From: Cenococcum geophilum | Taxonomy: Eukaryota | Direction: 5' to 3' | Assembly (NCBI GenBank): GCA_050273025.1 | Contig: CP158635.1 | Span: 4,154,001 to 4,218,000 of the forward strand | Length of the DNA stretch: 64,000 bases | Shown here: piece after piece, positions 1-64,000 of the stretch | How the letters are laid out: every line of letters begins with the position of its first letter | How positions within the stretch are numbered: position 1 is the first letter of the stretch | Position numbers and translations under genes: made by a program | Notes under the pieces: generated by a model | Databases searched by the model: none | What the model was told of the DNA's origin: nothing | The model's input: the letters and a program-made list of their open reading frames with translations, nothing else

Positions 1-92
1 GATGGTTATTTCTTTATTAGATAATTAGTAGGCGTATTCTACTACTATAGTAGCCGCCTTTACTACTTATTAATTAATTACTATATACTATA

Positions 93-1625
93 CAGAGGCC
101 CCTACTAAAAGTCTTTACTTACCGCCTTTAAGCGTATAGGCCTTTAGTACAATATTAAGCTACTAAAATAATATTATATTTAATATATCTATAAAATAAC
201 TTACTGCCTTAGAGTCTTCCATCATTATAATTAATCTTTTATATCTTCTTTATAGTTATTGTCTCCTTCTAGCCAAATAACCTTACAGATATATATCTTA
301 ATCCTTTTAATACAAGCCTAAATTCGCTATTACTTAAGCTCTACCTAGGCCTTACGCTATGCCTTCTTAGTAGCTATACGCGAAGTTAGTGCTCTTTTCT
401 TAGTAGTAACTCGCTTAAGATATATCTAGTAAGGCTCGAATATATTTAAATTAGGTAAGTTACCTAGCTAAAGAAGTTAAATAATCTTAGCGAGGCTATA
501 AACAACTCCCTACTAATAAGCGTTATATAACGGAGCTTTATCTTCTTATATAATTGTTTAAGGCCTTATTTCTATATACTCCTTTATAAAAGGGAGGAGC
601 TTTAGCTTTAAAACGAATATTTAATAGCAATACTAATCTACTCCTTTACTTTTGCCTTATATAAGCTTTCCGTAATTAACGTCCCATTTCTATTAAGGCT
701 TTATACTAGGAAGATTCCTTATACTTATTCTTCTTATACTAGTATTAAGCTCCTACTACTCCTTTATTACCAGCTCAAGCTCCTTATTAAGGCTTTGTTA
801 ATTCTTATTAGCTGTTTTTCTTTCTTTAATAGTTTTTAGTCGCCAAATATAATAAGGGCCCTTTTTATTATATAAGAAACAGCCTTAAAATATAAACTCT
901 TAATATCCTTTCTATCTTTTATATATACAACTTTTAAGAAAGTGTTTATTTAGTGTCCACTAAACTTAATATCTACCCCTTCTATGGCCAAGAACAACGG
1001 ACATCTTATTACTCTAAATTATATTCTTCCAATCTTCTAATATCTAATCTTGGTATTATATAGCAAACTTAAGTCTTTCCCTCTTTATTTCTTGTATAAG
1101 TCCTAGCTTTCTTATTAGTTTAGTCTTCTTAAGATTAGCAGATCGTAATATTCTCTATATAGTTATACTCCCTATTCCCTACTCCGCAGCAATTTAGTCG
1201 CAAGTCTTCTCTCTTCTATACCAATCTTAACGTACTACCGCAAGAACCCTCCCGTTTATATTATCTATTCGGATAAAAAAAATAGCCAGATTAGGTACTG
1301 TTAATAACGTAAACGTCGCGAAGGACTCTATTAATAACAGGATTAAAGCCACGTTATTCGGCTTTCTTAAAGATATAGTTAAGAGCTCGGGTTTTAACTC
1401 CAGTGTAGCGCCTAATCTCCTTATTTAACGTGATATATACTTTAAGGGCAAGGGTAGTAGCCCGCTGAGCAGTGTTATATTAAACTATAGTATATTAGGT
1501 AGTAATAGATAATAAAAATAAAAGCTCTTATAATAATACACTTATATAAATAGTAATGCGTTAGCAAATTTAATTCTACTAGTAGAATTAAGGCGGTAAG
1601 TAAAGACTTTTAGTAGGGACCTCCG
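93..1625 (-). mobile_element. Tc1/mariner DNA transposon, RIP-inactivated
   Basis: TIRs of about 37 bp (cagaggcccctactaaaagtctttacttaccgcctt / aaggcggtaagtaaagacttttagtagggacctccg) with TA at 91-92 and 1626-1627. De-RIPed minus strand gives Tc1-type motifs QEDKAPSH (~530-550) and WPGNSPDLN.IEP (~435-475). Confidence 0.9.
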
Positions 1626-1899
1626 TAGTTTCCTATATCTTAACTATCTCCTTATACTACCTCTTATAGATTAATATATACCCTATTTCCTCCCTAGGGC
1701 CTATTAAAGGCATAGGGGTATTTATTTATAACTAGCTCTATAATACTAAAGGTGAGCGAGATATATATATCCATTATATAAATAGGGTCCTTAGAGCTAT
1801 AGCCTGTACATATAATCAAGAATATTAATATTTTCGCGTTAGGTTAAGAACAGATAACCTCATTAATTAAGTACACTACTATAATGGTTTGCAATTCTA

Positions 1900-4800
1900 T
1901 TTCCAATAACATAGATCTTATGCAGCCTACTTAATACCCTATTTTTAAAAGTTAGGGCCTAAAAAAGCCACCGCTAGTACCTAAACCACTGCCTCCCTTT
2001 AAGCCTCTTTCTATATTAACGAAAACAAATATAGTAAGCTAAATTTTCTAAACAATATTAATAATAAGGATCCTTAGAGACCTAAGATTAACGGAACTGG
2101 AGCTCTTGCTGCACCCGGCCCAAAAAGACCAAAACCAACCAAAAGAACCCTGAAAAACACCCAGAGAATCCCCCTAAGATGTATGTATCGCAGGGGAGGC
2201 ACATATTAAACGACGGTGGCTCGCACTCGCGCGCGACCGCTAGAACTACGCCCAGCAATGGCCCTCTATAATAAAGACGGGCGAATACCACACCATAAAG
2301 TAGAAATACCTCTATTAAGAAGGCATCTAATAAAATATAAAGCCTATTGGACGCGTCTAGTATCTAGAATTGTGGGGGAGTAACCGTTAGCTATAATAAA
2401 CTAATGCAGCTAGTAGAATAGCTCCGCTAGTCCAGCGAACCTTAGGCGCCCCTCCAGCAAACCCTTAATTAAATCCTCCAACGGCTAAGCAAAATTGAAA
2501 ATAAGTATAACCCCCCCTTACCGGCGAACCGCACCTAGGCCGCTGTAGCTGCGCTTTTATAGTATAGGGAACCCACCCCCCTTAAGTTAATAACCGGGTA
2601 TATAATTATAATATAACCAAATATAGAATAAGTAGAGGGGCTTAGGGGATAATTAGAAATAGAAGTCCTTATAAAGATACGTAAAGAGGTCTATAACGCT
2701 GTTATAGTCTAATACCTTAAGAGCGGAGATATTAGAGTTACCCTAAAGGACTAATAGGCAAAGGAACGAGCCGTAAGGGTAGGGGATAGGCTAGGAGAAC
2801 GTATTGGCATAAAAGTACTCTGCGAGGATTACCTAGTTAAAGTCCTAGCGGTTCCTATAAGCCTTAGGGTAGAAAAGGAACGCTAGGTGGACAATATAGT
2901 AATTATATAGGAGATAGTAAGACAAACGGAACGCCTTATACTAGGACTTAAAATTACCTAAATCTAATAGCTTTAACAGGAAAATATAAATTAAGTATAT
3001 AATAAGAATAATAAGAGGATATAAGGGTCGCTAGAGACTTGCTAGGGAGACGCTAGACGAACGTATGGCTCCCTTATTATTAGTATATATATACTAGGAA
3101 TGCAAAAACTCCTTATCTAAAAAGGAATAATTATAAATGGCCTTATATATAACACAAGGCTCTATAACTACAGACTACGCCTAGAATAATGCTATTGCTG
3201 TGTATAATAGGGATATACCTAATCTATATACGTAGTATAGGTGTGCTGCGGCCATTATACAGGCCCCTATAATATAAGACATTACTTAAATTAAGACTAA
3301 ATAAAATGCGCGAACTGCCACCAAAGCACACATAAGGCATGGGAGAGAGAAGACTATATTAAATATAGGAGACAGAAGGCAAGGGCTTAATAGCTGCGGG
3401 AATAACTATATGCTAGGTTATATAAATGGAAACAATAGGCAATAAGCTAGGGGGATATAGGTGCTTTCCTAGTATTTCCTACCTTTAATACTAGAGGGCT
3501 AGGCTAGCCATCCTAAGCCTTAACGGGCTAGAAGTAACACCGCGCGATATTACTAGACTAATTAGGGACATAAGGGTTACAGGGGATATAAGGGAGAGGA
3601 CGCCCCGTAGGAAGACCCCTATAGACAGCAATAGTAGGCTTAAGACTAGGACAATTAAGAATTAGACTTAATACGGCAAATATAATATTCGCAGCTAACC
3701 CATAAAGGGTATATAGCTAATTAGTAAGAATAGGGGAAGAACTAGTAATAATAACAGATTTAGATATAGAAGCGCTAACAGGAACACAAGATATGGGAAT
3801 GGAAAGCTCTATATAAAATAAGTAGTAACTAGGGTGTAAATACAAAAGATAGAAGCTCTAAATATCCTAGAGAAAGTGGAAACAGAAGAAGTGAGGAATA
3901 AAGGAAAGTTAAAGGACCCTTACCGGGGGTCCGCCACCTATCTATTATATAGTATAACTGCGGTAATATAAACTACTGCCTCGTAAGGCCCCTACTAGAT
4001 AGTCTAGACCTAGAGAAATACTATATCCTTACTATACAAGAGCCGTATTATAATACCTTTATATAATTAATATACTGCCCCTAAGGATTCTAGCTCCTAT
4101 ACGAACCAAAAGCAGCTATATGTGTATGCTTTATAATTAGCAAGGCTATTAGCCTGTCTTTATAGTTATAGTAGGCAGTTAACCTAGATATTGTAGTTAT
4201 AATAATCCAAATATATAGGGGACCGGTATAAATTATTAATGTGTATAACTCTAGGGTTGAAGGGGTCCTATAAATAGAGAATATTATATTGGTAATAAGC
4301 TTACTAGAAACCGAAGGTATAAAGTCTATCCTATTAAGAGATATAAACCTCTACCACCTGCGGTAGGGGGGTATCTATATTACTGTAGACTAATAGTTAG
4401 AGTGCCTACTAAGAGCTATAGATATCTGGGGCCTTAAGCTAGCTACCCCCCTAGAAGCAATTATATAGCAACGAGGCACCGCTAGAAGTATAATTAACCT
4501 TATATTTATGGACAAAGGCCTATACTAGAGACTTAAAAGGTATAACCCTAAAGAAGAATGGGCACTTACCCTAGACTATATCCCTATCCAAATACAGCTA
4601 GACCTAGATACTAAAGCGCAACTAAATAGAAAAAGATATATAATAAGGAAGCTTAAGATAGACAGTTTCCTTAATACAGTCAAATAACAACTCTAAGACC
4701 TAGAAGAAATCTACCTAATACTAAATAAGCGAGGCCTATTAACTACCCCCAAGGAAATCGACTAAAGACTAGAAAGGATCCAGGCAGCAATTAAAAATAG

Positions 4801-7800
4801 GCTAGAAGAGCACTGCCTGATCTTAAAACCGGGCCTCTATGTACAACATATATAGTCCACACAATACGCAGTTCTAGTTACCAGCTAATAATAAGCAAGA
4901 AGGAAATATATAAGCAGCTACAACCTTAAAGACAAGAGATAATATAAAGACACAAGAAACTAGCTAAAGAATACCCTAAAAAAAGAAGCAAGAAATAACT
5001 GGAGACGGTTTATAAATAAACATACTTCTAACCTAAGCCTCCCCTATAATAAGGGCCTTTGGGATATAGCGAAATAAGTAAAGAAAAAGGTAGGGCGCCT
5101 AGTAAAAGACCTATACCTACTACCCCTACAAAGAGCAGGAGAATCATAGGCTATAAACAACAATAATAAGAAGGCAAAGATCCTTATAGAAAGGTTCTTC
5201 CCCCAACTAGCTCTAGTAGACCTCAGTAATATTATAGGCAAAATACCGGTAACTCGCCTATGGGTTAACAGCGATATAATAATAGAGGAAATAGCTAGAA
5301 CTATTAGCCGCCTTTTAAATAATATAGTACTAGGACCAGATGGGATTCTAAATAAGGCCCTAAAAACCTGTGGGCCACTTATAGCACCTTAGCTTATAGA
5401 TATAGCCAGAGCATGCTTTGCTATAGGCTACTACCTATAACTTAGAAGATCTATAACAACGGTTATCCTATAAAAAGAAGGTAAAGTAGATTACTTAATC
5501 CTAGGAAGCTACCGCCCTATTGCCTTAGAAAACACCCTTAGTAAGATCTTAGAAAGGGTAATAGCGGAACGCATAGCAGATATAGTAGAGGAACACGCCC
5601 TACTACTATAAAGCTAAATAGGGGCAAGAAAGAACCGCTTAACACTATTAGTACTTACGCTACTCGCTACTACTATTAAATCTGTATAGGCGATGCGAAA
5701 GGACTTTGTAGTATTAATGCTTAGCCTAAACATTAGTGGTGCCTATAACAATATACCCTATAAGCGTCTCCTGTATATCCTTAGGGTAAAGGGCTTCCTA
5801 GAATAGATTATACAATTTATCTAAGGGTTTATAGGCTAGAAAGAAACATTATTGGTCTTTAGCGGATACCAGAGCCCCCCTATTATAGTTGCAACAGGAA
5901 TACCACAAAAATCACCCCTCTTGCCTATACTCTTCCTTTTCTTTATAAGTAACCTACTTAACTCCTTTAAGGAAGGGGCAACCCAGGGGATAGGCTTTAT
6001 TAACGATATAAACCTAATTATATATGGGCCAACAGCCGTAGAGAACTGCAGAACACTAGAGAAAGCCTATAATACTTATATAGAGTGGGCAAAACGTTAT
6101 AGAGTCTAATTCTCACCAGAGAAATACCAGCTAATCTATTTTATAAGAAAACGTAACTAATCTGTAGATCTCTAGCATATAATTCGCATCTAAGGCTTTA
6201 GGGGTTAACCAGTTTAGGGCCTAAGGGTATTAGGAGTATAGGTAGATAGCAAGCTTTGGTGGAGCGCATATACAGTATAAGCGGCCTGTAAAGGCCAAGC
6301 ACAGTTTATCGCTTTATCTAGGATTGTTAATTTTATATAGGGTCCATACTTCTAGAGGTCACGCCTACTATATATAGTAGTCGTCCGGCTAACTATAATA
6401 TATAAATCTAGTATCTGGGCCATTAGAGAAACTAAAAAGGGCCCCCTAAAATCACTCCTTAAACCACTTTAAAAGGTCTAAACAGCCTGCCTCTGGAGTA
6501 TTATAGGCGGGTACAAGTAAACAGCCACAGTACTGCTTAAGAAGGAATTTAATATTCCCCCCCTATAGTTATATATTAAAGCCGCTATAATATAAAGAAC
6601 GCAAAATAAACGTAACTCTAATATTATAAAGTATATTAAGACACGCCTAAGTAAACTATAGAGGGACCCTAGGGTGCCCTATAGGAGAACAAACTAATAA
6701 CCCTAAAGTAGGGAAGAGATATTAGAGAAATAAGTAAAGAAAGTAAAAGAAAAATAGTACCGCTTTAGGGCCTAGGCCTATATAGAGGAGGAAGGGAGAC
6801 GCGTAAGAGGTCAGTAAAAATAATAGTAAGATAGAGAAAGGAGCTAAAGTAGAACACATAAGAACACCGGGAAATTATCTACCGCAATGCAATACTGGTT
6901 AAACCAACGCTAAAGAGGTAAATGGGAGTCAAAGGTACAGAGGCTAACTTAGGCAAGACGAACCCAAGCTATAGCATAGTTAACGCTATAGGGGGTAAAT
7001 ACCTAAGGGCTCTAAGAAGGCCTAATAAAGGCAAAAAACATAATAGTAACACTCTTAAGAATAGGAATAATAGGACTAAAAGATTGGCTTTACTAGGTAG
7101 GTGTCCTAGTAGGTAGCCCAAGATATAAATATAGCTGGCCAAGACAGACACTAAAACATATAATACTGCTATGCCCCCTACGCACTAATTAAGAAATAAT
7201 ACTCTTAGCAGCTGGTATAGAGAACTATAATACACTGCTCTTAATATAAAAAGGCCTCAAGGCGGTCACCTAGTGGCTTATTAGTCAAAATATGCTAAAT
7301 CAGTTCCGGGTTATAAGGGAAATAATAATAGAAGGTAAGGGGGCAAGCAGCAGGTGCCCCCTAGTAACTCTACAGTAGTAGAGTAAAAGTTTGTGATACT
7401 AGCGCGTCCGTAGGCTTATTACGGCAGTAGTGGTTCCTAAGAAGGTCAAATAGTAAGGTAGTAAAGCACCACAGGCAACTCGCAGGCGCTAAGTAGGCGA
7501 GTCCCAAAAGGCGGGGAGATAGATTACGGGGTTTTCTTATTTTTCTTAAATAGAGTTTTCTCCCCACATGTAAATAAGGAGTAGTTTGTGTGGGCCCAGT
7601 AGGGATCCAAATCAGACGTTAAGCAATGAATTATTATTATTATTATTAATAAGGATCCTTAGCAACTTTTTAAGATATTTTAGACAGACAGATTAACTTA
7701 TAAAATATATAAATTCAAATATAGAGCTATACCTACCTCTAGAGGATAAGGACTTCGTATATAGATAGAAGCTAATATTAAGGCAGGAACTATATATATA

Positions 7801-9190
7801 TATATATTTAGCAATGCTAATTTATATAGGGCTATATATAAAATACAGTATTAAGGACTTTAGCTATAGCACAATGCATATTATTTAGAACTATATTAGA
7901 GCAAATTAATAGTAGTAAATCGACCGCTACTTCTACTATACTTAGCTAAGATCTTAACACAATACAGCCTTCTAGAATATATTAAAGAGGGTTTAGAAAC
8001 TTAGTAAGGAGCTTAGCTTACTTTAATAAGGCTTTATAAACCTAGAATATACGTTACCGTTAATAAAATAATAAAATACTTTACTGGCCGTGCTCTTAAG
8101 ATTAGTAATATTCTAACTAAGCCTATACCTAAGGGCTTTAAGATCTAGCTACTAGGTAATTAGGGCTATATCTTTAACTAGATATTTTACGCAAAAGGTA
8201 ATAATAAAGGCCTAGTAGATTTACTTAAGTATTAGGTAGAGAAGGAAGGCTTTTTACAGATATAGGTGGTAGTACTAGATTTCTTAACTTAGGAGGATCC
8301 TATTACTAGTTAATGTCTTTGCTAGCTAAATAAGTACACCATTTAGCCAGATAACCTCTTTATATCTATAAATTTACTTTATTAACTACAGTAGCTTAGA
8401 ATTAGAGGTATAGGAATAGTTTAAATAATAAAATAAAGGTATAAGAAACTTAAGAATAAAAAGGGGTAAACTATACTAGTTAAGTAAATTGACCGATAGC
8501 TTGCGGACCTTAAGCTTCTCTACTAAAGCTAGATTAAATAGAGTGTACTATATAGGAGACTTTTAGAAGATGGAATAGTAATAGAGTTTGCCTAGAAGGA
8601 CGCTAATATAGTCCTATTTATAAGCACTATTAGTAATAGTTTATACTCTAGTTTAATATTAAGGCTCTATAACTAATAACATTATCTATTATAAGTTTAA
8701 ACTTTATTAAGCGATAGTAATAACGGCTTGCTATAACTCCCTTAGGCTCTTAGTAAGCTTATAAGGTATATAGTAATGCTGCTAGGAAATAGTTACCTAT
8801 ATCGGAATTTATTAATATATATAATTACTTTATAAAAGGCGTTAATACCGCTAACTAGATATGATCCTATTATATATCCCTTAAGATCTACCGCTATACC
8901 TAAAAGCCTCTCTTTTACTTCCTTATTAATATAGCAATAACAAACGCCTATAGATTGTCTTTCTACGTAACCCGCGGCTGGTTAAATTATGCTAGCTATA
9001 AAGCCTTCTATATAGACCTTATTAATTCCCTTTTTAAATACTCTACTATAGTCCCTTAGCATTCTAAGCTAAGAGTCTTTATAAGTTAAATATAACAGCA
9101 CCTATTAGTAGAGCACGGATATAAGCCTACGAAGATTAATAATAAAGAAGTAGCTTACGTGGCTTGCTTATAGGTAAAAAGGAAGACTTA
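1900..9190 (+). pseudogene. piggyBac-like transposase remnant (about 1900-2077 plus 7663-9190), split by a LINE
   Basis: De-RIPed motifs VAVDE..FTGRAPEIVNIPTKPTPEGFKIW (~8050-8150) and DNLFTS (~8350) are typical of piggyBac transposases. The reading (DPWQLFKIFW) continues across the LINE TSD. Element ends were not identified. Confidence 0.8.
2078..7646 (+). mobile_element. Full-length Tad1-like LINE retrotransposon, RIP-inactivated
   Basis: 15-16 bp TSD (t)aataaggatccttag at 2062-2077 and 7647-7662, and a 3' (TTA)n tail. ORF1 has three zinc knuckles (~3190-3345, e.g. KCANCHQSTHKAW). ORF2 has an APE endonuclease (QYNC, IQEP ~3950-4045), RT (GPDGI ~5335, YRPIAL ~5510, FIDD-like ~6000) and a C-terminal CxC..H..C (~7120-7180). 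Confidence 0.93.
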
Positions 9191-9199
9191 TATTAAGAG

Positions 9200-9920
9200 A
9201 ATTTCTAACGCTAAGTATATATATCTTATTATTCTTTATAAGCGTTTAGTATATAGTCTAATTTACTATAGGGTCTTATATTTAATCTAAGGCTACTTAT
9301 TTTAAGGGTAAACTTACCCTATCTTATTAATATTTAAAAACTTTAGGATAATATGGATCGTATTCGCGCTAAAAAACGGCAAGTATTTAACGCTTAACTA
9401 GACGCTTATACTCGATTAGCCTATCTTAAAAAGGGTTATAAGAAGGTCCGTTTAAAGGAGTAGAAACTCGTTAAGTAAGGTTTAGCAAAGCTTAAGTCTG
9501 ATTTAAAAAAAAACTCTTTTAATAAAGAGGGAAATAACTCTAAGTAGCTTGGTAGCTGCTCCTCTTAGGTCCTACTTAGGTAACTTATTTTTTTTAACGA
9601 TTTTTCCTTATTAATATTACTTAACCTAATTTCTTTTAATACTTCTATACTATTCCTATAACGTTTTTTAGGTTCTATAATAGTTCCTAAGTAGTCTTAT
9701 TAGAGCTTATCTACTTTATTCTATACTATATTTTATTATCTATATCCTTATAACTAACGATCTTTTATACTTACTACTTATCCTTTTTCTATCCTCTATA
9801 TATATTTACTTTATAAACTATTAGTTCTATATCTCTATATACTATATAAGGTAGATCTTTATCTTAGCTAGTAAGTCTAACTTATAACTTTTAAGATCTT
9901 TATTAGGATTTTAAATAGTC
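9200..9920 (-). mobile_element. Fragment of the 3' region of a Gypsy element related to family A
   Basis: Aligns by eye with 11010-11750 and 16065-16800 (chromodomain end plus second exon of the antisense ORF), but is more diverged. Confidence 0.7.
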
Positions 9921-10805
9921 CTATAACTCTATAGGGTTACTTTTATTTAGCTAGAAATAGATTACTTACCTTATATAAGTTTTAACTAAAAAAGACCAGA
10001 AGAACCTTAGACCGTATATAAGAAACTATCCTATAGTAAGGCCTAGCAGTACACTAAATACAAAAAAAAAGCCTAGACGGTAGCCTATAAGAACTTAAAA
10101 AAGGCCTAAAGGTTAATAAAATAGTAGGTAAATAAATACCGTTAAGACCTAACTTTATTCTTAGTAATATACTTTAGATTATAAGAAGAAATTAGAAAAC
10201 TAAACGACCTAGCTATAAGCTAGACTATTAGATAGTAGGACTATATAAGGTCCTTAAGAAGATAGGCAACTTATTATAACGGAACCTTATAGTAAGTACT
10301 ACAATGGGCTCGTTAATGGGCTAGGTGTATAGGTAATATAAATTAAAGTTAACAACGTAATAATAACTAGTAGAGTAGTTGCCTAATAGATTAACTCCAA
10401 TTATATTCTAAAAATCACTATAAGAAAGGAACTATCTAGGTAGGGATTAAGGGTCCTTAAATACACAACCGTACTTCTATAAAATCCTTCTTATACGTAA
10501 TATATATGTTATACGTATTATATATACGTTCCCTTTATACACTATATATACTGCGTATAACGTTATATAACCTTAGCTACTATTCCTTATTATATAGCTC
10601 TACTAGCTCTATTTTAGACCGTGCCTAAATTAACTAATTAGCTTCTTCTAACTCTTCTCTAAGTAGTTATAATATTGTACTTAAAGCGTCCATAACACTA
10701 TCTCCCTTCTCTTTATCTTCGTCCTTAAAGATTTAAAATATCTCTAAGTTATTTACTAGAGGTATAATATCCGTCTAATTAATTTAGTTAATATTATTAC
10801 TTATT

Positions 10806-11490
10806 ATACCTAAAGCTCTTTCTTCTTCGTAGGCGCAACGTCGTGCTCGTACTATTGCTGCAATATTATTTCTTAGTAAGATTATACCATCTCTATATTC
10901 TCGTTATTTAAAAGAGGGGTTAGTTTATATTACGTTAGCAAACCTATCTTCGCGATAACTGTCCTCTTATTTAGAGTGCACTAAAGCAAATATTTATTTG
11001 TCCTATAACGTTTGCTCTATCTCTAATACTAAATATATATAACTTATTACCCTAAATAGTTATCTAGTTCCCTAATTAATTTGTCTTAGGGTTTTATATT
11101 TAATCTGCTACTATATAGCTAAATAGTAAACTGTTTTAGGCTCTTACTAAGCTAGAATGTTCTTATAATATAGAGTAGAAGGCCCTTAAAGCCTATATTA
11201 CGGCATCTACTTAGCTACTCTGTCTTAAGAAGGTTTATAAGAAGGTCCGTTTTAAGGAGTAGAAGCTTATAAAATAAGGTTTGTAGGAACTTAGTAATAA
11301 AAGAATAGATTCTCCTCTAATTAAAAAAGAAATAAATTTAAGTAGTTTAGCAACTGCTCTTCTTAGGTCCCCCTTAGGTAACTTATTCTTTAGTGATCCT
11401 TTTTTATTATTACTGCCTAACCTAATCTCTTCCGATACTTCTATACCTTTCTTATAGCGTTTTTTAAATTCTTTAGTAGTTCCTAGGTAG
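10806..11490 (+). pseudogene. Antisense two-exon ORF of Gypsy A copy 1 (Zn2Cys6-like plus coiled coil), RIP-damaged
   Basis: Homologous to 15856-16540 and 61765-62469 (see findings). The start codon, five of six Cys codons and the splice donor are inferred by reversing RIP. Confidence 0.6.
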
Positions 11491-11934
11491 TCTTACTATA
11501 GCCTATCTACTTAACTTCGTACTATATTTTATTGTTGATATTCTTATAGCTAACAATCTTTAAAACTTACTATTTATCTTCTTCTTACCCTTTATACGTA
11601 TCTACTTTATAGACTAGTGGCTTAATATTTCTATATACTGGCTCTAGTATCGCAATATGCTATATAGGGTAGATCTTTATTTTAGCTAGTAGGTTTAACT
11701 TAAATGTAACTAGTAAAATCCTTTACTTAATTTTAAAAGGTCCTAGTCTAATATAGTCTAACTTTTTACTTAGTTATTAACTCTTAAAGTTTTTATATAG
11801 TAGCTATACTTTATCTCCCTCCTTAAGATCTAGTCCCTTAAATCTCTTAGCGTTATAGTACTTTTTTATTTCATCGGGAAAATATTCGCAGGATAAGATT
11901 TAAGTAGACTTTGGTTTTCGCGTTTCGCGTAATT

Positions 11935-12325
11935 GACATGTAATTTAACCAACTCGATACGCAATTAACCAACTTGACACGCAGTTAACCTACTTAATAT
12001 GTAATTTAACTAACTCGACACGCAGTTGACCTACTTAACATATAATTTAACTAACTTAATACGCAGTTGACCTACTTAATATGTAATTTAACTAACTTAA
12101 TACGCAGTTAACCTACTTAACATGTAATTTAATTAACTTAACACGCAGTTAACCTACTTAATATGCAATTTAACTAACTTAATATATAGTTGACCTACTT
12201 AACATGCAATTTAACTAACTTAATACGCAGTTGACCTACTTAATATGCAATTTAACTAACTTAACACACAGTTGACCTACTTAATATATAATTTAACTAA
12301 CTTAATATACAGTTAACCTACTTAA
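11935..12325. repeat. 41-bp tandem array (two ~20-bp half units), about 9 copies
   Basis: Unit ttaacctacttaatatgtaatttaactaactcgacacgcag with transition variants. Confidence 0.9.
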
Positions 12326-12456
12326 CAACTTTAAAAGCTAACTGTATATTTCTTAACGTGCGATTAAGGTAAAGTTATATACTATATATTTAACTATTAT
12401 ATATAATCTTATACAATCTTATACAATCTCATACAATCTTATAGTCTTATTACTTA

Positions 12457-12760
12457 GAGGCTCTGTATGAGGCTCTACACGAAGCTCTACATGAAGCTCT
12501 GCGTACAGAGGCTCTGCACGAAGCTCTGCGCATAGAGGCTCTGCACAAAGCTCTGCACGAAGCTTCGCATAAGGCTCTACACGAGGCTCTACACGAAGCT
12601 CTGCGTACAGAGGCTCTGCACGAAGCTCTGCACGAAGCTCTGCACGAGGGTCTGCGCGAGGGTCTGCGCGAGGGTCTGCGCGAAGCTCTGCGTACAGAGG
12701 CTCTGCACGAGGCTCTGCGAGAAGCTCTGCGTACAGAGGCTCTACACGAAGCTCTGCATC
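12457..12760. repeat. 12/18-bp tandem array (gaagctctgcac / gaagctctgcgtacagag)
   Basis: Directly visible. Preceded by a few caatcttata 10-mers at ~12404-12443. Confidence 0.9.
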
Positions 12761-12887
12761 GGGTCCCCGCTATATTCCCGATAGCCTCTACACGTGCCTC
12801 TACCCTATGTAGCTACCTTATTTTTTACCCTTCCTTCCTTCTTTATATCCTCCCTACCTAGGGAGGCACCAGAACGGCAGCCAGCAG

Positions 12888-13700
12888 AGGACCGTTGCTA
12901 GAACTAGACGACCGTCGCTAGAACTAGATGACCGTTACCAGAACCAGACGACCATCGCCAGCCAGACGACCGTTACCAGAACTAGACGACCGTTGCCAGA
13001 GCCAGACGATCGTCGCCAGAACCAGATGACCGTCGCTAGCCAGACGACCGTTACCAGAACCAGATGACCGTCGCCAGCCAGACGACCGTTACTAGAACTA
13101 GACGACTGTCGCCAGAACCAGACGACCGTTGTTAGCTAGACGACCGTTACCAGAACTAGACGACCGTTGCCAGAGCTAGACGACCGTCGCTAGAACTAGA
13201 CGACTGTTACTAGAACCAGACGACCGTCGCTAGAACCAGACGACCGTTGCTAGCTAGACGACCGTTACCAGAACCAGACGACCGTTGCTAGAGCCAGACG
13301 ACCGTCGCTAGAACTAGACGACTGTTACCAGAACCAGACGACCGTCGCCAGAACCAGACGACCGTTGTTAGCTAGACGACCGTTACTAGAACCAGACGAC
13401 CGTTGCCAGAGCTAGACGATCGTCGCCAGAACCAGACGACCGTCGCCAGCTAGACGACCGTTACCAGAACTAGACGACCGTCGCCAGCCAGACGACCGTT
13501 ACTAGAACTAGACGACTGTCGCCAGAACCAGACGACCGTCGCCAGCTAGACGACCGTTACCAGAACTAGACGACCGTCGCCAGAACCAGACGACCGTTAC
13601 TAGAACTAGATGACTGTTGCCAGAGCCAGACGACCGTCGCCAGAACTAGACGATTGTCGCCAGAACCAGACAACCCTCGCTAGAGCCAGATGATAACGAC
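12888..13700. repeat. 20/16-bp tandem array (gaaccagacgaccgtcgcca and a 4-bp-shorter variant), about 40 units
   Basis: Directly visible. Variants are mostly C>T or G>A. Confidence 0.92.
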
Positions 13701-13754
13701 TAGCCAGCCAATACTATAAACGATTTGATCGATTGATCGAATTAAGGTAGTATA

Positions 13755-14150
13755 GACAGGTAGGCATAAACAGGTAGATGCTGATGGGTAGGTAGATGTA
13801 GACAGGTAGGTAGATGTAGATAGGTAAGTAGATATAGATAGGCAGGTAGATGCAGATAGGTAAGTAGATGCAGATAGGCAAGCAGATGTAGATAGGTAGG
13901 TAGATGCTGACGGGTAGGTAGATATAGATAGGTAGGCAGATATAGACAAGTAGATATAAATAGGTAGGTAGATGCAAATAGGTAAGCAGATATAGATAGG
14001 TAGGTAGATGCTAACAGGTAGGTAAATATAGATAGGTAGGTAGATGTAGATAGGTAGGCAAATGTAGACAGGTAGATGTAGATAGGTAGGCGATGTAAAT
14101 AGGTAGGCGATGTAGGTAGGTAGGTAAGTTAATAGGTAGATAGGTAGAAG
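13755..14150. repeat. 18-bp purine-rich tandem array (gtagatgtagataggtag)
   Basis: Directly visible. It generates the repetitive ORF-track peptides at 13680-13977. Confidence 0.88.
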
Positions 14151-15322
14151 AGAACCATCGCTGTATTATATTAAATTATCTAAAATAATAATATTTATTT
14201 TACTAGCCTTATAAATAGCTTTAAAATAGCTTTTATTTATTTAAAATATATTATTAGTATAAAAGAGGTAAATATAATTATGGTTGCCAAATGCGCAGAT
14301 TACTGGCAGGTTGCGCGCAGGCTGTGTGTCAAAAAAACACGATATAGGCTAGTCGGTCGAGTTGCCAAATGCCCTCAACTGCGCGCTAATTGCGTCAACC
14401 ACCAACCATTGAGGCCATTGAAAGGGTACTATATTTTGCTGATGTTTCTCTTATACTATTTTTACTAATTCTATAAGGTCTATATAAAAATTTATTAATG
14501 TCTTTATTTTTTCTTTAGCTATACTACTCGTTTTCTTTACTTATTATAATAATAATAATATTCTTAGCTTATATCTATAATTTGCCTTAAATAGTAATAT
14601 GCCTATCCCTTCTTATAGTGTTGTATTATATATAAACTATATAACTAGTAATAATAATACCCAATTATTTTATGTATAATTAATATAGTATTTTAAATAC
14701 TGCTCTAGTATCTAATTTAATCTTTCTATTTAACCATCTATCTGCGGATAATATGCGGTAGAAGTTACTGCTCTTACTCCTTATTCCGCTAAAAATACCT
14801 CCTAAAATACTGCTATAAATCTTAAATCTCTATTTAATATAATCTTGCTTAGTGCTCCATATTTTATAAATACTTCTTTAATATAGATTCTAGCGATATC
14901 TTCTACTAATATTTCTTCTATATATGCTATAAAGTATCCCTACTTTATAAGCTTGTCTATTATTACTAAGATCGTATTATAATCTTATCTAGTAATAGGG
15001 TCTTTTAACTTAGGTAACTTAATAATAAAGTCCTATAATATAACCTTTTATAGTCTCTCTAGTATTTTAATAAGTTGTAGCCCTCTATATAGCTTATATC
15101 TTATTAGTTTATTTCTTTAGTAATCTAAATATTTTTTTATAACTTTCCGCGCTAAGCCCTAGATTCTATCAATAATATACTCTTTCTAGAGTCTTAATAC
15201 TAAGCCTATAGCTCTATTATGTCCTTAAGTTATTCCCTTATAGAAATCTTCTATAAAATACTCTACTATACTTCTTAGGATATACTATACTTCTCTATAT
15301 TTATATAGTATTTCTTCTCCTA

Positions 15323-18300
15323 TATAACGGAACCTTATAGTAAGAACTACGGTGGGCTCGTTATTAGGCTAGGTGTGTAGGAAATGTAAGTACAAAAGTC
15401 AACAACGTAATAATAACTAGTGGAGTAGTTGCCTAATAGATTAACTCTAATTATATTCTAAGAATCACTATAAGGAAGGAACTATCTAGGTAGGGACTAA
15501 GGGTCCTTAAATACACAACCGTACTCCTATAAAATCCTTCTTATATATAATATACGTCTTATATATAAGGTACGTAAGTTCCTCTTATTCCTCTCGTTTA
15601 ATACGTAGCATATTATATAACCTTGGTTACTATTCCTCGTCATATAGTTCTATCGGCTCTATCCTAAACTGTGCCTAAATTAACCAACTAGCTTCTTCCG
15701 TCTCTTCTCCAAGTAGTCGTAATATTGTACTTAAAGCGTCCGTAACACTATCTCCCTCCTCTTTATCTTTATCCTTAAAGATTTAAAACATCTCTAAGTT
15801 ATTTATTAAAGGTGTAATATCCATCTAATTAATTTAGTTAATATTATTGCTTATTATACCTAAAGCAATTTCTTCTTTACACGCCCAACGTCGTGCTCGC
15901 ACTATTGCTACAATACTATCTCTTAGTAAGATTATACCGTCTCCATATTCTCGTTATTTAAAAGAGGGGTTAGTTTATATTACGTTGGCGAACCTATCTT
16001 TACAATAACCGTCCTCTTACTTAGAGTGTACTAAAGCGAATATTTGTTCGTCCTATGACGTTCGCTTTACTTCTAATGCTAAATATACGCGACCTATTAC
16101 TCTTAATAGTCGTCTAGTTCCCTAATTAATTTATCTTAGGGTCTTATATTTAATTTACTGCTATACAGCTAGATGGTAAACTATTATAAGCCCTTACTAA
16201 GTTAGAACGTTCCCGTGATGTAGAACAGAAGGCCCTAAATACTTAAATTGCGGCATCTACTCGTCTGCTTTGTCTTAAGAAGGTTCGTAAGAAGGTTTAT
16301 TCTAAGGAGTAGAAACTTATAAAATAAGGTTTATAGGAACTAGGTAATAAAAGAACGGACTTTCCTCTAATAGAGAAGGAAATAGATCTAAGTAGTTCGG
16401 CAACTGCTCTTCTTAGGTCCCCCTTAGGTGACTTATTCTTTAGCAATTCTTCTTTATTAATACTACCTAACCTAATCTCTTTTAATACTCCTATACCTTT
16501 CCTATAGCGTTCTTTAAATTCTCTAGTAGCTCCTAGGTAGTCTTAATATAGCCTATCTACTTAACCTCGTACTATATTTCGTTGTTAATATCCTTATAAT
16601 TAATGATCTTTAATACTTACTATTTATCTTCTTCTTATCCTCTATACGTGTCTACTTTATAAACCGGTGGCTTAATATTCCTATATACTAGCTTTAGCAT
16701 TATAATATACTATATAGGGTAGATCTTTATTTTAGCTAGTAGGTTTAACTTAAATATAACCAGTAAAATCCTCTACGTAATTTTAAAAGGTCCTAGTTTA
16801 ACATAGTCTAACTTCTTACTTAGTTATTAACTCTTGAAATTTTTGTGTAGTAACTATACTTTATCTCCCTCCTTAAGATCTAGTCCCTTAAATCTCTTAG
16901 CATTATAGTACCTTTTTATTCTTTCTTATACTTTCTTTACTAATTCTATAAGGTCTATATAAAGATTCATTAATGTCTTTATTCTTTCTTTAGCTATACT
17001 ACTTATTTTCTTTACTTACCGTAGTAACAATAATGTTCTTGGCTTATATCCGTAATTTGCCTTAAATAGTAATATGCCTATTCCTTCTTAAGGTGTTACA
17101 TTGTATATAAACTATATAACTAGTAATAGTAATACCCAATTATTCTATACATAATTAACATAATGCTTTAGATACTACTCTAGCGTCTAATTTAATCTTT
17201 CTATTTAACCGTCTATCTGCGGATGGTATATAGTAGAAGTTACTACTTAAACTCCTTACTTTGCTAAGAACACTTCCTAAAATACTACTATAAATCTTAG
17301 GTCTCTATCCGATATAATCTTACTTAGTACTCCATATCTTATAAACACTTCTTTAATGTAGATTCTAGTAACATCTTCCGCTAAGATTTCTTCTATATAT
17401 GCTATAAAGTATCCCCACTTTATAAGCTTATCTATTATTACTAAGATCGCGTTATAATCTTATCCAGTAATAGGATCTTTTAATTTTAGTAACTTAATAA
17501 TAAAGTCCTATAATATAACCTCCCATAGTCTTTTTAGTATTTTAATAGGTTATAGCCCTCTATATAGCTTATGCCTTATTAGTTTATTCCTTTAGCAATC
17601 TAAATATTCTTTTATAACTTTTCTAGCTATTCTCTAAATTCCGTTAATAATATACTCCTCCTAAAGTCTCAACACTAAGCCCATAGCTCCATTATGTCCT
17701 TAAGTTAGTCCCTTATAGAAGTCTTCCATAAACTACTCTACTATACTTCTTAGGATATACTTCGCTTCTTAATTTTCGTATATATCCGTCTATAAATCTT
17801 CTAGCTATACTTCTAGAATTCTTTATACCTAAAAGCTTTCTAGTATCTCGTAGACTTTCTCTAGTTTATCGTCTTCTTAAGTTGCTGCAATTCTTAGATA
17901 ATTATACCTAATTAATCTGTCTATATCCTTTCGTAATAAAGCCCCCAATAGCTTCTCCTTATTTTATAGTTTAGCTTTACGGCTTAGAGCATCTACCTTC
18001 GTATTATCTGTACCTTTAGTATACTAAATCTTAAAATAGTATTCTATAAGCATCTCTGCCCATCTAACCTATCTTTAGTTAAGTTCCTTTATTATTAGAA
18101 ATCCTATTAGGTTCTTATAATCTATCTTAACTATAAATAGTTTTTCTATACCTTATAAGAATACTCTCTATTTTTTTAATACTGCAACTATACCTAATAA
18201 CTCCTTATTATAGATATTATAGTTTAACTCTAGTGGTGTCATCTTTTAACTATAGTATACCACTAGGTACTATCCGTCTTAATGCCTTTATATAAAGCAT

Positions 18301-21300
18301 ACCCCTAGTATATAGTCTAATATATTCGTCTCTACAACTATCTCTAGTCCTAGTTAATAGATCTTAAGAACTGGCTCCTAGGTAAACAACTCTTTAACTT
18401 TTTTAAAGAGTTCTTTTTACTCCTCTCCCTATACCCATAGTTCTTCTTTCTTTATTAACCTCATAAGTGGCTTAATATCCTTTAACCACTGCGCTATAAA
18501 CCTTCTATAGTAATTGCAAAACCCTAGGAACAATCTTAACTATATAACGTTCTCTGGTTCCTACCAATTTACTATAGCCTTAATCTTCTTTAGATCTATA
18601 CTAAGTTGGCCTAGTTTAATAATAAATTTAATAAAATCAGTCTTCCTAGTAAAGAACTCGCATTTCTTAATTACTACTAGCATCTGTTCTTCTTATAGTC
18701 TCTTTAAAACCCATTTAACGTATTCCCCGTATTCTTCCTTAGTTATTAAGTAGATAATAATATCGTTAAGATATACCATAACAAATTTATCTAAGTATTA
18801 TCCTAACACATTATTAATACGCTTTTAAAACGTTGCTAGTATGTTTATAAGCCCGAATTATATAACTAATAGCTTATATAGTCCTTCCTTTAACCTAAAG
18901 GCTGCCTTTTATTTATTGCCTTTCTTAATCCTAATTTAATGGTACGCCCATCTTAGATCTATCTTTATAAAGATTTACGCATTACCTATCCTATTTTAGA
19001 TTTTACTAATTAAGGGTAAAGGATACCTATCCTTCCTAGTAATGCTGTTTAACTATCTATAATTAATATACAGCCTTAGTTTACCATTTTTCTTTAGTAT
19101 AAACAGTACTAGATAACCCGCTAATAACTGCGATGGTCTAATATATCCCTTTTATAGATTTTCCTAAATAAACTCTTTTAATACTTTACCTTCTTCTTTG
19201 GTAAGCTTATAGATTAGAAAGAACTTTAGACTTATTCCTAGTTCTAACTCTATCTTATAGTCCTATGCTATATATTCTAATAGCTTCTTACTTTCTAGTA
19301 ACTATAGTTTCTTACCATACTTATAGTATCTCTTTAGTATATAACTTAGTCCTTTTTCTATTTCTTTATAAGTTGCTCCTACTTAGTACCATACCATCTT
19401 AGCTTATTATTACATCTTACGGCGTTAAGTATTTCTAATATTAACCTAACCTATAATCCAATTAATCCTTAGATTATATTCCTATAACTAAGGTATACTT
19501 AATACTGCCTTATCCTGTCCTAATAGTAGGATATTAAAAGACATCTTAATTTATCTCCCTTTAATAGTTATCTAAATAGGTCCTATTTTAAGATTAATAA
19601 TCCCTCCTCCATAGGTTATTAGATCTCCTGAAATTATAACTAATAGGTAAAATTGCTCCTTTTATCTATAAGGTAGTCCTATTCTCTTAACTGCTGCTAG
19701 TAAGATATAGTTTCGCGTTACTCCACTATCTATTAGCGCTTTAAACTGCTAATCTTACTAATTAACTTATAAATTTAGGTGTCGTCCTTAAATTCCTTTA
19801 AGGGTCTAAGGCTCTACTACTAGCTCCCTCTAGTCCTATAGGCCTCTACTTTTCCCAACTATTAGCTGCTTAATCCTAGTGCACTTAGCTTACTCTTTAG
19901 CCAATGCCTAGTTCGCTTTTTATCTTTAATATACTATAAATACGTGTTTTCTAGGCATTCCCACCACTATTGTCCGTCTAAGCATTCTTCCGTAAGGAAT
20001 CTTTCTAGTTAAAGTACTAAACTTCCTTCCTCTTAGACCTCTGCTAGATGCCATCTATACATATATTTAGCATTCTTATACTATTACTTATTTATTATCC
20101 AGTACATCCTTATAAGGTATTTCCGATTCTTTTCCTTTAGATTCTTATATATTTTATATATATTATCCACGCACATAATCTATAATAACGTATAGTGTAC
20201 TAGGTGCTTTAGGTTAACTCTTAGCTTATCTTTATCCTTAAGTTTAAATCTTTATTATGCTAATCTAAACGTTATAACTTTATTTACAGGTACTAAGATG
20301 CGCCTCTTACTTCTCTAGTCCTCTAAACGTTCCTCTAGATCCTTTAATATTATAATTAAGGCTCCTTTAATATATGTTATAGCCTTCTCTATAATCGGGT
20401 GGTCCTAAATAACTTTTTTATCCAACTATATATAGAAATCTTCCTACTTATTATTATGCCTTTGCCTATACCACTTTTAGTACAGCTGCTAGAGTGTATA
20501 CGGTCTGTCCGTAAGGAAGTATCTTCTTATTACTATATTATAACAGCCCTTTATATATTATTCCTCGAACCTAGTTAAAATCCTTAAATCCTCTTTATCT
20601 TCCAATTTAGTAAGCTACTTAGCTCTTAGTATGCCTACTCTCAGTCTATTAGTAATTCTTTATACTAGTGCTCTGTCCTTTATACGTCCTAATATACTAG
20701 ATCTCTTATCTAGTTTCTGTTCTTACTATGCGATAATTCTTTACCTAAACTCTTTTATAGTTTCTTTTAGTTTGCGCCTTACGCTCTAATCCTTAAAGTT
20801 ATCTTACTTCTTAATTCTAGTATTAATTTTTTAATCTTTAATCCGAACACTTCGTTTAACTAGTAAATCCTCTAGGTCTATATATTCGTCTCCTAGTCTA
20901 ATTGCTATTTATACTATAGATTCTCTAATCTATAAAGAAGCCCCTTACCTCTTATCTATAGGTGTCCTAATTTATACTCCGAATTCTTAACCCCTTAGGT
21001 TCTTTAATCCTAAGCTTGCTTCTAACTTAAGCTTAGCTCTAGCCTTAGTCCAACTAAGCTTACTTAGTATTCTTATCTTATCTTAAGAGTCTTAAATCTC
21101 ACTTATCTCGTCTTAAGAGTCTTATACCTATAGGAACTTCTATCCCAAGCTTATTTATATATCTTTAAACTAAGCTACTACTCTACTCCATTGGTTATCG
21201 TCCGTTATAGGTCCTTAAGCTTGCCTTATCTCATTTTAAGAATCTTAGTTGTCTCTTATCTCGCTATAAGAATCTTAAGCCTTTGGCCTTTTGCCTTTAT

Positions 21301-23273
21301 TAAGTGCTGAAGTAGTTTGCTATCCTACTTCTCTTACGTCTTATAAAGCGATAGATATTATATCTAGTAGGGTTTTAATCCCTACTAATATTCCTTATTC
21401 TATAATGGAATTATCCTCTACCTCTAGTATAATATCTTTAAGGTCTACTCGCTTCTAATAAGCGGCCCTTATTACCTTATCGTTATAGAATATTTCGCCT
21501 AGGTCGAATTTATCGTCCTTAATATCCAATCTGCGAACTGGTTTATTAGTTCCTTTATATTCTATAGGTGCTAGCTCTTATAGCTAATAGCTTACGCCAT
21601 ACTTAGCATCCTTATAAATTTAGTATACGTTATTATAACAAAACGCAAAACTTTTAATTAAACATTCTTTTATTCCTCGCAGCATATTATCGTCCCTTTA
21701 TACGTGTATATCGTCTGCTAGTCTTATACTCTTTACTATGTAGTAACTCTACCCACTTCTATAGTCTCTAATATAATAACCCTGTTTTCCGCAATTTATA
21801 TAAGCTCCTTCTTTAAACCATTTCTCTTGCTATAGAGTCCGCCTAAATGTCTTCTACTAATAAGATCCCTAATTTAGCCTCTACTTCTTAGACCTTTAAT
21901 TACCTAATCCTTATCCTCTGGGTTTCTATAGTTTGCTCCATCTCTTATAGGCTTCTTTAGTGCCACTTAGGTCCATTAGCTCTGCGCCATACTATAGTTT
22001 CTAACTTAGCTTTTATTGTTGCGTACTCTGCGCCTTATATAACTATAAAACTCTATCCTAGCCTCTCTTAGCCTGTTCCCTTTAGTAGATCTAATTATTA
22101 ATCTTAATTACCTAATCTATTAGTTCCCTTAGGGTATCCATATCTTCCATTAGGATAATCGCGTCCTAGACTTTAGCCTTAAGTCCCTATTTATACTATA
22201 CCATAAGCGCCCTATTATTCCACTCTACTTATATTGCTAGTATCTAAAACTATATTATATACTTAATTGCTAAAGTTCATTATACGAGGTTCTAAAGTTT
22301 TCTTTTTACTATAGTTATTCCTTCCAGGTCTCTAAATATCTGCGTAAGTCGTTCTATAAATCCTTCCTAACTTAAGAATATAAATCGCACGTCTTAGTTA
22401 GTAGTCGTCATTCCGTTTACCTATATCTCTATAAGGTAAGGTTTAAACCACTTAAGTGCTTTTCCTAATAAGAATAGTCCTACATAGGCTATCCGATCCA
22501 TAGGCGTAGGTAACTTTACTCCTTCTTATAAGACCTTAAAGTGTATCTGCATAAGGAATCCTTTAAGCTTTAACCTCTCTTCTATAAATCTCTTAATTAA
22601 TAGTAGCTTAATCTTTGCTGCTCCTATCCCATTAAATCTTTCTTCCAATATTGTATTATTAGCTATTAGCTAGTTAACTATTTCCTATAGCTGTCTAACC
22701 GTTATAGGTTACTGTAAGTTAGTATCTACTATACTAGTATCACCTCCTGTCCTTAAAGTAGTTGCTACTATTAATGGCGTTATAGTAGCTGCTTTTAGTA
22801 GCATGTTGTTTAACTTCTTATATTAATACTATAACTAAGTAGTAATTATATAACGGAACCTTATAGCAAGAACTACGGTAGGCTCGTTATTAGGCTAAGT
22901 ATATAGGAAATATAAGTATAAAAGTTAACAACGTAATAATAACTAGTGGAGTAGTTGCCCAACAGATTAACTCTAATTATATTCTAAGAATTACTACAAG
23001 GAAGGAACTATCTAGGTAGAGACTAAGGGTCTTTAAATACACAACCGTACTCCTATAAAATCCTTCTTATATATAATATACGTCTTATACATAAGGTATG
23101 TAAGTTCCTCTCGTTCCTCTCGTTTAATATGTAGCATATTATATAACCTCGGTTACTATTCCTCGTCATATAGTTCTATCGGCTCCATCCTAGACCATGC
23201 CTAAATCAACCAACTAGCTTCTTCCGTCTCTTCTCCAAGTAGTTATAACATCGTACTTAAAGCGTCCGTAACA
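15323..23273 (-). mobile_element. Ty3/Gypsy chromovirus family A, copy 2 (complete, 7.95 kb, nested in copy 1)
   Basis: LTRs at 15323-15747 and 22849-23273, TSD TCCTA (15318-15322, 23274-23278). gag starts ~22805, zinc knuckle ~21770-21810, protease DSG ~19725, RT YLDD-like ~18765, then RNase H, integrase and chromodomain ~16560. Confidence 0.95.
15856..16540 (+). pseudogene. Antisense two-exon ORF of Gypsy A copy 2 (inferred intron 16085-16139)
   Basis: Best-preserved copy. De-RIPed reading: MPKAISSSHAQRRARTIAAILSLGEIMPSPCSRCSKEGLVCIALADPSSRQPSSCSECTKANIRSSCDV...EW|SRIRS...ELERSRDVEQKAL...RLLRLEKVREKV... Confidence 0.65.
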
Positions 23274-26200
23274 TCCTAGATATTCTAACTATTCTTTTAG
23301 CTATATTTTAAAGATCCTTTATACCTAAAAGCTTTCTAATAACTTATAAACTCTACCTAGTTCCTCTTAAGTTGCTATAATTTTTGGATAATTATATCTA
23401 ATTAGTCCATCTATATCTTTTCGCAGTAAAGCCCCTAATGGCTTCTCGTTATTTTATAGTTTAGCTTTTTAACTTAAAGCATCTACTCTCGTATTATCTA
23501 TACCCTTAGTATACTAAATCTTAAAATAGTATTCTATAAGTATCTCTACCTATCTAACCTATCTTTAATTAAGTTCCTTTATTATTAGAAATCCTATTAG
23601 GTTCTTATAGTCCATCTTAACTATAAATAGTTTCTTTATGCCTTATAAGAATGCTCTCTATTTCTTTAGTACTATAACTATACCTAATAACTCCTTATTG
23701 TAGATATTATAGTTTAACTCTAGTAGTATTATCTTCTAACTATAGTATGCTACTAGGTGCTATCTATTTTAATATTTTTATATAAAGTATACCCCTAGTA
23801 TATAATCTAATACATCTATCTCTATAACCGTCTCTAGTCCTAGTTAATAGATCTTAAAAACTAGCTCCTAGGTAAATAACTCTTTAACCTTTTTAAACAA
23901 CCCTTTCTATTCCTCTCCCTATACCTATAGTTCTTCTTTCTTTATTAGTCGCGTAAATAGTTTAATATCCTTTAACTATTGCGCTATAAACCTTCTATAG
24001 TAATTGCAAAACCCTAAAAAAAATCTTAACTATATAATATTCTCTAGTTCTTACCAATTTACTATAGCCTTAATCTTTTTTAAATCTATACTAAGTTAGC
24101 TTAGTTTAATAATAAATCCAATAAAATTAATCTTTTTTAGTAAAGAACTCGCATTTTTTAATTGCTACTAGCATCTATTCTTCTTATAGTCTCTTTAAAA
24201 CCTATTTAATGTATTCTCCGTACTCTTTCTTAGTTATTAAGTAGATAATAATATTTTTAAGGTATACTATAACAAATTCGTCTAAATATTCTCCTAATAT
24301 ATTATTAATACGCTTCTGGAACGTTACTAGTACGTTTATAAGCCTAAATTATATAACTAATAGTTTATATAGTCTTTCCTTTAACCTAAAGGCTGCCTTC
24401 TATTTATTACCTTCCTTAATCCTAATCTAATGGTATACCTATCTCAGATCTATCTTTATAAAGATTTGCGCGTTACTTATCCTATCTTAGATTTTACTAA
24501 TTAAGGGTAAAGGATACCTATCCTTCCTAGTAATACTATTTAACTATCTATAGTTAATACACAGCCTTAGTTTACTATTTTTCTTTAATATAAATAGTAC
24601 TAGATAACCTGCTAATAACTATAATGGTCTAATATATCCCTTCTATAAGTTTTCCTAGATAAACTCTTTTAATGCTCTACCTTTTTCTTTAGTAAGCTTA
24701 TAGATTAGAAAGAACCTTAAACTTATTCCTAGTTTTAATTCTATCTTATAATCCTATACTATATACTCTAATAGTTTTTTACTTTCTAGTAACTATAGTT
24801 TCTTACTATACTTATAGTATCTCTTTAGTATATAGCTTAATCCTTTTTCCGTTTCCTTATAGGTTGCTCCTACTTAGTACTATACTAACTTAGATTATTG
24901 TCGCATTTTGCGTTATTAAGTATCCCTAATATTAACCTAACCTATAATCTAATTAATCTTTAGATTATATTCTTATAACTAGGGCATTCCTAATACTGCC
25001 TTATTATTCCCTAATGGTAATATATTAAAAGATATCTTAATTTATTTTCCTTTAATAGTTAACTAAATAGGTCCTATTTTAAGATTGATAATACCTCCTC
25101 TATAGGCTATTAGATCCCCTAAAATTATTACTAATAGGTAAGGGTACTCCTTTTTTCTATGTAGTAACCCTATTTTTTAACTGCTATTAATAAGATATAG
25201 TTCCTTATTGCTCTACAATCTATTAATACCTTAAACTATTAATCTTGCCACTTAATTTATAAATTTAAGTGTTATCCTTAAATTTCTTTAAGGGTTTAAG
25301 GCTTTACTACTAGTTCCCTCTAGTCCTATAGGCCTCTACTTTTCCTAACTATTAGCTACTTAATCCTGTTTATACTTAGTCCACTTTTAGCCAATACTTA
25401 ATTTGCTTTTTATCTTTAATATACTATAGATACATATTTTCTAGGCATTTCCACCACTATTATCCGTCTAGGCATTCTTCTATAAGGAATCTTCCTAGCT
25501 AAAGTATTAAGTCCCCTTAGCTTTACACTTCTACTAGGTGCTAACTATATATATACTTAGCGTTTCTATATTTCGCCTCGTCCGGTACCTAATATATCCT
25601 TACTAGGTACTTCTAGTTTTTATTTTTAGGTGCTCTATATATATTATACGCATTATCTATATATATAATCTATACCAACGTATAATATACCTAGTGTCTT
25701 AGGTTAACTCTTAACTTGTTTTTATCTTTAAGTTTAAACCTTTCTCGTATTAATCTAAGTGTTATAACTTCGTTTATAGGTATTAAGATTTATCTTTTAC
25801 TTCTCTAGTCCTCTAATTGCTTCTTTAGATCTTTTAATATTATAATTAAGGCTCCTTTAATATAACTTATAGCCTTTTCTGTAATTAGGTGGTCTTAGAC
25901 AACTTTTTTGTTTAACTATATATAGAAATCTTCCCACTCGTCGTTATGTTGTTGCCTATACCACTTTTAGTACAGCCCCTTAAGTATATATAGCTTATCT
26001 GTAAGGAAGTATCTTCTTATTACTATATTATAACAGCCCTTTATATATTATTCTTTAAACCTAGTTAAAATCTCTAGATCCTCTTCTTACTCCAGTTTAA
26101 TAAGCTACTTAGCTCTTAGTATACCTACTCTAGGCCTATTAGTAATTCTTTATACGGGTGCTCTGTCCCTTATATATCCTAGTATACTAAATCTCTTATC

Positions 26201-29200
26201 TAGTTTTTAATTTTGCTATAAGGTAATTCTTACTCTAAATTCCTCTATAGTTTCTTTCCTTTCGCGTTATATAAGTAGATCCTTAAAGTCTTCTTACTTC
26301 TTAATCTTATTAATAGTCCTTATTTATATCTCAAAATCTTAGTTCTATAGGATTCTTAATTTTAAGCTTACTTTTGTCTTAAGCTTTGCTCCTACCTTAG
26401 TCTAACTAGGCTTAGGTATTCTTATCTCGTCTTAAGAGTCTTAAATCTTACTTATTTTATCTTAAGAGTCTTATGCCTATAGGAAACTCTATCCCAAGCT
26501 CATTTATATATCTTTAAACTAAGCTATTACCCTACTTTATTAGTTTTTATCTGTTATAGGTCTTTAGGTATACCTTATCTTATCTTAAGAATCTTAGTCG
26601 TCTCTTATCTCATCTTAAGAATCTTAAGCCTTTGGCCTTTTGCCTTTATTAAGTGCCAAAATAGTTTACTATTCTACTTCTCTTATGTCTCGCAAAGCGA
26701 TAGACATTATATCTAGTAGGGTCTTAATCCCTACTAATGTTCCCTGTTTTCTAGTGGAATTATCCTTTACCTCTTTTATAATATCTTTAAGGTCTATATA
26801 CTCCTAGTAAGCTGCCCTTATTACCTTATTATTATAGAATATTTCACCTATATTAAACTCATCGTCCTTAATATCCGATCTACAAACTAGTTTATTAGTT
26901 CCCCTATACTTTAAGGATTTTAGCTCCTATAGCTAATAGCTTACGCCATACTTAGCGTCTTTATAAATTTAGTATACGTTATTATAATAAAACATAAAAC
27001 TTCTAATTAAACACTCTTTTATTCCTCGCAGTATACTATCGTCCCTTTATACGTATATATCTTCTACTAGTCTAGTTTCCTTTATTATATAGTAACTTTA
27101 ACCATCTTTATAATCCCTTATAAAGTAACCTTATTTTCCGCAATTTATATAAGCTCCGTCTTTAAACTATTAACTTTGCTATAAAGTCCGCCTAAACGTC
27201 TTCTGCTGCTAAAATCCCTAGTTTAGCCTTTACTCCTTAGTCCTATAATTACTAAATCCTTAACCTCTAGTTTTTTTTATAGTTTTTTACTCCATCTTTT
27301 ATAGGCTTCTTTAGTACTACTTAGGTCTATTAGCTTTGCGCTATACCATAGTTTCTAACTTAGCTTTAGTTATTATATACTCTATACCTTATATAACTAT
27401 AGAACTCTATCCTAGCCTCTCTTAGCCTATTCCCTTTAGTAGATCTAATTATTAATCTTAATTACTTAATTTATTAAATCCTATAGGGTGTCCGTATCTT
27501 CTATTAGGATAATTACGTCCTAGACTTTAGCCTTAAGTCCTTGCTTATACTATACTATAAGCGCCTTATTATTCCACTTAACTTATATAGCTAACGTCTA
27601 AAATTATATTATATACTTAATTACTAAGGTTTATTACGTAATATCTTAGAGTTTTCTTTTTGCCGTAGTTACTACCTTTAGGTCTCTAAACATTTGTATA
27701 AGTTGCTCTATAAACCCTTCCTAGCTTAAGAATATAAATCGTACCTCCTAATTAGTAGTTATTATTCCGTTTGCCTATATTTCTATAAGGTAAGGCTTAA
27801 ACTACTTAAGTGCCCTTCCTAATAGAAATAGTCCCGTATATACTATTTAATCTATAGGTATTAGTAGCTTTACTCCTTCTTATATAACTTTAAAGTGTAT
27901 TTGCGTAAGGAATTCCTTAAGCTTTAATCTTTCTCCTAAGTACCTCTTAATTAATAGTAACTTAATCTTTACCGCTTTTATTCTATTAACCCTTTCTTCT
28001 AGCGCCGCATTATTTATTATTAACTAGTTAACTATCTCTTATAGTTATCCAACCGTTATAGGTTATTATAAGTTAGTATCTACTATACTAGTATTACCTC
28101 CTAACCTTAAAGTAGTTGCCGCCGTTAATAGCGTTATAGTAGCTGCTTTTAGTGGCATATTATTCAACTTTCTATATTTAATACTATAACTAGGTAGTAA
28201 TTATATAACGGAACCTTATAGTAAGTACTATAATGGGCTCGTTAATAGGCTAAGTATATAGGTAATATAAATTAAAGTTAATAATATAATAATAACTGGT
28301 GGAGTGGTTACCTAATAGATTAACTTTAATTATATTCTAAGAATTACTATAAGGAAGGAACTATCTAGATAGGGACTAAGGGTCCTTAAATACATAACCG
28401 TACTCTTATAAAATCCTTCTTATACGTAATATACATGTTATATATATTATACATACATTCCCTTTATATACTACATATACTACGTACAACGTTATGTGAC
28501 CTTGGCTACTATTTCTCGTCATATAGCTCTACCGGCTCCATCCTGGACCGTACCTAAATTAACTAACTAGCTTCTTTTAACTTTTCTCTAAGTAGTCGTA
28601 ACATCGTACTTAAAGTGTCCATAACACTTATATAAACTAAAACTCTAAGGTTTAATTAAGGTTTACCCTATTTACTTACTAGATAAACTACGGAAAGCTA
28701 TAAATAATCTATTACCTAAATAAAAGAATAAACCTCCCCTACTAATTTAAGTTAATAGCGACGATAAATAAGAGGTAGAAGAAATACTAACTAGTAAGCT
28801 AATATAGGGAATACTAAAATACCGTATCTGGTAGAAGGGCTATAATCTAGACTTAGCTTCGTACCCTATATAGAACTTTATAGGCTATTCCTAGAAGCTT
28901 AAAGAGTTTTATAACTAATACCCTAACTTTCCTAAACTCCTAAAGTACCTAAATAAGTAGGGAAAATACTAGTATAATAAAGATAATAGGATACTGTAAG
29001 AGTATAGGGACAATAATACTCTAGGGCCCTAGTTCTACCAAATTCTACTTAATTTAACCGTTTTCTACTACTACTGTTAAGACTTTAAATATCTAGCAAC
29101 TTTAACTACTAGTTAAAGTTATCTAATTAGTTAAATCCCTACTAAGTCTTTTAGTGGCTACTCTATTTACTACCCTATATACTTAACCTAGATACGCTTA

Positions 29201-29515
29201 TACCTTTTTTCCTCCCTTATCTTATATCTTATAGTTTAATTTAGCTCTATTTCTAATAAGCTTAAGGGTAGACTTTTTAAAGGGGGGGTAATATAATAGC
29301 ACTAAGGGCGCATTACCTACTAAATTCTACCGTAATACTGCTATGTTCTGCTAATCCTATAATTGGCTCGCTTACTACTAGCGCCTTGGCGGCTAGCCTA
29401 TATATTAATTTTTATCGGCCCTAGAATACCTCTTTTCCTTCTCCTTAGCTTAGTATTTTCGTAATATAATATTAGTTTAAGCTTCGATTTAGAGGCATTG
29501 GTTTAAGCCATAATA

Positions 29516-29990
29516 GTAGTAATACTTAAAGAATAAAGGTTATTATTATAAGGAATAATAGAGCTATGTATTCTTAAAATATATTATAAAATATTTATAA
29601 GATTTCTAACTAGTAAAGAACTAAATAGAAGATAAGTTAAGTAGGTAGAAATATTAGTAGAATATTACTTTAAAATCGAAGTACGCTAAGGGGAGTAAAA
29701 ACGCAAGAGTAGATATACTTAGTAGAAGAGTAGATCTATAAGGTAATGAAAAACTATTAGGAGCACCCTTATAACTAGACGACGATAGGAAAATTAGGTA
29801 TAACCATCTATAAATCGTAGGGACATACAAGGCATCAATTACGGATTAGGAGTAGCGAATTCGAGAGGCTTAAGCGGAAGGCCTAGACACTAAAGAGTAC
29901 GAATACCAAGATATAACATATATTGTAAAAGTATCGTAGAAGAGTTTATTAAGGGCTTTTATATAAATCTTATATAAGAATAAAACGATA
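29516..29990 (+). mobile_element. Degenerate Gypsy pol fragment (RNase H end), family-A-like
   Basis: De-RIPed FLT.KELNRRQV.WAE.LAEY.F.I, similar to 60190-60260. Confidence 0.65.
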
Positions 29991-30589
29991 GATCTTACCT
30001 AAGTTATATTTATTGTATGTATTTACATTATAAATATTTGGCCAAAATATGCATGAATTTATAACTAAGCCCACTGCTAAGGCCGAACGATGGTAAAGCG
30101 GCTGCTAGTGGAGAGATGGAAGCTTGAGTTCGTTTGGAGTAGGAGTTAGGCGCGATAAATTTTAGATATGGCTGAGAAGATGCAGGTCCGAGCTTAATGA
30201 AAGTTAATGAGAGGCTTATATAACATGCTTTATCAACTTTTCATGTAAATAAATAACTTGCTTTATGAACTAGATATACATCTACTTATACAAACAGCGA
30301 GCGCGTCTCGGTTATCGACATCATGCAGCAGGACGGCCTGATATTCCGAGAGATGATTGTATTTACTTCAGTAGGAATATCCCAGGGTAAAACATTATGC
30401 ATTAGTTTGACGGTGAGATTTTATACTTTCTACGCTCTGATTACTTTGAAGAACTTTCGTGAAATTAATCGTGGATACAAGGCTAAAATGACCGACAATT
30501 CTACTAAACTCTTGCTACAAAAACTTTAATCGAGCCGCCAGCCTAGAATTTTGCACAAAATGCAGACCTAACCCTCTAAGCCCAATAAC

Positions 30590-32532
30590 TAAAGTCTACC
30601 CCCGGAACTCGGTTAACCCCCGAACTCGGTTACCTCACTAAATTGACTACTACCACTTTAAAAGCCAACTACACCCAACCAAATTAAATTGATTATTTGC
30701 CCTTATGTGCTATTTGGTATATTGACCTTCGCCTTTCTATCTATTACCTTTTAAGGCTTCGATTTTAGCTTCTTTACCCTTATTTTAGCCTTTTTCCCCT
30801 CTACCTTCTCTATTACTTACTTGATTAAGTATATATTGGTAAATTATATATTTAAATCTATAGCTACTTACTTATAAAGTTTTAGGCCTTTAAGGCCCTT
30901 AAGTTGTAATTGCAAGCAATATATTTAAGTGACCTTATATATAGCCCTTATAGGAAGTTGCTAAAGTTGTTAATCCTTTAATTAAGTATATACTTATTAT
31001 AAAGGCTTTAAACCACTTAATATATATAATAAGGCTTTTTAGGGTATCTATAGTGTTAAACTAATTACTGTTTGCTTATTTTTAGCCTATAAAAATATAA
31101 AGCTCTTATATAGATTTTATAAATAAATATTAAAGGTATATTATTTAATTTTAAAAAATTTTGCTTTTAGACTTTCTGTTTGTATCAATTTAATGATACA
31201 GGTAAGTTATATTCAGGGGCACGAAATACGTGTAGTATCGTATGCTCTTTTAGATGGTGGTGACTGTTAATTCTATTGAGGTAGACTACGTAGTCTATAT
31301 ACTAACGCGCCCTCCCCCCTAATTAGTTATAAGCAAGTAGTTGGTGCACCAAATGCGTAGACACGCGTTTGGTATACTAGGTGCTGTAATTATACACTTT
31401 CTTTTCCGGTCCTATATTAATATTTAAAAATATAATCCTTCTTAATTAAGGCTATGTTATTGAAATATATATACTTTATAATATAGTCCTAATATTATAA
31501 TTTTATAAAAGAAAAGTATAATAGATTTAAGTGTTACTATATTAAATAAAGTAGTAGAAAAATAAGTTATATATTATATTATTAATATTTTAATAAAAAT
31601 TTAATTATATAGTGGCTTATATAACTATTAAAGAATAATAATTAAGCTTTATTACTAAATAGTTTAGTTTTAGATAACAATATAGTAATAAATTACTTAA
31701 ATTTTATTTATTTATTTATTTAACTATTTTGTAAGGCTATATATACTTAATAAACCATTTTGCCCTAGTAGACTTACACTAATTAAAGGTGCTTTTATTT
31801 AAAGACTATAAGGAAATTAATTAATTAATTTAGAGTAAATATTATCCCTATAATAAACACTTATTTATAATTATTTAGTAATAATATAAAACTTTTCCTT
31901 TTAAAGGCATTTATTATAGTGATTAAGTTTATATATACACTTAATATAACTCTAAATTAATTTATATCTTAGGTATATTTCAATAATATATTAACTTTCC
32001 TTTATACTTATTTATAAAGGTTATAATATTTTTTAATTTACTTTAGTTGTGCCCAATTAACTTATATACTTTCTATTAAATAAATAAATAAATTTTTTAT
32101 TTAAAATAGCTAATTACCCACATTTTTCTAAGGGGCTTAGTATGGCTATTTTAATTAAAGATTTAGATTACTATTTTTTAATAATTATACATATAAGGGG
32201 GTAAATCTTTATAGATCCTGTTTAAGTACCCAATTAATAAGCAAGGCCCCCTATATAGGAGTTAATTGCTATTTATACTAGTGTATAAATTGTTATAGAA
32301 ACTTGCTATTTAATTAATCGCCTAAAATTAATAAAGGGACACTGTGTATAAGCATAGCTTTTCGCGCAGACTTATAAGCACCAGATTTAAAATCTACAAC
32401 AGCTATTTATAAACTCTACTTAGTTTGGTCTATATTGATGGGCTCGTGGAGAAAATAGGTCGGCAAGTCGGAGAGTTAATTTTGGTGTGGTGACCGTGTT
32501 CGGGAGGCGACCGAGTTCCAGGGGTCCGAGCT
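30590..32532 (-). mobile_element. Fot1/pogo-like DNA transposon, copy 1
   Basis: Right TIR ...ccaggggtccgagct|TA; the left TIR is partly eroded. Collinear with 34810-36774. Has an extra ~250 bp near 31180-31420. Confidence 0.8.
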
Positions 32533-32630
32533 TATGACCTATCAGACATAATATATGCCAGCGCTATTTGTCTCCAGGCTAACTTGGTATTAGTATGATA
32601 TCTCAAGCACCTGAAATATTCATCTTTGAT

Positions 32631-33785
32631 TCAGAAAACCAAACCGCCACCTAAAGAGTTAATTCCTGTCTCGCGTGTGTTCAAACAATGAGAATCGACT
32701 TACCATCCACCACAATATCTGCAGCATTGATATAGCTCCCTGCGCCAGAGCAAAGCAGTACTAATGGCCCAGTCAATTCCTGAGGCACGCCCATTCTTCC
32801 CATCGGGTTGCGGGAAGTCCATATGTTGCGGGCTTTTTCAAGTCCATGACCCTTATTTAGTATCGTATCCATATATCCTGGGCTGATAGTGTTCACCCGG
32901 ATACCGTAGCGCGCCCATTCAGCCGCAAGAGAGTTTTTGAGGCTTAACAGTGCGGATTTAGATACGTTGTAGGCCACTTGAGGCTGAGGAAAGTTTACAC
33001 GATGACCGGAAATTGCTGATAGATTGTCAGCAAATGTAACTAAAGCAAGAATAGGAAGCTGAAATGACGGACATGCTATGAACACTATGGAACCTCCGGT
33101 CTCCTGAGGTATCATTTGTCTGCACAATGGGTAGTTATTATTACAGTAACCAACAGAGGCAAAGGAGGGCGCACTTCGCAACTGCTTGGGCGCAGAGAAA
33201 GGACCCCGTGCAATTGATATCCATCGTGGACTTCCATTCCTCTAGGGCCATATCAGTTGCATGCGTACAGCCAACCACTCCAGCGAAGCAGCATAGTATA
33301 TCTACACTCCCAAGATGCTTGGCGGTTTCGGCAACGGCAGCATTGATACTTTCAGAATCTCTAACGTCTACCTGCTTCGTTATGATCTGGGCAGAAGGGA
33401 ATTCCGCTATTAGACTTGTAATGGGACCAGCAGCTTGTTGAGGATTGATATCGAGTAGAGCCAGCCCAGAGAGGCCATGTTCAAGGAGCGCACGAGCGCA
33501 TTCGAGTGCGAGAGTTCCGGCTCCACCAGTAACTGTGACGAGGTATTAGTAATTGGGGAGCCCCAAACTAGGACTACAATGTTCCGGGATATACCATCAC
33601 ATTTATCACGTACTAATTGCGTTCCCCTCGACCGCAAATCTATGCTGAGCCCTGCCCTCGGCATCCAGATAGTGTGGCGGTGGTGGGGGAGGGGCAGTAA
33701 AAGACGATGAGGAGCCGTCAGAGAGCTGCATTTGAGGGAGCTGCCTGTTGACAAGGGCATCGCGCTCGGAGGCGTTGTCAGGCAT
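32631..33785 (-). CDS. Short-chain dehydrogenase/reductase, D-arabinitol 2-dehydrogenase/sorbose reductase-like; 5 exons
   Basis: ATG at 33785, four GT-AG introns, Rossmann motif ITGGAGTLA, SISGHRVNFPQPQVAYNVSK (catalytic YxxxK), GIRVNTISPGYMDT, and a last exon GGGLVF-TGA ending at 32631. Normal base composition. Confidence 0.92.
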
Positions 33786-34809
33786 CGTTGAAGATAAGTT
33801 CGTGTTTGTTATTGGTGGTTTTTAGGTATGATCACTTGCAAGACTTAAAATGTAGTGACTGGAAGAGTGATCCTCTTAGCATAGAAGAAATATTGAGACG
33901 ATGTATGGAAAGCTCTTAAAAAGAGCTTTGGACCATTGTATGTAGGAATAAAGGAAATCTAACCTGAGCATCGCTGTCGTGATTTGGTGATAACTTTCAG
34001 GAAGCAAGTTAGCCGAGAATCTCGATTTAGGAAATATTTGGTATTCAAGGCCAGTCAGCTAAAAAGTCACATGTTCAGCCAGCCACCTGGCACATATTCG
34101 CGTATATCTATAGCGCCACTAGCGCCAAGCTATAGATGTACGTATATTAAAGACCACCTACTAATTAAGCCGCTACTTAACGCTAACCATAAAGTAATTA
34201 GGGCTATTAGGGCCTAAAGTATATATAAAAACGTTCTTTTTACTTAATCCTTAATTATAGTAATATATTTACTATTATACCTACTATATAAAACAGCGCT
34301 AACTAACTATATAGAGATTAATATCGCTAATAATACTAAATTATATATTAACGTATAGTATATCCTTATCCTTATATATACTACTAGGCCTAAGAATATA
34401 TCTTTAGTATATAACTTAAAGTAAAAGGGGGTTAAAATAAAAAGAATATAATATTTACCCTTTCCCTTTTCACCTAAAAGCATTACGCCCTATAGCTAAT
34501 ATATTGTTTAGCTTTAGGCCTTTTATAAATAGAAGCAGTATTATAATAGTAATACTATTATAGAAGATAAGTTACTTTTCTTTTTTTATTAAAAAGGTTG
34601 TAAATTAGCCCTTAAAAGGAAAGAGCTATAAAGCTAATAATAATATACCTTAAAAGCAGACGTATTTCTTATAGCAGTTATTTTATTGCTATATTACTAC
34701 TTTAATAGACCTTTATTAAATATAAAAAGCTATAAAAATAAATAGCTACCTATTTTTATAGGAGGATAGTATTAGAAAGTATTTAAAGATACTATAGTAG
34801 AGGGATATA

Positions 34810-36774
34810 AGCTCGGACCCCTAGAACCCGGCCAACCCTAAACTCGGCCACTTAAGCGAATCGAATCCTACCACTTTTAAAGCTATCTATACTTGATTAA
34901 ATCAATCTAATATCCTACCCCTACGTGCTCTTTAGTAAATCGGCCTTGGCCTTTCTATTTAACGCCTTTTAAGGCTTTGGTTTTGACTCCTTTACCCTTA
35001 TTTTAGCCTTTTTCTCCTCTACCTCCTCTATACCTTATTTGATCAAATTTATATTTATAAAATTTATATTTAGATCTATAGCTACCTACCTATAAAATTT
35101 TAGGCTGTGATCTAAAGCTATATATTTAAGCGTCTTTATATATAGCCTCCATAGTAAGTTGCTTAAGTTATTGACTTCTTTTTTATAAAAGTAACTACGT
35201 CTTTTAATTAAGTATATACTTGTTATAAAGGCCTTAAATTATCTAATATATCTTATAAGGCTTTTTTAGAGTGGCTATAATATTAAACTAATTACTATTA
35301 GCTTATTTAGAGCTTAAAGCCTTATTTTTAACCTATAAAGACTTAAAGCCCTTATATAGATTCTATAGATAAATACCAAAGGTATACCACCTAAATTTAA
35401 CTGTTTTTGCTAAGAGGCCTTTCTATTAGGATTTATAGTTATATTTAGTAAAGCAGCACCCTTTAATTAAAGCTATATTATTAAGAAATATAAGCTCTAT
35501 AAGTTAGTTCTAATTTTTTTTAATTTTTTAAAGGAAAAATTTAATAGATTTAAGAGTTATTATATAAAATAAAGTAGTAGAAAAATAAGTTATTAATTTT
35601 GTTATTTATATTTTAATAAAAATTTAATTATGTAGTGGCTTATATACTATTAGAAAACAATAATTAAGCTTTATTACTAAATAATTTGGTTTTAAGTAAG
35701 AAAATATTAGTAAATTAGTTAAATATAATTTTTTTTTTGATGTTATAAATACTTAATAGGATGTTTTTATTTGGTAGAATTATATTAATTAGAAGGATTT
35801 TACTTTAAAAATAATAAGAAATTTAATTAATTAATTAAGAGTAGATAATAGCTGTAAGGGATATTATTGCGGACACCTTGGGTTGCCCTTAGGATAACCC
35901 CCAGACGCCCCTTGGATAGTTGCCGGTTACGTGCTAAAGGCGCGTGCCCGTAGTATATAGTCTCTACAATCCCAAAGGCCTTACCTCCTTAAGGATTCGT
36001 CTCTTTTACCAATCTATCCTATTCCACAATCGTGTCCTTATAGCCCCCTGTCTACAAAGTCCCCTTATAATATCTCTATAATAAATACCCATTTATAATT
36101 ATTTAGTAACTATATAATAGTTTTCTTTTTAACGGTATTTCCTATAGTGATTTAGTTTATATATACACTTAATATAGCTTTAAATTCATTTATATTTTAG
36201 GTATTTTTTACTTATATATTAACCTTTCTTTATACTTTTTTAATAAAGGTTATAGAATTTTTAAATTTACTTTAGTTCTACCTATTAATTTATATGCCTT
36301 CTATTAATTTAGTGAATTAAATGATATATATAATTTTTATTTAAAATAGCTAATTATCTATATTTCACTAAGGGGCTTAGTATCGCTATTTTAATTAAAG
36401 GTTTAAGTTACTATTCTTCTATAACTGTATATATAAGCGAATAAAACTTTATAAGTCCTATTTAAGTATATAATTAATAAATAAAGCCTTATATATAGGA
36501 GTTAATTACTGTTTATATTAGTGCATAAATTGCCCTAGGAGCGTACCACTTAATTAATCGCTTAAAATTAACAAAGGGACATTATATACAAGTATAGCTT
36601 TTCGTATAGACTTATAAACATTAGATTTTAAATCTACAATAGCCATTTATAAGTTCTGTATATTTTGGTCTATATTAATCAATTTGTTATAAAGAAGATA
36701 GGTTGACAAATTGGTGATTTGGTTTTAGTTAAGTGGCCGACTTTAGGGGTGGCCGGGTTTTAGGGGTCCGAGCT
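34810..36774 (-). mobile_element. Fot1/pogo-like DNA transposon, copy 2
   Basis: TIRs TA|agctcggacccctagaacccggcca...tggccgggttttaggggtccgagct|TA. De-RIPed WNMDES (~36185-36200) and EWVSIIE (~36075-36095). The Crypton frame resumes after it. Confidence 0.88.
35853..36069. mobile_element. Solo LTR (217 bp) inside pogo copy 2
   Basis: Ends tgtaaggg...cccttata (RIPed from ...taca). Flanks atagc/atatc form a 5-bp TSD with one mismatch. Absent from pogo copy 1. Confidence 0.75.
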
Positions 36775-38708
36775 TATAGTATAAGAAAAAGTTTGCTAAT
36801 AAGGGTAGAGATACCCTCCTTAATAGCTATACTAAGAATAACTTTTAAGGCGTTTACTATAAGCTTTAAGCTAAAGGCACTATTCTATCCCTAAAGTACT
36901 ACTTTTATACGCTTATTAATATCCTATTAAGCTATTATATACTTACCTATAGTAGTAATAAATACTTTACTAAGATCTTAGATTTATTTACCTTTAAGTT
37001 TAAGGGTAAAGGCCTTACGCGCTATATACCCTTAATATTTACTATATGCGTAAATAAGTAGAACTAGTAAAACTACCTTAAAACTATTAAAGCCTTATAA
37101 AATAAAATGCCACTTATTTATATACTTAGTAAGCTAGCTTTCTATTTCCTATACTACTAGGATTTTAGTATTAAGCTATTTTTAGACTTTAATAAGTACT
37201 TAGTATAATATAATATATATTAAAATAAAAGTAGTACTAAGAACTATAAGGTGGTCCTTTTATATAACTTATAGTAGGATTAAATTATAAAGGCTTTTTA
37301 ATATATTGGTGTCTTTTTAAGAAAGAAGACCTCTATTAGGCAGAGCGCTAATATTAAAAATAGTAGAGCTAAAGGGGGTTAGTAAAGACTAGATTTAATA
37401 TATTAAAGGTAAAATTAAAAGTATATAGTAGGCTATTACTTAAACTCTCTCCTATAAGAGTTTATAAAGTTAATAATAAAATACCCTTTATAGATAGGCT
37501 ATTTTAAAATCTACTATATAGGTATTACGCCGCCTAATATACTACTGTTAATAAGATTGCCTAAACTAGATAAATAGAAGAGCTATTTTAGTTTAAAGCT
37601 ATATTAAATCAATAGCCTTACTACTATAGGGGTTATAAACCTTCTCTTTTACCTTTATAAGGTTATTCTATAAGACCTAATAGCCCTTTATAAAATATTC
37701 TTAAGCTATTTAGTAAAAAGCTATCCTATTTTTAGTATAAAGTATATACGGCCTTTATATAGAAGCTAAAGCCCTACCTCTAGAAAAAGAGGGAAGCCTA
37801 AATTAGCTATTAATTCTTTACTAGGCTATATTACTTCTTATTAACTAATTAAAGGCTCTATATTAAAAATAAGTAGATATCTAGCGATATTAAAGGCTTA
37901 TTAGACTATTTAGATAGGTCCTAATTGGCTTAGTCTTTATAGCTTTAGTTACTAATATTTAAAGACCTTATATTTTAACTAAATGCCCCTTTAGCTATAG
38001 TGGCGGCAATAGTATAGCCTTAGGGCTAGTTTACTAACACCTTATATCCGCCTATAAAAGCGGCCCCTTTAGCTCTATCTATTATGGGATTTAGTAAATA
38101 TATATCTACCTAAGTAAGCGCTATAAGCTCTCCTTTCTATATAGCTTTACTACTACTATTACTACTACCGCTATAGCTATAGCTAGAGCCGCAGTTCTAG
38201 CTAGAGCCTAGGTTTAGGTTTCTACCTATATATTATATAAGCCGCGTAATAAACTCTATATAGGCCCTTTAATATAAGTAGACTAAAGGGCTACGAGGTA
38301 ATCCTTTTATAGTAGCGCTAGATTCTAAATAGGGTAGTAAATAATAGGCTAGCTAGTAAAAGGAGGTCTAATAATACTCCCTATAGCTTAAGGTTATTAA
38401 GGAGATTAAATAGGTCGCGTAAGCCTAGAAGGTTAGCAAGGAAGCAGCTATATAGTAGGTTAATTTACGGTAAAAGCAGATATTATACTTACTAAATTGG
38501 TGTCACGGGACATTATCAACGCATTCTTACGGTATTGCGAGGAGATCAATTGGCTATTTTGTTGGTAGTACTATCTCATTTACGAGTATCTATGCTACAG
38601 GAATTACAAGGGCTATCCAGATGTCCGCTAGAACCTAGATATCCGAATATTATCTCCACACCCAATATGCTGTATATCAAACTATCGATCTGCCTTAAAA
38701 TGCTCTTG

Positions 38709-40505
38709 CTATAATTCCCCATCGTAATCATCATCGTCATCATCATCGTCATTCCACGGCGGCGACGGTGGTATACTGTAATCGTCCAAGCTTTCCGGCA
38801 CCATCTGACTTGCTGTCACTATTCCTGCTCCTGTTCTTTTTGAAGATGGTGACTCGGCACTTGTAATTCCTCTCAAGATATTCGGCGAAGATAAAAACGA
38901 AGGTAGAGATGAGGGTATAGTCAGAGGTGGGGGTCTAGATGGAGATACGGGCAGTTGGAGGGCGGAGTGATGGGCGTTGTGAGGCGAGGGCTGCGTAGAG
39001 TCTACGGTTGTCGCTTGAGATAGATGCGAAGATTGTGTTGGAATGGAGTTAGAGTCCTGGATTCGCTGGCCACTTTGCTCAAGGTGAGATATTCGAAAGT
39101 TAGGAGGTTGGCGGGTGTTTTGGCGTTGAGTGTAAGATTCAAGCTCGGTTTGTAGTTGGGCTGCTGCCTCTTCGGTTCCTGTCCCTATACTGTCTTGACT
39201 TTCTTCGGATTGTGATGCGTGCATAATAGCTTGAAATGATTTGAACTGGATGTAAGTCGGTTGGCCTGTTTCTCGTAGCTTGGATTGCCACTGTTCGTTT
39301 TTCTGCTGGAACTGATGCGAGATCAGGGCCTCAGATGGTCTCAAATCATTCTCAGTAATACGTCCCCCATCTTCGACATTTTCGTTTAGACCATCCATAG
39401 GATCGGTATTAGTACGGGCAGGGTCGATCTGATTGGTGGCCACATGTGCTTCATCTCCAATGGCATGGTTGTTGGTATCGGTGTCTTCGTCATCACTTCC
39501 TAATTCCTCCTCTTCGTCCGAGTCTTGAATAGTGCTTTTAAAAATTCGATGGAGCGGTGTTGGTGAAAAACCTGTTCGTTCTCCCTTGACTACTTTAATT
39601 GTTTGTAGAACCAACTTTCTTATAGCCGGGTTGCTAGTAGCAGCGATGCGGCCTTTCGAAGGCGAATCTAACAGGCCTTGGGGATTTGGGGATCTTTCTT
39701 CAAGCGGATATCGACTATGGCGTTCGGTAGATTTCTGGGTTGATAGTGGAGATTCTGGAGGAGATTGAGAAGATGGAATCTCTAGCAAACGTCGTCTAGG
39801 GGGGGTTTTTGGATTTTCTGTTTTTACTTTGGTAGAGCGACGTAACGAAGCTACATGATTTGAAAGATGGTGCGCTTGAGTCTCCTGGTTTGTAATCCAC
39901 TCGTGCAAATGCTCAAGTGTTCCCGGGTGCTGATGCACTGGAGATTTTGGAGGGCTTCTCTCATGAGATGGCTTGTGAATGCCATGCCCTGCAAGACGTT
40001 GTTCAATAGCAAGTGTGTATCCATTATCATCATTGTCATCTTCGTCCTCATCATCGGAAGCCATTAGTGTAGGCATAAGTCCATGCGTCATCTGCGTGAG
40101 AGTCTGTTGCCACTTCTCCTCCGTTTTCATATTTCCCCGTCTCCTCTTCAGTGCAAGAATCTTCCGATTATCTTCGTAGCCAGGCGTTGGCCAAACTCCA
40201 TGTATCATTTGGGTGAGAGTCTGCTGTCGCTTTTCATCTGAGGACCCCGGCTCATCCGACTCAACCTCTGATTCAAAGTCTCCTACCTCTTCATGCTCTC
40301 CTCTCTTTCTTTTCGATGAAGATAATGTGGCCACATACCCAGCCTGTGTCATGGTCTGCTGTCTCTCCACGGAGGTGGGGGTAGACTGAGGCATCGTCTT
40401 CTTGGTTTTGCGTCGCATTGGAAAATATGTCTGTCCTAGGCGTGGTTCTGAGTAGTGAACGATTTCTGGCTTCCTCTGGGATCGTGGTTTGCTGCGGGGA
40501 GGCAT
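38709..40505 (-). CDS. Hypothetical 598-aa low-complexity, likely disordered protein with three QQT[LM]TQ motifs
   Basis: Single long ORF in non-RIPed DNA, with basic NLS-like clusters (KRKR, KRRR), acidic tracts and an S/P/Q-rich C-terminus. No catalytic domain recognised. Confidence 0.85.
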   Translation of the reverse strand: MPPRSKPRSQRKPEIVHYSEPRLGQTYFPMRRKTKKTMPQSTPTSVERQQTMTQAGYVATLSSSKRKRGEHEEVGDFESEVESDEPGSSDEKRQQTLTQMIHGVWPTPGYEDNRKILALKRRRGNMKTEEKWQQTLTQMTHGLMPTLMASDDEDEDDNDDNGYTLAIEQRLAGHGIHKPSHERSPPKSPVHQHPGTLEHLHEWITNQETQAHHLSNHVASLRRSTKVKTENPKTPPRRRLLEIPSSQSPPESPLSTQKSTERHSRYPLEERSPNPQGLLDSPSKGRIAATSNPAIRKLVLQTIKVVKGERTGFSPTPLHRIFKSTIQDSDEEEELGSDDEDTDTNNHAIGDEAHVATNQIDPARTNTDPMDGLNENVEDGGRITENDLRPSEALISHQFQQKNEQWQSKLRETGQPTYIQFKSFQAIMHASQSEESQDSIGTGTEEAAAQLQTELESYTQRQNTRQPPNFRISHLEQSGQRIQDSNSIPTQSSHLSQATTVDSTQPSPHNAHHSALQLPVSPSRPPPLTIPSSLPSFLSSPNILRGITSAESPSSKRTGAGIVTASQMVPESLDDYSIPPSPPWNDDDDDDDDYDGEL

Positions 40506-40630
40506 GGATAGAGTTATGGGAGCTGCGTAGGATTCCTGACGCGCCTGACGAAGGATGACGCGCTGCTGTACCCATGAAGCGAAACCCTATCCCGGCCCGG
40601 ACCTTCTACCAAAGTTTTAGGCCACCACTA

Positions 40631-40773
40631 CAAGGGGGTAACACGAACGGGGCAGACGCCCTCCCTGCTAGTATGCTAGCAGAATAATAAAGCCCAACCA
40701 TTTTGCAAGTGCTCGCTTATTTTAAAAACACACTAGCAGGGAGGCCGTCTGTCCCGTTCGTGGTACCCCCTTG
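40631..40773. mobile_element. MITE (143 bp), Tc1/mariner-type
   Basis: TIRs of about 42 bp (caagggggtaacacgaacggggcagacgccctccctgctagt / actagcagggaggccgtctgtcccgttcgtggtacccccttg) with TA on both sides. Confidence 0.85.
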
Positions 40774-42087
40774 TAGTTACACACCCCCTAATTACTACGC
40801 CTAACCCCCCAATTTGATACGCGTACATCCCCCCTAAATAGGCTTAAATCCTTCCTCTTCACGTTAGAACGTCACGTGTGTTTGACTTGTATGCATCTGC
40901 ATCGCGAAAACCAAACCTTCGGCTGGTAAGGTCCTACGATAGTTAGTCCGTGCGCAGAACACCATAACACCAGAACCAAAAGTACGCGTATATCTATTAT
41001 ATACCGTTTATAAGGCCTTGGCGGTTTTCTATTAGTGGCTTTCTTTAGCTAAGGAATACTAGTCACCTAACTCCCTTACGTGCTACCCTATTAAATTTAT
41101 TCCTATCCCTTGACCCGTTAGGGCGAGCAGAGGGGAAGGCCCGTGCGCGAACACCAGAATCAGAACAACGCGTAGAATTCAACCATCAAATACACCACCA
41201 CCATGCCTTCTAATCACGCTAGACTTAATGCAGATCTTGTTCGGAAGACTCAATGTAAGATTCCCCCAAATAAAACGGCGAAAAACCCCCCCCCCGAAGC
41301 CTTAGCCACTCTCCGAATTTTGTATTCCTAAGCACGGCTACCGAATCCCACTGATTTGATTGGTGGGCTCTTATCGATAACCTGCGTGCCCAAGTTAACG
41401 GGTTAAGGGATACCTACTGCTTTCTACCTTCTACCCTAGTTACTATTCCCTATATACGCCCTAAATGCCTTCCAATTATATGCCTTCCGATTATATATTT
41501 TATACTATTTATAGGCAGTATTACTCTTCTACTAAGTTTATAATAAACTGCCTTAGAGCCCTATATAAGACCTATAAACCTTATAGGGTTAACTTCCTCC
41601 TTTATTTATTCTTTTAAATTACTACTTTTCTAACCCTATATATAGGAGGGAAAAAAAATTAATAGTCCTAACGACCTTTAGCGGACCTCCTATAGGCTAT
41701 AACCTAAACTATAACTACCGCTACTTCTGCCGCTGCCACTACTACTTCTACCGCTACTACTACTACTTCCGCCGCTACTATCACTGCTTCTATTACTGCC
41801 GCCGCTACTTCCGCTGCTACTTTTACTACTACTTCTCCCTCTACTCCCCGCCTCCTTATACCGCCTATATTAATCTAGCCGTAACTTACTACTATCTGCC
41901 CTATTATAGACTAGTTAAGAATTAGGCCTTTAAGTATAGCCACTATTACTACCGTCCACCCTATTACGGATTAGTTAGATATTAGGCCTATAAATATAGC
42001 CTATAATTACTATAAAGCTTTATACTGAATAGATAAACGGGTTAGTTTTACGCGGGCTAAAGACCCTTACTTTAAGACCTACTATAA

Positions 42088-42420
42088 TGTTACGGGACGG
42101 GGGTAGTAGCTATAGAGCGTATGTATTTAAGGAGTCTACAAGATATTACGCAATTAATCGTAAGGGTTAAGGGCATAAGGAGGTAATATACCTACGCGTA
42201 GCTAATATAAGCTGTACGCGAGGTGTATATAAGAGCACGGGGTTCTCCTATAGAGGCCCCTACGATAGGGTTCCATAACATTACCCCCCCTCCTATAGAG
42301 GCGGAGCTCCGGCAATGCTGTGGTTACTATATATATATAAAAGGGATACTTAAGGTATAGAAAAGAAGAAAGGGGGGTATTGCTAAAGGCTTAAAATAAT
42401 ATTATATAATAAAGCTTGGC
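42088..42420 (-). mobile_element. 3' LTR (42088-42280) plus PPT and a short internal remnant of another LTR element
   Basis: tgttacggg...ccataaca, followed by ttaccccccctcc (PPT on the minus strand). Confidence 0.65.
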
Positions 42421-42422
42421 AT

Positions 42423-42752
42423 TATTACGGACCTTATATCGGCAGTAGTACGACTACTGAGAGAGGACATGAACGGGTTGGTTGAGACAGCACGGGAGGC
42501 GCTGGAACCGATCGAGCCTTATCTCATAAATCAGACCCCCGGGGAGAAATTGCGCTACGACGTGGAAGGACTAGCGCTACGCTTGTGGACCTTACCCTAG
42601 TCCTGTGGACTCCTGGACCAATTAGATCGCACCGAGAGGAATTTCTCCCCAAGGGTCTGAGAGCTTATAGGCGCCCTTTGTATAAGAACCCAATGTTTTT
42701 TGTTAGGCGATTACTCTTCCACCACAACACGTATCTTAACCCCTTTATAACG
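42423..42752. mobile_element. Possible solo LTR, weakly RIPed
   Basis: Ends tattacgg...ttataacg resemble TGTTAC..GTAACA. GC-richer than its flanks. No matching TSD found. Confidence 0.4.
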
Positions 42753-42959
42753 TCTAGTTATTATAAAAATACTATAAGATAAAAGCTCTTTAATTTCTCT
42801 ATCTATTACATTAAATAATAACGTCGTAGCTATATTATAGTTGGTTGCGTTAGTTGCATTTTGTTAGTCGCATTTTCTTATCGGTTGCATTTTCTTGTTG
42901 TATTTTCTTATCGGTCGCATTTTCTTGTCGCAATTTTGCCTTACTGCTATACCTTACAT

Positions 42960-43270
42960 ACTTCTCTATGTTTAATTATCTCTAAAATAATACGAGCTAA
43001 AAGCTCCTTTTCTTCTCTATCGCCTCTATATTATGGCAATATTATAGCTCTATTCTACAAGAAGTTAGATATAGGTAGTTGGTCAGTTTTAGTCTAGTTT
43101 TATTATAATTTTGCCTCACTGCCAAAACTTATATACTTCTCTAGGTCTAATTATCTCTAAAATACTACAAGGTAAAAGCTCTTTATCTTCTCTATCGTCT
43201 CTATATTATAGCAATATCATAGCTCTATTTTACAAGAAGTTAGACATAGGTAGTTAGTTGGTTTTAGTTA
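42960..43270. repeat. Direct duplication of a ~135-bp unit (42960-43095, 43136-43270), with a diverged third copy near 42752-42850
   Basis: Shared aattatctctaaaata...aaaagctc...tacaagaagttaga.ataggtagtt. Confidence 0.75.
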
Positions 43271-43509
43271 AAATCTACAAAACATTCAAATTTAAAGTCT
43301 AACTTATATTCTGCGACGATGTATCTCGCCCCCTAGTATTCTTAGTAAGGGGTTATAATTTATAAATATATAGATATAATTACCTAAAGAATCTATTGCA
43401 TCAATAAAATATATAATAACTCTTATGGTAAGGACGTCGCTCATAAAAATACGCAAGATTTAATTTTTAAAACATTCAAATCTCACTAAAGCGACGCCCA
43501 TAAGCTCTC

Positions 43510-43650
43510 AGACGCTCCGCAGAGGATTTTGTTAGGTGACAGGGGTGCGCAGGGGGCTGGAATTAGTGCGCTATTCTAATTGGTCCAGAAGTTAGCAGGA
43601 GGGTCTATGCGCTATCCCTTGTCACGGAACAAATCTTTTGCGGAGCGTCT
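43510..43650. mobile_element. MITE-like element (~140 bp)
   Basis: Imperfect inverted repeats of about 36 bp (agacgctccgcagaggattttgttaggtgacagggg / cccttgtcacggaacaaatcttttgcggagcgtct). TSD unclear. Confidence 0.7.
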
Positions 43651-43659
43651 AATTCATGA

Positions 43660-43980
43660 GATAAATCGAGCCATGGGACGAGGGGTAGCCGAGTCACGTG
43701 GCCAGTCACGTTACAAGTTCGGAACGTGGAAACGTGGGAACATAGAAACGCGACGTACCGACGTACTAAACTCTTTACTATAGAGAGGAGTTATGTATTT
43801 AAAGACACACGGTCTCTACAGATAGTTTCCCTTCTTCGTAGTGAATCTCAGAATACAATTGGAGTTAATCTGTTGGGCAACCACTCCACCAGTTGTTACT
43901 GCGTTGTTGACTTCTTGTTTACCTACATACCCAGCCCATTAACAAGTCCACCGTAGTTCCTGCTACAAGGCTTCGTTACA
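43660..43980 (+). mobile_element. 5'-incomplete LTR related to family A, almost free of RIP
   Basis: Its 3' ~200 bp align with 50460-50661 but keep CA/TG dinucleotides. Ends ...cttcgttaca. Confidence 0.8.
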
Positions 43981-44149
43981 GGCATCTAAAAATCCAACTA
44001 ATTAAATAACTTTAACAGCCGGTTAAAGTTCCTGGATATCTTAATGATATTCCAGTTACGTAATTGCACTTTACCGCAATCTAACGGTAATTTAACGGCA
44101 ATTGCCCTTACGTGGTAATATATAATGGTTTAACTCTATAAGGGCTCCT

Positions 44150-46643
44150 ATAGAGAATTAGGTATAAAATCTCTGCTTAAGCCTAGTTTCTATAGGTTCG
44201 CGTAGTAAAAGTCGCTAATTAAATCCTTTGTATTTTTAAAGTCTTCCTATAGTTACTATTTTGGCTAATTTATATCAAATCCTATATATATAGCTCTATA
44301 GTAGAGCCGTTGTCCCCTACCTTTACTAAAGTATTTAGAGTTAATAATTTATTCTATAGTCCACTCCTTATAGTTCTCGTCTTCGTTCTTATCTTAGATT
44401 AGTACTAGTAGGGGTTTAGGCTATATCTACCCTAGTAAGGGGTTAGGCTAATAGAGGTATAGTAGTTATAGGTAAAATATAGGCTATATCTCGCGGGTGG
44501 TTAGGGTAAGTAGGAGTTCTAGCTTATATATAGCTCCCCTATTAATAACTCGTTTAATTAGATAGGGGCTAAGGTTCTTATAATTAAGTGACTTTATAGG
44601 CCTTTATATAAAGATATTATATATATCTAGCTATACCTAGTTACCAATACGTATCTTTAGTGGTGGCGTTCTATAATAGTTAGCGAAGTAAGCCTACTTT
44701 GCTTAAGCTTAGGCCATTTCTCCCTTATAGTAGTTAAGTAGAATTTTTATATAGTCTATATACTAGTTAGCAAGTAGCATCTTAAGGCGTTTTCTATATA
44801 GTAGTTTTTTATTAATAGGTTCTGGTAGCTCTATACTAGATTAGGGGTAATAACCTTTATTTACAAAGAATGGGGTAAGTCCTATAGTAGTTAAGACGTA
44901 GTTATTCGCTGTAAATTTACCTAGTAGGAGGTAATCTACTTAGTTATCTTAACTATAGGCGACTACTTATTATAGGTACGCTTTTATACTAGTATTAGCG
45001 TTTTTTAGTTACTTAGCAGTTTTATAATAGAAGGATATAAATATCTTAACGGAGATGCTAAGGTATTAGTAGATTCGTCTCTATATATCGGAGTTAAATT
45101 ATATACCTTAGTTGGATGTAATTAAGTTAGGTAACCTATATAATTAATAAACTTTATAAAGGAAGGTGTTAGTAACGTTACTAATAGCTACGCCTTCGGT
45201 TAGGACGTAGTAGCGCTCTTTTATAAGTTGATATATTATTATAAGGATGTTTTTATAGGTACGGCCGTATTATTTATAGGGTGATAAGTTAATAATAAAA
45301 TCTATAGCGATATCTGCCTATTGTTATATAGGTACTAGTAGAGGGTGCAGTAGTCCTTAGTACTTTATATTAAAGGCCTTAGCGCCCTTTAACTATAGTA
45401 AGTGCCTATAAAGCGTATAACTAAGTCTATTATTTTTAGCTAAAAGTAGTATTGGCTAAGGAGCTTATAGGTTCCTCCTTTGCCTAGGTAGCCGCTTAAT
45501 CGGAGGTTATAGGCTATTTAGATTAGTTGCCGTTATAGATTTTCTAAGTTAGGGATAAATAGGCGGCCTCTATAATAAAGCCTATTCTCTTTTACTTTTA
45601 AGGCTGCTATATTAATCTAGCCTAAGCTTTAGAGGTTAATAGGCAGCGTATAGGCGCCGGCAGTCTTTGCGGTAATAAGTTAATATAGTAATAGGTTAAT
45701 AGAGGTGTTATATGCCGTAGTAATAAGCTTATTAATTTTAGGAGGTAACTCTAGTTCTATAGTATAAAGCTAAGGTATAGTTAGCTCTATTATAGGTAGT
45801 ATACCTAGGGCTAAATTTCGTGCTTTTAGGATTGTTTATTGTTAGAACTAATTATAGGGGTTATTTTAGACTAAGGAAGGTCTTACGAGCGGCGTATTAG
45901 GCTATTAGGCTTAGTACCTTATACTCCTAGTCTATATATAATTTTAAAGTTAAAACTAAAGAGGAACTTGTTCTAATATACCTAGCGTTAGTTTAGCTGC
46001 TTTATAGTTATAAAGTACTTAAGGTTATAATAGTTCGTAAGGACTTTAGTTAGCTAGTTAGGCTCTACTAAGGAAAGTTTTAGTTAGAATTCTTTAAACG
46101 CTTATATAATTGTAAGGAGTTCTTTATTATAAATCTTATAGTTATACTCTTATAGTATAAGCTTAGATAAGTAGAATATAACTAGGTAAAGGAGACTGTT
46201 ATTACCTATTTAGGAAAGGATGCCTATGTTAACGTGGTTTAAGGAGTTAGTTTTAAGATAGAGTTCTTGTCTTAGTGTAAAGTGAGCTAGAATAAGTACT
46301 TTAGTAAAGGCATTTTTAAGGTCTTAAAACGCCATCTTATATTTAGGCGCCTAGGTAAAGTATAGGTGCGTTTTTCTTTCTTTTATAGAAAGGCCCTTTG
46401 TTTATATTATTACTATAAGTAGTGCTACTACGCCTAAGAAGCTGTATATAAATTTCTAATAAAAGTTAGCAAAACCAAGGAAGGTTTATACGTCCTTAAT
46501 ACAGTTAAGGGCTTACTATTTAGTAATTATATATACTTTCTTAGGGTCTATACGGACACCCTTAGTAGTAATAATTAGTCTAAGGTATTTTACTTCTGTG
46601 ACTAAGAATTTACATTTCTTTAAATTAATATAAAGTCCTATAT
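44150..46643 (-). mobile_element. Gypsy family C pol remnant (RT end, RNase H, integrase, chromodomain)
   Basis: De-RIPed FLGFANF (~46470), YDKELL (~46120), W.DIA.DF (~45300) and chromodomain EWTVE.IVDSK (~44340-44370). Cut at 46644 by family D. Confidence 0.85.
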
Positions 46644-49600
46644 TGTTACGGGACACCCCTATAACACCTTGCATACATCTACCTATTTCCACCAACTTAG
46701 CAATTAGAGACTAACCGTAAAATGGCAATCTAACGGCAATCTAATAGCAATCTAACGGCAATCTATGGAATTCTGCTATATTCTGCTAAGTTCTGCTAGG
46801 ACTATAACCTAAACCCTATTCTACCTATATACGTATTAACTAAGTAACTAAGTTAACGATATATACCCTTTCTTCCTGTTTTCCTACCTTCTTTCCTTAT
46901 ATAACGTCTTGACTTCTTACACAGTTTATGTATATAGCTTAATAATATCTACCTTACTATATATTATCGCCGCTTATACTCACTCCGTAACACTATATTA
47001 CGTTAACTTTATATACTACCTCCGAAATATAAAACGACCCTAAAGCCTCTATAACGGCCGTTAGTATTATATCTACACTCTAAGAATAACTAGTAGAAAT
47101 ATAGAAGTCTTTTATAAACGCCCTTATATAAAACTAAGACACTTTAAATTAATAATAAGCTAAATAAGAAGTACAATACTAGCGACTAATTAAGGACCTC
47201 TAAGAAGAAATCCGCACACTTAAGACGCCTATATTAGGGCCTTAAGACCGAACACTATCTCTAGAGATAAATACGCGGAACGCGAGCCCTAAATCTATAG
47301 CAGCTATCTACCTTAAATAAACTACTATATTAAAACGATCCGAACGACTACTAGATCCCCTAGTATTTACTAGTAAATAATAAGAACTCTAATTATTCCT
47401 AAGCTAGCTTAAAAATAAGCTAACTAGTAACGCTAACTGTTACCTAACTAAAGCTAACCGACTCTATTACGCCCTAAGTTAACTAAAAAAAAAGGCAGCT
47501 AACCTTATTAAACCTCTTTAGCCAACCTTAGTATAAAGCCTAGTTATACTTCTTAAAGCCTTATATAGTAACCTAAACCGCCAAGCTACTACCTAGAGAA
47601 AGATAAACTATATAGCTTAAGGAACGAAAAGTTTCCTAGTATACTTCTTTAAATTTAACTATTACGTAAGGGAAATAGGCTAAAATAACTCCGCACTAAT
47701 TAACAGCCTTATTAAATCTCTAAGCCCTAAACTAAAAACCTCCCTAATAGGCGTAGACCTACCGGGAGCCCTTAACGCCTGCGCAAACGTCGTTAATAAA
47801 CGGTATAATAATATACTACGCCTAATACCGAAATACGCTTCTCGATATAATATAACAGCCTTATAAATATCTACTAAGTCGTCTTAGCCTAAGCACCCTA
47901 ACGCTATGGATATTAACACTGGAACCCTAGAGTACGCCCTATTAGGGTCCCCTAAATAAGAAAGACGTATTAAGCTAGGCCTTTACTTTAAGTGCGGAAG
48001 TAAGGACTATATCTTAAAATATTATCTTATCCCCTTACCTACGCCCCAAAACGATTTATAAACGGCCAATACTAGTAACCGTTTACTACATTAATCTTCC
48101 GGTTACCGCCCCTAATCTTTACCTAGTTCCAGCCCCATATTTAGTAAGCACTACTTATAAGGGCAAAGCTACAACCAACGTTCTATAGGAACCCCTTCCC
48201 GCTTACTACTAAAAGGCACGTCTTAGAGTTAAGTCGCTCTCCAGGACGGCTCTACCTTAGGGTTTTATTAAATGCTTTAGATGTTATAAACTCTAACTCT
48301 TAGGATTATAGCATAACCGTTAACTATTATCTTTAGTAGAATAATTAATAGGCTAATACTTAAGTCCTAATTAATATAGGAGCTAGTGGTATAGGATTTA
48401 TTAATAAGATCTTTGCGTAAGATAATGGTTTTACTTTAACCCCCCTTAACTAGTATATTGACGTATTTAGATTTAATGGCAAATATACGGTTTTAGGCTA
48501 AATTACCTATATAGTATACCTAAGACTCTAATACCTAAACCACAAAGAACTAATTAAGCTTTTTATTACTACCTTAGGTTACCTAGTGATCCTTAAATAA
48601 CCCTAGATAAAGCTATATAAGGTAACTATTAATTAAGACAACCTTAAACTTTTATTTACCGCCTCCCATTGTAAGTAGAAGTGCCTTATAATATACCATT
48701 CTAACCCTAAACTAAAATCTAGGAAATCTACTAAAATCTATTAGCCTAAGATTTCCACCAATATCTACCCCACGCCTAAAGAATTTACTAGATTTTACTA
48801 ACCTAGGAATTCCACCAAATTCTACCGATGTAAGATTTCTACCAATATCTATTAAGGATCTAAAAATTCTACTAAACCCTATAAATAGACTTTAAGTACT
48901 ATACCGCCCTAAGCTAAGCAGAAGCTTAAGCTTAATATACGAAAATACTAGAAGGACTAGTATTCTACTATAAAAAGGATTTTTAAAGAACCTAAACCTA
49001 AATCTAATACTAACTCCGTATCTAATACCGAACCTAAACCTAAGTAAGAAACTATAAGCAATCCAAGCAAGCTTAGCACCCTAGATATTCGCATAATTAG
49101 AGCTACCCTGTTAGCGTAACTTGCTAAGAAACCCAAGCATACGATCTTCGCTATTACGATAGCCGATATTAAGAAGGCCTTAGTACTAAAGAAGCACACC
49201 GACCCTGCCACGAAGGTACTAATAGAGTATTATTATCGCCTAGATGCGTTCTTATAAAAGGAAGCTAATAAGCTACTAGAATACTAACTATATAACTATA
49301 AGATTATACTTATAGAAGGAAGGTAGCCTAGATTTAGACCCTTATATAGAATGTCTTAAAATAAACTCTAAGTGCTATAAAAGTATTTAGACGAGAACCT
49401 AAGCAAAGGATTTATTAGAGTAAGCTCGTTACCTATAGCCGTACTAGTGATCTTCGTTAAGAAACCTAGCGGCGGTTTGCGCTTCTATGTAGACTACTAA
49501 GCTCTTAACGCTATTACCGTTAAGAACCGATATCTAATCCCGTTAATATAAGAGACGCTAAACTAACTAAGTAAGGCTCGTTACTACATAAAGCTCGATA

Positions 49601-52600
49601 TTATCTCTACATTTAACCATCTCCGCATTGCAAAAGGGGATAAATGGCTTACTATATTTTGTACCCGATATAGACTATTTAAATACTTAGTAATATCCTT
49701 TAGCCTTATAAACGCTCCAAGCTCGTTTTAACATTATATAAATAATACCCTACACCCCTACCTGGATATCTTCTATACTGCTTATATTAACGACATCCTA
49801 ATATATAGTAATAACCTAACTAAATATCGGAAATACGTTAACCTTATTCTATAAGCCCTATACGGAGCTAGTCTATAGTTAGATATAAATAAATGCGAGT
49901 TTTATAAAACTTCCGTTTTATACCTTAGACTCCTTATTTTTATAAATAGTATATAAATAGATCTGAAAAAAGTCAAAGTAATTATAAACTGGCAAGAACC
50001 CAAGAATATTAAGGACGTAAGAGCCTTTATAGGATTTGCTAATTTCTACTAACAGTTTATTAATAACTTCTCCGCCCTAGTTTTACCCCTTATAGCTCTA
50101 ACCCAAAAGGATAAAGTCTTTATCTTTAATAAGGAATATAAAAAGGCCTTTGCCTATCTAAAGGTTATATTTACTACTACGCCTATACTTTAATACTTTA
50201 ACCTAAACCGAATAAGTGTTATAGAAGCCGACTTATTGTTACGAACGCTTTAAGTACAATGTTACGACTACTAGGGGAAGAGTCGGAAGAAGCTAGTTGG
50301 TTAATTTAGGCACGGTTTAGGATAGAGCCGATAGAACTATGTGATGAGGAATAGTAACTAAAGGTTATATAACGTAATCTATATAATCTATATAATCTAT
50401 ATAATCCGCGATAGAGTAGATAAAGCACACGTATATTACGTATAAAGAGGATTTTATAGGAGTACGGTTGTGTATTTAAGGACCCTTAATCCCTACCTAG
50501 ATAGTTCCTTCTTTGTAGTAATTCTTAGAATATAATTAAAGTTAATCTATTAGGCAACTACTCTACCAGTTATTATTACGTTATTAACTTTAATTTATAT
50601 TACCTATATACCTAGCCTAATAATAAGCCTACCGTAGTACCTGCTATAAGGTTCCGTTATATAATTACTACCTAGTTATAGTATTAAATATAAAAAGTTA
50701 AATAACATGCTACTAAAAGCAGCCACTATAACGCTATTAACGGCGGCAACTACTTTAAGGTTAGGAGGTAACACTAGTATAGCAGATACTAATTTATAGC
50801 AACCTATAATAGTTAGATAACTATAAGAAATAGTTAACTAGCTAATAATAAATAATGCGGCACTAAAAAAAAGGATTAATAGGATAGGAGCGGCAAAGAT
50901 TAAACTACTATTAATTAAGAGGTACTTAGGAGAAAGGTTAAAGCTTAAGGGATTCCTTACGTAAATGCACTTTAAAGATACGCAGGAAGGAGCGAAGCTG
51001 CTAATACCTATAGATTAAATAGTGTATATAGGACTATTCCTATTAGGAAGAGCACTTAAGTAGTTTAAGCTTTACCTTACGAAAATACAGGTAAATGAAA
51101 TAATAACCACTAATTAGGAGGTGCGATTTATATTCTTAAGCTAGGAAGGGTTTATAAAGTAACTTATATAAATATTTAGAGACCTAAAGGCAGTAACTAT
51201 AGCGGAAAGAAAACTCTAAGATATTACGCAACGAACCTTAGTAATTAAGTATATAATATAGTTCTAGACGCTAGTAATATAAGTTAAGTGGAATAATAGG
51301 GCGCTTATAGTATAGTATAAATAAGAACTTAAGGCTAAAGTCTAGGACGTAATTATCTTAATAGAAGATATGGACACCCTAAGAGGGCTAATAGATTAAG
51401 CAATTAAGATTAATAATTGGATCTATTAAAGGGAATAGGCCAAGAGAGGTTAGGATAGAGTTTTATAGTTATATAAGGCGTAAAATACGCAATAACTAAA
51501 GCTAAGTTAAAAACTATAGTATAGCGCAGAGCTAATAGACCTAAGTGGTACTAAAGAAGCCTATAAGAGATAGAGTAAGAAACTATAAAAACCTAAAGAT
51601 TAAGGATCTAGTAATTACAGGACTAAGGAGTAGAGGCTAAACTAGGAATCTTAGTAGTAGAAGACGTTTAGGCGGACTCTATAGTAAAGTTAATGGTTTA
51701 AAGATAGAGCTTATATAAATTGCGGAAAATAAGGTTACTTCGCGAGGGATTATAAAGATGGTTAGAGTTACTATACAATAAAGGGAACTAGACTAGTAAA
51801 AGATATATATATATAGAGGGATAATAGTATACTACGAGGAATAACAGAGTGTTTAATTAGAAGTTTCGCGTTTTATTATAATAACGCATACTAAATTTAT
51901 AAAGATGCTAAGTATAGCGTAAGCTATTAGCTATAAGAGCTAAAATCCTTAATATATAAAGGAACTAATAAACCAGTTTATAGATCGGACATTAAGGATA
52001 ATAAATTTAATATAGGTGAAATATTTAGTAATAATAAGGTAATAAGAGTAACTTACTAGAAGTATACGGACCTTAAAGATATTATAAGAGAGGTAGAGGA
52101 TAATTCTACTATAAAATAGGGAACATTAGTAGGGATTAAGACCCTACTAGACACGATGTCTATTGCTTCGCAAGACGTAAGAGAAGTAGGACAGCGAGCT
52201 ACTTCGGCACTCGATAAAGGCAAAAGGCTAAAGACTTAAGATTTTTAAGACGAGATAAGGCATACCCAAGGACCTATAATGGACGAAAACCAATAGAGTA
52301 GGGCAGTAGCTTAGTTTAAGGATATATAAATAAGCTTGGGATAGAGTTTCCTATAAGTATAAGACTCTTAAGATAAGATAAGAACACTTAAGTCTAGTTG
52401 GACTAAGGTAGGAGCTAAGCTTAAGACAGAAGCAAGCTTAGGATTAAGAATTCTATAGAATTAAGAATTTCAGATATAAATGAGGACTATTAAGTAAACC
52501 AAGATTAAGAAGCAAGAAGACTTTAAGGATCTACTTATAAGGCGAAAACTAAAGGAAACCATGACCGAATTTAGAGTAAGAATTATTATATAGTAATAAC

Positions 52601-54650
52601 AGAAGTTAGACTAGAGGACTAATACACTAGGATATTCTAAGGATAAAGTACCTATACGAAGAATTACTAATAGGCCTAAAGTAGGTATACTAAAAGCTAA
52701 GTAGCTTACTAAACTAGAGAATAAGGAGGATTTAGGGATTCTAACTAGGTTTAAGGAACGACATACTAAAGGATATTACGATATAGTAATAAGAAGATAC
52801 TTCCTTACGGACGAGCCGTATATACTCTAGCAGATATACTAAAAGTAGTATAGGTAAAGGCATAACGATAAGTAGGAAGATTTCTATATATAGTTAGATA
52901 AGAAAGTTATCTAAGACCACCCTATTACGGAAAAGGTAATGAGTTATATTAAAGGGGCCTTAATTATAACATTAAAGGATCTAGAGGAGCGTTTAGAGGA
53001 CTAGAGAAGCGAAAGGCATATCTTAGTACCTACGAATAAGGTTATAACGTTTAGATTAATACAGTAGAGGTTTAAACTTAAGGATAAAGACGAGCTAAAA
53101 GTTAACCTAAAACACTAAGTATATTATATATTAGTATGGATTATATATATAGATAATATATATAATATGCATAGAGCACCTAAGGATAAGTACTAAAAAT
53201 ACCCTATAAGAATATATTGGATAGTAGAAGAATAGAAGTATAGAAATGCTAAGTATATATATAGCTAGCACCCAATAGAAGTTTAGGAGTTAGGTAACTT
53301 AATACTTTAGTTAAAAAGATTCCTTACGGAAGAATACCTAGATGGATAATAGTAATAGGAATGCCTAGAGAACACGTGTCTGTAGTATATTAAAGAAAAG
53401 AAGCGAACTAAGTATTAGCTAAAAGTAGACTAAGTATAAATAGGATTAAGCAGCTAATAATTGGGAAAAGTAGAGGCCTATAGGACTAGAGGGAACTAGT
53501 AGTAGAGCCTTAAACCCTTAAAGGAATTTAAGGACAATACCTAAACCTATAAGTTAAATAGTAAGATTAACAGTTTGAAGTATTAATAGATAGTAGAGCA
53601 ATAAGAAACTATATCTTACTATTAGCAGTTAAAAGAATGGGATTACCACACAAGAAAAAAAAGCACCCTTACCTATTAGTAATAATTTTAGGAGATCCAA
53701 TAGCCTACGGAGGAGGTATTATTAACCTTAAAATAGGACCTATTTAGCTAACCATTAAAGGGAGACAAATTAAGATATCTTTTAATATATTACTATTAGG
53801 GAACAATAAGGCAGTATTAGGAATGCCTTAGTTATAGGAATATAACTTAAGGATTAATTAGGTTACGGGTTAGGTCAATATTAGGGATACTTAATAACGC
53901 AAGATATAATAATAAGCCAAGTTAGTATAGTACTAAGTAGGAGCAACCTATAAAGAAACAGAGAAAGGACTAAGCTATATACTAAAGAGATATTATAAGT
54001 ACGGTAAGAAACTATAGTCACTAGAAAGTAAAAGGCTGTTAGAATATATAGTATAGGATTATAAAATAGAATTAGAACTAGGAATAAGTCTAAGGTTCTT
54101 TCTAATCTATAAGCTTACTAAGGACAAAGGAAGAGCACTAAAAGAGTTTATCTAGGAGAACTTACAAAAGGGATATATTAGACCATTATAGTTATTAGTA
54201 GGTTACCCAGTACTATTTATACTAAAAAAGAACGGTAAACTAAGGCTATATATTAACTATAGATAGTTAAACAGCATTACTAGAAAGGATAGGTATCCTT
54301 TACCCTTAATTAGCGAAATCTAAGATAGGATAGGCAATGCGTAAATCTTTATAAAGATAGATCTAAGGTAGGCGTACTATTAGATTAGAATTAAGGAAGG
54401 CGACGAATAGAAGGCAGCCTTTAAGTTAAAGGAAGAACTATATAAACTATTAGTTATGCAATTTAGGCTTATAAATGCGCTAGCAACATTCTAGAAGCGT
54501 ATTAATAATATATTAGGAGAATACTTAGATAAATTTATTATAGTATATTTTAATAATATTATTATCTACTTAATAACTAAGGAAGAATACGGAGAATATA
54601 TTAAATAGGTCTTAAAGAGACTATAAGAGGAACAGATATTAGTAGCAATT

Positions 54651-57600
54651 ATTATTATTTATTACTTAACGTCCGATTTGGATCCCTATTGGGCCCACGC
54701 GGACTACTCCTTATATACATATAGGGAGAAAACTCTATTTAAGAAAACTCCGTAATCCATCTTCCCGCCTTTTAGGACTCGCCTATAGGCCGCCTATAAG
54801 GCGCCTGCGAGTTACCTATAGTGCTCTACTACCTTACTTTTTAACCTTTTTAGGAACCACTACTGCTGTAATAAGCCTACGGACGCGCTAGTATTGCAAA
54901 CTTTACTCTACTACTATAGAGTTATTAGGGGGCGCCCGTTACTCGCCTCTCCCGCCCTTTATTACTATTTCCTTTATAACCCAGAACTGGTTTAGTATAT
55001 TTTAGCTAATAAGCTACTAGGTAACCGCCTTAAGGCCTTTTTATATCGAGAGTAGTGTATTATAGTTCTCTATGCTAGCTACTAAGAGTATTACTTCTTA
55101 GTTGGTGTGTAAGGGGCATAATAGTATTATATATTTTGGTGTCTGTCTTAGCCAGCTATATTCGCATCTTAGGCTACCTACTAGGATACCTACCTAGTAG
55201 AGCCAGTCTTTTAGTCCTATTATTCCTGTTCTTAAGAGTGTTGCTATTATATTTTCTACCTTTATTAGGCCTTCTTAGAGCCCTAAAGTATTTACCCCCT
55301 ATAGCGTTAACCATGCTACGGCTTGGGTTCCTCTTGCCTTAGTTAGCCTCTATACCTTCAACTCCTATACGCCTCTCCAGCGTTAGTCTAGCTAGTATTG
55401 TATTATAGTAGATAGTTTCCTAGTATTCTTTTGTGTTCTACTTTTACTCCTTTCTCTCTCTTACTATTATCTTTACTGGCCTCTTACGCGTTTCCCTTCC
55501 TCCTCTATATAGGCCTGGGCCCTAAAGCAGCACTATTTTTCTTCTGCTTTCTTTACCTGTTTCTTTAATATATCTTCCCTACTTTAGGGTTATTGGTTTG
55601 TTTTCCTATAGGGCGCCCTAGGGTCCCTCTATAGTTTATTTAGGCGTGTTTTAATATACTTTATAATATTAGAGTTACGTTTGTTTTACGCCCTTTATAT
55701 TATAGCGGCTTTAATATATAGTTATAGGGGGGGAATATTAGCTTCCTTTTTAAGCAGTGCTGTAGCCGTTCGCTTATATCTACCTATTATACTCTAGAGG
55801 TAAGCTATTTGGACCTTTTAGAGTAGTTTAAGGAGTGATTTAGGGGGGCCTTTCTTAGATTCTCTAATGGCCCAAATATTGGACCTATACGTTATAGTTG
55901 GCCAAACAACTGCTGTATATAGTAGGCGTAACCTCTAAAAGTATGGACCCTATATAGAATTAACAATCCTGGATAATGCGATATACTATACTTAGCTCTT
56001 ATAGGCCGCTTACGCCGTATATACGCTCTACCGGAGCTTACTGTCTACCTATACTCCTAATACCCTTAAACCCTAAACTGGTTAACCCCTAAAGCCTTAG
56101 ATATGGATTATATGCTAAAGATCTATAGATTAGTTACGTTTTCTTATAAAGTAGATTAGCTGGTATTTCTTTAGTAAGAATTAGACTCTATATTGTCTTG
56201 CCTATTCTATATAGGTATTATAAGCTTTCTCTAGTGTTCTATAATTTTCTATGGCTGTTAGCCTATATATAATTAGGTTTATATCGTTAATAAAGCCTAT
56301 CCCCTAGGTCGCCCCTTCCTTAAAGGAGTTAAGTAGGTTGCTTATAAAGAAAAGGAAGAGTATAGGCAAGAGGGGTAATCCTTATAGTATTCCTGTTGTA
56401 ACTATAATAGGGGGGCTCTGGTATCTGCTAAAGACTAGTAATATTTCTTTCTAACCTATAAACCCTTAAATAAATTATATAATCTATTCTAGGAAGCCTT
56501 TTACCCTAAAGATATATAGGAGACGCTTATAGGATATATTATTATAGGCGCCGCTAATATCTAGGCTAAGCATTAATACTATAAAGTCCCTTCGCATCGC
56601 CTATGCGGATTTAATAGTGGTAGCGAGTAGCGTAAGTGCTAATAGTGTTAAGCGGTTCTTTCTTGCCCCTATTTAGCTTTGTAGTAGTAGGTTATATTCC
56701 TTAGCCGTGTCTACTATATAGTCCGCTATTACCTTTTCTAAGATCTTGCTAAGGGTGTTTTTTAAGGTAATAGGGCGGTAGCTTTCTAGGATTAAGTAAT
56801 CTGCTTTACCTTCTTTCCGTAAAATAACCGTTGTTATAGCTCTTCTAAGTCGCGTGTAGTAGCCTATAGTAAAGTATACCCTAGCTATATCTATAAGCTA
56901 GGGTGCTATAAGTAGTCTATATATTTTTAAGGCCTTATTTAGAATCCTATCTAGTCCTAGTGCTATATTGTTTAAAAGGCGGCTAATAGTTCTAGCTATT
57001 TCCTCTATTGTTATGTCGCTGTTGACCCTTAGGTGAGTTACCGGTGTTTTACCTATAATGTCGCTGAGGTCTGCTAGAGTTGGTTAGGGGAAGAACCTTT
57101 CTATAAGGATCTTTGCCTTTTTATTGTTGTTGTTAGTGGCCTGTAATTCCCCTGCTCTTTATAGGGGTAGTAGGTATAGGTCTTTTGCTAGGCGCCCTGC
57201 CTTTTTTTTTTTTTACCTATTTTGCTATAGCCCAAAGGCCCTTATTATAGGGGAGGCTTGGGTTAGAAGTATGCTCGTTTATAAACTATCTCCAGTTATT
57301 CCTTACTTCTTTCTTTAGGGTATTCTTTAACTGGTTTCTTGTGTCTTTATATCGTCTCTTGTCTTTAGGGTTATGGCTACTTATATATTTCCTTCTTGCT
57401 TATTATTAGCTAGTAATAAGAACTACGCATTATACGGACTATGCGTGTCGCGTATAGGGGCCCAGTTTTAAGACCGGGCAGTGCTCTTCTAGCCCGTTTT
57501 TAATTGCTGCCTAGATCCTTTCTAGTCTTTAGTTAATTTCCTTAGGGGTGGCTAATAAGCCTCGCTCGTTTAGAATTGGGTGGATTTCTTCTAGGTCTTA

Positions 57601-59610
57601 GAGTTATTATTTAACTATATTAAGGAAACTGTCTATCTTAAGCTTCCTTATTACATATCTTTTACTACTTAGTTGCGCCTTAATATCTAAATCTAGCTAT
57701 ATCTGGATGGGGATATGGTCTAAGGCGAGTGCCTATTCTTCTTTGGGGTTATACCTTTCGAGTCTCTAGTATAGGCCTTCGTCCATAAATATAAGGTTAA
57801 TTGTGCTATATAATAGAGTTTAATATACCTACTTATCTAGGCCTCTACCCTAGTTTTTTAGTATTTGTTTTAATACCTAGGCCTAAAGGCCTAGGGGCTT
57901 TCTATAAGCAGTTAGCTGCCACCACCTTAACAGGGGGTCTTACCAGTTCTTTTGGATATCTTATAATAGGATTGGCCTAAATACCAGTCCGCCCCCCCAC
58001 GGTCTATATAAAAGTCTCCTCCTAGAGTTAATACGCTTTTGTATAGCTTAGGAGCCTTCTATAGCCTCTAGTTTCACACCTTTTCTATTATTTCCGCTGG
58101 TATAGGCATAAGCTGCCTTTTCTAGGGGTTATAACTCCCGTCTTATATACCTATTAGCGTAATCCTATAAAGGTGTCGTAGCTGCATCCTGTAATATAGA
58201 AGCCTTAGGTACCTTCTATAGTTAAGGCCCAGACTAAAAAGCCTCCCCTACCTAAGTAACTCCTATTTACTCCTTAAGCATATCTTATTAGCGTACCGCC
58301 CTAGAAGCAAACAAACGGTTCCGTCTGTTAATGTACCAATACGCGTATCCGTTCTCTTAAGCCACGTAGTAGTCTTCTTCGGCTAGGATGTAATTCTACC
58401 TGCCTATTAGGTGCACTAGGGGTTAGAGCTTAGCTAAGGGGTAAGGTCCCTAAAGCCAGTAGTAGCTACTATGTACTTCGCCCTATAGGAGACTAGCAGT
58501 AATATAGGGGCGTAATACCCTATACACCACTAGCTCCCGTTTCGCGATGCCTATAAAAGTCTCCTTATAATAGGCCGACCGTGTTTTATAGGAGGGGTTT
58601 ATAGATACTAGGTCCCGCGCCAGGCGACCTGCTCTGCCCTCTCCTACTAACTAAGCTTGTGTCCCCCCTTTTTATAAGACTATCAAGTCCTCGTCCAACT
58701 GGCCTATATTTCCCCTACAGCCTCCCCTATATATATACGTATCGGGTTACATACACTACGCCTATTAAGACCCTCCTATAAGTCGCCTTAGACGTATATA
58801 TATTAGGTTGCGTGCACTACGCCTATTAAGACCCTCCTGTAAGTCACCTGCGAGTCACCTATAAGTCGCCTGCGAGTTAAACGCCATAGGGCCGTTAAAG
58901 CTGGCCTATGTTTCCGCTGCCTAGAGCTTTGCCCGTGTTTCCACCTCGTTAAGCCGTCTAGTCGCCATCGCGTTGCTATCGCGTCGCTGTCAACCAGGTC
59001 GCGCGCACTACGCCTATTAAGACCCTCTTCTAAGTTACCTAGGTGTACCGGTATACTAGATAGGCCCTTAGAGGGGCCTTAATAAGTTCTTTAGGCAGGG
59101 CCTTAACAAGTTCTTCGCGGTGGCCTTTAGGGCCTTAATAAGTTTCGTATAAGGTATCTGCGACGCGTTAATTAATAAGTTCTTATAAAAAAGGGTTCCC
59201 TACGCCCTTACTATATCCATTCGGTCTTAGAGCTAGTATAAGCCTAAGGGTGTCCTATTATACGCCTAGGACGTATCCGCATCCGCTAGCTTAATAAGGC
59301 CAGTTTCGGCCCTAGCTATAAGCTAGGTAGACGTACATTAAGTAGTTTTTATATCCCAGTTTCCCTTAATAGGCCTCCCTAGATGGTAGAACGGGAGCTC
59401 TAAGCGGAGGCAGTAAGGCTCCTAGTGTTATTAAGGGCGATGCTTTAAACGCGTCGCCGGCTCAACACCACAGAGTCGCAACGACAGCGCGCTGCACGCG
59501 CTGCGACGGCTCTCTACCATCGCCTCTGCACTTGGCCATTAAAAGGAACGGATTCCAGATGATGTTTCCACCCGCGGCGACGTGGACGCGTGCAGTAGGG
59601 CTTCGCGGGC
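54651..59610 (-). mobile_element. Chimeric non-LTR insertion: 5'-truncated Tad1-like LINE (54651-57807) plus 1.8 kb foreign 5' segment (57808-59610)
   Basis: TSD attagtagcaatt(a) at 54638-54650 and 59611-59623. The LINE part is the reverse complement of ~4487-7630. Short (TAA)n tail. Confidence 0.9.
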
Positions 59611-61764
59611 ATTAGTAGCAATTAAGAAATACAAGTTCTTTACCAGAAAGACCAATTTTATAGGATTTATTATTAAACTAGGCTAACTTAGTATAGATCT
59701 AAAGAAGATTAAGGATATAGTAAATTGGTAAGAACTAGAAAACGTTATATAATTAAGATCGTTTTTAGGGGTTTATAATTACTATAAAAGGTTTATAGTA
59801 TAATAGTTAAAGGATATTAAACCATTTACACGGTTAATAAAGAAAGAAGAACTATAGGTATAGGGAAAGGAATAAAGAGAGTTATTTAAAAAAGTTAAAG
59901 AATTGTTTACCTAGGAGCTAGTTCTTAAGATCTATTAACTAGGGCTAGAAACGGTTGTAGAAATAAATATATTAGACTATACGCTAGGGGTATACTTTAT
60001 ATAAAAGTATCTAGATAGATGGCACCTAGTAGTATATTACAGTTAGAAGATAATACTACTAAAGTTAAACTATAACATTTACAATAAGGAGCTATTAGGT
60101 ATAGTTATAGCATTAAAGAAATAGAGAGTATTTTTATAAGGTATAGAGAAACTATTTATAGTTAAAATAGATTATAAAAACCTAATAGGATTCCTAACGA
60201 TAAAGGAACTTAACTAAAGATAGGTTAGATAGGTAGAGATACTTACAGAATACTATTTCAAGATTTAGTATACTAAGGGTATAGATAATACATAAGCAGA
60301 TACTCTAAGTCGAAAAGCTAAACTATAAAACGATAAAAAGCCATTAGGGGCTTTACTGCGAAAAGACATAGACGGGTTAATTAGGTACAATTATCTAAAA
60401 ATTATAGCCACTTAAAAAGAATTAAAAAGGGTTTATAAGTCACCAGAGAGCTTTTAGGCATAAAGAATCTTTAAAACACAACTAGAGGAGCAGTTGGAGC
60501 ACCTAGGAGAAGAAATACTGTATAAATATTAAGAAGTAAAGTATATCCTAAGAAGTATAGCGGAATACTTTATAGAAGATTTTTATAAGGGAATAACTTA
60601 AGGATATAATAGAGCTAGAGGCCTAGTGTTAAGACTCTAGGAGGAGTACATTATTAATAGAATTTGGGGCTTAGCGTAAAAAGTTATAAAAGAATATCTA
60701 GATTGCTAAAAAAAATAAACTAATAAGGTACAAGCTATACGGAGGGCTATAACCTATTAAAATACTAGAAAGACTATAGGAAGTTATATTATAGGACTTT
60801 ATTATTAAGTTACTAAAGTTAAGAAACCCTATTACTAGATAAGATTATAATATAATCTTAGTAATAATAGACAAGCTTACGAAGTGGGGATACTTTATAG
60901 TATATACAGAAGAAATATCAGTAAAGGATATCGCTAGAATCTATATTAAAGAAGTATTTATAAGATATAGAGCACTAAGTAAAATTATATTAGACAGAGA
61001 CCTAAGATTTATAGCAGTATTTTAGGAAGTATTTTTAGCGGAATAAGGAGTTAGAGTAGTAACTTTTACCATATACTATCTGCAGATAGATAGTTAAATA
61101 GAAAGACTAAATTAGACACTAGAATAGTATCTAAGATATTATATTAATTACGTATAGAATAATTAGGTATTACTATTACTAGTTATATAGTTTATATATA
61201 ATATAATACTATAAGAAGAAATAGGCACGTTACTATTTAAAGCAAATTACGGGTATAAGCTAAAAATATTATTATTACTAAGGCAAGCGAAGAAAACAAG
61301 TAGCATAGCTAAAAAAAAGAATAAAGACGTTAATAAATCTTTATATAGACCTTATAAAATTAGTAAAAGTAGTATAAAAAAAAATAAAAAGGTACTATAA
61401 TATTAAGAGATCTAAGGGACTAGATCTTAAGGAGGAAGATAAAGTATAGCTACTATATAAAAATTTTAAGAGTTAATAACTAAGTAAAAAGTTAGACTAC
61501 GTTAGACTAGGACCCTTTAAAATTATATAAAGGATTTCACTAGTTATATTTAAGTTAAACCTATTAGCTAAAATAAAGATCTACCCTATATAGTATATTA
61601 TAATACTAAAGCTAGTATATAGGAATATTAAGCTACTAGTTTACGAAGCGGATATATATAGAGGATAAGAAGAGGACAAATAGTAAGTTTTAAGGATTGT
61701 TAACTATAAGGATATTAATAATAAAATATAGTACGAGGTTAAGTAGATAGGCTATAATAAGACT

Positions 61765-62469
61765 ACCTAGGAGCTATTAGAAAATTTAAAAAACGCTATA
61801 GGAAAGGTACAGGAGTATTAAAAGAAATTAGGTTAGGCAGTATTAATAAAAAAGGATTGCTAAAAAATAAGTTACCTAAGGGGGACCTAAGAAGAGTAGT
61901 TGCCGAACTACTTAAATCTATTTCCTTCTCGGTTAGAAGAGAATTTATTCTTTTATTACTAAGCTCTTATAGACCTTATTCTATAAGCTTCTATTTTTTT
62001 AAAATAGACCTTTTTATAAGCCTTTTTAAGACGAATTAACCGAGCAGACGCCGCTAAACGAGATTTAAGGGCCTGTTGCTAAGTATTAGCAGCCTCCCGT
62101 TTAGCGTCCTAAAAATAACGCAACTCTGCTAGAATAACAGATAGTTTATTATCTAGCCGCGTAGCAGTAGATTAAATATAAAACCCTAAGACAAATTAAC
62201 TAGGGAACTAGACGACTGTTAAGAGTAATAGGTTATGTATATTTAGTATTAGAGATAAAACAAACGTTATAGGACGAATAAATATTCGCTTTAGTGCACT
62301 TTAAGTAAGAGGACGGTTATTGCGAAGATGGGTTTACTAACGTAATACTAACTAACTTCTTTTTTAAATAGCGAGAATATGGAGATAGTATAATCTCACT
62401 AAGGGATAATATTATAGCAATAGTGCGAATACAACGAGCAGTTAAAGAAGAAGAAATTGCTTTAGGTAT
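61765..62469 (-). pseudogene. Antisense two-exon ORF of Gypsy A copy 3
   Basis: Homologous to 15856-16540, with a 21-nt in-frame insertion in the coiled-coil part. Confidence 0.6.
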
Positions 62470-64000
62470 AATAAGCAATAATATTAACTAAATTAATTAG
62501 ATAGATATTACACCTCTAGTAAATAACTTAGAGATAATTAGGATCTTTAAGGATAAAAATAAAGAGAAGGGAGATAGTATTATAAACGCTTTAAGTACAA
62601 TATTATAACTACTAGGGAAAGAGTTAGAAGAAGCTAGTTAGTTAATTTAGGCATAGTCTAGAATAGAGCTAATAGAACTATATAACGAGGAATAGTAACT
62701 AAAGGTTATATAACGTAATCTATATAATCTATAGGATCTATATAATCCGCGATAGAGTAAATAGAGTACACGTATATTATATATAAAGAGGATTTTATAG
62801 GAGTATGGTTATATATTTAAGGACCCTTAATCCCTACCTAGATAGTTTCTTCTTTATAGTAATTTTTAGAATACAATTAGAGTTAATTTATTAGGCAACT
62901 ACTCCACTAGTTATTATTACGTTGTTAACTTTAATTTATATTACCTATATACCTAGCCTAATAACGAGCCTACTATAGTACCTGCTATAAGGTTTAGTTA
63001 TACTTATCTAACTATATTACTAAAGGCATTCTGTCTTAATATAACGAGGATAGAGTATTATACCCTATAGTATACTTCTTAAAACGACTAAGCCTAGCTA
63101 AATATAACTACGAGATTTATAATAAGGAATTATTAGCTATTATTAGATGTTTTAAATAATGGCGACCCAAACTAGAAGGCGCTGAATTTCTAATTAAGGT
63201 CCTTAGCGACTATAAGAACCTATAGTACTTCATAACTATAAAATAGCTAAGTTATCGTTAGGCCCGCTGGTTGGAATATCTATCTTATTTCTAATTTTTA
63301 ATTATATACCGCCTAGGCGTCTAAGGTTAGAAGCCTAATACCTTAACCTAACGCTCGTAAGACGCGCTAGCCCTAGAAGAAGCGCGCTCTTACCGAAATT
63401 AGACCCTACTTTACCCTAAACTATTTAACCCTCCTACTAAAGATCTTATAGTACACATCCTTAAAATAACTAATTAATTAATTAAATAGATTATAGTTAA
63501 CAAATACCCAAATAATAAGTTTATTTAAGAGATACTTAAGCTAATATAAGATAGTATTAAACGCTCTAAAAAGATTTCTCTAAGTAAATATAAAGCCTAT
63601 AGAAACCGCTTATATTACCAAAACTGTTTAGTTATCCCTAATTATAATAAGCTTAAGCTTAAACTCCTTAAACATATATACGATTTACCTGTCGCTAGTT
63701 ACCTAGGCTAAGGAAAGACCCTAAAACTACTCTAACGGGAGTATTATTGGCCGAATATATATAATATAATATAAAGGCATATCTCTAGCTACTATATCTA
63801 CTAATAAGCTAAAGCCTCGCATAAGGCGTATAACGGTCTTTTAAAGCCATTACCTGTTCTAGACCGAAGATAGAAGGATATCTTAATCGACTTTATTATT
63901 AACCTTTCTAAAAGTAGAGGCTGCACGAACATTATAGTAGTTATAGACCGACTATCTAAAATAAGACACTTAATCGCCTACCCTAATATATTAACACCTG

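Follow-up and report, generated by a model that had tools for sequence, protein, structure and literature searches.

A probable RIP-inactivated antisense gene with six cysteines at the 3′ end of a Ty3/Gypsy chromovirus of Cenococcum geophilum

Does the 0.7-kb segment at positions 15856-16540, which reads like protein on the strand opposite to gag-pol of a retrotransposon, descend from a real gene? The segment lies in a window of 64,000 nt from Cenococcum geophilum (the whole stretch of DNA that was analysed; contig CP158635.1, positions 4,154,001 to 4,218,000), and all coordinates below are those of the window. The original prediction, made from the sequence alone, described an intron-containing antisense gene for a Gal4-like accessory regulator, readable only after RIP mutations were reversed. 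The best explanation overall, to which we assign a probability of roughly 0.85, is that the segment is a RIP-killed copy of a conserved, spliced antisense gene belonging to a clade of chromoviruses.

The host of the segment, denoted element B, is a RIP-mutated Ty3/Gypsy chromovirus with the antisense gene at its 3′ end. It has the LTRs, the gag gene, the PR-RT-RNase H-IN order, and the C-terminal chromodomain of that group; Pfam domains recovered from its gag-pol were capsid, protease, RT, RNase H, integrase, SH3, and chromodomain. The segment occupies the interval from the 3′ LTR to the chromodomain-coding end of the minus-strand gag-pol. Differences between the copies of the segment were mostly transitions (transition to transversion counts of 104:14, 115:31, and 116:27), and the TpA/ApT ratio was 1.63 in the element as compared to 0.60 in a nearby ORF. 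Within the 3′ LTR lie a donor-like site, GTACGT, at 15570 and the RIPed equivalent of a CGG-N12-CCG motif present in intact relatives. The features of the window are as follows:

9203-9694, plus strand: copy D, diverged and partial; end of exon 1, intron, and exon 2 with frame breaks
10275-10700: LTR of the truncated element that hosts copy A
10806-11457, plus strand: copy A; exon 1 10806-11034, intron 11035-11089, exon 2 11090-11457
15321-15749, minus strand: 3′ LTR of element B, 93.2% identical to 22847-23273
15750-15780, minus strand: polypurine tract adjoining the 3′ LTR, a minus-strand purine-rich run up to the LTR edge
15856-16084, plus strand: copy B exon 1; start ATA (was ATG), five of the six Cys codons of the six-cysteine region now TAY
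16085-16139, plus strand: copy B intron, 55 nt, phase 1; donor AT (was GT), acceptor AG
16140-16507, plus strand: copy B exon 2; long-helix region and acidic/Ser/Pro tail, seven internal stops, terminal TAG at 16505-16507
16470-16634, minus strand: chromodomain-coding end of pol, overlapping the last codons of the antisense gene
16470-22846, minus strand: RIPed gag-pol of element B (Pfam, stops read as X)
22847-23273, minus strand: 5′ LTR of element B
61796-62469, minus strand: copy C; exon 1 62469-62241, intron 62240-62186, exon 2 62185-61796
62576-63002: LTR of the element that hosts copy C

Comparison of the segment with the rest of the window by blastn returned the repeats at the predicted places: 10806-11490 (84.2% over 685 positions), 62469-61763 on the opposite strand (79.7% over 711), and the diverged partial matches 9424-9694 (75.8%) and 9203-9295 (73.4%). 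The predicted end of the segment at 16540 was not upheld, as the gene stops earlier, at the TAG of 16505-16507. In copy B the six cysteine positions now read Y, Y, Y, Y, C, Y; exon 1 has six Tyr codons, five of them at these positions and the sixth across the splice junction. Copy C carries AGT at the third cysteine position, an in-frame insertion of 21 nt, and a frameshift of 1 nt. The three window copies A, B, and C are dead and incapable of making protein.

Relatives outside the window supplied the intact form of the gene. Searched against 1.84 billion proteins, a profile of the window exon 2 matched 55 at E ≤ 1e-3, of which 15 also reached E ≤ 1e-10; a profile built from natural members matched 212 at E ≤ 0.01. 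The best 120 of these 212 came from JGI or ENA and were without domain or meaningful name (only "hypothetical protein" and one ATPase-subunit label), and the gene family is therefore almost unannotated. Relatives were encoded in 588 of 601 candidate metagenome stretches. Two database proteins (P0068 and P0069) start with M and have six cysteines in exactly the inferred spacing, C-x2-C-x6-C-x13-C-x2-C-x8-C. Two intact metagenome elements, L002 and L004, have the same spacing in genes of 197-209 aa (about 200 had been predicted) that begin with ATG and contain a GT..AG intron of 55 nt, which the copy B intron matches in position and length. Their opposite strands encode PR, RT, RNase H, IN, SH3, and Chromo; the Pfam chromodomain of L004 overlaps the antisense gene as in the window. 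The RIP-reversed start, donor, and intron of the original prediction thus exist in natural, un-RIPed elements, with the exception of its "ctaat" branch site, which is absent from the intact relatives. The intact protein consists of a short basic N-terminus, the six-cysteine module, a helix of about 75 residues, and a tail, acidic and rich in Ser and Pro, that closes with a hydrophobic motif, in agreement with the helix and acidic/Pro/hydrophobic tail foreseen for exon 2.

An alignment of 89 copies traced the same changes. Cysteine columns contained TGY or TAY only, save for one AGT and a few gaps; the start codon was ATG in 22 and ATA in 64, the donor GT in 19 and AT in 68, the acceptor AG in 85, and the intron 55 nt long in 84. 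A de-RIPed consensus, built on metagenome relatives (86 RIPed copies), retained M, all six cysteines, and GT..AG, with zero internal stops, as the original prediction anticipated. Judged by sequence, three copies of a real, conserved gene with two exons have been inactivated by RIP in the window, and the segment is one of them; a clade of fungal Ty3/Gypsy chromoviruses carries this gene directly inside the 3′ LTR, opposite gag-pol. Being antisense to the genomic RNA, the intron persists through retrotransposition.

The plus-strand gene is subject to purifying selection. Between L002 and L004, dN/dS was 0.062 in exon 1, 0.227 in exon 2, and 0.082 in pol proper, such that selection on the cysteine region is as strong as on pol; the dN/dS comparison proposed with the original prediction came out in its favor. 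Exon 1 had nine differences that were silent on the plus strand and changing on the minus strand and none of the reverse kind; exon 2 had 37 and 13, respectively. In each exon, transversion diversity was highest at the third position of plus-strand codons, and the wobble phase therefore shifts by one across the intron.

The placement of the gene between pol and the 3′ LTR holds in the window but not in intact elements, where pol is not stopped before the LTR and overlaps the entire gene. The pol frame of both L002 and L004 runs across the whole antisense gene to a stop inside the LTR, so that in intact relatives the segment is not free spacer; the probabilities of such openness arising by chance are low, about 0.007 and 0.004. 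Intact elements keep the frame open past the chromodomain even as the amino acids there are nearly unconstrained (pol-frame dN/dS over exon 2 of 0.73). An open pol tail may spare the genomic RNA a long 3′ UTR.

Evidence for splicing and transcription came from databases. The spliced junction (..AEW|SRV..) was found in 6 of 170 database proteins, encoded on short contigs and known from protein sequence alone. Contigs of the RNA runs over the window covered the intron unspliced and contained no 16085-16139 joint; all 48 raw RNA reads from X21 were less than 95% alike. Only a single metatranscriptome contig, in which an LTR donor is joined to the acceptor of exon 2, hints at LTR-driven transcription of the antisense gene.

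What kind of protein the intact gene encodes is a separate matter. Zn2Cys6 clusters have the spacing C-x2-C-x6-C-x5-12-C-x2-C-x6-8-C, and the basic residues between their second and third cysteines contact DNA. Here the middle loop, x13, is one residue above that range, and the stretch between Cys2 and Cys3 (AKEGLV, SKEGLV, or AEKKLV) mostly contains one Lys, so that basic residues are scarce in natural members also, as noted in the original prediction for the window copies. The HMM comparison with Zn_clus (PF00172) did not bear out the prediction: every member scanned fell below the Pfam gathering cut-off of 21 bits, the best reaching 17.0 bits with only profile positions 18-37 of 39 aligned. 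Sub-threshold matches occurred in 5 of 21 members at E ≤ 1 and in 1 of 25 further members at E ≤ 0.1 (14.1 bits). Alignment to DUF3716 (PF12511) extended over profile positions 3-59 of 59, again below the cut-off (22 bits), with 20.1 bits for L004, 18.6 for L002, and 15.4 for the database protein P0072; such matches were seen in 3 of the 21 members and in none of the 25 further ones. Neither family was found by Pfam in any of seven raw translations of the window. Two profile searches of the PDB returned no Zn2Cys6 chain (six unrelated weak matches in the one, none in the other).

Structure prediction gave a divided answer. The AF2 model has a confident long helix at residues 77-151 (pLDDT > 95 from residue 81) but a poorly modeled cysteine region, with a helix-strand, helix pattern at pLDDT 54-73 and a pLDDT of 52.9 when the N-terminal domain was folded alone. 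Foldseek of the 152-aa model found no match at E ≤ 0.001, and Gal4 (3coq_A) appeared only at E 9.4; a wide VIA-align search found generic long helices only (Z ≤ 7.5, residues 70-152). A crude heptad test on the helix, in a single register, was not significant (P 0.16 and 0.34). The nearest entries in the ESM Atlas, useful as leads only, were Ascomycota clusters at 0.85-0.91, with a DUF3716-bearing cluster at 0.77. The predicted likeness to the Gal4 family is partial: cysteine order, long helix, and acidic tail agree, but the Zn_clus scores and the PDB searches do not. By cysteine order the module resembles Zn(II)2Cys6, at a sub-threshold Pfam score.

If the resemblance has functional meaning, the protein would bind zinc via its six cysteines, the long helix would pair two copies of the protein, and the pair would bind nucleic acid, most likely the LTR DNA of the element itself. 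Bound there, it would behave like a miniature zinc-cluster factor and adjust how the element is transcribed, in the sense or the antisense direction. As a whole this mechanism is tentative, and we rate it a little short of an even chance.

A serious possibility, at clearly less than even odds, is that the six cysteines form a non-Gal4, DUF3716-like zinc module that binds protein or RNA and serves particle assembly or targeting, with the integrase/chromodomain, Gag, or genomic RNA of its own element as candidate partners. The nearly complete DUF3716 alignment at 18.6-20.1 bits, as compared to half of the profile for Zn_clus, argues for such a module, as do the long Cys3-Cys4 loop and the few basic residues between Cys2 and Cys3. 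Proteins of this class are, according to PMC8232023, carried by the fungal transposon REP9 of Zymoseptoria. However, the scores stay under the family's own cut-off in the few members that match at all, DUF3716 itself has no known function, and the order of cluster, linker, long helix, and acidic tail matches zinc-cluster factors. We consider unlikely a broader reading that joins a spliced antisense gene, nested in a pol frame that selection holds open into the 3′ LTR, with a DUF3716-like transposon zinc class acting as DNA-binding regulators; its further propositions, that this class is undescribed and recurs in the accessory genes of Gypsy, Copia, and class II elements of fungi, and that the element-encoded regulators act perhaps on the CGG-N12-CCG site in the LTR, seem to us improbable to the same degree.

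Less probable still, and in our estimate distinctly unlikely, is that the gene acts mainly as RNA, pairing with genomic RNA into dsRNA that limits copy number or feeds small RNAs, with the protein secondary. The transcript would be wholly complementary to the pol tail and the chromodomain-coding end, and Botrytis retrotransposons give rise to small RNAs (PMC8365987), yet selection is seen at the level of amino acids (dN/dS of 0.06 and 0.23), and cysteines, ATG, splice sites, and frame are kept across diverged subfamilies. That the segment is a mere sense-strand C-terminal tail of Pol, with the antisense reading a by-product, was rejected as very improbable in spite of the open pol frame and its low chance probability: silent-change counts and the near-neutral pol-frame dN/dS contradict it, exon 2 diversity peaks at the middle position of pol-frame codons, the wobble phase obeys the two-exon plus-strand model, and six conserved cysteines and spliced forms are found. 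A chance reading of RIPed DNA was likewise rejected.

With the RIP-killed copy of a conserved antisense gene as the preferred reading, the consequences differ by level. The window holds dead copies only, and the result is therefore ordinary annotation for this genome. At the level of the family, the gene is abundant, as the metagenome and database counts attest, and the pol frame running open through the entire antisense gene in intact elements is a new detail. If the functional reading is true, fungi would offer, in a transposon with its own zinc-cluster-like factor overlapped by pol, a tractable example of elements that regulate or target themselves, and the intact sequences of L002 and L004 are material for a direct test.

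Among known systems, Gal4-type Zn(II)2Cys6 factors share with the intact protein an N-terminal set of six cysteines in a 2-6-n-2-n arrangement and a short linker that leads into a long helix, with an acidic tail behind it. The protein here differs in its loop of 13, its few basic residues between Cys2 and Cys3, its half-profile, sub-threshold score, the lack of a sequence match to solved clusters, and the location of its gene within a retrotransposon. The DUF3716 proteins REP9-1 and REP9-2 of a class II transposon of Zymoseptoria tritici, as described in PMC8232023, are likewise accessory to a fungal transposon, and DUF3716 resembles the cysteine region through the near full-length, sub-threshold alignment; their host is a class II element rather than a Gypsy one, and the scores here are 15.4-20.1 bits against 22, in 3 of 46 members.

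The closest precedent for the gene's position is brtn, which Boty-like Gypsy elements of Botrytis carry as an additional, antisense gene and which was described in 2011 (Zhao, Virology 417:248); a gene of this kind is thus already in print, according to four citing papers (PMC8365987, PMC7264820, PMC4227169, PMC5987419), in which it is given no function. Like the window gene, brtn is antisense to gag-pol and occupies the 3′ end of an ascomycete Gypsy element with a chromodomain, a likeness of position and orientation as described in citing papers. A Monilinia transcript is reportedly similar both to truncated chromodomain Pol and to BRTN, which fits the overlap of gene and pol here. BcGypsy1 (Boty) measures about 6.4 kb in a supplementary table of Porquier, as compared to about 7.4-8 kb for the elements here. 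The name "brtn" was absent from the Porquier supplements and "BRTN" from the best 120 of the 212 profile matches, and among the papers listed by a literature search, none relevant to a zinc-cluster gene within a retrotransposon of fungi was seen.

Outside fungi, the plant elements Grande, RIRE2, Retand, and PvRetro13 are reported to have antisense ORFs between pol and the 3′ LTR, in the same position and orientation; these ORFs have been assigned no function.

HBZ of the mammalian retrovirus HTLV-1 is a leucine-zipper (bZIP) factor whose gene is antisense, spliced, and transcribed from the 3′ LTR. We know of no sequence relation of either the plant ORFs or HBZ to the window gene. By analogy, the gene described here would share with HBZ the logic of a spliced, antisense, dimerizing regulator expressed from the 3′ LTR.

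The segment of the plus strand at 15856-16507 (copy B) is in our view a dead copy of a real, selected and spliced antisense accessory gene, a reading to which we give a probability of roughly 0.85-0.9. By description the gene is of the type of brtn, reportedly credited to Zhao et al. 2011. The window around it is mostly AT-rich and mutated by RIP, with a GC content of ~0.27-0.33 over most of its length. When the minus strand of element B was scanned against Pfam with stops read as X, matches were obtained to RVT_1 (E 1.5e-16) and RT_RNaseH (1.8e-17), along with weaker ones to Ty3_capsid, an aspartyl protease and SH3_Tf2-1. Given these matches, the LTRs and a chromodomain-like stretch, the antisense segment lies in the 3' terminal part of a Ty3/Gypsy chromovirus on the minus strand, with the chromodomain on one side and the polypurine tract and 3' LTR on the other. 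Comparison within the window by blastn found the 0.7-kb segment repeated where the original prediction had placed it.

10275-10700, 15321-15749, 22847-23273, 28202-28628, 50234-50663 and 62576-63002: 427-bp LTRs (window self-comparison)
15321-23273, minus strand: element B, its two LTRs 93.2% identical
16470-16634, minus strand: chromodomain-like stretch at the end of pol, element B
10806-11490: copy A, 84.2% identical to the segment at 15856-16540 (blastn)
62469-61763: copy C, 79.7% identical to the same segment (blastn)
9203-9694: copy D, diverged and partial (blastn)

The signature of RIP is an excess of transitions over transversions between the window copies (104:14, 115:31 and 116:27) and a raised TpA/ApT ratio (1.63 in the element versus 0.60 in a nearby open frame). 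Element C (50234-63002) is full length, interrupted at 54637-57802 by another repeat family that is 86.5% identical, in inverted orientation, to 4492-7651. A second partial internal region (23274-28628) follows element B in tandem and shares an LTR with it; it has no counterpart of 15750-17796 and thus no antisense gene. A GC-rich block of tandem repeats (11945-14165; units of ~60-120 bp, 80-87% identity) lies between retrotransposon fragments. Un-RIPed islands were located on the minus strand at 32681-33241 and 38709-40586; one carries part of a short-chain dehydrogenase (adh_short_C2, E 1.4e-25); in the other, an open frame of 625 aa, Ser/Pro/acidic in composition, matched no Pfam family.

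Read on the plus strand from 15856, copy B translates as 'PYSRYLKEGLVY...SSYLECTKANICSSYDV'. Five of the six Tyr of exon 1 occupy proposed Cys positions, the sixth Tyr being the codon split by the intron. A 55-nt gap follows, across which the frame shifts by one, and exon 2 then encodes a charged region of helical character, followed by a tail of Ser, Pro and hydrophobic residues that ends at a TAG stop (16505-16507). Copy C reads AGT at the third Cys position, retaining the G lost from the other copies, and differs further by an insertion of 21 nt, which keeps the frame, and a frameshift of 1 nt. None of seven raw window translations matched a relevant Pfam family. The window copies are relics, and no expression of their own is expected.

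The exon-2 translations of the window were made into a profile, which retrieved 55 of 1.84 billion representative proteins at E<=1e-3, 15 of them at E<=1e-10; searches from the first matches, and then with a profile of 21 natural sequences, yielded 212 at E<=0.01. All 120 matches listed of the 212 came from JGI or ENA assemblies, and none of these 120 had a precomputed Pfam domain or was informatively named. P0074 and P0076, close and partly RIPed relatives of the window copy, start with M and have Cys at the window's Tyr positions, and another database protein (P0069, 239 aa as called) extends to the C-terminal '...TPVPFP'.

Among metagenome contigs, 601 stretches were matched, 588 of which encode relatives. 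The best 80 were kept, and most copies are RIPed (GC 0.31-0.33, TpA/ApT ~1.6). Two loci, L002 and L004, are un-RIPed (GC 0.47-0.48, TpA/ApT 0.71), and each has an intact gene with a 55-nt GT..AG intron at the same position as window 16085-16139. L004 represents an entire element, with Pfam matches on its minus strand, in open frames, to Retrotrans_gag, zf-CCHC, protease, RVT_1 (6e-35), RNase H, integrase, SH3 and Chromo. The two contigs (7.5 kb each) have the same 126-127 bases at both ends, so that each represents an un-RIPed element assembled with one LTR, as a circle or in collapsed form.

L002: ATG at 4034, exon 1 to 4274, intron 4275-4329, exon 2 to 4718; intact gene, 209 aa
L004: ATG at 258, exon 1 to 498, intron 499-553, exon 2 to 906; intact gene, 197 aa
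L004 29-906 and L002 3784-4718; window counterpart 15750-16507, minus strand: open pol tail
L002 3832-3849; L004 56-73 and 7434-7451; window ~15654-15671, RIPed there: CGG-N12-CCG

Our alignment of 89 copies took L002 as its reference and added 85 copies from other loci and three from the window; 14 of 103 grouped matches were left out, as they covered <600 of the 1001 reference bases. All six Cys columns read TGY or TAY (for example, 32 TGY and 56 TAY in column 1, and 82 and 6 in column 5), the exceptions being the AGT of copy C in the window and one or two rows with gaps in each column. The start reads ATG in 22 copies and ATA in 64, and the intron donor GT in 19 and AT in 68, while the acceptor is AG in 85 of 89 and the intron is 55 nt long in 84 of 89. 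L002 and L004 alone are free of internal stops. A script-built de-RIP consensus of the 86 RIPed copies, including those of the window and omitting L002, L004 and the decayed locus L001, has an M start, Cys at 35, 38, 45, 59, 62 and 71, a GT..AG intron, a stop-free exon 1, and in exon 2 the terminal stop only. The consensus thus came out as the original prediction, made by reversing RIP, anticipated, and the spacing it proposed (C-x2-C-x6-C-x13-C-x2-C-x8-C) recurs exactly in a natural protein, P0068 (152 aa, M start).

Among the 170 database proteins retrieved, 92 continue from exon 1 into the intron and four pass from the intron into exon 2. Six (P0011, P0022, P0068, P0069, P0075 and P0077), all un-RIPed and on contigs of 921-1423 nt, carry the spliced junction '..AEW|SRV..', its codon made of the T of exon 1 and the GG of exon 2. 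Because gene callers for such assemblies do not splice, the contigs themselves lack the intron and are probably transcripts. Public RNA runs aligned to window 15321-17000 yielded no joint at 16085-16139, and metatranscriptome contigs covered the intron unspliced. One metatranscriptome contig, present in data sets X1 and X2, which look like a single data set, joins 15569 to the exon-2 acceptor at 16140, skipping exon 1; the donor (15569/15570) is a canonical AAG|GTACGT inside the 3' LTR. If real, this joint would mark a plus-strand transcript starting in the LTR, with an alternative first exon. The raw reads of a further RNA data set, X21, numbered 48, all <95% alike.

Between L002 and L004, dN/dS (NG86) was 0.062 in plus-strand exon 1 and 0.227 in exon 2, and 0.082 for pol proper (925 codons). 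Changes that were synonymous on the plus strand and altered the pol amino acid outnumbered the reverse, by 9 to 0 in exon 1 and by 37 to 13 in exon 2. RIP does not generate transversions; their diversity peaked across the 89 copies at plus-strand codon position 3 (0.114 versus 0.037 and 0.025 in exon 1; 0.122 versus 0.061 and 0.061 in exon 2), and the phase of the peak shifted by one across the intron, as predicted from its 55 nt; the exon-2 peak is the middle position of pol-frame codons. The dN/dS values, silent-change counts, position-3 peaks and phase shift thus identify the two-exon plus-strand gene as the target of selection.

The opposite strand is also open. In L004, the pol frame (29..4294, 1421 aa) continues without a stop for ~280 codons beyond the chromodomain (aa 1092-1140), crossing the whole antisense gene with its intron, then the polypurine tract, and reaching into the 3' LTR; that of L002 is likewise open into the 3' LTR. 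Such a stop-free frame arose in 0.7% of 5000 synonymous-codon resamplings of the plus-strand protein (P ~0.007) and in 0.4% after shuffling of the upstream region and intron (P ~0.004). Its dN/dS (L002 versus L004) was 0.73 over exon 2, almost neutral, and 0.35 near the frame end; no Pfam domain was found in the tail. CGG-N12-CCG, a candidate binding site, occupies corresponding LTR positions in the two intact elements, and it coincides there with the conserved 'MEP(V/I)EP' that terminates the tail. As the consensus of RIPed copies keeps four stops in the pol frame, at least one of them (column 4447) a TAA without a CAA precursor, the finding of an open tail extends no further than the two related intact elements and, piecewise, L001. 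The last ten antisense-gene codons of L004 lie opposite the final helix of the chromodomain. The conserved antisense C-terminus '..SSDTPVPFP' (L004 877-906) faces that helix, and so its conservation may be imposed by pol and not by the antisense protein.

The structural part of the original prediction was right in detail; the scores for a zinc-cluster identity fell below Pfam cut-offs. Zn_clus scored at most 17.0 bits (cut-off 21), over profile positions 18-37 only and on the first C-x2-C-x6-C, and DUF3716, with nearly its whole profile aligned, scored 20.1, 18.6 and 15.4 bits (cut-off 22); by these scores the protein qualifies for neither Pfam family. Twenty-five further members gave one Zn_clus match (14.1 bits) and none to DUF3716, and the family profiles found no zinc-cluster chain among PDB sequences. 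AlphaFold2, run on P0068 with 21 sequences (mean pLDDT 80.4), predicted a single helix at 77-151 (pLDDT >95 from residue 81) and, in the Cys region (pLDDT 54-73), a helix at 35-40, a strand at 44-46 and a helix at 58-67; folded by itself, this region reached a pLDDT of only 52.9. Foldseek returned no match at E<=0.001 (Gal4 3coq_A at E 9.4), VIA-align matched generic long helices only, and a crude single-register count of the heptad pattern was not significant. Exon 1 is mildly basic (11 K+R versus 6 D+E), and acidic residues, Ser, Thr and Pro abound in the tail. A zinc-cluster identity and a regulatory role are proposed for the protein, and it is possible, at somewhat less than even odds, that the protein acts as a DNA-binding dimer.

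Among the papers listed by literature searches, none dealt with a fungal retrotransposon carrying a zinc-cluster gene. According to a passage of PMC8232023, a class II transposon of Zymoseptoria has two genes with DUF3716. In overall architecture, the antisense protein resembles a small zinc-cluster factor. In strand and placement, its gene resembles the extra antisense gene brtn that passages of PMC8365987, PMC7264820 and PMC4227169 describe from Boty-like Gypsy elements of Botrytis cinerea and Sclerotinia sclerotiorum, where the role of such extra ORFs is called unknown. A Monilinia transcript described in a passage of PMC5987419 is similar both to a truncated, chromodomain-bearing Pol and to BRTN, a double similarity that fits the overlap of gene and pol described here.

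Follow-up and report, generated by a model that had tools for sequence, protein, structure and literature searches.

The closest described counterpart of the locus analysed here is MINE (WEIRD-MGL) of Magnaporthe, in which a donor-less non-coding RNA recurs before truncated LINEs, a situation unexplained since 2005-2007. According to the available portion of its description, MINE carries a complete non-coding 5' module on LINE or SINE tails truncated to varying extents, all within one target-site duplication (TSD), and is further characterized by three-part chimeras, the absence of solo copies, junction sites that recur and, at the junction, a G before two pyrimidines (PMC2104539). All of these features are shared by the element studied here, which we name X. 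The X chimera has the MINE/WEIRD architecture, and it is by this architecture, from the published description alone, that X and a second family, X2, are likened to WEIRD. However, the two systems differ as well: in the available portion of the MINE paper no ribozyme or structure is described for WEIRD (PMC2104539), and a search for literature linking WEIRD or MINE to a ribozyme found none. Unlike MINE, the X system comprises at least five partners of LINE/SINE type, two passenger families, a partner of mRNA type and a core that is shared with viruses.

Other known systems resemble parts of X. HDV-like ribozymes occur at the 5' ends of non-LTR elements, for example R2 and L1Tc (PMC3185411, in the part at hand), and fungal HDV variants are known (PMC5640933, likewise in part). 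The U6/LINE-1 chimeras share with X a non-coding RNA whose fixed 3' end stands on variably truncated LINEs and on other cellular RNAs. U6, however, comes from a host gene whose locus is known, and its junctions, in the accessible sections of that study, show no preference for L1 sequence (PMC6789731), whereas X has no solo locus in our sample and a strong junction motif.

Chimeras of this type and HDV ribozymes at 5' ends are already known, while the newly seen feature is a covarying core shared with viruses. As the viral literature was examined from the IRES side only, the viral core may have been described already. The core is a large structured RNA outside Rfam, common to mobile DNA and at least two kinds of RNA virus, with a cut site predicted to the base, and the X family may offer a testable answer to the MINE/WEIRD question, since both ends would be encoded in the RNA's own folds. 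If the core is a ribozyme, it would represent a new large catalytic class and a new viral route to downstream gene expression. If the joining proposed below is true as well, a natural trans-splicing route would exist that hijacks the tails of other elements and could truncate host mRNAs.

The chimeric locus and its copies

The window (the whole stretch of 64,000 nucleotides that was analysed) is a RIP-mutated repeat region of fungal type. Copies of one LTR-retrotransposon-like repeat are nested in both orientations at 10275-28640 and 50234-63002, and the chimera sits inside one of them. The window also contains a full-length RIPed LINE of the partner family (2079-7651, plus strand; 16-bp TSD in the region 2063-2078 / 7646-7661), at whose 5' end no HDV-like fold was recognized by eye. 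Two RIP-free islands with a GC content of 46-49% (32500-34000 and 38500-40500) possibly represent host genes between repeats, and a partly GC-rich tandem-repeat cluster with several unit lengths lies at 11945-14148.

An earlier note, made from the sequence alone, had claimed that LINE homology stops at 57807 and that the 1.8 kb up to the second TSD copy at 59611 arrived in the same event. Comparison with the full-length LINE reproduced this border, which corresponds to LINE position ~4487. The 14-mer ATTAGTAGCAATTA stands identically at both ends of the composite (Table 1) and is present only once in uninterrupted copies of the host repeat, from which it follows that X and the LINE piece arrived together. 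It is thus confirmed that X and the 5'-truncated LINE are enclosed by one 14-bp TSD. The LINE partner, read through together with X, yielded an RVT_1 match (E 7.7e-12) at about 56055-56810. X gave no BLASTN match to the 5' half of the LINE, and RIP marks cover most of its length, both as the note had described; they are fewer in the first 200 nt.

Table 1. Features of the X-LINE chimera (window coordinates)
Feature	Position	Strand	Remarks
Target-site duplication, LINE-tail end, 14 bp	54638..54651	.	Identical to 59611-59624; single in uninterrupted host repeat
5'-truncated LINE partner, RIP-inactivated	54652..57807	-	86.5% identical to window 4492-7651
LINE partner content: end of endonuclease region, RT, 3' UTR, short ATT-type tail	54652..57807	-	
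Passenger element X, 1803 nt, non-coding, multicopy	57808..59610	-	
3'-terminal stem region of X	57808..57849	-	
Optional ~300-nt domain, approximate limits	57871..58211	-	Alignment; X lengths 1437-1890
Conserved structured core, ~400 nt, predicted large ribozyme	58256..58668	-	Common to X2 and RNA-virus intergenic regions
Variable middle region of X, short internal repeats	58758..59113	-	
HDV-like ribozyme fold, X 5' end	59526..59610	-	Descriptor, pair counts, sub-threshold Rfam HDV, compensatory P2 change in relatives
Target-site duplication, adjoining X first base	59611..59624	.	Identical to 54638-54651

The window copy of X is a RIP-damaged fossil. Several conserved positions of its core are RIP-mutated, and its last 8 nt are missing, among them the end of the 3' strand of the closing helix and the terminal G. 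Only 2 of 113 sampled 3' ends stop 8 nt short of the fixed end in this way, the window copy being one of them, and its own junction lacks the G|CY sequence described below.

A DNA search with X delivered 554 candidates, 40 of which were scored, and 28 of the 30 loci examined span X from end to end. The end patterns of X matched 260 (5') and 425 (3') times in the genome (reversed controls: 0), in line with the expectation that X or its donor is multicopy. The first base is G in 75/75 copies matching the 5' pattern, which itself demands that G, while the upstream flanks are unrelated; the copies thus share one 5' end. At the other side, 111/113 sampled 3' ends share one motif and close with a purine, which is G in 62 and A, in a TpG RIP context, in 49; the fixed end reads ...CCUG. 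Among 20 loci taken at 8 kb, 18 show a TSD of 11-16 bp around X plus the partner tail. None of 72 full-length copies stands alone (L009 was flagged by chance, but its LINE partner was mapped). These copies represent 36 lineages, the largest of which comprises 15 near-identical copies with 15 different junctions. Of the patterns that the earlier note had envisioned, copies alone, one fixed junction or different junctions, it is the last that we observe, with 97 distinct mapped sites.

Changes in RIP context were fixed within a lineage in 5/109, 4/101, 7/100, 1/93 and 11/99 cases, and changes outside RIP context in 14/725, 30/743, 29/754, 20/739 and 34/725. Since RIP-context changes are rarely fixed within a lineage, the source templates were largely un-RIPed. 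Folding of the whole-length alignment after RIP-aware recoding was uninformative, with only 3 compensatory transversions. The lineages differ by frame-breaking indels and in their middle region, where a ~30-nt unit (three times in the window copy) and a 13-nt unit (at least twice) vary in copy number; three-way junctions were predicted by eye for the ~30-nt units. The optional ~300-nt domain is missing in short X lineages, which still form chimeras. A hairpin of this domain (L033:1680-1720), absent from the short lineages, resembles the 11-nt receptor of a GAAA tetraloop and stands beside a GAAA-capped hairpin.

Two alternatives that the note itself had named did not hold. X is not a later insertion, as no TIR, LTR or TSD of its own was found. 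Neither does it correspond to an ORF1 region from a second LINE subfamily, for which a frame with gag/zinc knuckle and a constant join to ORF2 would be expected: stop codons common to all 28 aligned copies are present in all six frames, a Pfam search of six read-through frames gave no match, and the junctions vary.

Part of X is present in 18 of the 24 listed sequencing runs (8 on record as RNA; 0.45-0.51 of its words shared), and five runs under the same species label (X20-X24) carry next to none of its words, which may reflect a difference in strain, lineage or library. In one raw-read run, of which 12% was read, the depth over X is about 1-110, mostly on the sense strand under the usual library convention, and numerous C>T and G>A differences are seen in the reads, as in genomic copies. 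No pile-up of read ends at G1 or at the 3' G was seen at a depth of about 4-10. These data bear on the idea that LINE reverse transcriptases (RTs) capture a viroid- or retrozyme-like RNA replicon, circular or multimeric, of which X would be one monomer. Such an origin would suit the 36 lineages with un-RIPed founders among 72 copies, the lack of a solo genomic donor and the absence from the five same-species runs. However, the terminal-repeat ribozymes, head-to-tail units and circles of retrozymes and viroid-like RNAs were not encountered in X, although the RNA test for circles is weak. Head-to-tail or circular X junctions had 0 matches in the genome, no end-to-start joint was among the 15 of 40 joints that were listed, and neither a hammerhead core nor an antisense HDV fold was found in X. 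Furthermore, the reads carry the same changes as the genomic copies, and the un-RIPed contigs described below end in partner RNA instead of the start of X. We thus consider a replicon origin highly improbable.

Folds at the two ends of X

The first 85 nt of X fit an HDV-like double pseudoknot whose predicted cut lies 5' of the G at 59610, which is the first base of X and directly abuts the TSD. P1 (59604-59610/59570-59576) comprises 7 bp with a G.U at pair 1; P2, P3 (3 bp), P1.1 and P4 are present as well, in nested double-pseudoknot order, and the predicted catalytic C of J4/2 (59535, X position 76) is invariant in 25 aligned copies. An HDV descriptor, written after the motif had been seen, matched 15/15 copies at position 1 only, 0/60 shuffles and never the antisense strand. 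The pairs hold in 97.5% of cells with three compensatory pairs, all in P4; that covariation within the genome is scarce is due to the nearly invariant core of the fold. In two divergent relatives (L133, L165) a P2 pair changed in a compensatory manner and P4 is replaced. The best hit of the Rfam HDV models reached 31.8 bits (E 0.015), below the gathering threshold of 44, and one search gave none. Minimum-energy folding of the 5' end did no better than that of shuffles (z 0.7 to -1.8), which a pseudoknot would lead one to expect. The fold is very probably real. It resembles those of R2 and L1Tc in P1-P4 plus P1.1 and in a predicted cut at the element's first base, while in contrast to these, as documented in the part of the paper at hand, it heads a non-coding passenger without a tail of its own (PMC3185411). 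With its G.U at pair 1, it follows the general HDV consensus and not the fungal loop-E variant, as far as the latter's available description goes (PMC5640933).

Toward the 3' end, X contains a ~400-nt core that is common to X, X2, L133 and L165. RNAalifold predicted 99 pairs, 36 of them compensatory. In a selection of 62 pairs, 97.9% of cells are paired with 26 compensatory pairs, which is reached by 0/500 shuffles, while slid registers pair 42% at most; the structure was derived from the tested alignment itself, which comprises 7 sequences of 4 types. In a blind helix search, the 10 nt after the core paired best with the last bases of the element, ending at the terminal G, in 4/4 X-type and 2/2 X2 sequences. 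A P9.0-like helix precedes the terminal G, and P3- and P8-like helices are present. However, the Rfam families, including the group I and GIR1 models, gave no match to the core (RF00028: nothing at E<=10), no covarying candidate for the canonical G-binding helix P7 of group I was found, and P4-P6 in canonical order was not found either, which counts against the reading preferred here. Some words of the core appear to resemble the group I subgroup IE; a search with an IE motif led to no intron in the genome or the viral contigs and to no printed consensus in the papers. Compared with group I reverse splicing, in the available portions of the respective papers, the core shares the terminal G beside a short helix and a P3-like long-range helix followed by a P8-like hairpin (PMC3679873, PMC3699495). 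It differs in that P4-P6 and P7 are missing in canonical order and a U before the site is not required. Unlike group I reverse splicing, X shows the 3' join only and never full insertion.

X2, the second passenger family, is about 1.1 kb long and was found in 149 candidates (L232-L261, e.g., G000:C2:23588376-23591907), as well as inside L036. It has the same 3' core and ends in ...UCCUGG, with the terminal G in 27/27 ends under a pattern that allowed G or A, but its A-rich 5' end is different, lacks the HDV fold and has no match in Rfam. Its length is close to that of WEIRD.

A metagenome scan delivered 121 loci, nearly all of them RIPed genomic copies. L133 and L165, in turn, are whole contigs of one assembly, divergent (L133 is about 72% identical to L033) and without obvious RIP. 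They begin 9 and 8 nt, respectively, inside the 5' end, end canonically in ...CCUG|CC and look like transcript contigs, judging from their sequence. L133 runs on into a zinc knuckle. In L165 (1400-1497), the canonical end of the un-RIPed X relative is joined to the coding sequence of a tyrosinase (PF00264, E 1.1e-7), a fusion represented by this one contig, whose source molecule may be RNA or DNA.

The core in RNA-virus contigs

A word from the core led to three viral contigs (L270-L272) in which the motifs of the core recur in order, together with a compact form of its fold. Another scan brought up 54 loci, and of these 34 distinct contigs (among L393-L446) carry the core. It is located after an RdRP_2 ORF (sub-cutoff matches in L345, L404 and L442) and before the next ORF, which matches Mycovirus_RNAse in L345 and L272, the one indication of a host. 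At least two RdRp types are represented, and the P3-like helix covaries among the contigs. Scans with X-specific words gave 0 viral matches, and in two looser viral scans most matches were due to chance. Phage records gave no match, and 3 single-word matches in prokaryote genomes were chance as well.

In the viruses, the last base of the closing helix, 57-58 nt beyond the core, is a G (34/34), which is followed by C (33/34) or, over two bases, by CY (31/34); the site was scored in a 10-nt window picked after three cases, the scoring favours G and leaves the base after it unscored, and the contigs are related. When searched for blindly over a wider range, the site came out in only 10 of the 28 contigs that have a GDD motif upstream. 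The viral G followed by C is the counterpart of the G|CY junctions of X. The third base after the G, where GIR1 would have its branch-point U, is U in 22, C in 7 and A in 5 of the 34 contigs. A C follows the site and a pyrimidine stands two bases further in 29/34, which is also a likeness to GIR1 as given in the accessible part of its description (PMC3679873). GIR1 and twin-ribozyme introns, according to the same portion, share with the core a large structured RNA directly upstream of an ORF or 3' RNA and a site at the end of a 3' helix (PMC3679873). The core differs from GIR1 in that the Rfam model is unmatched, an rDNA intron context is missing and P7 was not identified and, unlike GIR1, it occurs in RNA viruses and in retro-chimeras. 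The cut of GIR1 lies before a C and yields an mRNA 5' end (PMC3679873, in part), and in mycoviruses subgenomic RNAs are produced by small ribozymes (PMC13725137, in part). By analogy with both, we propose a cut by the core at G|C. That the core cleaves RNA is probable, though well short of certain.

The position between the RdRp ORF and the next ORF is, on the other hand, where the type 6 IRESs of dicistroviruses sit. The core might accordingly be a virus-derived IRES whose closing helix sets the start site, with the 3' end of X arising through a ribosome-linked cut or protection. However, the frame of G|C relative to the downstream ORF disagrees between L270 and L272, and the first AUG follows 12-33 nt downstream of the site in all 34 contigs, a non-AUG in-frame start not being found. 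X junctions fall at codon positions 1-3 in 5, 15 and 7 cases, nothing beyond what the T|CY motif would give, and reading-frame selection at the junctions was rejected on the same counts. Rfam IRES models had no match, and 'flexi' and 'tymovir' are absent from the available parts of two surveys of type 6 IRESs (PMC13273307, PMC12221177). An IRES is thus improbable.

Junctions, partners and the route of joining

X is a non-coding passenger ahead of the truncated tails of many retrotransposons. It is joined to the LINE of the window, to other LINE families whose tails differ, to an ORF1-only relative and to SINE-like elements, and also to X itself and to X2; at least five partners are of LINE/SINE type, and three-part chimeras (X-X-LINE and X-X2-LINE) are present. 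All identifiable genomic partners are retroelements. The earlier note had suggested a passenger RNA that uses the machinery of this LINE. The passenger nature stands, while the tie to this particular LINE does not, as several LINE/SINE-like families and X's own RNA are used.

The junction set comprises 148 X junctions, 112 from this genome and 36 from metagenome contigs, of which 125 were mapped to intact partners at 97 distinct sites. Nine sites recur across lineages; in three groups, the members are duplicates of a single chimera. The partner starts with C in 75/97 sites, followed by C or U in 87/97. The partner base replaced by the G of X is U in 47, C in 23, A in 18 and G in 9 sites, and the base before it is a purine in 71/97. 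Part of the preference therefore lies in partner sequence that is left uncopied. For X2, C comes next in 17/24 sites, and U at the replaced position shows no enrichment (6/24). A pyrimidine at -1 is found in 70/97 (X) versus 7/24 (X2) sites (p=2e-4), and because this upstream preference differs between X and X2, the choice of junction seems to be set by the element and not by a host nuclease. At the place of the junction, a tyrosinase homologue in this genome, which is 60% identical and not itself the source, has GAT|CCT, in keeping with the motif.

Template switching by the LINE RT, as put forward in the earlier note, remains one candidate, while the junction sequences and the virus-shared core fit joining at the RNA level at least as well. 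In its present form, the LINE RT would jump from a broken partner RNA to the 3' end of X, guided by pairing over 1-2 nt, with the ends of X being made by ribozymes. Such a jump has been proposed for MINE together with a GCC consensus at WEIRD junctions (PMC2104539, in part). It is in agreement with identifiable genomic partners that are all LINE-mobilised RNAs, with the three-part chimeras and with partners that mostly start with CC, a preference that microhomology to 3'-CC or CCA ends would produce as well. However, G is depleted under the terminal G of X (9/97, p=0.001), and joining by microhomology to this G is contradicted by a replaced base that is U in 47/97 and G in only 9/97 sites. The A excess at +3 expected of a CCA end is absent for X (21/97), on which ground CCA-end joining was rejected. 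The preferences in the uncopied part of the partner, which differ between X and X2, and the existence of a tyrosinase partner (one contig) argue against the jump too. We hold it to be unlikely.

A host RNA ligase of the tRNA-ligase type could instead join the cleaved 3' end of X to 5'-OH fragments, as RtcB does for U6/L1. RNA-level ligation has been shown for U6/L1 and works with other cellular RNAs (PMC6789731, in part), and an mRNA partner would be allowed. Yet in the accessible sections of that paper the U6/L1 junctions show no specific L1 sequence (PMC6789731), whereas the X motif is strong and family-specific and agrees with the base that follows the G of the viral homologues. Ligation by such an enzyme seems to us of low probability. 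The reading that we prefer, trans-splicing by the core, has its own difficulty in that a U at -1, where group I introns dock, occurs in only about half of the X sites (47/97) and is not enriched for X2; one candidate guide, a G-run near the 3' end, was rejected, as lineages with a G-to-A change there show an unchanged preference.

Under trans-splicing by the core, a genomic X-partner copy would be transcribed, and sense reads do exist. The HDV-like fold would cut before G1, as the fold and its exact border suggest, and the ~400-nt core would cut after the terminal G, at G|C, and free unit-length X, a step suggested by where the closing helix lies in X, in X2 and in the viruses. In the reverse reaction, the G of X might be joined to another RNA at a CY site with loss of the partner's 5' part, consistent with the junction preferences and the mRNA-type partner. 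Where the partner has a LINE-type 3' tail, the LINE machinery, for which TPRT is the established mechanism, would copy the chimera to DNA with a TSD, the product being observed in the genome; only partners with such a tail would enter it. A solo donor gene would not be needed, since the junction recreates G|CY and any young chimera could act as a new source. The full chain of 5' cut by the HDV-like fold, 3' cut and grafting by the core, and LINE retrotransposition has, in our judgement, a nearly even chance of being correct. More tentatively, and with the balance tipping somewhat to the doubtful side, the core might represent an undescribed class of large self-cleaving ribozymes with which RNA viruses release downstream mRNAs. 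By combining it with an HDV fold, a fungal non-coding RNA would have become a retroelement without a tail, able to excise itself from whatever transcript contains it and to trans-splice its 3' G to RNAs of LINEs, SINEs and the cell, whose 3' ends it would use for its own retrotransposition; WEIRD would be of the same kind.

Some partners deserve separate mention. A SINE-like non-coding family of ~1 kb with the 3' tail of the LINE is the partner of X in L006, L007, L017, L018, L021 and L038, and an ORF1-only relative of an RNase H-type LINE, with the same poly(A) 3' end, follows X in L027, L040, L046 and L050. On the LINE of the window, hot spots of junctions lie at 2474 and 5040 (LINE positions 397 and 2963), each being used in three X lineages.
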